39,374 nucleotides of DNA from a virus: positions 1 to 39,374 of the IMG/VR virus record IMGVR_UViG_3300011921_000002; one strand, given 5' to 3'. This document shows, piece after piece, positions 1-39,374 of the stretch. Below the pieces are notes generated by a model. It saw only the letters and a program-made list of their open reading frames with translations. It did no database searches and was not told the origin of the DNA. Within the stretch, counting starts at the first letter, position 1. Every line of letters begins with the position of its first letter. A program made the translations under genes and the position numbers.

Positions 1-77
1 TGGCGCCCATTGCCTGGGCCTCAGACCATTGCGTACGAAAGCCAGGCCGACATCATTGGCTACGGCGGCGCGGCGGG
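1..77. repeat. Terminal direct repeat, identical to 39298-39374 (circular-assembly overlap)
   Basis: All 77 nt match 39298-39374 when compared base by base. The repeat lies inside the terminase ORF and keeps it in frame. Confidence 0.95.
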
Positions 78-1440
78 TGGTGGCAAGACTGACCTGGCCT
101 GCGGCAAGGCATTGACCAGCCATCGCAAGGTCGGCATCTTTCGATTGAACGGCACCGAGTTGACCGGCGTGCTGGACCGCATCACCGAACTGCTTGGTGG
201 CCGCAATGGCTACAACGGCAAGGACAATATCTGGCGGACCAGGCGCGTCGATGGCGTGCCCATCCAGGTCGAGTTCGGATCGTTCCCAAACCCAGACGAC
301 GAGAAGAAGTACCAGGGCCGACCGCATGACCTGCTGGTGTTTGATGAGGCCGCGAACATGCGCGAGTCTGCCGTGCGCTTCCTGCTTGGTTGGTTGCGTA
401 CCACTGTGCCTGGCCAGAAGTGCCAAGCCTTGCTGACATTCAACCCGCCGACCACAGCCGAGGGCCGCTGGATCATCCAATTCTTTGCGCCCTGGCTGGA
501 CAAGAAGCACCCCAACCCGGCTGAGCCTGGCGAACTGCGCTACTTCGCGACGGTCGACGGCAAGGATGTCGAGGTCGATTCGGGTAAACCCTTTACTCAC
601 AACGGTGAAGTGATCACGCCGCTCTCGCGCACCTTCATCCCCTCACGAATCAGTGATAACCCTTACTTGATGGGGACAGGCTACATGGCACAACTTCAAT
701 CACTACCCGAGCCACTGCGCTCACAGATGCTCTATGGCGACTTCCAGGCAGGCATGGAGGACGATCCCTGGCAGGTGGTGCCCACGGCATGGGCAGAGGC
801 CGCTATGGCCCGCTGGAAGCGTCCTGACAAGCTGGCGCCGATGGACAGCATGGGCGTCGATGTGGCCCGAGGCGGCAAAGACAACACGATCCTGGCCAGA
901 CGCCATGGCATGTGGTTCGATGAGGCACTGGCCTACCCTGGCACAGCCACACCCGATGGCCCGACGATCGCTGGCCTGGTGGTGTCTGCACTGCGTGACC
1001 GCGCCCCGATCCACATCGATGTGATTGGCGTCGGGTCCAGCCCGTATGACTTCCTGAACGAGATGGGCCAGCAGGTGCTGGGCGTCAATGTGGCCGAGTC
1101 AGCCCTGGGCCTGGACAAGTCTGGGCGCCTGCGCTTCAAGAACCAACGATCCGAACTGTGGTGGCGCATGCGTGAGGCGCTCGACCCAGCCAACAACACC
1201 GGCATTGCGTTGCCACCAGATCAACGCCTGCTGGCTGACTTGTGCGCACCGACCTGGAAACTGGTGGGCCAGACCGTGGCCGTGGCCAGCCGTGAAGAGA
1301 TCCTCGACAAGATCGGGCGATCACCTGACTACGCCTCGGCCTACTGCCTGGCACTGATGGACACGCCCAAGCGATCAATCATGCAGGAACTGGGCCGCTA
1401 CAACAAGAGGGAAGAGTATGACCCGTACAGCAAACTTTGA
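1..1440 (+). CDS. terL: Terminase large subunit, 3' portion (gene starts at 39205 on the circular map)
   Basis: The frame is open from base 1. Walker-A-like GYGGAAGGGKTD lies at 58-93 and LLVFDEA (Walker B-like) follows. Total size is about 510 aa and it sits directly after TerS. Confidence 0.9.
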   Translation, partial: WRPLPGPQTIAYESQADIIGYGGAAGGGKTDLACGKALTSHRKVGIFRLNGTELTGVLDRITELLGGRNGYNGKDNIWRTRRVDGVPIQVEFGSFPNPDDEKKYQGRPHDLLVFDEAANMRESAVRFLLGWLRTTVPGQKCQALLTFNPPTTAEGRWIIQFFAPWLDKKHPNPAEPGELRYFATVDGKDVEVDSGKPFTHNGEVITPLSRTFIPSRISDNPYLMGTGYMAQLQSLPEPLRSQMLYGDFQAGMEDDPWQVVPTAWAEAAMARWKRPDKLAPMDSMGVDVARGGKDNTILARRHGMWFDEALAYPGTATPDGPTIAGLVVSALRDRAPIHIDVIGVGSSPYDFLNEMGQQVLGVNVAESALGLDKSGRLRFKNQRSELWWRMREALDPANNTGIALPPDQRLLADLCAPTWKLVGQTVAVASREEILDKIGRSPDYASAYCLALMDTPKRSIMQELGRYNKREEYDPYSKL

Positions 1441-2044
1441 GCGCGTGGCCACCGGCATCGATGTCCAGCCCTTGTTGGCCAGGCTTGAGGCCATGCCGCA
1501 CTTGTGGGACGAGATCACCGCACGCCAGGAGTACACCGGCACGGCACATAAAGACACACATTGCATCTATCCGCGTGGGCCGCTGAAGTTCACGCCCTAC
1601 TTTTACATGTTCGACACTGGCGCGTATGACTACCCGGTCATGGACACGCTGGCCGATGTCTTGGTCCCGATCCTGCGGCCACTGCTCACCGATGTGCTCA
1701 AGGTCGAAGAGTTGGGTCGCGTGCTCATTGTCAAACTCAGGCCTGGTGGCATCATCACGCCGCACATTGACGAGGGCACCTATGCCGACCACTATGCCCG
1801 CTTTCATGTGGCCGTCACTGGCACAGACAAGGCGACGCTGACAGCAGGCGACGAGACGCATCACATCGCACCTGGTGAGGCATGGTGGTTTGATCACAAG
1901 GTCAGACACTCAGCGCGAAACGACGGCGATACCGACCGCATACACATCATCATCGACGCGGTCACGCCGCTCTTCCCGATGCGCAAGGTACCCGTATCCG
2001 ATAATGTAGCCACTACTGTGGCGTCAATAGTGGGGAACCCATGA
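1418..2044 (+). CDS. Aspartyl/asparaginyl beta-hydroxylase-like (cupin, Fe/2OG) dioxygenase
   Basis: 208 aa. PGGIITPHIDEG...ARFHVAV...GEAWWFDHKVRHSARNDG..DRIHIIID matches the HxD...H pattern of the Asp/Asn hydroxylase (LpxO-type) family. The start overlaps the terL 3' end. Confidence 0.75.
   Translation: MTRTANFERVATGIDVQPLLARLEAMPHLWDEITARQEYTGTAHKDTHCIYPRGPLKFTPYFYMFDTGAYDYPVMDTLADVLVPILRPLLTDVLKVEELGRVLIVKLRPGGIITPHIDEGTYADHYARFHVAVTGTDKATLTAGDETHHIAPGEAWWFDHKVRHSARNDGDTDRIHIIIDAVTPLFPMRKVPVSDNVATTVASIVGNP
1987..1999 (+). repeat. GGTACCCGTATCC motif, copy 1 (inside the 3' end of the hydroxylase gene, 42 nt before the GNAT start)
   Basis: Exact 13-mer shared with 5608-5620 and 23204-23216. 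It is followed by GATAAT. Confidence 0.8.
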
Positions 2045-2490
2045 CTGAAATCCGACTTTCGAATGTCGATGAGATGCTTGCGAATGCAAGTGAATTGTTC
2101 TCAGAACACTGGGAAGAGATTGCCCTGAACAAGCAGGTGATGGTGCTCAAGCCCGATGAGGCAAAGTACCGAGCCGCAGAGGCCAACGGCATGCTGTTGA
2201 TCCTCGCCGCTTTTGAGGGCGAAAAGGTTGTGGGTTACTCGGTGAATATCGTGACGAATCATCTTCACTATGCCGACCTCATAACATGTAGCAACGACTT
2301 GCTCTTTGTGACTGAAGGCAAGAGGAGTGGCCGACTTGGACTGCAACTGATCCGTGCAACGGAGAAGGCGGCAAAAGAGCGCGGCGCCCGTCTGATGCTG
2401 TGGCATGCCAAACAAGGCACGCCGCTGGAGAAGATGATGCCTCGCCTTGGTTACGGTGTGCAGGACATTATCTTCAGTATTCAGATCTAA
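2041..2490 (+). CDS. GNAT-family N-acetyltransferase
   Basis: 149 aa. It has a beta-strand/VTEGKRSGRLGLQLIRATEKAAKERGA acetyl-CoA-binding-like motif (R/Q-x-x-G-x-G/A). ATGA start/stop overlap with the upstream gene. Confidence 0.8.
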   Translation: MTEIRLSNVDEMLANASELFSEHWEEIALNKQVMVLKPDEAKYRAAEANGMLLILAAFEGEKVVGYSVNIVTNHLHYADLITCSNDLLFVTEGKRSGRLGLQLIRATEKAAKERGARLMLWHAKQGTPLEKMMPRLGYGVQDIIFSIQI

Positions 2491-2501
2491 AGGAGATCAT
2501 C

Positions 2502-2825
2502 ATGGGTGTAACAGCGGCAGTGGCGGCAGTAGTCGGAACCACATATGCGGTCTACAGTGGCGAGCAAGCCAAGGACCGACAGAAGGATGCAATGCGCCAG
2601 CAAGAGGTAGCGCAGACGCAACAGTTGACGCAAGCCAAAGAGGCGGCGGCGACTTCACAGCAAAACATCAACAAGGCAAACCAACGCCGACCAGACACGC
2701 AGGCTGTAATGGCTGATGCTGAAATGGGCGCAGGCGGTGGCCAAAGCGGCACGATGCTGACTGGTCCGCAGGGCATCGACCCTCAACAGTTGGCGCTCGG
2801 CAAAAACACACTTCTCGGCGGTTAA
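2502..2825 (+). CDS. Small protein with N-terminal hydrophobic helix and Gln-rich tail (probable virion/portal-associated protein)
   Basis: AGGAG at 2491-2495 lies 6 nt before ATG 2502. Sequence is MGVTAAVAAVVGTTYAVY... then a polar Q/A-rich region. It sits immediately upstream of the portal gene. Confidence 0.6.
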   Translation: MGVTAAVAAVVGTTYAVYSGEQAKDRQKDAMRQQEVAQTQQLTQAKEAAATSQQNINKANQRRPDTQAVMADAEMGAGGGQSGTMLTGPQGIDPQQLALGKNTLLGG

Positions 2826-2828
2826 ACC

Positions 2829-4532
2829 ATGAGTCAATTCCCCAGCGACGCACAGTCGTATGCAAACGCCCCAGAACGGGACAAACTGTTCACGCGCTGG
2901 GGTCAACTCAAGTCGGAGCGTGCATCCTGGTGGGCGCACTGGCAAGAGATCACAACCTACCTGTTGCCACGCAATGGCCGATACTTCGTCCAGGACCGTG
3001 ACAAAGGATGGCGCCGTCACAACAACATCTACGACAACACCGGCACACGCTCACTGCGCGTGCTAGGCGCTGGCATGATGGCTGGTGCAACAAGCCCAGC
3101 ACGACCATGGTTCCGTCTGGCCACAGCAGACCCTGAACTCAACAAGTATCAGCCGGTCAAGGTGTGGCTCGATGACACCACGCGTCGCATGCAGATGGTG
3201 TTCCAGCGGTCCAACACATACCGCGCAATGCATCAGATGTACGAGGAACTCGGCGCATTTGGTACAGGCGCATCGATCGTCTTGCCTGACTTTCAAAACA
3301 TCATCCATCACTACCCGCTGACAACTGGCGAGTATTGCATCGCGACCAACTACCAGGGCACAGTCAACACGCTGTACCGTGAGTACGAGAAGACCGTTGC
3401 AGAGGTGGTGCAAGAGTTCGGGCGCGAGAACTGCTCGACCACTGTGCGCAACATGTTTGACCGTGGCTCTCTTGATGCCTGGGTGCCAATCATCCATGCC
3501 ATCGAACCACGCGCAGACCGCGACACACGCAAGCGCGACAACATGAACATGCCGTTTGCGTCGTACCACTTTGAGGTGGGCGGCGACAACAACAAGTTCC
3601 TGCGCGAGTCTGGCTTCAAGATGTTCCCGGCACTTGCTCCACGCTGGGCCACTGCTGGTGGTGACATCTACGGCAACAGCCCTGGCATGGAAGCATTGGG
3701 CGACATCAAGCAATTGCAACACGAGCAACTGCGCAAAGCCCAAGCGATCGACTACCAGGTCAAGCCACCGCTCCAGGTGCCGACCTCGATGAAGAACCGC
3801 GATGTAGAAACACTGCCTGGCGGCGTCTCGTTTGTCGATGCCAACTCACCAACCGGTGGCATTCGCTCTGCGTTTGAAGTCAACCTCAACTTGCAGTACC
3901 TGCTCAACGACATCCAAGACTGCCGCGACCGCGTTCGTGGTGCGTTCTATGCTGACTTGTTCTTGATGCTGGCCAACGCAACCGACACACGCATGACAGC
4001 AACCGAAGTGGCCGAGCGTCACGAAGAGAAACTGCTCATGCTTGGCCCAGTGCTCGAGCGTTTGCACAACGAGTTGCTGTCTCCATTGATCGACATGACA
4101 TTCACTCGCATGGTCGAGGCTGGCGTGCTATTGCCACCGCCTCCAGAACTGCAAGGCATGGAGTTGTCGGTCGAGTTCGTCTCGATGCTGGCGCAGGCAC
4201 AGCGTGCCATTGGCACCAACAGCGTTGACCGATTCGTCGGCAACCTGGGCGTCGTGGCTAACATGAAGCCAGAGGTGCTCGACAAGTTCAACAGCGACGC
4301 ATGGGCCGATGCCTATGCCGACATGCTTGGCGTCGACCCCAACATCCTGGTGGGCGGCGAGCAAGTCGCAATGATTCGCGGCGCACGCAATGAAGCACTC
4401 GCGGCCAAAGAGCAACAAGCCGCAATGCATCAGCAAGCGCTGATCGCCAAGGATCTCTCACAAACACAGACGACAGAGCCAAGCGCACTGACCAATGTGA
4501 TCGATATGTTCTCCGGATACAACACACCCTGA
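2829..4532 (+). CDS. Portal (head-to-tail connector) protein
   Basis: 567 aa, first large ORF after terL. The N-terminal WWAHWQEITTYLLPRNGRYF segment is typical of podovirus connector proteins as I recall them. Confidence 0.8.
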   Translation: MSQFPSDAQSYANAPERDKLFTRWGQLKSERASWWAHWQEITTYLLPRNGRYFVQDRDKGWRRHNNIYDNTGTRSLRVLGAGMMAGATSPARPWFRLATADPELNKYQPVKVWLDDTTRRMQMVFQRSNTYRAMHQMYEELGAFGTGASIVLPDFQNIIHHYPLTTGEYCIATNYQGTVNTLYREYEKTVAEVVQEFGRENCSTTVRNMFDRGSLDAWVPIIHAIEPRADRDTRKRDNMNMPFASYHFEVGGDNNKFLRESGFKMFPALAPRWATAGGDIYGNSPGMEALGDIKQLQHEQLRKAQAIDYQVKPPLQVPTSMKNRDVETLPGGVSFVDANSPTGGIRSAFEVNLNLQYLLNDIQDCRDRVRGAFYADLFLMLANATDTRMTATEVAERHEEKLLMLGPVLERLHNELLSPLIDMTFTRMVEAGVLLPPPPELQGMELSVEFVSMLAQAQRAIGTNSVDRFVGNLGVVANMKPEVLDKFNSDAWADAYADMLGVDPNILVGGEQVAMIRGARNEALAAKEQQAAMHQQALIAKDLSQTQTTEPSALTNVIDMFSGYNTP

Positions 4533-4543
4533 AAGGAATAGCC

Positions 4544-4870
4544 ATGCCAATGATCAACATGCAAAAGCCCGCCGAGCGCGAAGAGATGCCAGGCGAATAC
4601 GAAGCAGACGAGCCGCGTTACCCGTACGGCCTATGCATCAGCCTGGGCAAAGACGAACTTGAGAAGCTGGGCATCACCGTATTGCCGAAGGTTGGCACTG
4701 AGATGACCATCATGGCCAAGGCTTATGTCAAGATGACTCGTGCATACGAGACTCAAGGCGAAGGCGAAGACATGGGCATTGAGTTGCAGATCACAGACAT
4801 GGAGATCCAGGGCAACCAGCAACAGCGCAACGCGGAAGCATCCACCATGCTCTACGGTTCAGGCGAGTAA
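4544..4870 (+). CDS. Acidic head-module protein of unknown function
   Basis: 108 aa with an RYPYGLCISLGKDELEKLGI motif seen in small conserved phage head-module proteins. AAAGGA lies upstream. Confidence 0.55.
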   Translation: MPMINMQKPAEREEMPGEYEADEPRYPYGLCISLGKDELEKLGITVLPKVGTEMTIMAKAYVKMTRAYETQGEGEDMGIELQITDMEIQGNQQQRNAEASTMLYGSGE

Positions 4871-4872
4871 TC

Positions 4873-5040
4873 ATGCCAGGACCAGGCTTGTGGGCCAACA
4901 TCCACGCCAAGCGTAAGCGCATCGAGGCGGGTTCAGGTGAGCGCATGCGCAAGCCTGGCGAAGAGGGTGCGCCAACTCGCAAGGACTTCAAAGAGTCTGC
5001 GGCTGAGAAGCTGTACGGCAAAGACAAGGACAAGAAATGA
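4873..5040 (+). CDS. Small basic conserved phage protein (55 aa, below the ORF-track cutoff)
   Basis: My own translation: MPGPGLWANIHAKRKRIEAGSGERMRKPGEEGAPTRKDFKESAAEKLYGKDKDKK. It fills the gap exactly, and its TGA overlaps the next ATG (ATGA). Confidence 0.55.
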   Translation: MPGPGLWANIHAKRKRIEAGSGERMRKPGEEGAPTRKDFKESAAEKLYGKDKDKK

Positions 5041-5606
5041 GCGCACGCCAAAAGTACCAGGGCGCCCCCTGGCTGTATGACGAGACGACCGGCGACATCG
5101 TCGGGGTCAAAGATCCTGACGGGTCTGAGTTCTACTTCCAGCGTGCCCCGTACTATGGCCTGTTCTTGGACACAACCAACCAGACCGGCAACACCAGTGG
5201 GTCTGCAATGTCGTTCAACACAGCCGCCATCCAGCAGGGTGTGCGTTTGGTTGAAAGCACCAAGATCTATGCCGACCGCAGTGCTATCTACAACTGGCAA
5301 CTGTCAACGCACCTGCACAACACCGACAGCCAAGCCCATTACTTTGAACTGTGGGGCAAGAAGAACGGCCTCGACATCCCGAACAGCCGGTTCAAGTATT
5401 CAGTGCCAAGCAGTCACGGTGGCCAGGCCGGTACCATCATTCCAAGCCAGAACTTTTTCATCGACATGAATGCTGGCGACTATGTCGAGATCTACTGGGC
5501 ACGCGATAACGCAGGCATCAGCATTGCCTACCATGGCCCAGAAACATCACCGGCCAAACCAGCCGCACCATCTTTGTTGCTGACCGTCAGTGAAGTAGCG
5601 GCATGA
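5037..5606 (+). CDS. Head-module protein with C1q/TNF-like jelly-roll signature (possible decoration/adhesin)
   Basis: 189 aa. YFELWGKKNGLDIPNS...FFIDMNAGDYVEIYW resembles the C1q-like strand pattern. This assignment is tentative. Confidence 0.5.
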   Translation: MSARQKYQGAPWLYDETTGDIVGVKDPDGSEFYFQRAPYYGLFLDTTNQTGNTSGSAMSFNTAAIQQGVRLVESTKIYADRSAIYNWQLSTHLHNTDSQAHYFELWGKKNGLDIPNSRFKYSVPSSHGGQAGTIIPSQNFFIDMNAGDYVEIYWARDNAGISIAYHGPETSPAKPAAPSLLLTVSEVAA

Positions 5607-5607
5607 G

Positions 5608-5620
5608 GGTACCCGTATCC
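5608..5620 (+). repeat. GGTACCCGTATCC motif, copy 2 (1 nt after the stop at 5604-5606)
   Basis: Exact 13-mer, intergenic, 26 nt upstream of ATG 5647. Confidence 0.8.
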
Positions 5621-5646
5621 AAATGTGCAGTCGTTAGATTGGCGCC

Positions 5647-5997
5647 ATGAGCAAAGAATTTGACCCGATCGATTTGCGTGGGCAAGAGCGTGCAAAGTCC
5701 GACAAGGACATGCGCGAAAAACTAGCCCGCGAAAACGAGGAGGCGGACATCAAGTGGCTCATGGGTAGCAAGAGGGGGCGTCGTGTAGTGTGGCGCCTTA
5801 TGGACCAATCCGGCGTGTTCCGGCTGTCGTTCAATACCAACTCGATGCAAATGGCATTCGCAGAAGGTAACAGGAACTTCGGCAATCGCATGCTCGCGAT
5901 GATTCACTCTCTGTGCCCTGAGTTATATCCACAAATGGTAAAGGAGCAATCCAATGACAGAATCGCTGATGACGGATCAAGCCGCAACGACCACTGA
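5647..5997 (+). CDS. Bbp19-like head-module protein
   Basis: 116 aa. GRRVVWRLMDQSGVF...AFAEGNRNFGNRMLAMI....PELYPQM resembles the small protein conserved upstream of the scaffold in BPP-1-type phages. Confidence 0.55.
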   Translation: MSKEFDPIDLRGQERAKSDKDMREKLARENEEADIKWLMGSKRGRRVVWRLMDQSGVFRLSFNTNSMQMAFAEGNRNFGNRMLAMIHSLCPELYPQMVKEQSNDRIADDGSSRNDH

Positions 5998-6634
5998 AGG
6001 CACGCCCGCATCGCAAGACGCCTCGAGCACACAACCGACGGGTAGTGAGCAACAGGCATCACAGCAACAGGCTGACGGTACGCAGAACCAGCAGGCTGGC
6101 CAGGATGGCCAGAAGACTGGCAATACCGAAGGTGATCAGAACGGTGACAAGGCCCAGGCCAAAGCACCGGAAGTGTACGAATTCAAAGCCGGAGAAGGCC
6201 GCGAGTTCGACCCCGAGGTGCTCAAGTCATTCTCGGAAATCGCCAAGGAATTGGATCTGCCGCAAGACGCCGCGCAAAAAGTGCTGGACAAAGTCGCACC
6301 AAAGATCTTGGAGCGTCAGATGCAAGCACTGGAAACTGCTCGTAATGAGTGGGCCGAATCTGCTCGCACCGACAAGGAATTCGGGGGTGACAAACTCAAC
6401 GATAACCTGGTCGTGGCGAAGAAAGCACTCGACTCATTTGGCACGCCAGAACTGCGCAAGTTGTTAAACGAGTCCGGCCTGGGCAATCATCCGGAGATGA
6501 TCCGCATGATGTATCGGGCAGGAAAAGCAATCAGTGAGGATCGCTTTGTTGGCGGCACTCGAGGTGGTCAGAAATCTGGCCCCAAGGGTTTCAACGACTT
6601 GGCATCAGCGCTTTATTCAAATCAGCAATCTTAA
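5954..6634 (+). CDS. Scaffolding protein
   Basis: 226 aa. AAGGAG at 5941-5946 lies 7 nt before the ATG. The N-terminus is low-complexity Q/T/G-rich, followed by a helical charged region. It sits directly upstream of the capsid gene. Confidence 0.7.
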   Translation: MTESLMTDQAATTTEGTPASQDASSTQPTGSEQQASQQQADGTQNQQAGQDGQKTGNTEGDQNGDKAQAKAPEVYEFKAGEGREFDPEVLKSFSEIAKELDLPQDAAQKVLDKVAPKILERQMQALETARNEWAESARTDKEFGGDKLNDNLVVAKKALDSFGTPELRKLLNESGLGNHPEMIRMMYRAGKAISEDRFVGGTRGGQKSGPKGFNDLASALYSNQQS

Positions 6635-6647
6635 ATAGGAGTCCATC

Positions 6648-7667
6648 ATGGCTACTTTGTCGAACAACTCTCTCACCCTGGCCGATTGGGCCAAACGCGT
6701 CGACCCGGACGGTCGAGTTCCCGTCGTTGCAGAACTGCTTTCGCAGAGCAACGAAATCTTGGAAGACTGCGTGTTCAAGGAAGGCAACCTGCCTACCGGC
6801 GAGCGCGTGGTAATCCGTACTGGCTTGCCTACTGTTTACTGGCGTGCCCTGAACCAAGGTATTCCATCGAGCAAATCGACCACTGCACAAGTGGACGAGG
6901 CTTGCGGTATTTTGGAAGCCCGCTCTGAAGTGGACAAAGACTTGGCAATGTTGAACGGCAACACCGCTCAATTCCGCCTGTCTGAAGACACTGCATTCTT
7001 GGAAGCAATGAACCAGACTCAAGCCACGACTTTGTTCTACGGCAACCCTGGTGTTGATCCAAAGCAGTTCCTTGGCCTTGCCGCTCGCTACAGCGACAGC
7101 ACTGCCGCCAACGGTCAGAACATTCTGAAGGCCGGTGGTTCTGGTTCTGACAACACATCGATCTACTTGGTCGTGTGGGGTGACAACACTGTGTACTGCC
7201 CGTTCCCTAAAGGTTCGAAGGCTGGCTTGATTCACGAAGACCTCGGTGAGCAAACCGTTTACAACAGTGACGGCACTCGCATGCAGGCTTTGGCAACTCG
7301 CTACCAGTGGAAGAACGGTCTTGTTGTGAAAGACTGGCGTTATGTGGTTCGCATCGCAAACATCGATGTGAGCGACTTGATTGCCCAGACTGGCACGCAA
7401 GCACCTACTGCCGCAACCGCGATCATCAAGCTGATGGCTCGCTCTTTGTACCGCATCCCTAACATGGCTATGGGCCGTGCCGCGTTCTACATGAACCGCA
7501 CTGTTCACTCTGGTCTGTCGATTGCGGCTTTGGACAAGAGCCAGTATGTCTTGAAGATCAATGAAGGTCTGAGCCAGTTCGGTATGCCTTACTCTTGGCT
7601 GTCGTTCCTCGGAGTTCCGCTCCGTCGCGTTGACGCTATCCTCAACACCGAAGCGGCCATTTCCTAA
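6648..7667 (+). CDS. Major capsid protein (HK97-fold, BPP-1/epsilon15-like type)
   Basis: 339 aa. TAGGAG lies 6 nt upstream. Position is after the scaffold. The strongest codon bias in the window is seen here. Confidence 0.85.
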   Translation: MATLSNNSLTLADWAKRVDPDGRVPVVAELLSQSNEILEDCVFKEGNLPTGERVVIRTGLPTVYWRALNQGIPSSKSTTAQVDEACGILEARSEVDKDLAMLNGNTAQFRLSEDTAFLEAMNQTQATTLFYGNPGVDPKQFLGLAARYSDSTAANGQNILKAGGSGSDNTSIYLVVWGDNTVYCPFPKGSKAGLIHEDLGEQTVYNSDGTRMQALATRYQWKNGLVVKDWRYVVRIANIDVSDLIAQTGTQAPTAATAIIKLMARSLYRIPNMAMGRAAFYMNRTVHSGLSIAALDKSQYVLKINEGLSQFGMPYSWLSFLGVPLRRVDAILNTEAAIS

Positions 7668-7698
7668 TTGGTCAATTTAACTCTGAAAGGAACACATC

Positions 7699-8133
7699 AT
7701 GATTACCGATAAACTGCTCCGCGTCTCTACTGACCAAGCCGTGACCACAACCGCTGTGTCGACCGATACGATCGACCTGTCTGTTGCTCGCGACATGGGC
7801 GAAGGTGGCGACCTTTACATGAACTTCGCAATGACCGAGGCTTTCGCAGGTGGTACTTCTACCAACTTCGAAATCATCATCGCTGACAACGCCGCTCTGT
7901 CGAGCAATGTCGTGGTGATCGGCGCTTCTGGCGCGATCGTGACTGCTGATCTGACTCTTGGCAAGAATGTTGCCGTGCGTTTGAATCCGCAAATCGCATC
8001 GCTTGGTAAGCGTTACTTGGGCGCTCGCTACACCGTGTCTGGCACTAACACTGCTGGTAAGGTTGTTGCGGACATCGTTATGGATGTTCAGGACGGCAAG
8101 AAGTTCTACGCATCTGGCTTCACCGTAATCTAA
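7699..8133 (+). CDS. Capsid cement/decoration protein (Bbp16-like)
   Basis: 144 aa, beta-rich, immediately after the capsid gene. The N-terminus MITDKLLRVSTDQAVTTTAVSTDTIDL is typical of this family as I recall it. Confidence 0.6.
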   Translation: MITDKLLRVSTDQAVTTTAVSTDTIDLSVARDMGEGGDLYMNFAMTEAFAGGTSTNFEIIIADNAALSSNVVVIGASGAIVTADLTLGKNVAVRLNPQIASLGKRYLGARYTVSGTNTAGKVVADIVMDVQDGKKFYASGFTVI

Positions 8134-8148
8134 TAAGGAGAATTACAC

Positions 8149-8346
8149 ATGCCTAAATACCGCGTCACCGCACCTTGCTTTGTCAACAACGGCTTTCGTA
8201 ATGAAGGCGAGATCGTCGACTATGATGGTCCTGCTGGATCTGCGCTGGTTCCTATCGATGACGAAGGCAACGAGGCCAAGGCCGACACCTCTGCAAAGAA
8301 GTGGACACCGAAAGCCAAGCGCGGCGCTGATGAAGGCTCCGTGTAA
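8149..8346 (+). CDS. Hypothetical small head-module protein
   Basis: 65 aa. AAGGAG lies upstream of the ATG. It is the last ORF before the terminator. Confidence 0.5.
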   Translation: MPKYRVTAPCFVNNGFRNEGEIVDYDGPAGSALVPIDDEGNEAKADTSAKKWTPKAKRGADEGSV

Positions 8347-8373
8347 TCCTTCCTGATTGGAAGCCGTAAGTCA

Positions 8374-8408
8374 CGGGGGGCCGCTGGGAAACCACGGTCC
8401 CCTTTTTA
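8374..8408 (+). terminator. Rho-independent terminator/attenuator after the capsid genes
   Basis: GGGGGGCCG (8375-8383) pairs with CGGTCCCC (8395-8402), with one mismatch. A TTTTT run follows at 8403-8407. Confidence 0.7.
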
Positions 8409-8421
8409 CATTTAGGAGGCC

Positions 8422-9105
8422 ATGATGGCATCAGTTGTCGACATCTGTAACCTTGCGCTGGCGCACCTCGGCGACAACGCCACCATCGCAAGCATTGATC
8501 CACCTGAAGGATCTGCGCAGGCAGAACACTGCCAACGCTTTTATCCAATTGCTCGAGACACTTTGCTCGAGATGCACAGTTGGTCTTTTTCAACTAAACG
8601 GGCATATGGCGCTGAAGTGGAAAACTCATGGCCAATGTGGCAGTACGCCTACTCCATGCCAAACGATGCATCCGACATCATTGCTGTGTTGCCGCCCGAA
8701 GCACGCGACGACTACAGCACGACATTCACACCGGAAACCTACCCTGACTTTTACACAAACTATTCGCCGTCTGTTGCCGCTGGCCAGTATGTGCCGCAGA
8801 AGTTTGCAGTCGAGATTGCGTCCGATGGATCAGAAATTATTCTGACCAACCAGAACCAAGCTGTCCTGCGATACCACGCAAAGATCACTGACCCAACCAA
8901 GTTCTCTCCATTGTTCACGGTCACTTTGTCGTGGCACTTGGCATCGATGCTTGCTGGTCCTGTGATCAAGGGTGACCAGGGCGCCGCAGAAGCCAAGCGA
9001 TGCATCACCATGATGAACTTGTATCTTGGCAAAGCAATGGAGGCTGACTCCAATTCACGCCAGATCAAGCCAGAGCACATCGTGTCTTGGATCGCAGGGA
9101 GATAA
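8422..9105 (+). CDS. Head-tail adaptor / tail tubular protein A (T7 gp11-like)
   Basis: 227 aa. The N-terminus VVDICNLALAHLGDNATIASI is typical of podovirus adaptors. AGGAGG lies upstream. Confidence 0.7.
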   Translation: MMASVVDICNLALAHLGDNATIASIDPPEGSAQAEHCQRFYPIARDTLLEMHSWSFSTKRAYGAEVENSWPMWQYAYSMPNDASDIIAVLPPEARDDYSTTFTPETYPDFYTNYSPSVAAGQYVPQKFAVEIASDGSEIILTNQNQAVLRYHAKITDPTKFSPLFTVTLSWHLASMLAGPVIKGDQGAAEAKRCITMMNLYLGKAMEADSNSRQIKPEHIVSWIAGR

Positions 9106-9107
9106 GC

Positions 9108-11435
9108 ATGCCGAATGTGCGCACACTACAACGATCTTTTGCTGGCGGCGAGATGTCGCCAGAAATGTTTGGACGCATCGATGATGTGAAGTACCAGACC
9201 GGCGCGGCAACGATGAAGAACTTCACCGCAACGCCACAAGGCCCAGCAGAAAACCGCGCAGGCTTTGCATTCGTTCGCGAGGTCAAAGACAGCACCAAGC
9301 GCACCAGGCTGATCCCATTCACCTACTCGACCACGCAGACCATGGTGATCGAGTTAAGCCCAGGCTACATTCGCTTTCACACACAAGGCGGCACATTGCT
9401 GTCTGGTGGCGTGCCATACGAGATCGCCAACCCATACGCAGAAGCGGACATCTTCGACATTCACTATGTGCAGTCGGCTGATGTGATGACGCTGGTGCAT
9501 CCAAACTATGCGCCGCGTGAATTGCGTCGCCTGGGTGCAACCAACTGGACCCTGACGACCATCAACTTTGGATCACCGATTGCCGCGCCAACTGGCGTGA
9601 CTGCAACTCGGTACATCCCTGCATCATCATCGACCAACGCAGACACATACGAGACGATGAGTTATGTTGTGACGGCCATCACAGCCGACGAGATCGGCGA
9701 GTCTGTCTCATCGAGCGTGGCATCAGTCACCAACAACATTTTTGTTACCGGCGCAACCAACACGATCTCCTGGTCAGCAGTGACAGGCGCATCGCGTTAC
9801 CGCGTCTACAAACTGTTGGGAGGTCTGTATGGCTACATTGGAAGCACGACTGGCACAAGCATCGTCGACAACAACATCGCGCCAGATCTGTCGGTTACTC
9901 CACCGATCTACGACAACGAGTTCGTCAGCACTGGCAACTACCCAGGCGCCGTCTCGTACTTCGAACAGCGTCGCTGTTTTGCTGGCACCATCAACGAGCC
10001 GCAAAAAATCTGGATGACCAAGTCGGGCACTGAGTCCAATCTCAGCTACGGCCTACCAATCCGTGATGACGACCGCATCGAGTTTCGTGTGGCCGCTCGT
10101 GAAGCCAACACCATTCGACACATCGTGCCATTGACCCAGTTGCTGTTGCTGACTGGATCTGCTGAGTGGCGCGTGTCATCGCTCAACAGCGACGAGATCA
10201 CACCGACCACAATCTCAGTTCGACCACAGTCGTACATTGGCGCATCCAATGTCCAGCCGGTCATCATCAACAACGCCCTGGTCTACTGCGGAGCACGCGG
10301 TGGCCATGTGCGCGAACTGGGCTACAACTGGCAGGCCAGTGGCTTCATCACCAATGACCTATCCATCCGCTCGGCTCACTTGTTTGACAACTACGAGATC
10401 AGCGACATGGCATTTGCCAAGGCTCCGATCCAGATGGTTTGGTTTGTGTCGACTTCAGGCATGTTGCTTGGCTTGACCTACACACCAGAGCAACAAGTCG
10501 GCGCATGGCACAAGCACGACACCGATGGCGTTTTTGAATCTTGCACCGTGGTGGCTGAAGGCAACGAGGACCGACTCTATGTCGTCGTCAAGCGCACCAT
10601 CAATGGCCAGACCAAACGCTATGTCGAGCGCATGGCCAGCCGTCACTTTGACTCGATCGAGGGCGCATTCTTTGTGGACTCGGGCGCGACCTACGACGGC
10701 ACCAACACATCGGCCACGACCGTCACAGTCAGTGGCGGCACGACCTGGGGTCCGTCTGATGTCCTGACGATCACAGCATCGACGGCCATCTTCACTTACC
10801 CAGGCACTGGCGATGTCAACGACGCCATTGTGCTGACCGACTCGGCTGGCAAGAAGTATCGCCTCACAATCCGCTCCACGACCTCCACAACGGTCGCAAC
10901 GGCTCGGGTTGATGTGACACTACCAACTGCGCTCAGAAACACCGCCACGACCCGCTATTCGTTTGCACGCAACACGATCAGCGGCCTGACCTGGCTCGAG
11001 GGCAAGACCGTCTCGATCCTGGCCGACGGCGCAGTGCAACCGCAGAAGGTGGTGACCAGTGGCGCGATCACGATCGACCGGGCCTCGAGCATCATCCACA
11101 TTGGCCTGCCATACGAGTCCGACCTGCAAAGCCTGCCGCTTGCCATGGGCATCGACAACGGCATGGGCCAAGGGCGTTACAAGAATGTCAACAAGGCCTG
11201 GCTCCGCGTGTTCCAGTCGTCTGGCATTTTCATCGGGCCTGATGCAGATCACCTGGTCGAAGCAAAGCAACGAACGACTGAGCCATACGGCTCACCGCCT
11301 GCATTGAAGACCGAAGAGATCCAGATCATGCTGACGCCATCCTGGCTGGACAGTGGCCAGGTGTTTGTCAGACAGTCTGACCCACTGCCTTTGTCCATCG
11401 TTGGCATGACCCTTGAGGTTGCAATCGGTGGGTAA
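9108..11435 (+). CDS. Tail tubular protein B / nozzle (T7 gp12-like)
   Basis: 775 aa from ATG 9108 (GGGAGA upstream). The N-terminus RTLQRSFAGGEMSPEMFGRIDDVKYQTGA and the size match nozzle proteins. Confidence 0.75.
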   Translation: MPNVRTLQRSFAGGEMSPEMFGRIDDVKYQTGAATMKNFTATPQGPAENRAGFAFVREVKDSTKRTRLIPFTYSTTQTMVIELSPGYIRFHTQGGTLLSGGVPYEIANPYAEADIFDIHYVQSADVMTLVHPNYAPRELRRLGATNWTLTTINFGSPIAAPTGVTATRYIPASSSTNADTYETMSYVVTAITADEIGESVSSSVASVTNNIFVTGATNTISWSAVTGASRYRVYKLLGGLYGYIGSTTGTSIVDNNIAPDLSVTPPIYDNEFVSTGNYPGAVSYFEQRRCFAGTINEPQKIWMTKSGTESNLSYGLPIRDDDRIEFRVAAREANTIRHIVPLTQLLLLTGSAEWRVSSLNSDEITPTTISVRPQSYIGASNVQPVIINNALVYCGARGGHVRELGYNWQASGFITNDLSIRSAHLFDNYEISDMAFAKAPIQMVWFVSTSGMLLGLTYTPEQQVGAWHKHDTDGVFESCTVVAEGNEDRLYVVVKRTINGQTKRYVERMASRHFDSIEGAFFVDSGATYDGTNTSATTVTVSGGTTWGPSDVLTITASTAIFTYPGTGDVNDAIVLTDSAGKKYRLTIRSTTSTTVATARVDVTLPTALRNTATTRYSFARNTISGLTWLEGKTVSILADGAVQPQKVVTSGAITIDRASSIIHIGLPYESDLQSLPLAMGIDNGMGQGRYKNVNKAWLRVFQSSGIFIGPDADHLVEAKQRTTEPYGSPPALKTEEIQIMLTPSWLDSGQVFVRQSDPLPLSIVGMTLEVAIGG

Positions 11436-11436
11436 A

Positions 11437-11446
11437 GGTACCCGTA
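11437..11446 (+). repeat. GGTACCCGTA(AGATCC) motif, copy 3 (variant, 1 nt after the stop at 11433-11435)
   Basis: AAGGTACCCGTA matches the other copies, and TATCC is replaced by TAAGATCC. It is followed by the hairpin ATCCGG-TGAC-CCGGAT (11449-11464). Confidence 0.65.
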
Positions 11447-11549
11447 AGATCCGGTGACCCGGATACTGTTCAACCATGCAATAACCTGGTGCTGTGGAGG
11501 TAAGGTCAACACAGTCCTCCAAGCCCAGGCGAAACAGGAGATTTGACAC

Positions 11550-12161
11550 ATGGCAACCTTATTGACCGGAACCGGAGTGCAGGCAATGAGCCAGACCGGC
11601 TCCATCTTTGCTATCGGTGGCGCAGTCACTGGGGCGATCGGCTCCTACTACGCCGCACAAAACCAGAAGGCTCAACTGGAATCCCAGGCATCCTCGATGC
11701 GCTTCCAGTCTGACATCTCAGAACTCAACGCGGCCCAGGCCGAATTCACAGCCCAGCAGATCCTGCGTGCTGGCCAACAAAAGCAGGGCCAGATTGGCTT
11801 GCGTGCTGGCAAGATCAAGAGTTCACAGCGTGCATCGATGGCCGCTCGAGGCATTGACCTGGGCGTCGGCAGTGCTGTTGAGACGATTGCAACAACCGAC
11901 CTCATGAAAGAGATCGACATGCTGACCGTCAACGCAGACACCGTGCGCAGTTCAGAAGCCGCACGACTACAGCGCCAGAACTATCTGACCGCATCAGCAA
12001 TGCAAGATGTCTCTGCTTCAAACCTGGCCGCTTCAGGCGACAGCATCAGCCCATTCATGGCGGCAGGCTCGAGCATTCTTGGAAGCGCTGGGTCTGTGGC
12101 CAATGCCTGGTACCAAGATCGCAAACTTGCGGCCATAGCAAGCCGTCTGGGCATCGAATAA
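11550..12161 (+). CDS. Internal virion / ejection protein (small)
   Basis: 203 aa. AGGAG lies upstream. It is Gly/Ala-rich and hydrophobic at the N-terminus, then a Q-rich coiled region. Its position is equivalent to T7 gp13/14. Confidence 0.6.
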   Translation: MATLLTGTGVQAMSQTGSIFAIGGAVTGAIGSYYAAQNQKAQLESQASSMRFQSDISELNAAQAEFTAQQILRAGQQKQGQIGLRAGKIKSSQRASMAARGIDLGVGSAVETIATTDLMKEIDMLTVNADTVRSSEAARLQRQNYLTASAMQDVSASNLAASGDSISPFMAAGSSILGSAGSVANAWYQDRKLAAIASRLGIE

Positions 12162-12170
12162 GGACCGACC

Positions 12171-13859
12171 ATGGCAACAGTACCTATTTACGATTTACCG
12201 ACTCAAGACGCAAGCGTAGGCAACATGCCTGCATTCCAGGCGCCTGGCGTAGAACCAATGCGCGACTTCACTGGCGAGCAATTGCAAAAGACTGGCCAAG
12301 CCGTGCAGTCGTTTGGCACGACCGTGATGAAGATCGCAGACCGCTTGCAAGGTGAGGTCGACGACGCAAAAGCCAAAGAACTCTATAACACCTTTGCGGC
12401 CACAGCCGACACGATTGAAACGCAATACCTGACGCTCAAAGGCAAAGACGCTGTCGGCGCGGCGATGAAGACCAAGAACGATCTTGAAGCCGCATTGACT
12501 GATGTTGTTGGCAAGGCTGAGAACGATGTGCAAAAAATCATTTTGCGCAACTCTGCCAGCGTACGCCTGCGCAGTGCCAACAGTTCGATCATCAAGCACT
12601 CACTTGTTGAACAGCGCGACTACGACATCAAAGAAAGTGGCGCCCAAGTTGACACATTCGTCAATGACGCGATTCGATACTCTGCTGGCTGGCGCAACCC
12701 ACAAGGCGACTTTGCTGTGTACTACGGTGCCGCAAAAGATGGCGCCAACAAGTTGGCAGACAAACTTGGCTACGAAGCCAAGAGCGCACAGCGTGAGCAA
12801 TTGATCCTCAAAGCAACCAACCAAATCCATGGCCAAGTTGTGCAGACACAGATCGATGCGCAGAACCTGGACCAGGCACGCGACTACCTGCAACGCTACG
12901 GCAACGAGATGACGCCGGAGACTTTTGGCCGCGCAAAGAAAGCGCTTGAGATCGGCACATCCGACGCCAAAGAACAAGGCCTTGCAGAATCATTCTGGAG
13001 CAAGAGCGGCAACAACATTGCTGGCGCTTTGAAGCTGGCTCGTGAAACCTTGTCCGGCAAAGAAGAAGACCAGGTTGTGCAACGCCTCAAGATTTTTGAG
13101 AATGAGCGCACAGGCATTGTTCAAGCCGCGCAGAACGACGCCAAAGATAAAGCATGGCGCTCTTACGCAGAGACTGGCAACTTCAGCAAGATCCCGCCAA
13201 GCGTGTTGGCCAGCATGGATGGCGCTGACTTAGCCACCCTGCAACGCACAGCCAAGGCTGATGTCGAGGCACGCACAAAAGGCACCGAGGTCAAGACAGA
13301 TCCAAATGTCTACTACCAGTTGACGCAAGAAGCCATGATGAATCCTGACTTCAAAGATCCGACCAAGGTTGATCTGCGCAAATATTTTGACAAGCTGTCA
13401 CCTGGTGACCGCAATCACTTCATCAATTTGCAACGCACGATTGGCACAAAGAACGAAGCGCCAGAAGCAGTGACAACGCAACAGCAGATCACCGCAGTGA
13501 CCAAACAACTTGGCCTCAAAGATGAGAAGGCTGGCATGTTCACACAAGAGGCCAACAAAGCATTGTTTGCGGCTCAAGTGAACAAGGGCGGCAAGCTGAA
13601 CCAGGCAGAGCGCCAAAAGGTTCTTGATGGCCTTGTGCTTGAAGGTGAAGTGCTCAGTGGCTCGTTCTTCTTGCCTGACAAAAACATGCGCCGCTACGAG
13701 GCTCGCGCCCGTGGTGAAGAAGCCAAGTTCAAGCCAGAGTTCACTGATGCACAACGCGCACGCGCAAGCGAAGCGCTCAAGCGCAACGGTGTATCGAACC
13801 CGACTAAGTCACAGATTGATGCAGTGCTATTTGAAACCTACGGCATTGAGCAGAAGTAA
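12171..13859 (+). CDS. Internal virion / ejection protein (medium)
   Basis: 562 aa, highly helical and charged. Its position is equivalent to T7 gp15. Confidence 0.6.
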   Translation: MATVPIYDLPTQDASVGNMPAFQAPGVEPMRDFTGEQLQKTGQAVQSFGTTVMKIADRLQGEVDDAKAKELYNTFAATADTIETQYLTLKGKDAVGAAMKTKNDLEAALTDVVGKAENDVQKIILRNSASVRLRSANSSIIKHSLVEQRDYDIKESGAQVDTFVNDAIRYSAGWRNPQGDFAVYYGAAKDGANKLADKLGYEAKSAQREQLILKATNQIHGQVVQTQIDAQNLDQARDYLQRYGNEMTPETFGRAKKALEIGTSDAKEQGLAESFWSKSGNNIAGALKLARETLSGKEEDQVVQRLKIFENERTGIVQAAQNDAKDKAWRSYAETGNFSKIPPSVLASMDGADLATLQRTAKADVEARTKGTEVKTDPNVYYQLTQEAMMNPDFKDPTKVDLRKYFDKLSPGDRNHFINLQRTIGTKNEAPEAVTTQQQITAVTKQLGLKDEKAGMFTQEANKALFAAQVNKGGKLNQAERQKVLDGLVLEGEVLSGSFFLPDKNMRRYEARARGEEAKFKPEFTDAQRARASEALKRNGVSNPTKSQIDAVLFETYGIEQK

Positions 13860-13873
13860 TAGGACACAACGAC

Positions 13874-16800
13874 ATGATGCTAGTACCTGATGATGAATTC
13901 AACGCCGCCGCCGCACGAGTTGCCGGTGTAAAAAAAGCGCCAACACTCGATGAGTCAGCCGCCAATGTAATCGATGGCCAGCGCACGCAATTGCGCACCA
14001 GCCTGTACGGCGCACTCGATGCAAATCCTGATGAGGCCGCACGCGCAAAGAATCTATCAAACAAGTCTGGCATCCCTGTCGACATCGTCCAGCGCAACTA
14101 CGCGCAGGTCAATCGCAATGTGCAACTCAATGAGTTTGACGAAACGCTCAAGCGCTCGCCATTGCTTGGCCAATGGTTGAGCAACCCAAACAACGCGAAG
14201 ATCTCGCATGATGACTCGAGCAACCTGGCTGGCATCGAGCGTGAGTACGGCACGATCAAACCGATCGAGCGCTCATTCCTAGAAGAGATTACTGAACCGC
14301 TTCAGCGTGGCTATGCGCAATTCAAAAAAGCCTTTGCACTAGGTCTTGAAGACACACCAATAATCAAAGGATTGCAAAGCCGACAAAAAGCGGCGGCAGA
14401 AGCTAACGGCATCACATACGATCCAAAGATCCAACAAAAAGTTAGCCTGGAAAATTACGATCGCAACATCAACAAATTTCCTGTTCCCGAAAACATTCAA
14501 CGCGGCTTACAAGAAATTGGTGAAGCAACAAGTTTTAGTGAAGGCTTCTCTGCAATTATTCGCAACCCAGCCGCAGTCAAAGAAGTAATCTTTCAATCGA
14601 TTGGTGTTGGCGCACCAGGCCTTGCGGTCACTGCCGCATCCGTGCCCATGGGTCCATTGGCCGTGGCTACTGCCGCAGGCACAACAAGTTTCTTGATTGA
14701 GTACGCCACCACAATGGATGAAGTCATCACATCGCAGGCTGAAAAAATCAACTCATCAGACGCTTTGTACCGCGTGCTCACTGATGAAAAAATAATGAAT
14801 GAAGCACGCGAAAAAGGTATTAAGCGCGGCGTGCCCATCGCATTGTTTGATGCATTGACTGCTGGCATGGCTGGCAAGTTGCTCAAAGGCGCTCGCCCGA
14901 CAGTGTTGAGTGTTGGCACTCGCGTTGTTGGCGAAGGCGCTGTGCAGGCCGCAGGCGGTGCCGCTGGTGAAGCAACAGCCCAGGCATTGACTGGTGAATT
15001 CAAACCTGGCGAGATCTTGCTCGAGGCATTTGCAGAGATCCCAACCGCATTGGTCGAGGTGCCTGGCAACTATCGCGGCACCATGTTGCAAGCTGAGTCT
15101 GCCGAGCGCAGTGCCAAAGCATTTGAGAAGGTCCAAGAGTTTTCACGCGCCAGCAAGGTACGCGCACGCAGTGCTGAAACCTTTGGCGAGTGGATCGACC
15201 AGGTAAGCCAGGAGACTGATGTCACCACGGTTTACATCAGCGGCGAAACCCTTAAGCAATCTGGTTTGGCCGAGCGCGTGGCAGAAGTATCGCCATCAGT
15301 GCGTGAGCAACTAGACACAGCAGTTGCAACCGGTGGCGACATTGCCATCCCTGTAACCGAGTACCAAACCAACATTGCACCGACCGAGTTCAGCACAGCA
15401 CTGATCGACGACCTGCGCATTGAAGGCGAGATGATGACCCGCCGCGAGGCACGCGAGTTCATCGACAACCAGGCTGAGATCATGAAGACTCAGATGGAGG
15501 CCAACGCCAAAGTCGAGATGACTAACAAGGACTTCGTGAAGTCTGCGCGTGAAGTCGAGAATCTGATGTATCAGCAGGTCAAAGCGACCAAGCAGTACAC
15601 CGACAACGCGGCACGAATCAATGCACAACTTGTGCGTGACTTTGTGGTGACCCAATCAGCGGCACTCAAGATCATGCCGACCGAGTTCTACAACCGCTAC
15701 ATGTACCGCGTCGAGCGAGCAGAAGGCCAGCCTGGTGGCATGGCGCTGTTCAATCAAGATCAACGCGTGGTCATCGACAGCGTGCCATTCCGCAACTGGA
15801 TTGGCTCGTCCATTTTCCAAGACGAAACCGGCGCACCACAAACGCTGTACCACGGCACTGCCGACAATGTGACCGCATTTGATCCAGACCACCCAAACCG
15901 CAAAGACAGCGGCTGGCTTGGCACTGGTGTTTACCTGACAGACAGCGCCGACATGGCCGAGGTCTACGCCATGCAGAAGCGCCGCACCGGCACTGCTGGT
16001 GAGAATGTCATGCCGCTGTATGCGCGACTCGAGAACCCTTACATGGCTACCATGGAAGACAAGACTCGCATTCGTGCTGGTGGCCGTGAAGCCGCTGATG
16101 CATTCACTGCTGAACTGCAAGCCCAGGGCTACGACGGCGTGATCCTGGAAGTGGCGCCCGACGCACGCGAGATCGTGGTGTTCGACAACACCGCAGTCAA
16201 GTCGCCATTCAACGATGGCACATGGTCGCGTGAGAACGCAGACATTCTGCGCCAAGGCAACCAGGTATTACAGACCGAATCACTGACTGATGCCGACGCA
16301 ATCAACTCTGAAGAAGATGCAGAGGCCGACGATGTGGCCGCGATCGAAGCGCAAGCCGACATCCCCGAGACTGTCGAAGACCAGGCCGAACTCAAGAACG
16401 CACTCGAGGTGGCCAAAAGCCAGGTGTGGAACAAAGGCCGCGACCTGAAGCTGGCCATTCAGAATGCAGTGCAACAAGCCGCAACTGAGGCTGGTGTCGA
16501 TGTGTCGGTACCTTCGCCACAGACCACTGACTACCTGGTGCGCGTCGGCCTCAAGGACGCGCTGTTTGCACTCGAGCAAAACCCCAACGCGATTGGCTGG
16601 TACGACGAGAAAACTCGCCAGGCATTGGCCGTCATGGCACTGGTTCACCCAGAGATTGCGACAAACGAAGATGCACGCTTTGCATTCACTTGGGCGCTGG
16701 CTGTCACATCCAACGGCTTGAAGGTCGACAAGAACTTTGAACTGGCCGAAAAGGCGTACAGCTACTACAAAGAAAACAAGGTCATGCCCACCAACATCAA

Positions 16801-19800
16801 AGGTGGCCAGGCCCAGGGCGCGATCAATGACTCGCTTGCCTTGTTCAACGAATTGGTCGGAGCCTGGGGCATCAAGAACCTGCGCCAGTTCATGCAGACC
16901 AACTTCACCGTGGGTGAGATCAGCGCGATCAGCAAAGACCTCAAGCCAGGCGGTGAGCACGCAGACACCATGGTCAAGGGCGCGGCCATCATTGGCCCCA
17001 AGATTGGCAACGGCTTTTTCTCCAACCTGTACGGCGACTTTAGTTCCCTCACGATGGACCGCTGGCTGGTCCGCACCTGGGGCCGCTGGACCGGTACGCT
17101 TATCAAGAGCCTGCCCAAGCATGTGGAGACGGCCACCAACCGCCTGAACTCAGCAATCCGTAGCGCAACCCCAGAACAGGCCACACGCCTCTCTGAGGTC
17201 ATCGGCATGGACATTGCCAACACCGAGGTCAATCGCCTGGCTGATGCCATCCAGAAGGCCTCCATGGACCCCAAACTGCGCGAGCAGATGAACGAGTCCA
17301 AGGTTGGCGAAGAGATCCGCAAGGCGGGCAACAGTTTGGCCAAGTACAACGACGGCCAAAAGGAAGCACCGGCTGGCCCACACGAGCGCACCTACATCCG
17401 CTCCGTCTTTTCCCAGATCCTGGCTGAGTTGCAGGCTGATCCAGCCTATGCCGACCTGACCATGGCCGACTTGCAGGCCGTGCTCTGGTATGCAGAGAAA
17501 CGACTCTACGAATCAGCCAAGGACAATAATGTTGACCAAGAGTCAACAGACGGGTATAGTGATGAAGATGCCCCAGACTACGCCAACGCCGCCGCAGGTG
17601 TTGCGCGTACCTTGGGTGTTTCCGATCGCAAGATCAACAACGCATTGAAGAAGGAGTCCAAAGATGAACGCGCAAGACGAGCACGACTACAAGATGAGCA
17701 AGCGCAGGTCGCTGGAGGGGAGCAAGCAGAAGCTGGAGGCTTTACTCAAAGAGAAAAACGGCTCTTTGCAGGCGCAGTCGCCACCAGAATTGCAAGATCC
17801 AATCGAAGCGGCGATCAAAAACAATCCTGGTCTTACACGGCAAAAAGCAGTGGAGATGGCGGAAAAGTTCGGGTTCTAAAAAGCCAACTTGTCACCTACT
17901 CACAAGAATGGAAAGCAGGCGCAGGCCTGGCCCGCGTGTACCGCAACAACGGTATCACGGTGCCCAAGTTCTACGAGTTGGAGCAAGGCAACGCACAGAA
18001 TGCACAACGATTCTCTGAGGCCATCACAGCCAGCAAACAAGCCAGTGGCGACATGGGTGCGGCTGTCTTCGTCTACCCGGTCGAAGACTACCAAGGCATG
18101 CGCCTGTTCTTGTCTGAAGACGGCAAGTCCGGCGTCGCTGTCAAACCCGATGGCGACATCGTGTCGGTGTTCTCGCAAGCTGGCGCTGGCCGCTCTGTCA
18201 TGGAGTTGGCTGTGGCCGCAGGCGGTACCAAGCTGGATGCATTCGAGACGATCCTGCCTGAGTTCTACGCCGCGCACGGATTCGTTGCGGCTTCGCGTTT
18301 ACCCTGGGATGACACCCAGGCGCCCGAAGGCTGGAACAAAGAAGCGTTTGCCGACTTTAACAATGGCGAGCCGAATGTCGTATTCATGGCCCTTGACCAG
18401 TCGTACTACGGCTGGCACAAGATCAGCGATGGCAAGAAGTCCAAGACCTATGACGACGCCGTCGCAGATCAAAACCGCGCTGTAAAGCGCAACAAGAAAA
18501 GGAGAGAAGATAATGGAAAACCCGCAGTCTTTGCCCAATCAGGAACCGGAGCAGGCGGCGTACAACGCCTACGAGCAAGCGATCTCGATGTTGCCAAGCG
18601 ATACGGGACAGCCAGGGATGGAGCAACTTCAGTCCTTGGTATCCACTATTCAAAACAACCTCGGAATAGTCTTGCCGGATTCGCCTACGGAACAGGCTTA
18701 AAAGGCGCAGAGGCTGGCCGTCTGGCTGGCGCTGACTCTCGCCTATCCAACCGCATCCACTTCTATGTGGACACCGGCAATGGCGTACGCCCTGAAGCTG
18801 GTGTTGGCGGCAATGTGCATGCCGTCTACCTGGACAACCTATACGACGCGGCGGCTGACCCGCTTGGCCTACGCGCCCAGGCATCGGCCAATGGCCGTGA
18901 TGACCGTGGCCAATGGTTCAACGCGGTCGAGTCCGCAATCCTCGATGCTGGCTTTGATGGCGTCTACATTCCTGCCGCCCAGGGCGAGCAAGGTGTGGCC
19001 GTATTGCTTGGCCCACAGCACAAGGGTGTGCCGGTCGAACAGCATGGCATGCACGCAATGCCTGCCGCAGGCGCGTATACGCCCCCTGCAAGCACCAAAC
19101 GCAAGTACGCCATGCTCACCCCTGAGATCCGCAAATTCGAGGCCCAGGAGGCTCAGATCAAGGCGGCGGCACCATCGGCTGACCTGCGCTCTGGCACGCT
19201 GACATTTGACGAGGCTGACGCCGAGGCGGTGGCCAAGTTCTTTCCGCCTGCCGCACAAGCCCAGCCACTGCGCCAAGAAGAGCGCGGCGGCTTCGATCCG
19301 AAACGATTGACCACAATCCTCAACGAGAAGGCGGATATGTCCACCTTCCTGCATGAGACTGCGCACTTCTTTTTGACGGTTTACGCTGACATGGCCGCAC
19401 GGCCTGACGCCACCGAGCAGAACAAGCAAGACATGCAGACCATCCTGGATTGGTTTGGCATCAAAGACCTGGCCACCTGGAATGCGCTGTCGCTCGATGA
19501 GCAACGCAAGTACCACGAGTCATGGGCCTACAACTACGAGATCTACCTGTTTGAAGGCAAGGCGCCAAGCGTGCAAATGCAATCGATGTTTGAGCGATTT
19601 AGCGCCTGGTTGCGCCGCGTGTACAAATCGATCCGCGACGAACTCAATCAGATCTACCGCCAAGAAAACGGCGAAGACCTGCCAATCCTGACCGGCGAAG
19701 TCCGCCAGGTGATGGACCGCATGCTGGCCAGCGAAGAGCAGATCAAGCAGTCCGAGGCAGTCAACAGCATGGTGCCGATGTACCAGACCCAGGAAGAGTC

Positions 19801-22800
19801 CGGCATGTCCGACGAAGAGTGGGCCGGGTACCAGGCAATGATGGCCGAAGCCACAGAGGCATCGATAACTGAGTTGACACAGGCAAGCCTGCGCCAATTG
19901 AAGTGGCTGGGCAATGCTCGCTCTCGCGTGCTCAAAGAGATGCAGGCCAAGACGGCTGACATCCGCAAGGGCGTGCGCGAAGAGGTGGCCGCAGAAGTGC
20001 AAGAGGACCGTGTCTACACAGCCATGGAGTTCTTGAAGCGCGGCATCACCAAAGACGAGAACGGTCAAGACATCCAGGCATTGACTGGCCACAAACTCAA
20101 GATCGCTGATGTGAAGGCGCTCTACCCTGAAAGCAAAGAGTCGCTGACACCTGCACCTGACCTGGCCAAACTTGGCTATGGCAAGTACGGCATGCTGGCC
20201 GAAGAAGGCCTGCCGCCTGACCTGGTGGCATCGATGTTTGGTTTTGACTCTGGCGATCAGTTGGTGCGCTCATTGCTCGAGGCCAAGCCGATCAAAGAAG
20301 AGATCGATAACCGCACCGACGAGCGCATGCTGGCCGAATACTCTGACCTGCTGGACCCTGCCAGCATCGAGTTGGAAATCCAGAAGGCATTGCACAACGA
20401 AGCACGCGCCCGCTTTGTGGCCGTCGAGTTGCGCTACCTGGCCAAAGCAACACAGCCTGCACGCTTGATGATTCAAGCCGCGAAGACTGCGGCCAAGTCA
20501 ATCATCGGCAACAAGGTGATCAGCGAGATCCGTCCGCGTGACTACACGCTGGCAGAGGCACGCGCCGCCAAGGAAAGCACAAAGCAATCCAAAGCTGGCA
20601 AGATCACCGAGGCCGCAAAAGCCAAACAGAACCAACTGCTCAACAACCAGTTGTCGCTCGAGGCAGTCAACGCACGCAAAGAAATCGACAAGGCCATTGA
20701 CGGCTTTGCCAAGATTTTCAAAGGCGATGCAAAGATGGCCAAGAATCGCAACATTGATTTGGTCAACGCCGCACGCTACATCCTTGGCCACTACGGCCTT
20801 GGCCCGCGTGATGTCGAGCCTGCAAAGTTTGTTGAGCAACTCAAGTCATACAACCCAGACCTGTATGCAGACATCGAGCCGATCTTGCTCGAGTCGACCG
20901 GTGGCCCACGCAACTACAAGAAGTTGACGCTCAACGAGTTCCGCGAAATGAAGGAGATCGTCGACGCGTTGTGGTACCAGTCCAAGCGTGAGAACGAGGT
21001 GATGATTGAAGGCAAAGCAGTTGCTCTCGATTCGATCATTGCAGAACTCAATGCGCGACTTGATGAGATCGGCGTGCCTGAAGAGGTTGCCGGTGAGCGC
21101 ATGGCGCCTGGTCCAAAAGAGAAGGCCATCCGCGCCCTGTACAACGCCAAGGCATTGACCCGCAAGGTCGAGCACTGGGCTGATGCAACAGACGGCCCTG
21201 GTGGTCCTGGTCCATTCACCAACTACATCTGGCGCCCACTGCGTGCCGCGCTTGACCAGTACCGCGTCGATCGCAATCGCTATGTCAAAGACTATGTCGA
21301 CATGATCGCCAAGCTGGATCTGCCAGTGCAAAAGATCAACGCGCCAGAACTGAATTACACCTTCGGCAATGAGAACGGCGGCATCGGTAAAGCAGAGGTG
21401 CTTGGCGCCTTGATGCACATCGGTAACGACGGCAACATGAAGAAGCTGATTGCTGGCCGCAACTGGGGTCAAGTCAATGAGGATGGCTCGGTCGACACGA
21501 CGCGCTGGAATAGTTTCATGAACCGCATGATCGACGAAGGCGTGCTCACAAAAGCAGACTTCGACTTCGTGCAAGCAACCTGGGATCTGAATGAAGAACT
21601 CAAGCCTATGGCGCAAGAGGCGCATCGCGAGATCTTCGGCTACTACTTCAAAGAAGTCGAGGCTCGCCCAGTGGTTACACCGTTCGGCACATACCGTGGC
21701 GGCTATGTTCCTGCGAAGACTGATCCGTTCATAGTTCGCGACGCACAGCGTCAAATGAAGATGGAGGAACTCGAGGCCGACTTCCGCAACTCGATGCCAA
21801 GCACTGGCGCCGGGTTTACGAAGTCTCGCGTTGAGTACAACAAACCTCTGTCACTGGACATTCGTGTGATGGCCAAGCACATCGATGATGTGATCCGCTT
21901 TGCACGCGTACAGCCTACGATCCGCGACACACTCAAAATCATTCGCAAGCGTGACTTTGCAGACACGATCACGCGCATTGACCCGACTGTCATCGAGGAC
22001 ATGATCCTGCCATGGCTCAATCGATCTGCTCGTCAGATCACGAGCGAGGTCGGCATGAACCGAAGCATTGACAACTTCTGGCGTGCTGTCCGCACTCGCA
22101 CTGGTATCGGCATCATGTTTGCCAACATCACCAACGCGATGCAACAGGTGACTGGCTTCTTCCCTGCATTGCTCAAGGTCGAAGGCAAATACATGAAGAC
22201 GGCCCTGGTCGACTACATGAAGAGTCCAACAGCACAGGCTGAGTTTGTTGCTGAGTTGTCGCCATTCATGGCCGATCGCATGAGCAATCAGATGATCGAA
22301 GTGCAGGACATGATGAACGACCTGCTTATCAACCCAACCAAGTTCGACAAGATCCAGAAGTGGTCCAACAAGCATGGTTACTTCTTGCAACAAGCCTTCC
22401 AGAACTTTGTCGATGTCGTGACCTGGGTCGGCTCGTACAATCAGACTGTCGCAGAGTTGGGCGCAGATGTTGATGAGAAGTCAGCAAGCAACGAGGCCAT
22501 CAAGCGTGCAGACGCCGCAGTGCGTATGACGCAGTCCAGCCTGTTGCCTGAAGACTTATCTGCCTTTGAGGTTGGATCGCCGTTCTACAAGACGCTGATC
22601 CAGTTCGCTGGCTACTTCAACATGATCGCCAACTTGAACGCCAACGAGTACATCAAGATCTTCCGAGACATGGGCTGGCGTGGCCACAAGGGTAAGCTGT
22701 TCATGACCTACCTGCTGGGCTTTGGCCTGCCAATGCTGGCCGCTGACGCCATCGTGCGCAGTCTGGGTGGCGGCTGGGACGACGATGATGACGACGGCTA

Positions 22801-23203
22801 CCTCGATGTCTTTATGTCCTGGTTCTTTGGATCACAATTGCGTGGTGCAGTTGCCCTGGTGCCGTTTGGTACTGCGGCCACCGTGCCATTCAACGCATTC
22901 AACAACAAGCCTTACGATGACCGCATGACCACCAGCCCGTCTGTATCGACTCTGGAAGGTGCGACCATCGGTGTAGTAAAGGCCGGTATCAACATTGCAG
23001 ATCCTGACAAAGATGTGACGGGCAAGAATGTCCGCGACATCCTGACATTGATCAGCCTTGTGACCGGCGTCCCCGTTACCGTGCTCGGCAGGCCGATTGG
23101 TTATGCCATTGAAGTTGAGCGCGGAAAGATTGAACCAACCTCTTCTGCCGACTACATTCGCGGCCTTGCCACTGGCAAAGCAAGCGAGTCGTCGAGACAG
23201 TAA
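13874..23203 (+). CDS. Giant (3109 aa) polyvalent internal virion protein with several enzyme-like modules and a hydrophobic C-terminal third
   Basis: A single uninterrupted 9330-nt frame in the position of T7 gp16. See the module features and findings. Confidence 0.85.
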   Translation: MMLVPDDEFNAAAARVAGVKKAPTLDESAANVIDGQRTQLRTSLYGALDANPDEAARAKNLSNKSGIPVDIVQRNYAQVNRNVQLNEFDETLKRSPLLGQWLSNPNNAKISHDDSSNLAGIEREYGTIKPIERSFLEEITEPLQRGYAQFKKAFALGLEDTPIIKGLQSRQKAAAEANGITYDPKIQQKVSLENYDRNINKFPVPENIQRGLQEIGEATSFSEGFSAIIRNPAAVKEVIFQSIGVGAPGLAVTAASVPMGPLAVATAAGTTSFLIEYATTMDEVITSQAEKINSSDALYRVLTDEKIMNEAREKGIKRGVPIALFDALTAGMAGKLLKGARPTVLSVGTRVVGEGAVQAAGGAAGEATAQALTGEFKPGEILLEAFAEIPTALVEVPGNYRGTMLQAESAERSAKAFEKVQEFSRASKVRARSAETFGEWIDQVSQETDVTTVYISGETLKQSGLAERVAEVSPSVREQLDTAVATGGDIAIPVTEYQTNIAPTEFSTALIDDLRIEGEMMTRREAREFIDNQAEIMKTQMEANAKVEMTNKDFVKSAREVENLMYQQVKATKQYTDNAARINAQLVRDFVVTQSAALKIMPTEFYNRYMYRVERAEGQPGGMALFNQDQRVVIDSVPFRNWIGSSIFQDETGAPQTLYHGTADNVTAFDPDHPNRKDSGWLGTGVYLTDSADMAEVYAMQKRRTGTAGENVMPLYARLENPYMATMEDKTRIRAGGREAADAFTAELQAQGYDGVILEVAPDAREIVVFDNTAVKSPFNDGTWSRENADILRQGNQVLQTESLTDADAINSEEDAEADDVAAIEAQADIPETVEDQAELKNALEVAKSQVWNKGRDLKLAIQNAVQQAATEAGVDVSVPSPQTTDYLVRVGLKDALFALEQNPNAIGWYDEKTRQALAVMALVHPEIATNEDARFAFTWALAVTSNGLKVDKNFELAEKAYSYYKENKVMPTNIKGGQAQGAINDSLALFNELVGAWGIKNLRQFMQTNFTVGEISAISKDLKPGGEHADTMVKGAAIIGPKIGNGFFSNLYGDFSSLTMDRWLVRTWGRWTGTLIKSLPKHVETATNRLNSAIRSATPEQATRLSEVIGMDIANTEVNRLADAIQKASMDPKLREQMNESKVGEEIRKAGNSLAKYNDGQKEAPAGPHERTYIRSVFSQILAELQADPAYADLTMADLQAVLWYAEKRLYESAKDNNVDQESTDGYSDEDAPDYANAAAGVARTLGVSDRKINNALKKESKDERARRARLQDEQAQVAGGEQAEAGGFTQREKRLFAGAVATRIARSNRSGDQKQSWSYTAKSSGDGGKVRVLKSQLVTYSQEWKAGAGLARVYRNNGITVPKFYELEQGNAQNAQRFSEAITASKQASGDMGAAVFVYPVEDYQGMRLFLSEDGKSGVAVKPDGDIVSVFSQAGAGRSVMELAVAAGGTKLDAFETILPEFYAAHGFVAASRLPWDDTQAPEGWNKEAFADFNNGEPNVVFMALDQSYYGWHKISDGKKSKTYDDAVADQNRAVKRNKKRREDNGKPAVFAQSGTGAGGVQRLRASDLDVAKRYGTARDGATSVLGIHYSKQPRNSLAGFAYGTGLKGAEAGRLAGADSRLSNRIHFYVDTGNGVRPEAGVGGNVHAVYLDNLYDAAADPLGLRAQASANGRDDRGQWFNAVESAILDAGFDGVYIPAAQGEQGVAVLLGPQHKGVPVEQHGMHAMPAAGAYTPPASTKRKYAMLTPEIRKFEAQEAQIKAAAPSADLRSGTLTFDEADAEAVAKFFPPAAQAQPLRQEERGGFDPKRLTTILNEKADMSTFLHETAHFFLTVYADMAARPDATEQNKQDMQTILDWFGIKDLATWNALSLDEQRKYHESWAYNYEIYLFEGKAPSVQMQSMFERFSAWLRRVYKSIRDELNQIYRQENGEDLPILTGEVRQVMDRMLASEEQIKQSEAVNSMVPMYQTQEESGMSDEEWAGYQAMMAEATEASITELTQASLRQLKWLGNARSRVLKEMQAKTADIRKGVREEVAAEVQEDRVYTAMEFLKRGITKDENGQDIQALTGHKLKIADVKALYPESKESLTPAPDLAKLGYGKYGMLAEEGLPPDLVASMFGFDSGDQLVRSLLEAKPIKEEIDNRTDERMLAEYSDLLDPASIELEIQKALHNEARARFVAVELRYLAKATQPARLMIQAAKTAAKSIIGNKVISEIRPRDYTLAEARAAKESTKQSKAGKITEAAKAKQNQLLNNQLSLEAVNARKEIDKAIDGFAKIFKGDAKMAKNRNIDLVNAARYILGHYGLGPRDVEPAKFVEQLKSYNPDLYADIEPILLESTGGPRNYKKLTLNEFREMKEIVDALWYQSKRENEVMIEGKAVALDSIIAELNARLDEIGVPEEVAGERMAPGPKEKAIRALYNAKALTRKVEHWADATDGPGGPGPFTNYIWRPLRAALDQYRVDRNRYVKDYVDMIAKLDLPVQKINAPELNYTFGNENGGIGKAEVLGALMHIGNDGNMKKLIAGRNWGQVNEDGSVDTTRWNSFMNRMIDEGVLTKADFDFVQATWDLNEELKPMAQEAHREIFGYYFKEVEARPVVTPFGTYRGGYVPAKTDPFIVRDAQRQMKMEELEADFRNSMPSTGAGFTKSRVEYNKPLSLDIRVMAKHIDDVIRFARVQPTIRDTLKIIRKRDFADTITRIDPTVIEDMILPWLNRSARQITSEVGMNRSIDNFWRAVRTRTGIGIMFANITNAMQQVTGFFPALLKVEGKYMKTALVDYMKSPTAQAEFVAELSPFMADRMSNQMIEVQDMMNDLLINPTKFDKIQKWSNKHGYFLQQAFQNFVDVVTWVGSYNQTVAELGADVDEKSASNEAIKRADAAVRMTQSSLLPEDLSAFEVGSPFYKTLIQFAGYFNMIANLNANEYIKIFRDMGWRGHKGKLFMTYLLGFGLPMLAADAIVRSLGGGWDDDDDDGYLDVFMSWFFGSQLRGAVALVPFGTAATVPFNAFNNKPYDDRMTTSPSVSTLEGATIGVVKAGINIADPDKDVTGKNVRDILTLISLVTGVPVTVLGRPIGYAIEVERGKIEPTSSADYIRGLATGKASESSRQ
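15839..16210 (+). other. PARP-like (H-Y-E) ADP-ribosyltransferase module inside the giant protein
   Basis: TLYHGT (His660, 15851), GTGVYLTDSADMAEVYA (Tyr687, 15932) and REIVVFDNTAV (Glu766, 16169) parallel the PARP/diphtheria-type HG..GxGxYF..Y..E-I-V-Y-D pattern. Confidence 0.6.
17532..17560 (+). promoter_or_regulatory. Sigma70-like promoter candidate inside the giant gene
   Basis: TTGACC (17532-17537), a 17-nt spacer, then TATAGT (17555-17560). The -35 is embedded in the palindrome GTTGAC-N5-GTCAAC (17531-17547). It lies about 100 nt upstream of the nested ORF at 17664. Confidence 0.3.
17664..17879 (+). CDS. Nested +1-frame ORF 1 (71 aa) overprinted on the giant gene
   Basis: AAGGAG (17651-17656) lies 7 nt before the ATG. 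The composition is protein-like (MNAQDEHDYKMSKRR...NPGLTRQKAVEMAEKFGF). Codons in this frame end in G/C, while the giant frame here uses AGA/CGA/A-ending codons. Confidence 0.4.
   Translation: MNAQDEHDYKMSKRRSLEGSKQKLEALLKEKNGSLQAQSPPELQDPIEAAIKNNPGLTRQKAVEMAEKFGF
17880..18420 (+). other. GNAT-fold-like module inside the giant protein
   Basis: GVAVKPDGDIVSVFSQAGAGRSVMELAVAAGGTKLDAFETILPEFYAAHGF resembles the acetyl-CoA-binding core of GNAT-like domains. This assignment is tentative. Confidence 0.45.
18513..18701 (+). CDS. Nested +1-frame ORF 2 (62 aa, strongly acidic) overprinted on the giant gene
   Basis: AAGGAG (18499-18504) lies 8 nt before the ATG. It has 6 Glu and 2 Asp and no Lys, Arg or His. 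It is in the same phase as ORF 1. The SD is built from AGG-AGA Arg codons, which this genome otherwise seems to avoid. Confidence 0.35.
   Translation: MENPQSLPNQEPEQAAYNAYEQAISMLPSDTGQPGMEQLQSLVSTIQNNLGIVLPDSPTEQA
19352..19366 (+). other. HExxH zincin-type metallopeptidase motif inside the giant protein
   Basis: FLHETAHFFLTVY, with His1827-Glu1828-x-x-His1831. Confidence 0.5.
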
Positions 23204-23216
23204 GGTACCCGTATCC
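23204..23216 (+). repeat. GGTACCCGTATCC motif, copy 4 (immediately after the stop at 23201-23203)
   Basis: Exact 13-mer, intergenic, 47 nt upstream of the tail-fibre ATG at 23264. Confidence 0.8.
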
Positions 23217-23263
23217 ACAACCAGAATGCTTAGTCTCTTCACAATTGTCCAGGAGTTCCGTCC

Positions 23264-26200
23264 ATGACCATCAGTTCAAATAGCCGGAAAGCCGGTCCGT
23301 TCATAGGTAACGGAACAGCCGCGACTTTCCCCTTTACATTCAAGGTCTTCCAGGCTTCTGACCTGGAAGTGGTCAAACTCACGGTTGCAACCAACATCGA
23401 AACGATTTTGGTCCTCAACACTGACTTCACCGCGTCCGTCAACGAAGACCAAAACTCAAGCCCTGGCGGCACGATCACGCTGTCTGCTGGCGCCCTGGCG
23501 ACCGGCTACAACCTGGTCATCACATCGGACATCGAGAACCTTCAGCCAACCGACTTGACCAACCAGGGCGGCTTTTACCCTGAAGTGATCACCGACGCGC
23601 TGGACCGTGCAACGATTCAGATTCAGCAGTTGCAAGAAGCTGTCGACCGCTCGGCAAAGTTGCCGATCACAAGCAGTGCTGATGCTGACGCCCTGGTGGC
23701 CGACATCGTGCGCCTGGCTGACAGCGCAGGCAACATCGACATCGTTGCCAACAACATCGACAGCGTAAATGATGTAGGCGACGACATCACCAATGTCAAC
23801 ATCGTTGCAACCAATATCAGCAATGTGAACACCGTGGCCGGTGTGTCGTCCAATGTGACGACTGTGGCTACTGACATCGCGGCTGTCAACACCGTTGCGG
23901 CTGACTTGAACGAGCCGGTGTCTGAGATTGAAACTGTTGCGACCAACATCACGAATGTAAACACCGTCGGCACCAACATTGCCAATGTCAACACAGTCGC
24001 TGGTATCAGCGCCAATGTAACAACCGTTGCAGGCATCTCTGCCAATGTGTCGACCGTGGCAACCAACAGCGCCAGCGTGGTGACTGTTGCTGGTGACATT
24101 GCCGCTGTGACTACTGTGGCCAACGACCTTAACGAGCCTGTCTCTGAGATCGAGACGGTTGCCGGTAGCATTGCCAATGTCAACACAGTTGGCACGAACA
24201 TCGCAAGCGTCAACACGACTGCCGCGAACAATACAAACATTACGACTGTGGCGACCAACATCGCCAATGTGAACACGACTGCAACCAACATTGCAAATGT
24301 GAACTCGGTCGCAGGCAACTCGACCAACATCAATGCAGTGGCTGGCAACAGCACCAACATCAACGCTGTCGCAACGAACTCGACAAACATCAACACTGCC
24401 GCGACAAACATTGCCGCGATCACGACTGTTGCCAATGACTTGAACGAGCCTACCAGCGAGATCGATGTCGTTGCAAACAACATTGCAAGCGTCAACACTG
24501 TCGGCACAAACATCGCTGATGTGAGCACCGTTGCAGGCGTTGCAGGCAATGTGAACACGGTTGCAGGCATTGCACCCAATGTGACGACTGTTGCAGGCAT
24601 TGCCGCGAATGTAACCACTGTGGCTGGCATCTCAACCGCTGTGACTGATGTTGCCGCGATTGATACCGATGTCACTACCGTGGCCGCGATCGATACTGAT
24701 GTGACTGCTGTGGCCACTGTGGCAAGCGACATCCCAACTGTTGCAGACAATGTCTCCAACATCAATGACTACGCCAACACCTACCAAGGTGCAAAGGCAA
24801 CACCTCCAACATTGCGCAACAACGGTGGCGCACTGCAAGAGGGTGACATGTACTTCAACACCACCAGCGACACGATGTTTGTGTACGGCTCTGGTGGTTG
24901 GGTGCCTGCTGGCTCAAGCGTCAACGGCACAAGTCAGCGATACAAGTATGTGGCCACCTCTGGCCAGACTTCATTTTCTGGCCTCGATGCCAATGGCAAC
25001 ACGCTGACCTATGACGCAGGCTTCATCGATGTGTACTTGAACGGCGTTCATTTGGACCCGACCGACTACACCGCAACGACAGGTACCAGCATCGTACTTG
25101 CATCAGGTGCGGCGCTAAACGATGAACTCTACATCGTTGCATTTGGCACATTCAATGTGGCATCGTTCAACGGCTCTGGCCTTGATGACAACACAGTCAA
25201 CATCAGCAAACTGAATGCAACCGGTACACGCAACGGTGGGACATTCCTTGCTGGCGACAACACATTTAAAACTGTGGCTGTTACGCCTACTGCTGTAAGC
25301 GACCAGGCAAACTCAAGCACGGGTTACTTTGATGTTCCAACAGGAACAACCGCAGAGCGGCCAGGTACTCCATCGACAGGAATGATTCGATTTAATTCGA
25401 CTCTTAATAATTTTGAGTATCACGATGGAACAAAATGGCGGCAACCAGCAGATGCTCCATATTCCGTTGAATATCTTGTAATTGCTGGCGGTGGTGGAGG
25501 TGGAGTCGGCAATAGCGGGCCAAACCAAGAGGGTGGCGGTGGCGGCGGCGCTGGTGGCTATCGGTCATCTGTATCTGGAGAAAATTCTGGTCGAGGTGCT
25601 TCTGCTGAATCAGCGCTGACTGTTTCGCCAAATACCGCTTACACAGTAACTGTTGGTGGTGGAGGTACTGGTGCAACCTCAGAAACAACAAGCGGAACGC
25701 AAGGCGCTTCTTCTGTATTTGGATCAATAACTTCTGTTGGCGGCGGCTATGGAGCGGCGGCAAACAATGCCGGAGGGTCTGGTGGCGCAGGCGGTGGCGG
25801 TGGATCAAACACATCTAGCACTGCTGGATCTGGTACCACTGGTCAAGGATATGACGGCGGAACAGGTGCAACTAGCGCTCAATCTGGAGGTGGTGGTGGT
25901 GCTGGATCTGCTGGAGTAAATAGCGGAACATACACTACTGGCGGTAACGGTGGCGGTGGCGTTACATCATCAATTACAGGATCATCTGTAACACGCGCAG
26001 GCGGTGGTGGTGGTGGAAGTTATACCAGCGGATCAGGCGGTTCAGGTGGTGGTGGCACTGGTGCAAATACAGGTGCGTCTGGTACGGCTGGTACAACAAA
26101 CACAGGTAGCGGTGGTGGCGGTGGTCACAAGTCTCCAAGATGGGCTGGCAATGGCGGCTCTGGTGTTGTCATTGTTCGCTACCTCGGCACACAGCGCGGC

Positions 26201-26275
26201 ACAGGCGGCACAGTCACCAGCGCAGGCGGCTACACGATCCACACCTTCACTTCGTCCGGCACATTCACGGCATAA
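23264..26275 (+). CDS. Tail fibre (1003 aa): N-terminal anchor, long heptad-repeat shaft, glycine-rich C-terminal receptor-binding module
   Basis: AGGAG lies upstream. The N-terminus SRKAGPFIGNGTAATFPFTFKVF is typical of podovirus fibre/spike anchors. This is followed by about 360 aa of xNIxNVNTVAx heptads, then the GGGGGG-rich module ending in GGYTIHTFTSSGTFTA. Confidence 0.85.
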   Translation: MTISSNSRKAGPFIGNGTAATFPFTFKVFQASDLEVVKLTVATNIETILVLNTDFTASVNEDQNSSPGGTITLSAGALATGYNLVITSDIENLQPTDLTNQGGFYPEVITDALDRATIQIQQLQEAVDRSAKLPITSSADADALVADIVRLADSAGNIDIVANNIDSVNDVGDDITNVNIVATNISNVNTVAGVSSNVTTVATDIAAVNTVAADLNEPVSEIETVATNITNVNTVGTNIANVNTVAGISANVTTVAGISANVSTVATNSASVVTVAGDIAAVTTVANDLNEPVSEIETVAGSIANVNTVGTNIASVNTTAANNTNITTVATNIANVNTTATNIANVNSVAGNSTNINAVAGNSTNINAVATNSTNINTAATNIAAITTVANDLNEPTSEIDVVANNIASVNTVGTNIADVSTVAGVAGNVNTVAGIAPNVTTVAGIAANVTTVAGISTAVTDVAAIDTDVTTVAAIDTDVTAVATVASDIPTVADNVSNINDYANTYQGAKATPPTLRNNGGALQEGDMYFNTTSDTMFVYGSGGWVPAGSSVNGTSQRYKYVATSGQTSFSGLDANGNTLTYDAGFIDVYLNGVHLDPTDYTATTGTSIVLASGAALNDELYIVAFGTFNVASFNGSGLDDNTVNISKLNATGTRNGGTFLAGDNTFKTVAVTPTAVSDQANSSTGYFDVPTGTTAERPGTPSTGMIRFNSTLNNFEYHDGTKWRQPADAPYSVEYLVIAGGGGGGVGNSGPNQEGGGGGGAGGYRSSVSGENSGRGASAESALTVSPNTAYTVTVGGGGTGATSETTSGTQGASSVFGSITSVGGGYGAAANNAGGSGGAGGGGGSNTSSTAGSGTTGQGYDGGTGATSAQSGGGGGAGSAGVNSGTYTTGGNGGGGVTSSITGSSVTRAGGGGGGSYTSGSGGSGGGGTGANTGASGTAGTTNTGSGGGGGHKSPRWAGNGGSGVVIVRYLGTQRGTGGTVTSAGGYTIHTFTSSGTFTA
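23700..24780 (+). repeat. Heptad (21-nt) periodic coding repeat array in the fibre shaft, with three super-repeats
   Basis: The NV(N/T)TVA(G/T)xxxN units are repeated dozens of times. DLNEP(V/T)SEI(E/D)xVA punctuation occurs at about 23901, 24124 and 24436. Confidence 0.85.
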
Positions 26276-26284
26276 GGAATCGAT

Positions 26285-27346
26285 ATGAGCAAAGCACGAA
26301 ATTTATCGCAGGTGATTGTCGACGCAGGTGGTGACATCAATGCATCATCGCTCGACAATGTGACGCCTGCATCGATCAGCGACAAGACCAACACAAGCAC
26401 TGGCGCATTTGATTTGCCTGCTGGCACTACGGCTGAACGGCCTGCGTCTCCAAGCGCTGGCATGACTCGCATGAACACCACAACTAATGAACCTGAATGG
26501 TATGACACGGTGCTTCAAAAATGGCAACCATTTAAAGATAGAACTTATGAAGTTGAGTTTCTTGTAGTAGGTGGTGGCGGTGGCGGTGGTTACAGATACT
26601 ACGCTGGTGGTGGTGGCGCAGGAGGATATCGTTCTTCTGTTCCAGGAGAGTCTTCTGGCGGAGGTGCTTCAGCAGAATCTTTGCTTGGATTAACTCTTGG
26701 CCAAGCATATTCTGTTGTGGTTGGCGCTGGCGGTGCTGGTAATGGAAACTCTGGTAGCAACTCCCAACTTGGAAATATTGTTTCTTTAGGCGGTGGTGCA
26801 GGTGGGCCTTTATCAACTGGTTCATTAAGCGGAGGAAGTGGTGGCGGCGGTGAATTAGGTAGTCCTTCTGGTTCTGGAACGACTGGACAAGGTTTTGCTG
26901 GTGGCACTCAATCAGGCGCTACTGCTGGTTCTGGTGGTGGTGGCGCATCTCAAGTAGGCCGACAAGGATCTGCTGGAAGCACAACAAGTGGCGGCAACGG
27001 CGTTGCTTCGTCAATTACAGGCACATCAGTTACACGCGCTGGTGGCGGCGCCGGAGCAATGAATGCCAATGCCTCCTATTTTGTTGCTTTAGGCGGAACT
27101 GGTGGCGGAGGAAATGCCGCCGCAGATTACATTGGAGCCGCTGTTCAAGCTGTAGCTGGAGCAACAAACACTGGCAGTGGAGGTGGTGCTGGATGCTGGA
27201 ACAATACGCCAAACGGAGCGTCAGGCGGATCTGGAATTGTTGTTTTGCGTTACCTTGGAGCGCAACGCGGCACTGGTGGAACAGTAACTTCAAGCGGCGG
27301 ATACACAATTCACACATTCACAACCAGTGGAACATACACGGCATAA
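26285..27346 (+). CDS. Second tail-fibre / receptor-binding protein (353 aa), paralogous to the C-terminal module of the first fibre
   Basis: Shares GxFDxPxGTTAERP, the (V/I)xGGGGGG core and the C-terminal RYLGxQRGTGGTVTSxGGYTIHTFTxSGTxTA with 23264..26275. AAGGA lies upstream. Confidence 0.8.
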   Translation: MSKARNLSQVIVDAGGDINASSLDNVTPASISDKTNTSTGAFDLPAGTTAERPASPSAGMTRMNTTTNEPEWYDTVLQKWQPFKDRTYEVEFLVVGGGGGGGYRYYAGGGGAGGYRSSVPGESSGGGASAESLLGLTLGQAYSVVVGAGGAGNGNSGSNSQLGNIVSLGGGAGGPLSTGSLSGGSGGGGELGSPSGSGTTGQGFAGGTQSGATAGSGGGGASQVGRQGSAGSTTSGGNGVASSITGTSVTRAGGGAGAMNANASYFVALGGTGGGGNAAADYIGAAVQAVAGATNTGSGGGAGCWNNTPNGASGGSGIVVLRYLGAQRGTGGTVTSSGGYTIHTFTTSGTYTA

Positions 27347-27358
27347 CAGGAGAAGCAT

Positions 27359-27745
27359 ATGGCACATTTTGCAAAAGTAAACAACGGGATCGTCGAGCAA
27401 GTCATCGTTGCCGATCCAGAATTCTTTGACACCTTTGTCGACTCGAGTCCTGGTCAATGGATTCAAACCTCATACAACACGCGTGGTGGCGTTCACTACG
27501 ACCCAGCGACTGGCGAGCCTTCTGCTGATCAAAGCAAAGCACTGCGCAAGAACTACGCAGGCATTGGTTACAGCTATGACGCAACGCGTGATGCATTCAT
27601 CCCTCCAAAGCCATACGCAAGCTGGTTGTTGAATGACGACACATGCTTGTGGGAAGCGCCTGCACCGTACCCAAATGACGGTGGCCGCTACACATGGAAC
27701 GAATCAACTCAAACATGGGATGCTGTCCCAGATCAACAGCCATAA
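27359..27745 (+). CDS. Conserved phage protein of unknown function (MAHFAKVNNGIV... family)
   Basis: 128 aa. AGGAG lies upstream. The N-terminal MAHFAK-x-NNGIVxQVIV motif is widespread in phage genomes next to fibre genes, as I recall. Confidence 0.6.
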   Translation: MAHFAKVNNGIVEQVIVADPEFFDTFVDSSPGQWIQTSYNTRGGVHYDPATGEPSADQSKALRKNYAGIGYSYDATRDAFIPPKPYASWLLNDDTCLWEAPAPYPNDGGRYTWNESTQTWDAVPDQQP

Positions 27746-27757
27746 AAAGGATGAGTA

Positions 27758-28024
27758 ATGGACCAGACGCTGTTTAACTGGGTGGTAGGTGTTTGCGGAT
27801 TTCTTGGAGGCTGGGTCTTGAAAGTTATCTGGGACGCGATCAAAGAACTCAAGAGCGACATCCGCCAAATCGAGCGTGATCTGCCAGAGGTCTATGTGCG
27901 CAAGGATGATTTCAAAGAAGCAGTTCGCGAAATCAAGCAAGACATGAAGGACGGCTTCAACAAGATCGACAACACGCTGGGCCTGATATTCAAGAAACTC
28001 GAGCACAAGGAAGACAAGGAATAA
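27758..28024 (+). CDS. Holin/antiholin candidate (single N-terminal TM helix, charged coiled C-terminus)
   Basis: 88 aa. WVVGVCGFLGGWVLKVIW is the TM segment. It is the first gene of the lysis cluster. Confidence 0.5.
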   Translation: MDQTLFNWVVGVCGFLGGWVLKVIWDAIKELKSDIRQIERDLPEVYVRKDDFKEAVREIKQDMKDGFNKIDNTLGLIFKKLEHKEDKE

Positions 28025-28341
28025 TGGACCATGTTGACCGATGGAAGAACAGACGACGCATGGCCTGGGCTTCCTTGGTTGCAGGCCTGGTGTTCCCTTT
28101 GCTCTTGCTCGTCACCGACTCTGCTCAACTTGGAAGCGTCGCTGGCGCGTTCTACCTTTTCGTGGGTTCTGTGGTGGGCGCGTATATCGGGTTTTCGACT
28201 GTAGATGACAAGTGGACAAACAATGCTCGACACCAAACTCAAACTGCTGATCAGCGCCGCACTTCTAATCGCAACATTCGCGATGGGATGGACAGCGAAT
28301 GGGTGGCGTCTGAATTCCAAGATCGACCAACTGATCGCTGA
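28024..28341 (+). CDS. Holin candidate (two TM helices)
   Basis: 105 aa. The TM segments are WASLVAGLVFPLLLLV and VAGAFYLFVGSVVGAYIGF. TAATG overlap with the previous gene. The 3' tail overlaps the spanin start. Confidence 0.5.
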   Translation: MDHVDRWKNRRRMAWASLVAGLVFPLLLLVTDSAQLGSVAGAFYLFVGSVVGAYIGFSTVDDKWTNNARHQTQTADQRRTSNRNIRDGMDSEWVASEFQDRPTDR

Positions 28342-28678
28342 TCATGAGCGCCAGGTTGCACAAGCAAACGCAGACGCCCTGGCCAAGTACACAGTTCTCG
28401 AGCGCAAAAAACAGGAGGCCATCGATGAGGCAAACAAAATCGCACAGCGCAATGCTCGTGCCGCTACTGATGCTCGTAACGATCTTGAGCGGTTGCGCAA
28501 CCAAATCGCCAACACCACAAGCAGTGTGTCCACCTCTACCTGCACCTCCGTCCGTGCTCACGCAACAACCCTCTCAACCGTACTCGCAGAATGTGTCGGA
28601 CAGCTTGAAGCGGTGGCAAAAGATGCTGATGGACACGCCCTTGATTCAAGAGCGTTAAACGGGGCTTGGCCGCGATGA
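28223..28678 (+). CDS. Rz: i-spanin (Rz-like)
   Basis: N-terminal TM helix (LKLLISAALLIATFAMGW), then a coiled-coil periplasmic domain. It contains the o-spanin gene in another frame. The alternative ATG at 28205 is possible. Confidence 0.7.
   Translation: MLDTKLKLLISAALLIATFAMGWTANGWRLNSKIDQLIADHERQVAQANADALAKYTVLERKKQEAIDEANKIAQRNARAATDARNDLERLRNQIANTTSSVSTSTCTSVRAHATTLSTVLAECVGQLEAVAKDADGHALDSRALNGAWPR
28425..28658 (+). CDS. Rz1: o-spanin (Rz1-like lipoprotein), fully embedded in the i-spanin gene in the +1 frame
   Basis: AGGAGG (28413-28418) lies 6 nt before the ATG. Sequence is MRQTKSHSAMLVPLLMLVTILSGC, with an LSGC lipobox followed by a Pro-rich mature part. Confidence 0.8.
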   Translation: MRQTKSHSAMLVPLLMLVTILSGCATKSPTPQAVCPPLPAPPSVLTQQPSQPYSQNVSDSLKRWQKMLMDTPLIQER

Positions 28679-29130
28679 ACGGGTTCAGACTATCTCAGCG
28701 TAGCATCGAGCGATTGGACGGCGTAGACGACCGCCTAGTCGATGTGGTGTGCCGTGCCATCGAGATCACGACCGTCGACTTTGCAGTGACCGAAGGGTTG
28801 CGCACCGTCGAGACTCAGCGCAAATATGTTGAGGCTGGCAAAAGCCAAACCATGGAGTCAAAGCATTTGACCGGTGAGGCTGTGGACCTGGTGGCGTATA
28901 TCAATGGCCAGGTGTCCTGGGAACTGAATCTGTACGACAACATCGCCGATGCGATCAAGCAGGCCGCGATTGAAAAGAATGTAGCAATACGCTGGGGCGC
29001 CGCGTGGAATGTGCCGGACATCCGGCTTTGGCGCGGCACGATGGAAGAGGCCATGGTCTACTACATCGACACCCGGCGCAAGCAAAACAAAAGGCCGTTC
29101 ATTGACGGCCCGCATTTTGAACTGGTTTGA
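28675..29130 (+). CDS. Endolysin, L-alanyl-D-glutamate peptidase type (peptidase M15/VanY-like)
   Basis: SKHLTGEAVDL and DGPHFEL supply the zinc-ligand H..D...H pattern. ATGA overlap with the Rz stop. Confidence 0.85.
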   Translation: MNGFRLSQRSIERLDGVDDRLVDVVCRAIEITTVDFAVTEGLRTVETQRKYVEAGKSQTMESKHLTGEAVDLVAYINGQVSWELNLYDNIADAIKQAAIEKNVAIRWGAAWNVPDIRLWRGTMEEAMVYYIDTRRKQNKRPFIDGPHFELV

Positions 29131-29183
29131 GTTGTCTCCATCCCGTCTGGCATAAGCAGTTGCCTACTCCTTCACGACGGTTA

Positions 29184-29216
29184 GCCCCAGGGTTTCATTC
29201 CCCTGGGGTTTTTTTT
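29184..29216 (+). terminator. Rho-independent terminator ending the late operon (convergence point of both transcription units)
   Basis: CCCCAGGG (29185-29192) and CCCTGGGG (29201-29208) form a perfect 8-bp stem. A T8 run follows at 29209-29216. Confidence 0.85.
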
Positions 29217-29494
29217 CACCTGGGTGCGCATGTGACATCGATGACGATGTCGGCTGAGTACCCGTTGACCTTTCGTTTTCCATACATCATGACGGCGCGA
29301 AGGCCTGTTGACTCACACTCACGAACCGCAGTGATGACTTCGTTGCGGCTCATCGAGTGAATCTGTTTATCAAGAATCAACTCCTGCTCGACTGGTGTGG
29401 GTGGCATCGGCTTGTTGCTCGAGCACCCACTGATCCAGCCAAGGGAGCAGACAATCAGGATTGTGATCATTCTGGTCCTCATGGCTTTCCTCAT
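29216..29494 (-). CDS. Lipoprotein (candidate superinfection-exclusion/moron protein)
   Basis: MRKAMRTRMITILIVCSLGWISGC is a signal peptide with an ISGC lipobox. It is the last gene of the leftward unit. The internal ATG at 29482 is also possible. Confidence 0.7.
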   Translation of the reverse strand: MRKAMRTRMITILIVCSLGWISGCSSNKPMPPTPVEQELILDKQIHSMSRNEVITAVRECESTGLRAVMMYGKRKVNGYSADIVIDVTCAPR

Positions 29495-29688
29495 TTATTG
29501 TCGGTTGTGAATCGATTGCTTTTCTCGAAAGCCTCGACATCGTCGATGCGGTACCGCACCTCGCTGTTTCGACCATCGCCCAGTTTGATGTAGGCCGGTC
29601 CGATGTTGGCCACCCGCCACTTGCGCAGGGTGTTATCGGCGACCTTCCATCGCTCGCACAATTGTTTAGGCGTCAGCAGTTGGGACAT
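29491..29688 (-). CDS. Xis/AlpA-like (MerR-superfamily) helix-turn-helix protein
   Basis: MSQLLTPKQLCERWKVADNTLRKWRVANIGPAYIKLG..VRYRIDDVEAFE matches the excisionase-type HTH pattern. The start was chosen at the internal ATG (the track ORF runs to 29739). Confidence 0.65.
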   Translation of the reverse strand: MSQLLTPKQLCERWKVADNTLRKWRVANIGPAYIKLGDGRNSEVRYRIDDVEAFEKSNRFTTDNK

Positions 29689-30514
29689 TGGCCACCTCCG
29701 CTTGTGTGATCTCGCCAGTTGCCTGGTCAATGACATCATCCGCTGGCTGGCCCATAGAGGCCTTCAGGCGGCTCAAAGGGGCTTGTTGGGCCTCTGGTAC
29801 CGGCGTGATGTTTACGGCCTCTCTGCGCTCCACCTGGACGAATCCTGATGCCTCATTGTCGTTGGCGATAACCTGGTCCAGATCTGCGCTTGATGGCAGG
29901 CGCTTGGCCATGCGACGAATCACAGTCTTCTTGGCCATCTCATCCCACCAGTCAACCCATGGGCCGAACTTGCCTGCGCGGCTGGCGGCTCGCACTTTCT
30001 CGACATCGGAAACGCTCATCACCTCGCGGTAGATTGCGCCGTCCTTGGTCTTGGCCACAGCGTACACAGCGATTGGCTTGCCTCGATCCTCGCCCAGGAA
30101 TGGACGGTGAACGATGTTCTCGTTGTCGCCCAGTTCGTATTCGAAGTGGTCCTTGTCGTACGCCACTTGTGCGCTGATGCTGGACAGTTCGCCTGAGTTG
30201 CGGATCTTCTTCAAGATGCCGCCGACCATTGGCATGTATTGGACCTTCTTGCCTTCTTTGGTGTTGAAGATCACGGGCGCGGCTTCGCGGCCATCCAACA
30301 GCAGGCCATCTTGTGCGGCCTTCATGCACGCGCCCAACAGTGAGCGACGATCGGCGCCCAGCAGGTCTGGGTTCATTTGCACTGCGGTGAGTGTGGTGCG
30401 GATGAACTTCTCGACCGGGATCTGCGGTGGCAGTGCGGCCTGGAATTCTGGTTGCATTCTCACCAAGGTGCCACGCATTGCTTCGATGGGGCTGAGTTCG
30501 GTTCCTGTAGTCAT
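29666..30514 (-). CDS. recT: RecT-family single-strand annealing protein
   Basis: 282 aa. The segments FIRTTLTAVQMNPDLL..CMKAAQDGLLLDG..YMPMVGG..ISAQVAYDKDHFEY..FGPWVDWWDEMAKKTVIRRMAKRLP are typical of RecT. Confidence 0.9.
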   Translation of the reverse strand: MTTGTELSPIEAMRGTLVRMQPEFQAALPPQIPVEKFIRTTLTAVQMNPDLLGADRRSLLGACMKAAQDGLLLDGREAAPVIFNTKEGKKVQYMPMVGGILKKIRNSGELSSISAQVAYDKDHFEYELGDNENIVHRPFLGEDRGKPIAVYAVAKTKDGAIYREVMSVSDVEKVRAASRAGKFGPWVDWWDEMAKKTVIRRMAKRLPSSADLDQVIANDNEASGFVQVERREAVNITPVPEAQQAPLSRLKASMGQPADDVIDQATGEITQAEVANVPTADA

Positions 30515-30738
30515 GCTTGTGCTCCTTCAAGTTTGAGTTGGTCTTGCTCGGGGATCGTGCTGGCCACCTCGAGTTTGATGCCGTTGCTCATGAGCGTGGC
30601 GACATCGATGGGCCTGGCGGCTTCGACCTGGTACATGCGGCCTGCAATGTGGCGCAGTGCTTGTGCCTGGCTGATGGCCTGGACCAGGTAGGCTTTGTCA
30701 TTGCTGACGACTTTGTAAATGCGTTGCTCGGTTGCCAT
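30511..30738 (-). CDS. Hypothetical protein between exonuclease and RecT
   Basis: 75 aa. It fills the gap and overlaps the recT start by 4 nt. Confidence 0.5.
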   Translation of the reverse strand: MATEQRIYKVVSNDKAYLVQAISQAQALRHIAGRMYQVEAARPIDVATLMSNGIKLEVASTIPEQDQLKLEGAQA

Positions 30739-30741
30739 GGT

Positions 30742-31692
30742 TTACTTCTCCTTCTTGGGATAAAAACGGAAACTGCGGTAGCCCTCGGTTGCACCGATGA
30801 CTGTGCCGACCATCTCAGGCGTGATGAGAGTGCCTGATCGGCCTTTGACTTGCCCCGTCGATAGCGAGCCAAAACTGGTGAGAACTTTGCTGGCGCGGCC
30901 AATGCGCTCCAGGATCTCTGCACGCTTTTGGTCCTTGATCTTTTCCAGATCGCTGGCCTCTTTGCGCACGAATTCAAACTGCTTGATCATGTCCTCGAGT
31001 TCACGGTCAGCCTCAGCCACCAAACCCTCGTCTGCGCCGTTGCGCAACTGCTTGATGATGAACTCAGCGTCGCGTGTGTAATCGGCTGATGGCGCGGTGT
31101 TGGACTGCACGCGATTCCAGAACTCGCTGGTGCGTTCGCGTATACTTTTGCCAATGTCCCGATCGCGATTTCGGAGGACTATCTTTTGCTCGTTGCCACC
31201 GACAAGCGCCACGATCGCGCACCAGTCGTAATCGGCAATTTCCATTTGATGCTGGACCTGCAACTCGATGTGCTCGGGCGCCTCGATGTTGCCGTTGCCG
31301 TCGTCGATCCATGACTTCTGATACTGCACCCAGTCGACATTCTTGACCTCGAGAATGCCTGGGCCATTGGCGCTGGACTTGATCTCAAAGTCAAAGCTGG
31401 ACCCGATGCGTGCGGCCTGGTCGCGCATGTACACATTGAACTTGGCAATGTTCCAGCCCATGTCCTCGGCGGCGCCGTGCGCGATGGCCGACTCCAAGCG
31501 GTTGCCCCACTTCATGCGCTCGTTGGGTTCAAACTTGACGGTCACGCCGTCGCGCTTTTGGTGAAACAGTTCGAACTCGGTCAGGTAAGGCGACAAGCCA
31601 AACAAGGCCGACACCTCGGTGCTGGTCACATCTTTGGCCCGCTCGGCAAGCCACTGCTTTTCACTCTCAATTTCGATTCTCTGAATAGTCAT
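30742..31692 (-). CDS. YqaJ/lambda-Exo-like recombination exonuclease (PD-(D/E)XK)
   Basis: 316 aa. The N-terminus EKQWLAERAKDVTSTEVSALFGLSPYLTEFELFHQK is the YqaJ signature. It is paired with recT. Confidence 0.85.
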   Translation of the reverse strand: MTIQRIEIESEKQWLAERAKDVTSTEVSALFGLSPYLTEFELFHQKRDGVTVKFEPNERMKWGNRLESAIAHGAAEDMGWNIAKFNVYMRDQAARIGSSFDFEIKSSANGPGILEVKNVDWVQYQKSWIDDGNGNIEAPEHIELQVQHQMEIADYDWCAIVALVGGNEQKIVLRNRDRDIGKSIRERTSEFWNRVQSNTAPSADYTRDAEFIIKQLRNGADEGLVAEADRELEDMIKQFEFVRKEASDLEKIKDQKRAEILERIGRASKVLTSFGSLSTGQVKGRSGTLITPEMVGTVIGATEGYRSFRFYPKKEK

Positions 31693-31955
31693 CAGTCATT
31701 CTCCATGTGGTCATAAATCAATTCCTGGATCGCGTCCTCATCTCGCGCTGTAAGTTTTTTCTCAAGCCACTTGGCGCGGTAGCCTTTGCGGTCCAGGATC
31801 TCAAAGTCCCCGGACCCACCCTCTGCCGGGTAGCAGTTCTCTGGTGGGCCGGAGGTATACGCGGGTGTGTAGCCCTCGTAATCGGTGACGCCGATGATGC
31901 AAGGGATGCCGCAAACGCGGTGCTCGATCTCGGCGATGTAGTTGTTGCGCTTCAC
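31692..31955 (-). CDS. Hypothetical early protein (GTG start)
   Basis: 87 aa. GTGA overlap with the upstream gene and ATGA overlap with the exonuclease gene. Confidence 0.5.
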   Translation of the reverse strand: MKRNNYIAEIEHRVCGIPCIIGVTDYEGYTPAYTSGPPENCYPAEGGSGDFEILDRKGYRAKWLEKKLTARDEDAIQELIYDHMEND

Positions 31956-32131
31956 AGCAACACCCGCAATTCTTCAGCTTCCTCGCTGGTTGAAAAGCAT
32001 GTGATCACAACTTCGTGGCCACTGGCGTCGGTGATGGTGATGTCTCGCGTGTACAGCGGAGTGTTGCCATTGATCTCGCGAACTTCGCTGATGACGATTG
32101 ACTTGGTGTTGTGGATGCTGATGTCTGCCAT
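31952..32131 (-). CDS. Hypothetical early protein (59 aa, below the ORF-track cutoff)
   Basis: My own translation: MADISIHNTKSIVISEVREINGNTPLYTRDITITDASGHEVVITCFSTSEEAEELRVLL. AAGGAG lies 6 nt before the ATG. Confidence 0.55.
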   Translation of the reverse strand: MADISIHNTKSIVISEVREINGNTPLYTRDITITDASGHEVVITCFSTSEEAEELRVLL

Positions 32132-32167
32132 TTGTATCTCCTTGTGGTGATGTGTTGAAATTCTACT

Positions 32168-32395
32168 CTATTTCGTTGACGCTGTGTCAACAACTTTCGA
32201 TTCCCAGTACGGATCAAAGGCGAACGGCGCCTCAACCGTTGGACGGCCATCGATGTTTGATTTGAAGATTGAGCGCGACTGGTTTGGGTACTTGGCCAAG
32301 ATTTCCATGGACTCATACGACACCGGGAAATACAAGTCCGACTGCCAGTTGCTGACCTCGATGCCAGCCTCGACCAGGTCCGTGTATAGGCTCAT
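32168..32395 (-). CDS. Hypothetical early protein
   Basis: The start was chosen at MSLYTDL (GGAG upstream). The track ORF extends to 32407. Confidence 0.5.
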   Translation of the reverse strand: MSLYTDLVEAGIEVSNWQSDLYFPVSYESMEILAKYPNQSRSIFKSNIDGRPTVEAPFAFDPYWESKVVDTASTK

Positions 32396-32676
32396 GATTT
32401 GCTCCATTGGTTTTCAACGATGTCGCCTGCCGCGATCCAAAGGATGCGCTGGATGTTTTGCTCGTGGTCGTCCAACTCCTGCTCATCCCAGGCGCCGTAC
32501 TCGGCCAACTCTTTGCGCAATGCGGCTGGATCGATGCGCTCCAACTGGCGGCGAATCTTGCGGTTGTTGGACAAAGCCAGGACATCGGCGTCGCATTGGC
32601 CCTGGTGTGATGCTGACTGAGCCTGGGCCATAGTCATCTCGATCTCGATCGTGCCGTGTGAGGATGTAAACCACAT
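32392..32676 (-). CDS. Hypothetical early protein
   Basis: 94 aa, acidic, coupled to its neighbours. Confidence 0.5.
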   Translation of the reverse strand: MWFTSSHGTIEIEMTMAQAQSASHQGQCDADVLALSNNRKIRRQLERIDPAALRKELAEYGAWDEQELDDHEQNIQRILWIAAGDIVENQWSKS

Positions 32677-32678
32677 GA

Positions 32679-32921
32679 TCAGCCCCCCACTTTAATGAAC
32701 TCAATCTTGCCCAGGGCTTTTGCGGCCCGTAGCAGGCGGCTTTGCTCGGCGGGTAGGCAGATGCCTTCCTCGATCAAGCGGCTGGCCTGACGGCCAAACC
32801 AGCCTTGCAGTTGCCAGGCCAGGCCTGTGTCAATCAATGTCTGCCAAGCCTCGATGACTTGGTCCTCTGAGTCGGCCTCGATAAAGCCTTCTGCGATGCC
32901 GGTTGCTGTGTATGAATCCAT
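32679..32921 (-). CDS. Hypothetical early protein
   Basis: 80 aa from MDSYTATG, with AAGGAG 6 nt upstream. The track ORF has a junk-like N-terminal extension. Confidence 0.55.
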   Translation of the reverse strand: MDSYTATGIAEGFIEADSEDQVIEAWQTLIDTGLAWQLQGWFGRQASRLIEEGICLPAEQSRLLRAAKALGKIEFIKVGG

Positions 32922-32931
32922 GGTGATCTCC

Positions 32932-33081
32932 TTAAAATGGTGCGTCTGGTAGGGTGCTGATGTCGAACTTGGGCTTGCGGTAACGGGGCACTTTGCGCGT
33001 GATGTGCGGGTAGGACGGCTTGTCCCAGACCCAGCGCACCACGGCGCCCTCGTCATCAAGAATGCCGTACTGGGTTAACAT
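32932..33081 (-). CDS. Short ORF (49 aa), possibly the frameshifted continuation of 33056..33280
   Basis: MLTQYGILDDEGAVVRWVWDK... There is no SD, and its ATG uses the last A of an A8 run. Confidence 0.35.
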   Translation of the reverse strand: MLTQYGILDDEGAVVRWVWDKPSYPHITRKVPRYRKPKFDISTLPDAPF

Positions 33082-33280
33082 TTTTTTTGTTGATAACGCA
33101 GTTGAGACGGGTGCCTTGCTCGGCGTCTTTGAGGGTGTCAAACCCACGCACGCCACAGTCGCGCTCGTCGTCAAAAACAAAGTCGTTGTCCAAGGTGACG
33201 ATGATGCTGTTGCCATCGGCACGCTCGTCATCAATGTGTGCCACCCACAAACGGTTTGCAATTTTGGTAATGGTGCTCAT
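33056..33280 (-). CDS. Hypothetical early protein (74 aa)
   Basis: AGGAGG lies 6 nt before ATG 33280. Sequence begins MSTITKIANRLWVAHIDDERADGNSIIVTLDNDF... Confidence 0.55.
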   Translation of the reverse strand: MSTITKIANRLWVAHIDDERADGNSIIVTLDNDFVFDDERDCGVRGFDTLKDAEQGTRLNCVINKKNVNPVRHS

Positions 33281-33293
33281 GTCGGCCTCCTGA

Positions 33294-33587
33294 TTAGCGT
33301 GCGGTTGTCTTGATGCTGAACACAGCGGTGGTGCTGGTGTACGACGCGATGATGTCGGCAGAGATGCCCTGTTCCTTGGCCAACTTTTTCCAGTCGGTGA
33401 CAGCGCGGTCAGCCTCGACATAGGTCGACTTGAACAGGGCGCCTTCGAATACTGTGGGACCGCCGTTGCTGGCCAGGTCTTTCATGGCATCCTTGAGGGC
33501 GTCGGCTTGCTTGGTGAGCGTGGCGATCTGGGCGAGCAGTGTGCCGAGTTCGTCAGCAGAAGCGGGTGTGGTGTTGATTGCAGTCAT
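33294..33587 (-). CDS. First gene of the leftward early unit, hypothetical coiled protein
   Basis: The start was chosen at MTAINTT (GGAGAG 5 nt upstream). The track ORF begins at 33599. Confidence 0.55.
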   Translation of the reverse strand: MTAINTTPASADELGTLLAQIATLTKQADALKDAMKDLASNGGPTVFEGALFKSTYVEADRAVTDWKKLAKEQGISADIIASYTSTTAVFSIKTTAR

Positions 33588-33599
33588 GATTCTCTCCAT

Positions 33600-33871
33600 C
33601 GTCTAAACAGTTAAAGGGTGCAGGCGTTGGGTTAATAAGCCTGCGTCCGGATCTTTCCCAAAATGTCGTCACGGCCATTTAGCTAACTCTGTCAGGCCAG
33701 GTGGCCATCGCTCGGTGCTGAATGCGGTATCGTTTTTTCGTCCGATGTGGTGATCTTACATCAACACATATCCACAACGCAATACCTATTCCGAGTGATT
33801 TATGTGGGTATTCGTTCCGCCCAGGTAAATCAAGGGTTCACAAGGTGTTGCGCCTGTGTCATCATTGAGGG
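33600..33871. promoter_or_regulatory. Divergent early control region
   Basis: A 272-nt non-coding gap between oppositely oriented operons. It contains TGTGGTGAT (33746-33754), the inverted TGTGGATAT (33768-33776 on the - strand), TGTGGGTAT (33803-33811) and the dyad AATACC/GGTATT (33781-33786 / 33807-33812). No exact promoter hexamers are assigned. Confidence 0.6.
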
Positions 33872-34102
33872 ATGAACAACACCATCAACCACACATCGCC
33901 AGTTGAACTGGCCATCGACATGTTTGGCGGGGTACGAAAACTCGCCCGCGCCCTCAACCGCGATCCTGCCGCAGTGTCTCGCTGGCAAAAGTCTGGCATC
34001 GTGCCGACTGCCGTACAGCGTCGCCTCCTGGAATTAGCCTGGGAGCGCGGCATCGACATCACTGCGCACGACATCGTGTTTGGGCGCGAAGTCAATGATT
34101 GA
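33872..34102 (+). CDS. Cro/YdaS-like small HTH regulator
   Basis: 76 aa. VRKLARALNRDPAAVSRWQKSGIVP is a helix-turn-helix. It is the first gene of the rightward unit. Confidence 0.7.
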   Translation: MNNTINHTSPVELAIDMFGGVRKLARALNRDPAAVSRWQKSGIVPTAVQRRLLELAWERGIDITAHDIVFGREVND

Positions 34103-34463
34103 ACTCATGCTGGGCTGGCCACCCTCGGACCTGTCACCCAACAAGCGCCTGCATTGGGCCAAGGTGTCAAAGGTCAAGGCGGCATACCGCGAAGCCTGCT
34201 GGGCGTTGACGCTCGAGCAGTACCGCATCAGGACTGACCTGGTGCCCGCTGGCAACCTGCACCTGGTGCTCGAGTTTGTGCCGCCCGACCGGCGCAGTTA
34301 CGATCGAGACAACCTGGTGGCCAGGATGAAGTCTGGACTTGATGGCGTCGCTGATGCACTCAAGATCAACGACAAACAATTCACAACACTGACTGCACGA
34401 GTGGACGCGGGGCAGATCGGTGGTTTCGTACGCGTCCAAATTTCGAAGGAATCCAACGAATGA
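34095..34463 (+). CDS. rusA: RusA-family Holliday junction resolvase
   Basis: SPNKRLHWAK...PPDRRSYDRDNLVARMKSGLDGVADAL is the RusA signature. The start was chosen at MIELML. Confidence 0.85.
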   Translation: MIELMLGWPPSDLSPNKRLHWAKVSKVKAAYREACWALTLEQYRIRTDLVPAGNLHLVLEFVPPDRRSYDRDNLVARMKSGLDGVADALKINDKQFTTLTARVDAGQIGGFVRVQISKESNE

Positions 34464-34849
34464 ACATTGCAATACTCACCGGCAACCTGGGGCGTGACCC
34501 CGAACTACGCCAGCACAACGGCGACAACATCCTGAACTTTGCCATCGGCGTGGCCATCGGCACCAAAGACAAACCCGAAACCATGTGGGTCGATTGCGCA
34601 CTGTGGGGTAAGCGGGCAACCAGCCTGCAACCGTACCTTGCCAAAGGCCAGCGCGTGACCGTCAGCGGCCCGATCAAACTCGAGGAATACAAAGCCAAGG
34701 ACGGCACGCCAAAAACGCGCCTGCGCCTGTCTGTAGACCAGGTGGACCTACCGCCAAAGGGTGACGCGCCAGCGCGGCCACAACAAACGCAACAAACGCA
34801 ACAGCCTGCCGGTGACATGGCAGACATGGACGACGACATTCCATTTTGA
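34460..34849 (+). CDS. ssb: Single-stranded DNA-binding protein
   Basis: OB-fold N-terminus MNIAILTGNLGRDPELR, a Q/P-rich linker and an acidic tip DMDDDIPF. Confidence 0.9.
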   Translation: MNIAILTGNLGRDPELRQHNGDNILNFAIGVAIGTKDKPETMWVDCALWGKRATSLQPYLAKGQRVTVSGPIKLEEYKAKDGTPKTRLRLSVDQVDLPPKGDAPARPQQTQQTQQPAGDMADMDDDIPF

Positions 34850-34857
34850 GGTGTAAT

Positions 34858-35166
34858 ATGAAAACCTATGAAGACTTTGTGCGCATTCGTGGCTGGGCGC
34901 ACCAGCGCAACCTGGTATCCGGCAGTACGACCGATAAGCAGTTCACCAAGTTGATCGAAGAGATCGGCGAGTTGGCCGCAGGCCTGGCCCGCAAGGACAC
35001 GGTCAAGGTGATGGACGGCATCGGCGACGCTGTGGTGGTGCTCACCATCCTGGCCGAGCAGATGGGGTTCAGCATTGAGGCTTGCATCGAGATGGCCTAC
35101 GACGAAATCAAGGACCGCAAAGGTCGCATGATCGACGGCGTTTTTGTGAAAGAAGCCGACCTGTAA
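34858..35166 (+). CDS. mazG: MazG-like nucleotide pyrophosphohydrolase
   Basis: LIEEIGELAAGLAR...DGIGDAVVVLTILA carries the EExGE and D..GD metal-binding helices. Confidence 0.8.
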   Translation: MKTYEDFVRIRGWAHQRNLVSGSTTDKQFTKLIEEIGELAAGLARKDTVKVMDGIGDAVVVLTILAEQMGFSIEACIEMAYDEIKDRKGRMIDGVFVKEADL

Positions 35167-35174
35167 AAAAACCC

Positions 35175-35227
35175 TTGACACATCCTCTTGGTATTGGTTT
35201 AGAATTAGAAAACCATCAACCAAGAGG
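35175..35227 (+). promoter_or_regulatory. TTGACA box plus a 44-nt interrupted stem-loop that overlaps the SD of the next gene
   Basis: TTGACA lies at 35175-35180. CCTCTTGGT (35184-35192) pairs with ACCAAGAGG (35219-35227). The inner arms are TGGTTT (35195-35200) and AAACCA (35210-35215). TAGAAT (35200-35205) lies in the loop region, 19 nt from the -35. Confidence 0.45.
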
Positions 35228-35236
35228 AGTGTTAAA

Positions 35237-35425
35237 TTGGATTCCCCCCGTATCAATGCCGCCAAAAACGGCGAGCGCAAGTACACCGGTAAGCCCTGCA
35301 AAGCCTGCGGCGAGACACTGAGATACACCATCAACGCGGCCTGCGTTGCATGCACCAACAAAGCCAAAGTCAAGAGCGATGACACGATCCGCTCATTGCT
35401 TGACCAGGCCAAGGCAGGTGCGTGA
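35237..35425 (+). CDS. Small zinc-ribbon protein (TTG start)
   Basis: Two CxxC pairs (CKAC, CVAC). GAGGAG (35224-35229) lies 7 nt before TTG 35237. Confidence 0.6.
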   Translation: MDSPRINAAKNGERKYTGKPCKACGETLRYTINAACVACTNKAKVKSDDTIRSLLDQAKAGA

Positions 35426-36189
35426 TGCACTTCTACTCATTCAACATCGGCGACTACATAAGCCACACCCGGCACCTCACGGTGATCGAGGACTGTGCTT
35501 ACCGTCGTCTGCTGGATCTGTACTACCTGCACGAACAACCGTTGAACGAGTGTTCAACGACCGTTGCACGGGCGATCAACATGCGCGATCACGAAGACGA
35601 AGTCGGTGCTGTTCTCGAGGAATTTTTTGAACTCGTGGAGGGGTCCGGATGGGTCAATCGCAGGGCAGATGAAGAGATTGCGAAGTACCACAACAGGCTG
35701 GAAGCCGCATCCAGAGCGGGCAAGGCGTCTGCTGAACGAAGGTCCAACGCTCGTTCAACGACCGTGCAACCAAACAATAAACAAGAAACAGTAAACATAA
35801 AACAAGAAACAAAGATAAATACAAGGGACAAGCCCTTGTCCTGCCCTGATGGCGTATCGCCTGAAGTTTGGGATGGATTCACAAAAGTGCGCAAAGCCAA
35901 GAAGGCTCCAGTCACTCAAGCGGCCATGGCAGGCATCGAGCGCGAAGCACGCAAAGCAGGCTGGTCACTCAATGCCGCATTGACCGAATGCTGTGCAAGG
36001 GGATGGGCAGGGTTCAAAGCCGACTGGGTCAACAAAGACCAGAACGGCAACAAGACTCAGCACCAGATCAACCAGGAGGGCATTGCCAGATCTCTTGGAC
36101 TTTTACCGAAACACGACGAATACCAAGGAACCATCATCGAAGGGGAAATTTATGACACCGAATCCAATACTGCCAAACGCTTGGGTTGA
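35422..36189 (+). CDS. DUF1376/YdaU-like replication-associated protein
   Basis: The N-terminus FYSFNIGDYISHTRHLTVIEDCAYRRLLDLYY is the YdaU-type motif. The C-terminal half resembles DnaT/replication-organiser DNA-binding regions. Confidence 0.7.
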   Translation: MMHFYSFNIGDYISHTRHLTVIEDCAYRRLLDLYYLHEQPLNECSTTVARAINMRDHEDEVGAVLEEFFELVEGSGWVNRRADEEIAKYHNRLEAASRAGKASAERRSNARSTTVQPNNKQETVNIKQETKINTRDKPLSCPDGVSPEVWDGFTKVRKAKKAPVTQAAMAGIEREARKAGWSLNAALTECCARGWAGFKADWVNKDQNGNKTQHQINQEGIARSLGLLPKHDEYQGTIIEGEIYDTESNTAKRLG

Positions 36190-36544
36190 GAAGATTTTTG
36201 CCAGGCTCCAAGGCATTTATGGCCGAGAGTTCACAGGGCAATTCAGCACCGGCATGGTCAATGGCATTGACGCTGGACTTGAAAACGCAAAGGCCACATG
36301 GGCTGAAGAACTGGGTGGATTTGTGAAGTGGCCAGAGGCCATTGCGTATGCACTCGAGCACTTGCCTGAACGCGTGCCCAACTGCATCAAGTTTAAAGAA
36401 CTGTGCCGCATGGCGCCAAGGCCTGAACCGCCGAAGCTGGAGCACAAGATCTCTGAAGAGCAGATGGCAATCAACAGAGCAAGGGTCAGAAAAATGATGG
36501 ACGAGTTACGCGACAAGATGGCAATACCAAAGGAGAGAACATGA
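36152..36544 (+). CDS. Hypothetical replication-module protein
   Basis: 130 aa from ATG 36152 (AAGGGGA upstream). The track ORF has an off-frame-looking N-terminal extension. Confidence 0.55.
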   Translation: MTPNPILPNAWVEKIFARLQGIYGREFTGQFSTGMVNGIDAGLENAKATWAEELGGFVKWPEAIAYALEHLPERVPNCIKFKELCRMAPRPEPPKLEHKISEEQMAINRARVRKMMDELRDKMAIPKERT

Positions 36545-36744
36545 GCACGATCAAAACAGTTTCGATATGGCTTGCACTGCTGGGTGCATTTGCATTCGTC
36601 AACCAGATGGACTACGACGATGCCATCAAGGCAGAGCAACACTACTGCGACATGGTGCGCGAAGGCCACTGGCCAGCGTACAAGCCTGAGATCGATTGCA
36701 AACGCATCGATCAAGAGCACATGGTGCGAGGCATCAAGTTGTGA
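36541..36744 (+). CDS. Small membrane protein
   Basis: 67 aa. The TM helix is VSIWLALLGAFAFV. ATGA overlap upstream. Confidence 0.55.
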   Translation: MSTIKTVSIWLALLGAFAFVNQMDYDDAIKAEQHYCDMVREGHWPAYKPEIDCKRIDQEHMVRGIKL

Positions 36745-37178
36745 GAAAGCGAAGTAAGTACAGGCCAAAACCATTGCCAGTATTGCCAAAGATTTTTCGC
36801 CACAACAAACAGGCCGAAGTCGATCTGCAATTCGTTCCACACATGGAGTTGGAAAAGTTTAAGACCGGCGACGCTGATGAGTACACATGGAACACGGTGT
36901 GCTTTCGATTGAACTGGGGCTATGTGATGTCCGGTGACCATTTCGATTCTGTTGAGGCACGCGAACTCATGGAGCAATCACTGGCCGCGATTAAGTCAGT
37001 CAAAGCCAGGCATGAGCGCACCAGCAAGTGGGGCACAACCGGCGAAGAGTTCAATGTGATTGGCCAGGCCTTGAACTTGACCGATGAGATGCAACTGAAC
37101 ACAACCAGAAGACAACAGGAGGATTCATTGAACACACTGCTAAGACTTAACGAACTGAAGATTGGAGGCAAGTTTTGA
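36741..37178 (+). CDS. Hypothetical protein (GTG start)
   Basis: 145 aa. GTGA overlap with the previous stop. The basic N-terminus RKRSKYRPKPLP is followed by a helical domain. Confidence 0.5.
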   Translation: MRKRSKYRPKPLPVLPKIFRHNKQAEVDLQFVPHMELEKFKTGDADEYTWNTVCFRLNWGYVMSGDHFDSVEARELMEQSLAAIKSVKARHERTSKWGTTGEEFNVIGQALNLTDEMQLNTTRRQQEDSLNTLLRLNELKIGGKF

Positions 37179-37630
37179 CATACGGCAATGCAGACCAAAC
37201 CTACCAGGACAGGCAGGGCGTCGGTGTCAACATCGGCGAAGAGATGTTTGAGCAATGGTGCGAGCGCAATGGGTGGAACTGCACGCGCCTGGGCTTTGAT
37301 GAGAAGTTTGCCAATGTGGGCGCCTTCTACAATCTCAACCCCATACTGCGCAACATGCCCGACTATGTGATCCAGCGTGATGAACGCACCTTCGTGGTCA
37401 ATGTCAAAGGCACAGCCAACATCAAAGAAAAAGAGCGCTTGCTCTTGCCTCAATTGATCGAGGCCTACTCAACGCAAAAAGCGCCGCTGATCTACATGTT
37501 CAGCATTCGCAATCAGCGCATGAAGTTTGCAGAGGCAGAGCACATCATCGAACTGTATGACATCGAGTCAGACAAGAAGTGGCACGACGGTGTTGTGTAT
37601 CGAACCATCCGCCTGGAGTATGTGCGATGA
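37175..37630 (+). CDS. PD-(D/E)XK-like nuclease-fold protein (tentative; TTG start)
   Basis: GEEMFEQWCERNGW...MPDYVIQRDERTFVVNVKG resembles the E...PD...(D/E)xK layout, but has N in place of the acidic residue. GGAGG lies 6 nt before the TTG. Confidence 0.4.
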   Translation: MTYGNADQTYQDRQGVGVNIGEEMFEQWCERNGWNCTRLGFDEKFANVGAFYNLNPILRNMPDYVIQRDERTFVVNVKGTANIKEKERLLLPQLIEAYSTQKAPLIYMFSIRNQRMKFAEAEHIIELYDIESDKKWHDGVVYRTIRLEYVR

Positions 37631-37737
37631 ACATTGGGCACATCATGATGCTGATCGGTGAACTATTGATCGGTGCAGGAATCGGTGTCGCACTGATCGG
37701 TGTGGCAATATATTTTTATTTGAAAGGTTTGAAATGA
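37627..37737 (+). CDS. 36-aa single-TM peptide (below the ORF-track cutoff)
   Basis: My own translation: MNIGHIMMLIGELLIGAGIGVALIGVAIYFYLKGLK. ATGA overlaps at both ends link it to its neighbours. Confidence 0.5.
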   Translation: MNIGHIMMLIGELLIGAGIGVALIGVAIYFYLKGLK

Positions 37738-37994
37738 AATTCGCACGAGTATTTGATGTGGTCCGATATGGCCAGATCGTTATGTTGAAACAGCAGAACC
37801 AAGAAGGCGCACCTGAGTTGCGATTCTTTTGCCAACCCGAAGGCATGGGTGTTTGCTCATTTGCTATTGGCTGGGACGACGACAGCGGCGAAAGCAAGAT
37901 CGAGCACGCATTCGAGCACATGGTCATGCGTGAAGCGATCGAGATCGTCGACGGCTGGTTCAAGCACATGTCGGCCATGGAGCAAAAACATTGA
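37734..37994 (+). CDS. Hypothetical protein
   Basis: 86 aa, coupled by ATGA/TTGA overlaps. Confidence 0.5.
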   Translation: MKFARVFDVVRYGQIVMLKQQNQEGAPELRFFCQPEGMGVCSFAIGWDDDSGESKIEHAFEHMVMREAIEIVDGWFKHMSAMEQKH

Positions 37995-38218
37995 CACCAC
38001 GCGAGCAATACGAGATCGATGTCACGCTCCACGATGGGCGTGTCGTTGGCTCATGGTCACGCGAATGGATGATTGAATGCGAAGCCAAGCACCTGCTGAC
38101 ATTGCCACTGTGGAAGCGCAGAGAAGAACTCGATGCCCGTGAAAAAAAACGCGGCGTTAAATCGGTAGAACAACTCAAGGCCGTGATGGCCTCGATACAC
38201 ACAAGAAGAAAAAAATGA
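37991..38218 (+). CDS. Hypothetical protein (TTG start)
   Basis: 75 aa. TTGA overlap upstream and ATGA overlap downstream. Confidence 0.5.
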   Translation: MTPREQYEIDVTLHDGRVVGSWSREWMIECEAKHLLTLPLWKRREELDAREKKRGVKSVEQLKAVMASIHTRRKK

Positions 38219-38454
38219 CAGCACTCGAACAAGCAAAAAAAATTCTCGATCGCACGCGTGAAGGATGGAACATAAACCCACAACGAATAAATTGGGCGCT
38301 CGAAATTACCGGTGACATCGTTGCGGAAAATTCAATGATGATGCAAAATCAACCCTGTGCAACTTCGCACAACACTCGAGGAGATCATCATGGGCTATGG
38401 CAAAGACAAGGGCAAGAAACCCCCGAAGCGTTAAGCAGTACCCTATTGGCATGA
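38215..38454 (+). CDS. Hypothetical protein
   Basis: 79 aa. The N-terminal half looks protein-like and the C-terminal half is of doubtful quality. Confidence 0.45.
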   Translation: MTALEQAKKILDRTREGWNINPQRINWALEITGDIVAENSMMMQNQPCATSHNTRGDHHGLWQRQGQETPEALSSTLLA

Positions 38455-38455
38455 G

Positions 38456-38716
38456 ATGAAGGGAAAGAAGCGCGTGCAATTTGTGGCAGTAAATGAACAG
38501 GGATACCGCATTGGCGCATCCCATCACAATGCCCGCCTTCCGGATGAGGTCATAGACAAGATCCGTGACATGCACGAAGACGAGGAAGTGGGCTACCGCA
38601 AACTGGCCAAGATCTTCGACATCCCCTTGAGCACCATCAAGAAAATTTGCAAGTACGAGCGACGAGCACAAACCCCTGATAGATGGAAAAAAATCATCGA
38701 TGAAACCCAAGACTGA
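38456..38716 (+). CDS. HTH DNA-binding protein upstream of the terminase genes
   Basis: 86 aa. GYRKLAKIFDIPLSTIKKICKYE is a helix-turn-helix. Confidence 0.6.
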   Translation: MKGKKRVQFVAVNEQGYRIGASHHNARLPDEVIDKIRDMHEDEEVGYRKLAKIFDIPLSTIKKICKYERRAQTPDRWKKIIDETQD

Positions 38717-39221
38717 ACCGAAAAAAAATGGTCGACCTTCTAGCTTTGAGCAGAAGGTAGCGGACCTGATCTGTCTGCGTCTTGCTGATGGCGAAAGCCT
38801 GCGATCGATATGCCGCGATGATTCAATGCCTGGAATGAGCACCGTGTTTAGGTGGCTGGCTGATGAAAAACTCAAAGGGTTCCGGGAGCAATACGCGCAC
38901 GCACGCGAAGTGGGCCTTGAGACTATGGCCGACGAGATCCTTGAGATCGCGGACGAAACAAGCCGTGACACCCTGGTAAACAGCAAGGGCGACGAGATGG
39001 CCAACAGCGAATGGATCGCCCGGTCCAAGGTCCGGATCGACACCCGCAAGTGGTTGCTGTCCAAACAACTGCCCAAGAAGTACGGCGACCGCACTGTGTT
39101 GGCCGGTGACCCTGACAACCCATTGATGGAGCCACTGGACGACACCCAGCGAGCGGCCAAACTGCAAGCGATCTTGGCCACAGCCCAGGCGCGGAAAGCC
39201 AAGAATGGCGGCGGCGTTTGA
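38700..39221 (+). CDS. terS: Terminase small subunit
   Basis: GRPSSFEQKVADLICLRLADGESLRSICRDDSMPGMSTVFRWL...QYAHAREVGLETMADEILEIADE...RIDTRKWLLSKQLPKKYGD is the classic small-terminase pattern. Confidence 0.85.
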   Translation: MKPKTEPKKNGRPSSFEQKVADLICLRLADGESLRSICRDDSMPGMSTVFRWLADEKLKGFREQYAHAREVGLETMADEILEIADETSRDTLVNSKGDEMANSEWIARSKVRIDTRKWLLSKQLPKKYGDRTVLAGDPDNPLMEPLDDTQRAAKLQAILATAQARKAKNGGGV

Positions 39222-39374
39222 CCCAGCACTGCTGGCGTATCTAACCGATGAAGAGCGAGCAGAACTCGACTCCCTACTGACCAGCGACAAGACCTTGTGG
39301 CGCCCATTGCCTGGGCCTCAGACCATTGCGTACGAAAGCCAGGCCGACATCATTGGCTACGGCGGCGCGGCGGG
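39205..39374 (+). CDS. terL: Terminase large subunit, 5' portion (continues at base 78 after removing the duplicated 77 nt)
   Basis: ATG 39205 lies inside the terS 3' end. MAAAFDPALLAYLTDEERAELDSLLTSDKTLWRPLPGPQ... is in phase with the ORF at 1..1440 across the repeat. Confidence 0.85.
   Translation, partial: MAAAFDPALLAYLTDEERAELDSLLTSDKTLWRPLPGPQTIAYESQADIIGYGGAA
39298..39374. repeat. Terminal direct repeat, identical to 1-77
   Basis: Compared base by base, 77/77 identical. Confidence 0.95.

Follow-up and report, generated by a model that had tools for sequence, protein, structure and literature searches.

A giant gene in the gp16 slot

What kind of protein is encoded by a single gene of 9330 nt that occupies, in the structural operon of a podovirus, the slot of T7 gp16, and what might the enzyme-like motifs within it be doing there? 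The gene lies at 13874..23203 (+) of the window, by which we mean the whole 39,374-nucleotide viral stretch analyzed here (positions 1 to 39,374 of IMG/VR record IMGVR_UViG_3300011921_000002). It starts with ATG, runs as a single ORF with no stop in its 9330 nt, and specifies a 3109-aa protein of the Bbp10 family, a predicted polyvalent virion protein. The original prediction had described one unbroken ORF more than twice as long as gp16, and both statements hold: T7 gp16 has 1318 aa, so that the giant protein is 2.4 times its length. All sequence motifs to which that prediction had assigned positions were found in place.

The gene lies downstream of those for the portal, the major capsid protein, and tubular tail proteins A and B in a structural operon that is collinear with that of BPP-1 (tubular tail A is 52% identical to Bbp14 and B 73% identical to Bbp13). 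The local order is a Bbp12-like gene, a gene resembling the N-terminal part of Bbp11, the giant ORF, and a Bbp9-like tail fibre gene, as expected from the gp16-slot assignment made earlier. The Bbp12-like gene (11550..12161 (+)) encodes a gp14/Bbp12-like internal virion protein of 203 aa with 34% identity to Bbp12 (E 9e-23) and a weak match to Pfam T7_gp14 that falls under the cut-off (E 0.0096). The gp15-slot gene (12171..13859 (+)) encodes 562 aa that match by BLASTP the N-terminal ≈250 aa of Bbp11 and, likewise in their N-terminal parts only, the “lysozyme” of MW202722 and the “M23” protein of MW202640; it does not have the muralytic domain present in its homologues, and Pfam and NCBIfam gave no matches to it. 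T7 gp16 is likewise the last and largest of three ejection-protein genes, just 5′ of the tail fibre gene, and Bbp10 is listed by Hardies et al. 2016 as a divergent homologue of the T7 internal virion protein IVP-D.

Conserved ends around a cargo cassette

BLAST comparisons divide the giant protein into a conserved N-terminal region (aa 1–640) and a conserved C-terminal region of 1300 aa, which enclose a variable cargo cassette. Here, this cassette is made up of an ADP-ribosyltransferase (ART) domain, a 490-aa all-α domain (module X), a GNAT fold, and a further conserved domain (module 3). An LPD22 domain, a marker of large polyvalent proteins, occupies aa 43–124 (14000..14245 (+)), scores 76.9 bits against a curated cut-off of 28.6 (Pfam PF18834), and recurs in 10 of the 11 family members. 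Further on, aa 238–340 (14585..14893 (+)) are rich in Gly and Ala and moderately hydrophobic (Kyte-Doolittle peaks of 1.3–1.5); this stretch is possibly the counterpart of TMH I of T7 gp16. This region is poorly conserved across the family: aa 201–400 are only 43–66% identical to the corresponding protein of Limnohabitans phage DC33, whereas all other 100-aa blocks are at least 83% identical. The remainder of the N-terminal family region (aa 400–640; 15071..15793 (+)) aligns by BLASTP with Bbp10 aa 401–610 (35% identity, E 2.5e-26) and with other members as well and was present in 40 of 150 representatives.

The Bbp10-type C-terminal core (aa 1800–3109; 19271..23200 (+)) matches phrog_9880 with 1257 bits over aa 1802–3104. 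Across these 1300 aa, identity to BPP-1 Bbp10 is 30.9% (E 2e-128, 85% coverage); the core is covered to at least 80% by 35 phage records and shows 51 invariant alignment columns. Comparison of the core with T7 gp16 by hhalign gave a probability of 1.1–1.2%, which is a weak test since the T7-side profile holds no diversity (Neff 1).

Several hydrophobic helices had been proposed for the last ≈900 aa. Only two of the three that had been quoted are strongly hydrophobic; the segment that contains the third (GIGIMF...), scored over aa 2740–2770, has a mean Kyte-Doolittle value of 0.36. “Several” reduces to one helix conserved in the family and one specific to a lineage. The family-conserved helix (aa 2942–2961) and the acidic run that follows it span 22697..22795 (+); aa 2943–2961 reach a Kyte-Doolittle value of 1.62 in a 19-residue window, and the run includes six Asp (aa 2969–2974, nt 22778–22795), as had been noted. 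An acidic run follows the matching segment in 11/11 members, and the hydrophobicity of that segment exceeds 1.5 in most, not all, of these. The second segment (aa 3053–3072; 23030..23089 (+)) scores 1.70 over aa 3053–3071 and is hydrophobic only in the window protein, DC33, and MW202722. With Kyte-Doolittle values of 1.3–1.7, the hydrophobic segments appear only marginally membrane-like.

This arrangement recalls T7 gp16, an ejectosome subunit of the inner membrane and cytoplasm, where TMH I (aa 243–410) and TMH II (aa 1119–1290) flank the cytoplasmic gp16-C, according to a review; here, hydrophobic regions at aa 238–340 and 2942–3072 likewise enclose a long helical region. The two proteins differ in that T7 gp16 has no ART, GNAT, or HExxH module, and the giant protein shows no SLT or lysozyme domain equivalent to the N-terminal lytic transglycosylase of T7 gp16 in Pfam, PHROGs, or NCBIfam searches; that domain is phage-specific and is missing from P22-like gp16, according to a review.

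The ART and GNAT-like modules

The H-Y-E ART-like core proposed originally proved to be an ART-PolyVal domain (aa 650–779; 15821..16210 (+); Pfam PF18760, phrog_4700), which scores 71.1 bits against a curated cut-off of 31.2 and spans profile positions 1–134 of 140. The catalytic triad is intact and comprises H660 in LYHGT (aa 658–662, nt 15845), Y687 in GTGVYLTDS (aa 683–691), and E766 in REIVVFD (aa 765–771, nt 16166), which we place by analogy with the family description on strands 1, 2, and 5, respectively. Among 19 aligned ART domains, the His is invariant and the HG[ST] motif near-invariant; the Tyr position is occupied by Tyr in 12, Trp in three, Phe in three, and His in one; and position 766 is Glu in eight, Asp in four, a gap in five, and another residue in two. 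These features support the module as a predicted ADP-ribosyltransferase of the H-Y-[ED] clade.

The GNAT-like core, also inferred originally, is supported by its predicted structure. An AlphaFold2 (AF2) model of aa 1336–1550 (17879..18523 (+); phrog_2563) has a pLDDT of 87.2 and contains the core order β4-α3-β5-α4-β6. The top 50 Foldseek matches in the PDB are all GNAT acetyltransferases, with E values from 2.2e-3 (best) to 0.1, probabilities of up to 0.99, and target-normalised TM scores of 0.45–0.56 for single-domain GNATs, lower for multidomain targets. None of the Pfam GNAT models (Acetyltransf_*) matches this module or its homologues, and its profile retrieves from the PDB sequences only the acetyltransferase 1y9w, at E 0.68. 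A conserved G-x-G-R loop follows β4 and differs from the canonical Q/RxxGxG/A. Fourteen residues, including those of the β4-loop-α3 region, are invariant among homologues that are 26–58% identical to the module. Fusions of homologues to portal, Mu F, and VG15 minor-capsid proteins, known head-internal carriers, also occur. Aa 1336–1550 are thus best described, from the model, as a GNAT fold and a predicted acyl-CoA N-acyltransferase.

Two cassette domains without known function

Module X (aa ≈820–1310; 16331..17803 (+)) is, in its AF2 model (pLDDT 84.5, pTM 0.81), an all-α domain of 490 aa, with ≈29 invariant residues in its alignment; it has 72 homologues, none of which has a Pfam domain over the corresponding region. 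Its model finds no fold match in the PDB (best probability 0.08), and in BFVD it matches only polyvalent proteins of uncultured phages, with E values down to 6e-45. Module X recurs among phage polyvalent proteins and is without known function.

Module 3 (aa ≈1577–1725; 18602..19048 (+)), an enzyme-like domain that is found in giant phage proteins and has no annotation, contains GIHYSKQ at aa 1589 and GFDGVYIP at aa 1693–1700. It occurs in at least 842 representatives of 50%-identity clusters at E ≤1e-3 (619 at E ≤1e-10), and among the 150 best matches listed nearly all are proteins of 1500–4700 aa. No Pfam model was found for it, and a PDB sequence search returned no matches. The alignment invariants are H, S, E, R, R, Y, E, H, Y, and E, and module 3 co-occurs in giant proteins with ART-PolyVal, LPD22, LPD38, DUF7178, and SAM lyase. 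It is a widespread domain without known function. The ending GFDGVYIP had been read as an echo of the ART module; hhalign assigns this relationship a probability of 3.6%, so that no relationship of module 3 to ART is detectable. Both module X and module 3 are frequent in giant phage proteins, lie outside the coverage of Pfam, PHROGs, and NCBIfam, and are worth defining as families and studying structurally.

A zincin-like region at the start of the C-terminal core

The FLHETAHFF string (aa 1825–1833) begins with nt 19346; its HExxH motif (aa 1827–1831) has the first His at nt 19352. That this motif is conserved rather than a chance occurrence, as the original reading implied, is clear from its invariance in 11/11 phage homologues and its presence in 54 of 55 family segments. 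H1827, E1828, H1831, and E1882 are invariant in the 11 phage homologues; E1882, which forms a pair with H1881, lies 51 residues after the second His of HExxH and is a candidate third metal ligand, and the region (aa ≈1804–1960; 19283..19753 (+)) contains a further Glu, E1889.

Window protein aa 1800–2010 align with Bbp10 aa 773–979, which fall within Bbp10 aa 700–1000, one seed of the CLCA_X zincin-like family (Lenart et al. 2013, PLoS One; PMC3650047), and on this basis we liken the HExxH region to CLCA_X. The published zincin link of the Bbp10 region came from FFAS and HHalign (Lenart et al. 2013; PMC3650047). The likeness is incomplete: the CLCA_X consensus is HExxHxxxD, whereas the giant protein has Thr and the Bbp10-family consensus Glu at the +4 position; the conserved H-E pair ≈50 residues past HExxH in the giant protein and the Bbp10 family also differs from CLCA_X. 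Protease activity has been demonstrated for no CLCA_X member. Zincin profile matches are all sub-threshold and come from single members (Reprolysin_4, E 0.0039; Peptidase_M78, E 0.018), as is the match in the PDB to the HExxH helix of the M41 peptidase YME1 (E 0.51). Pfam MPTase-PolyVal does not match the region, and PDB sequence and profile searches gave no significant match for either the zincin or the ART fold. The profile and structure searches that had been named as a check on the original prediction bear out the ART module (Pfam) and the GNAT module (fold, Foldseek) and return sub-threshold profile matches for the zincin; on its sequence, aa ≈1804–1960 is a putative zincin-like metallopeptidase.

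Relation to described polyvalent and injected proteins

By its sequence features, the giant protein is a phage-type polyvalent protein sensu Iyer et al. 2017. It joins domains of at least two disparate activities (ART-PolyVal, the GNAT fold, the HExxH...E module, and two further conserved domains), and it contains LPD and PolyVal domains, LPD22 and ART-PolyVal, both above the Pfam curated cut-offs, as the polyvalent framework of the original prediction would have it. Its setting is that of a late/structural gene, with internal virion protein genes on one side and a tail fibre gene on the other, and its C-terminal core similarity and synteny place it in the Bbp10 family. The polyvalent proteins described by Iyer et al. 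2017 (J Bacteriol; PMC5512222) are similarly large, multidomain, encoded in late or structural operons, and predicted to be packaged in virions and to enter the host along with the DNA; they share with the giant protein ART-PolyVal, a GNAT domain that adjoins ART, a zincin-like metallopeptidase, which acts as a hub domain in phage polyvalent proteins, and LPD domains. They differ in that their ART family is H-Y-D, whereas the giant protein has Glu in the third position, and in that no Pfam model matches module X or module 3. The terms gp16, internal virion proteins, and transmembrane segments have no occurrence in the text of that article.

The module combination had been suggested to be possibly undescribed, and this claim fails. 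ORF45 of DC33 is collinear, 3125 aa long, and 88.7% identical at the amino-acid level, with identical architecture; two metagenomic representatives of 50%-identity clusters show the same domain order; ART-PolyVal is carried by six of the 11 Bbp10 homologues; and polyvalent proteins that combine ART, GNAT, and metallopeptidase domains have been published (Iyer et al. 2017; PMC5512222). The design is thus one previously described, in which module X and module 3 are cassette domains that still await a function.

The Bbp10-family members compared (DC33 ORF45, MW202722, MW202640, Acinetobacter Ab9, Xanthomonas CP2, Caulobacter Jess A, and OANV1 gp16) have in common with the giant protein the operon position, the LPD22 N-terminal region, the 1300-aa core, HExxH...E, a GGYxP motif, and a hydrophobic helix followed by an acidic run. 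They differ in their cargo: the cassette is missing from Bbp10 itself (2052 aa), and other members carry PBECR nucleases, a canonical Pfam GNAT, or ART only. DC33 is the only one of the isolated phages searched to share the GNAT-like module and module 3. As judged from these comparisons, the polyvalent protein of the BPP-1 lineage is the gp16-slot protein, with conserved ends around a swappable cargo cassette. This assignment bridges two literatures, that on the structural ejectosome (T7 gp14, gp15, and gp16) and that on computationally defined “polyvalent” injected effectors.

Other head-packaged enzymes delivered with the DNA offer a parallel: T4 Alt modifies host RNA polymerase, and the P1 Dar proteins, which include DarB and DdrB, protect incoming DNA, DdrB having a C-terminal zincin-like peptidase thought to be self-processing (Iyer et al. 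2017; PMC5512222). The differences are that T4 Alt is an R-S-E ART of a myovirus, outside any ejectosome protein, and that the P1 Dar proteins are head proteins in their own right; in neither case is there a fusion to a conduit-forming protein.

Proposed function and alternative explanations

We consider it probable, at roughly 0.75, that the giant protein is the gp16-slot ejection protein of a BPP-1/epsilon15-type podovirus close to DC33, elaborated into a polyvalent effector. A few copies would be packaged within the capsid core alongside the gp14-like and gp15-slot proteins and, on infection, would be expelled through the tail, either before the DNA or together with it. The hydrophobic N- and C-terminal stretches would engage the inner membrane, as has been proposed for TMH I and TMH II of T7 gp16, which would place the intervening region, including the cargo, on the cytoplasmic side. 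There, before phage genes are expressed, the ART (with NAD+) and the GNAT (with acyl-CoA) could modify host proteins or defence factors, and the zincin-like module might either cleave the polyprotein, freeing the cargo, or act on host proteins. We infer packaging, ejection, membrane insertion, conduit formation, action on host targets, and all enzyme activities; the literature searched yielded no experimental report of virion presence, ejection, membrane insertion, or enzyme activity for any Bbp10 homologue. To our knowledge, polyvalent ARTs and GNATs of this type still await biochemical characterization. DC33 is nearly identical and is cultured on a Limnohabitans host, which makes packaging, processing, and early host modification testable.

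A more specific version follows from the cargo lying between two membrane-engaging regions, so that the enzymes would stay unreleased. They would remain tethered as a ring around the DNA-entry pore, on its cytoplasmic face, and act in cis, with module 3 and module X each representing a new family of injected enzymes or defence inhibitors. We regard this version as unlikely; if true, the targets would be those first meeting the DNA end, e.g., restriction or defence complexes or RNA polymerase.

Could the modules instead act outside the cytoplasm or before ejection, in the capsid, in the periplasm or envelope, or late in the producing cell? Relatives of both the giant protein and its upstream neighbor are annotated as lysins, those of the neighbor carrying muralytic domains, so that the neighborhood has envelope functions. 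Against this, no muralytic domain was detected in the giant protein itself (Pfam, PHROGs, NCBIfam), and NAD+ and acyl-CoA are, by textbook biochemistry, cofactors of the cytoplasm that neither the capsid nor the periplasm contains. A metallopeptidase may process polyproteins in the head (Iyer et al. 2017; PMC5512222), yet the precedents of T4 Alt and P1 Dar are injected proteins, and we judge action outside the cytoplasm to be quite improbable. Very improbable, in our estimate, is a mainly structural protein of the ejectosome or core stack whose modules are decayed passengers, or non-catalytic bulk or spacers that determine how large the core is or how high the pressure in the capsid. Such a role would fit the restriction of conservation to the N- and C-terminal parts, the middle being dispensable in members of ≈2040 aa, the failure of Pfam GNAT and zincin models to match, and the variation at the ART Tyr position among the 19 domains. 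It is opposed by the intact H660, Y687, and E766, the near-invariance of the His and of HG[ST], the invariant residues that the GNAT-like module keeps despite its divergence, and the many invariant polar residues that module X and module 3 each retain. That these modules also occur joined to unrelated head carriers (portal and Mu F) moreover speaks for selection on the activity of the modules themselves.

That the long ORF is a fusion artefact of annotation or assembly, or is expressed as several proteins, is hardly credible. A related 40-kb metagenomic contig (L015) does split the homologous region into ORFs of 735, 936, and 1098 aa, but its breaks fall inside the ART domain and the conserved C-terminal core, beside poly-A runs, and thus look like frameshift errors in a polished contig. 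The frame is unbroken in the window; DC33, an independent isolate, shares the ORF; single ORFs of 2039–3209 aa occur in at least nine other phage genomes; and the two metagenomic representatives keep the domain order, all of which argues against an assembly artefact. GenBank labels of the Bbp10 family, namely “crystallin beta/gamma motif,” “lysis protein” or “lysin,” and “hypothetical,” are uninformative or misleading and need correction.

A giant gp16-slot protein of the Bbp10 family

The gene at 13874..23203 (+) is a single ATG-initiated ORF of 3109 codons without interruption, and we put at about 0.75 the probability that its product is the gp16-slot ejection protein of a BPP-1-type podovirus, elaborated into a polyvalent effector of the phage type. 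The window is an almost complete podovirus genome, with a T7-type portal (2829–4532) and an epsilon15-type GP7 major capsid protein (6648–7667) identified by Pfam, and the gene order downstream of the capsid gene is that of BPP-1: Bbp14 (52%), Bbp13 (73%), Bbp12-like, Bbp11-N-like, the giant ORF, and a Bbp9-like fibre. The C-terminal 1309 aa of the giant protein are 30.9% identical to BPP-1 Bbp10 (E 2e-128) and are at least 80% covered in 35 phage records; PHROG 9880 matches aa 1802–3104 with 1257 bits. Bbp10 is listed as a divergent homologue of T7 internal virion protein D (Hardies et al. 2016), and this listing, the gene order, and the Bbp10 and PHROG 9880 matches together show that the original prediction was right to place the protein in the gp16 slot of a BPP-1-like chassis. 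It was also correct that the protein is more than twice the length of T7 gp16 (3109 versus 1318 aa), and the motifs that it named all lie where it had put them on the + strand: LYHGT (aa 658–662, nt 15845), GTGVYLTDS (aa 683–691), REIVVFD (aa 765–771, nt 16166), GIHYSKQ (aa 1589), GFDGVYIP (aa 1693), HExxH (aa 1827–1831, first His at nt 19352), and Asp6 (aa 2969–2974, nt 22778–22795).

The two genes immediately upstream encode a homologue of the Bbp12 "internal virion protein" (34%, E 9e-23, with a weak Pfam T7_gp14 match) and a gp15-slot protein of 562 aa (12171–13859, +). Matches of the latter are restricted to the N-terminal ≈250 aa of BPP-1 Bbp11 and of proteins named "lysozyme" in MW202722 and "peptidase M23" in MW202640, all of which are 720–790 aa long, and it is without the C-terminal muralytic domains of these Bbp11-type homologues. 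An NCBIfam search of the giant protein and both neighbours gave zero matches. No peptidoglycan hydrolase was detected in the gp15-slot protein or the giant protein, which leaves any wall-degrading activity that the virion may have without an assigned protein. A muralytic function for the giant protein, suggested by "lysin" labels on homologues, was set aside, as lysozyme, SLT, and peptidase-M23 domains all went undetected in it. These labels derive from "crystallin beta/gamma motif-containing protein," a widespread GenBank name for Bbp10 and its homologues that is essentially without support, the sole trace being a Pfam Crystall match (E 0.053), which one segment of the zincin region gave out of 22 scanned.

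Three-zone architecture and swappable cargo

To place the protein within its family we aligned it with ten homologues taken from annotated phage genomes; these 11 members range from 2039 to 3209 aa and include the proteins of MW202722 (3209 aa), Limnohabitans phage DC33 (3125 aa), OANV1 (2986 aa), and Ab9 (2839 aa), so that the length of the giant protein is not unique. BLAST mapping divides the family into a conserved N region (aa 1–640), a variable middle (aa 640–1800), and a conserved core (aa 1800–3109), and in members of ≈2040 aa (BPP-1, Jess A, PfDIW6, and a Vibrio phage) the N region is joined almost directly to the core. A Pfam scan of the 11 members finds LPD22 in ten, ART-PolyVal in six, and a PBECR5 nuclease, a PBECR1 nuclease, and a canonical GNAT in one each; from this variable domain content, the middle zone is a swappable cargo cassette. 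The Bbp10 family as a whole matches the description of phage-type polyvalent proteins given by Iyer et al. 2017 (PMC5512222). Pfam searches of seven sub-segments of the giant protein at E ≤10 returned LPD22 and nothing further, and PDB sequence and profile searches gave no significant match for the whole protein, the C-terminal core, the ART module, module X, or the zincin region.

A homologue in a BPP-1-like chicken-gut contig from ENA (40,358 bp; L015:7782–16107) is broken into three adjoining ORFs of 735, 936, and 1098 aa. This split might be read as a sign of separate polypeptides, a reading that we rejected; the breaks fall within the ART domain and within the C-terminal core, beside poly-A runs, and therefore probably reflect frameshift errors of a polished assembly. 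The protein of this contig carries the ART domain, module X, zincin region, and core, with the GNAT-like module and module 3 absent.

The enzyme-like modules

The first cargo module (aa 650–779) matches Pfam ART-PolyVal with 71.1 bits (cut-off 31.2) over nearly the whole profile, with H660 (HGT), Y687 (GxGxYxT), and E766 in place, as expected of the ADP-ribosyltransferase-like module originally proposed. Among 19 aligned ART domains the catalytic His is invariant, the Tyr position holds Y in 12, W in three, F in three, and H in one, and position 766 holds E in eight and D in four, with five gaps and two other residues. The ART-PolyVal family has been described as H-Y-D (Iyer et al. 2017, PMC5512222), whereas the giant protein is an H-Y-E member.

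It is followed by module X (aa ≈820–1310), for which 72 homologues were found, none with a Pfam annotation over this region. Its strong motifs include NAIGWYD, ALAVTSNGxKVDKNF, GPKIGNGFFxNLxG..LTMDRW..RTWGR, and DLQALLWYPEKRLY. The AF2 model is confident and all-alpha (pLDDT 84.5, pTM 0.81); Foldseek found no match among PDB folds (best probability 0.08, TM about 0.1), and matches in BFVD are restricted to other polyvalent proteins of uncultured phages.

The GNAT-like call for aa 1336–1550 is borne out at the level of the fold, with modest scores. The segment matches phrog_2563 and has no Pfam match, and a PDB profile search gave nothing significant, with an acetyltransferase at E 0.68. The AF2 model (pLDDT 87.2) has the element order beta4-alpha3-beta5-alpha4-beta6, and the top 50 Foldseek matches in the PDB are all GNAT acetyltransferases (probability up to 0.99, best E 2.2e-3), which supports a GNAT fold and a predicted acyltransferase. 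Homologues of this module form the C terminus of a portal protein (record P0024) and a Mu F protein (P0027), and one also ends the VG15-type minor capsid protein gp4 of Microbacterium phage Barnstormer. Portal, Mu F, and VG15-type minor capsid proteins are classic carriers of head-packaged effectors. Speedwell gp78, a Streptomyces phage "acetyltransferase" considered as a bridge to Pfam GNAT, is likewise without a Pfam match.

Module 3 (aa ≈1577–1725) is the module that the original prediction had left unassigned. When 1.84 billion cluster representatives were searched exhaustively with phmmer, 842 matched it at E ≤1e-3 (619 at E ≤1e-10), and among the best 150 of the 842 matches almost all carriers are 1500–4700 aa long. 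It has no Pfam model, no PDB sequence relatives were found, and it co-occurs with ART-PolyVal, LPD22, LPD38, DUF7178, and a SAM lyase. Its invariant residues (H1591, S1593, E1613, R1616, R1627, Y1631, E1641, H1649, Y1657, and E1686) look catalytic. The suggestion that GFDGVYIP of module 3 echoes GYDGVILEV of the ART module did not hold, in that hhalign, comparing a module 3 profile built from 151 sequences with an ART profile, gave a probability of 3.6% and aligned only that strand; the GY.GV motif matched ribosomal protein uS3 as well, by chance, and the two strings are thereby ruled out as evidence of homology.

Zincin-like region and C-terminal helices

All 11 homologues keep H1827, E1828, H1831, and E1882 unchanged, at overall identities down to 23%, and HExxH is found in 54 of 55 family segments; it is therefore a conserved motif and no chance occurrence. 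The region aligns with Bbp10 aa 773–979, inside the aa 700–1000 seed of the zincin-like CLCA_X family (Lenart et al. 2013, PMC3650047), and its putative fold is published as zincin-like. Profile tests are all sub-threshold and anchored on HExxH (Reprolysin_4, E 0.0039; Peptidase_M78, E 0.018; YME1 M41, E 0.51).

Several hydrophobic C-terminal helices had been noted. The sole helix broadly conserved across the family is aa 2942–2961 (Kyte–Doolittle 1.62); aa 3053–3072 is hydrophobic in the closest relatives only, and aa 2744–2767 is not hydrophobic. An acidic run follows the conserved helix in 11 of 11 members, and Asp6 is thus a family feature. Near the N terminus, aa 238–340 is Gly/Ala-rich and moderately hydrophobic.

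Comparison with T7 gp16 and a proposed mechanism

In profile comparisons the homology to T7 gp16 was not reproduced. Comparison of the family profile with the single T7 sequence gave an hhalign probability of 1.1%, and that of a 56-sequence core profile with a T7 set of low diversity gave 1.2%; the 120 best gp16 matches listed are all at least 94% identical, leaving the T7-side profile without diversity. In the otherwise nonsignificant hhalign output, a family-invariant GGY.P (aa 2609–2613, window 21698–21712; consensus RGGYYPxKYDP) aligned with KGTYVPHVYDR of T7 gp16 (aa ≈662–672), a match that could be a remnant of homology to internal virion protein D or chance. In T7 gp16, the cytoplasmic gp16-C lies between two putative membrane regions, TMH I (aa 243–410) and TMH II (aa 1119–1290); the hydrophobic regions of the giant protein occupy comparable relative positions, near the N terminus and at the extreme C terminus, and all of the cargo lies between them.

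By position and family, the giant protein would be packaged into the capsid core alongside the two upstream proteins and ejected when infection begins. Should the parallel with T7 gp16 be correct, the ART, GNAT, and peptidase segments would reach the cytoplasmic side together with modules X and 3, and the ART and GNAT modules would there have access to NAD+ and acyl-CoA. The candidate peptidase might free the cargo or attack host proteins, both options discussed by Iyer et al. 2017 (PMC5512222). Our searches of the literature turned up neither proteomics nor biochemistry on homologues of Bbp10, and the giant ORF is not discussed in the paper on DC33.

The order LPD22-N-ART-X-GNAT-module 3-zincin-core recurs in DC33 and in two metagenomic cluster representatives, P0093 (3090 aa) and P0094 (3078 aa), and in other giant proteins these modules appear in shuffled order (e.g., module 3-X-GNAT-ART). 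Both a GNAT beside an ART and a zincin-like peptidase as hub domain are explicitly described for polyvalent proteins of phages (Iyer et al. 2017, PMC5512222), and thus the giant protein belongs to a known kind. Of the original interpretation, the domains and the polyvalent framework stand; the echo, the several helices, and an undescribed module combination do not. What goes modestly beyond the literature consulted is the explicit equation of a polyvalent protein with a gp16-slot ejectosome subunit, the placement of cargo between the two hydrophobic regions of such a protein, and two abundant domains without a family model.

Divergence from phage DC33

The window is collinear with DC33 (PQ492659, 39,048 bp), and along most of the window the two are 85–92% identical in nucleotide sequence. 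Within the giant ORF, aa 201–400 (window 14474–15073), which include the Gly/Ala-rich hydrophobic N-terminal region, are 43–66% identical to DC33, all other 100-aa blocks being 83–100% identical, and nt 14570–14779 have zero blastn match; this is a local hypervariable patch in an otherwise conserved gene. The DC33 ORFs are nearly all labelled hypothetical, the 3125-aa ORF included, and the taxonomy line of its GenBank record reads Inoviridae (Tubulavirales) for a tailed 39-kb dsDNA podovirus, in conflict with its genes and published electron micrographs. Window 25162–27815 also has zero nucleotide match to DC33; it covers the C-terminal portion of the Bbp9-like tail fibre (1003 aa) together with a second protein of 353 aa, each of the two having a Pfam Gly_rich_2 domain, and looks like a receptor-binding module swapped relative to DC33.
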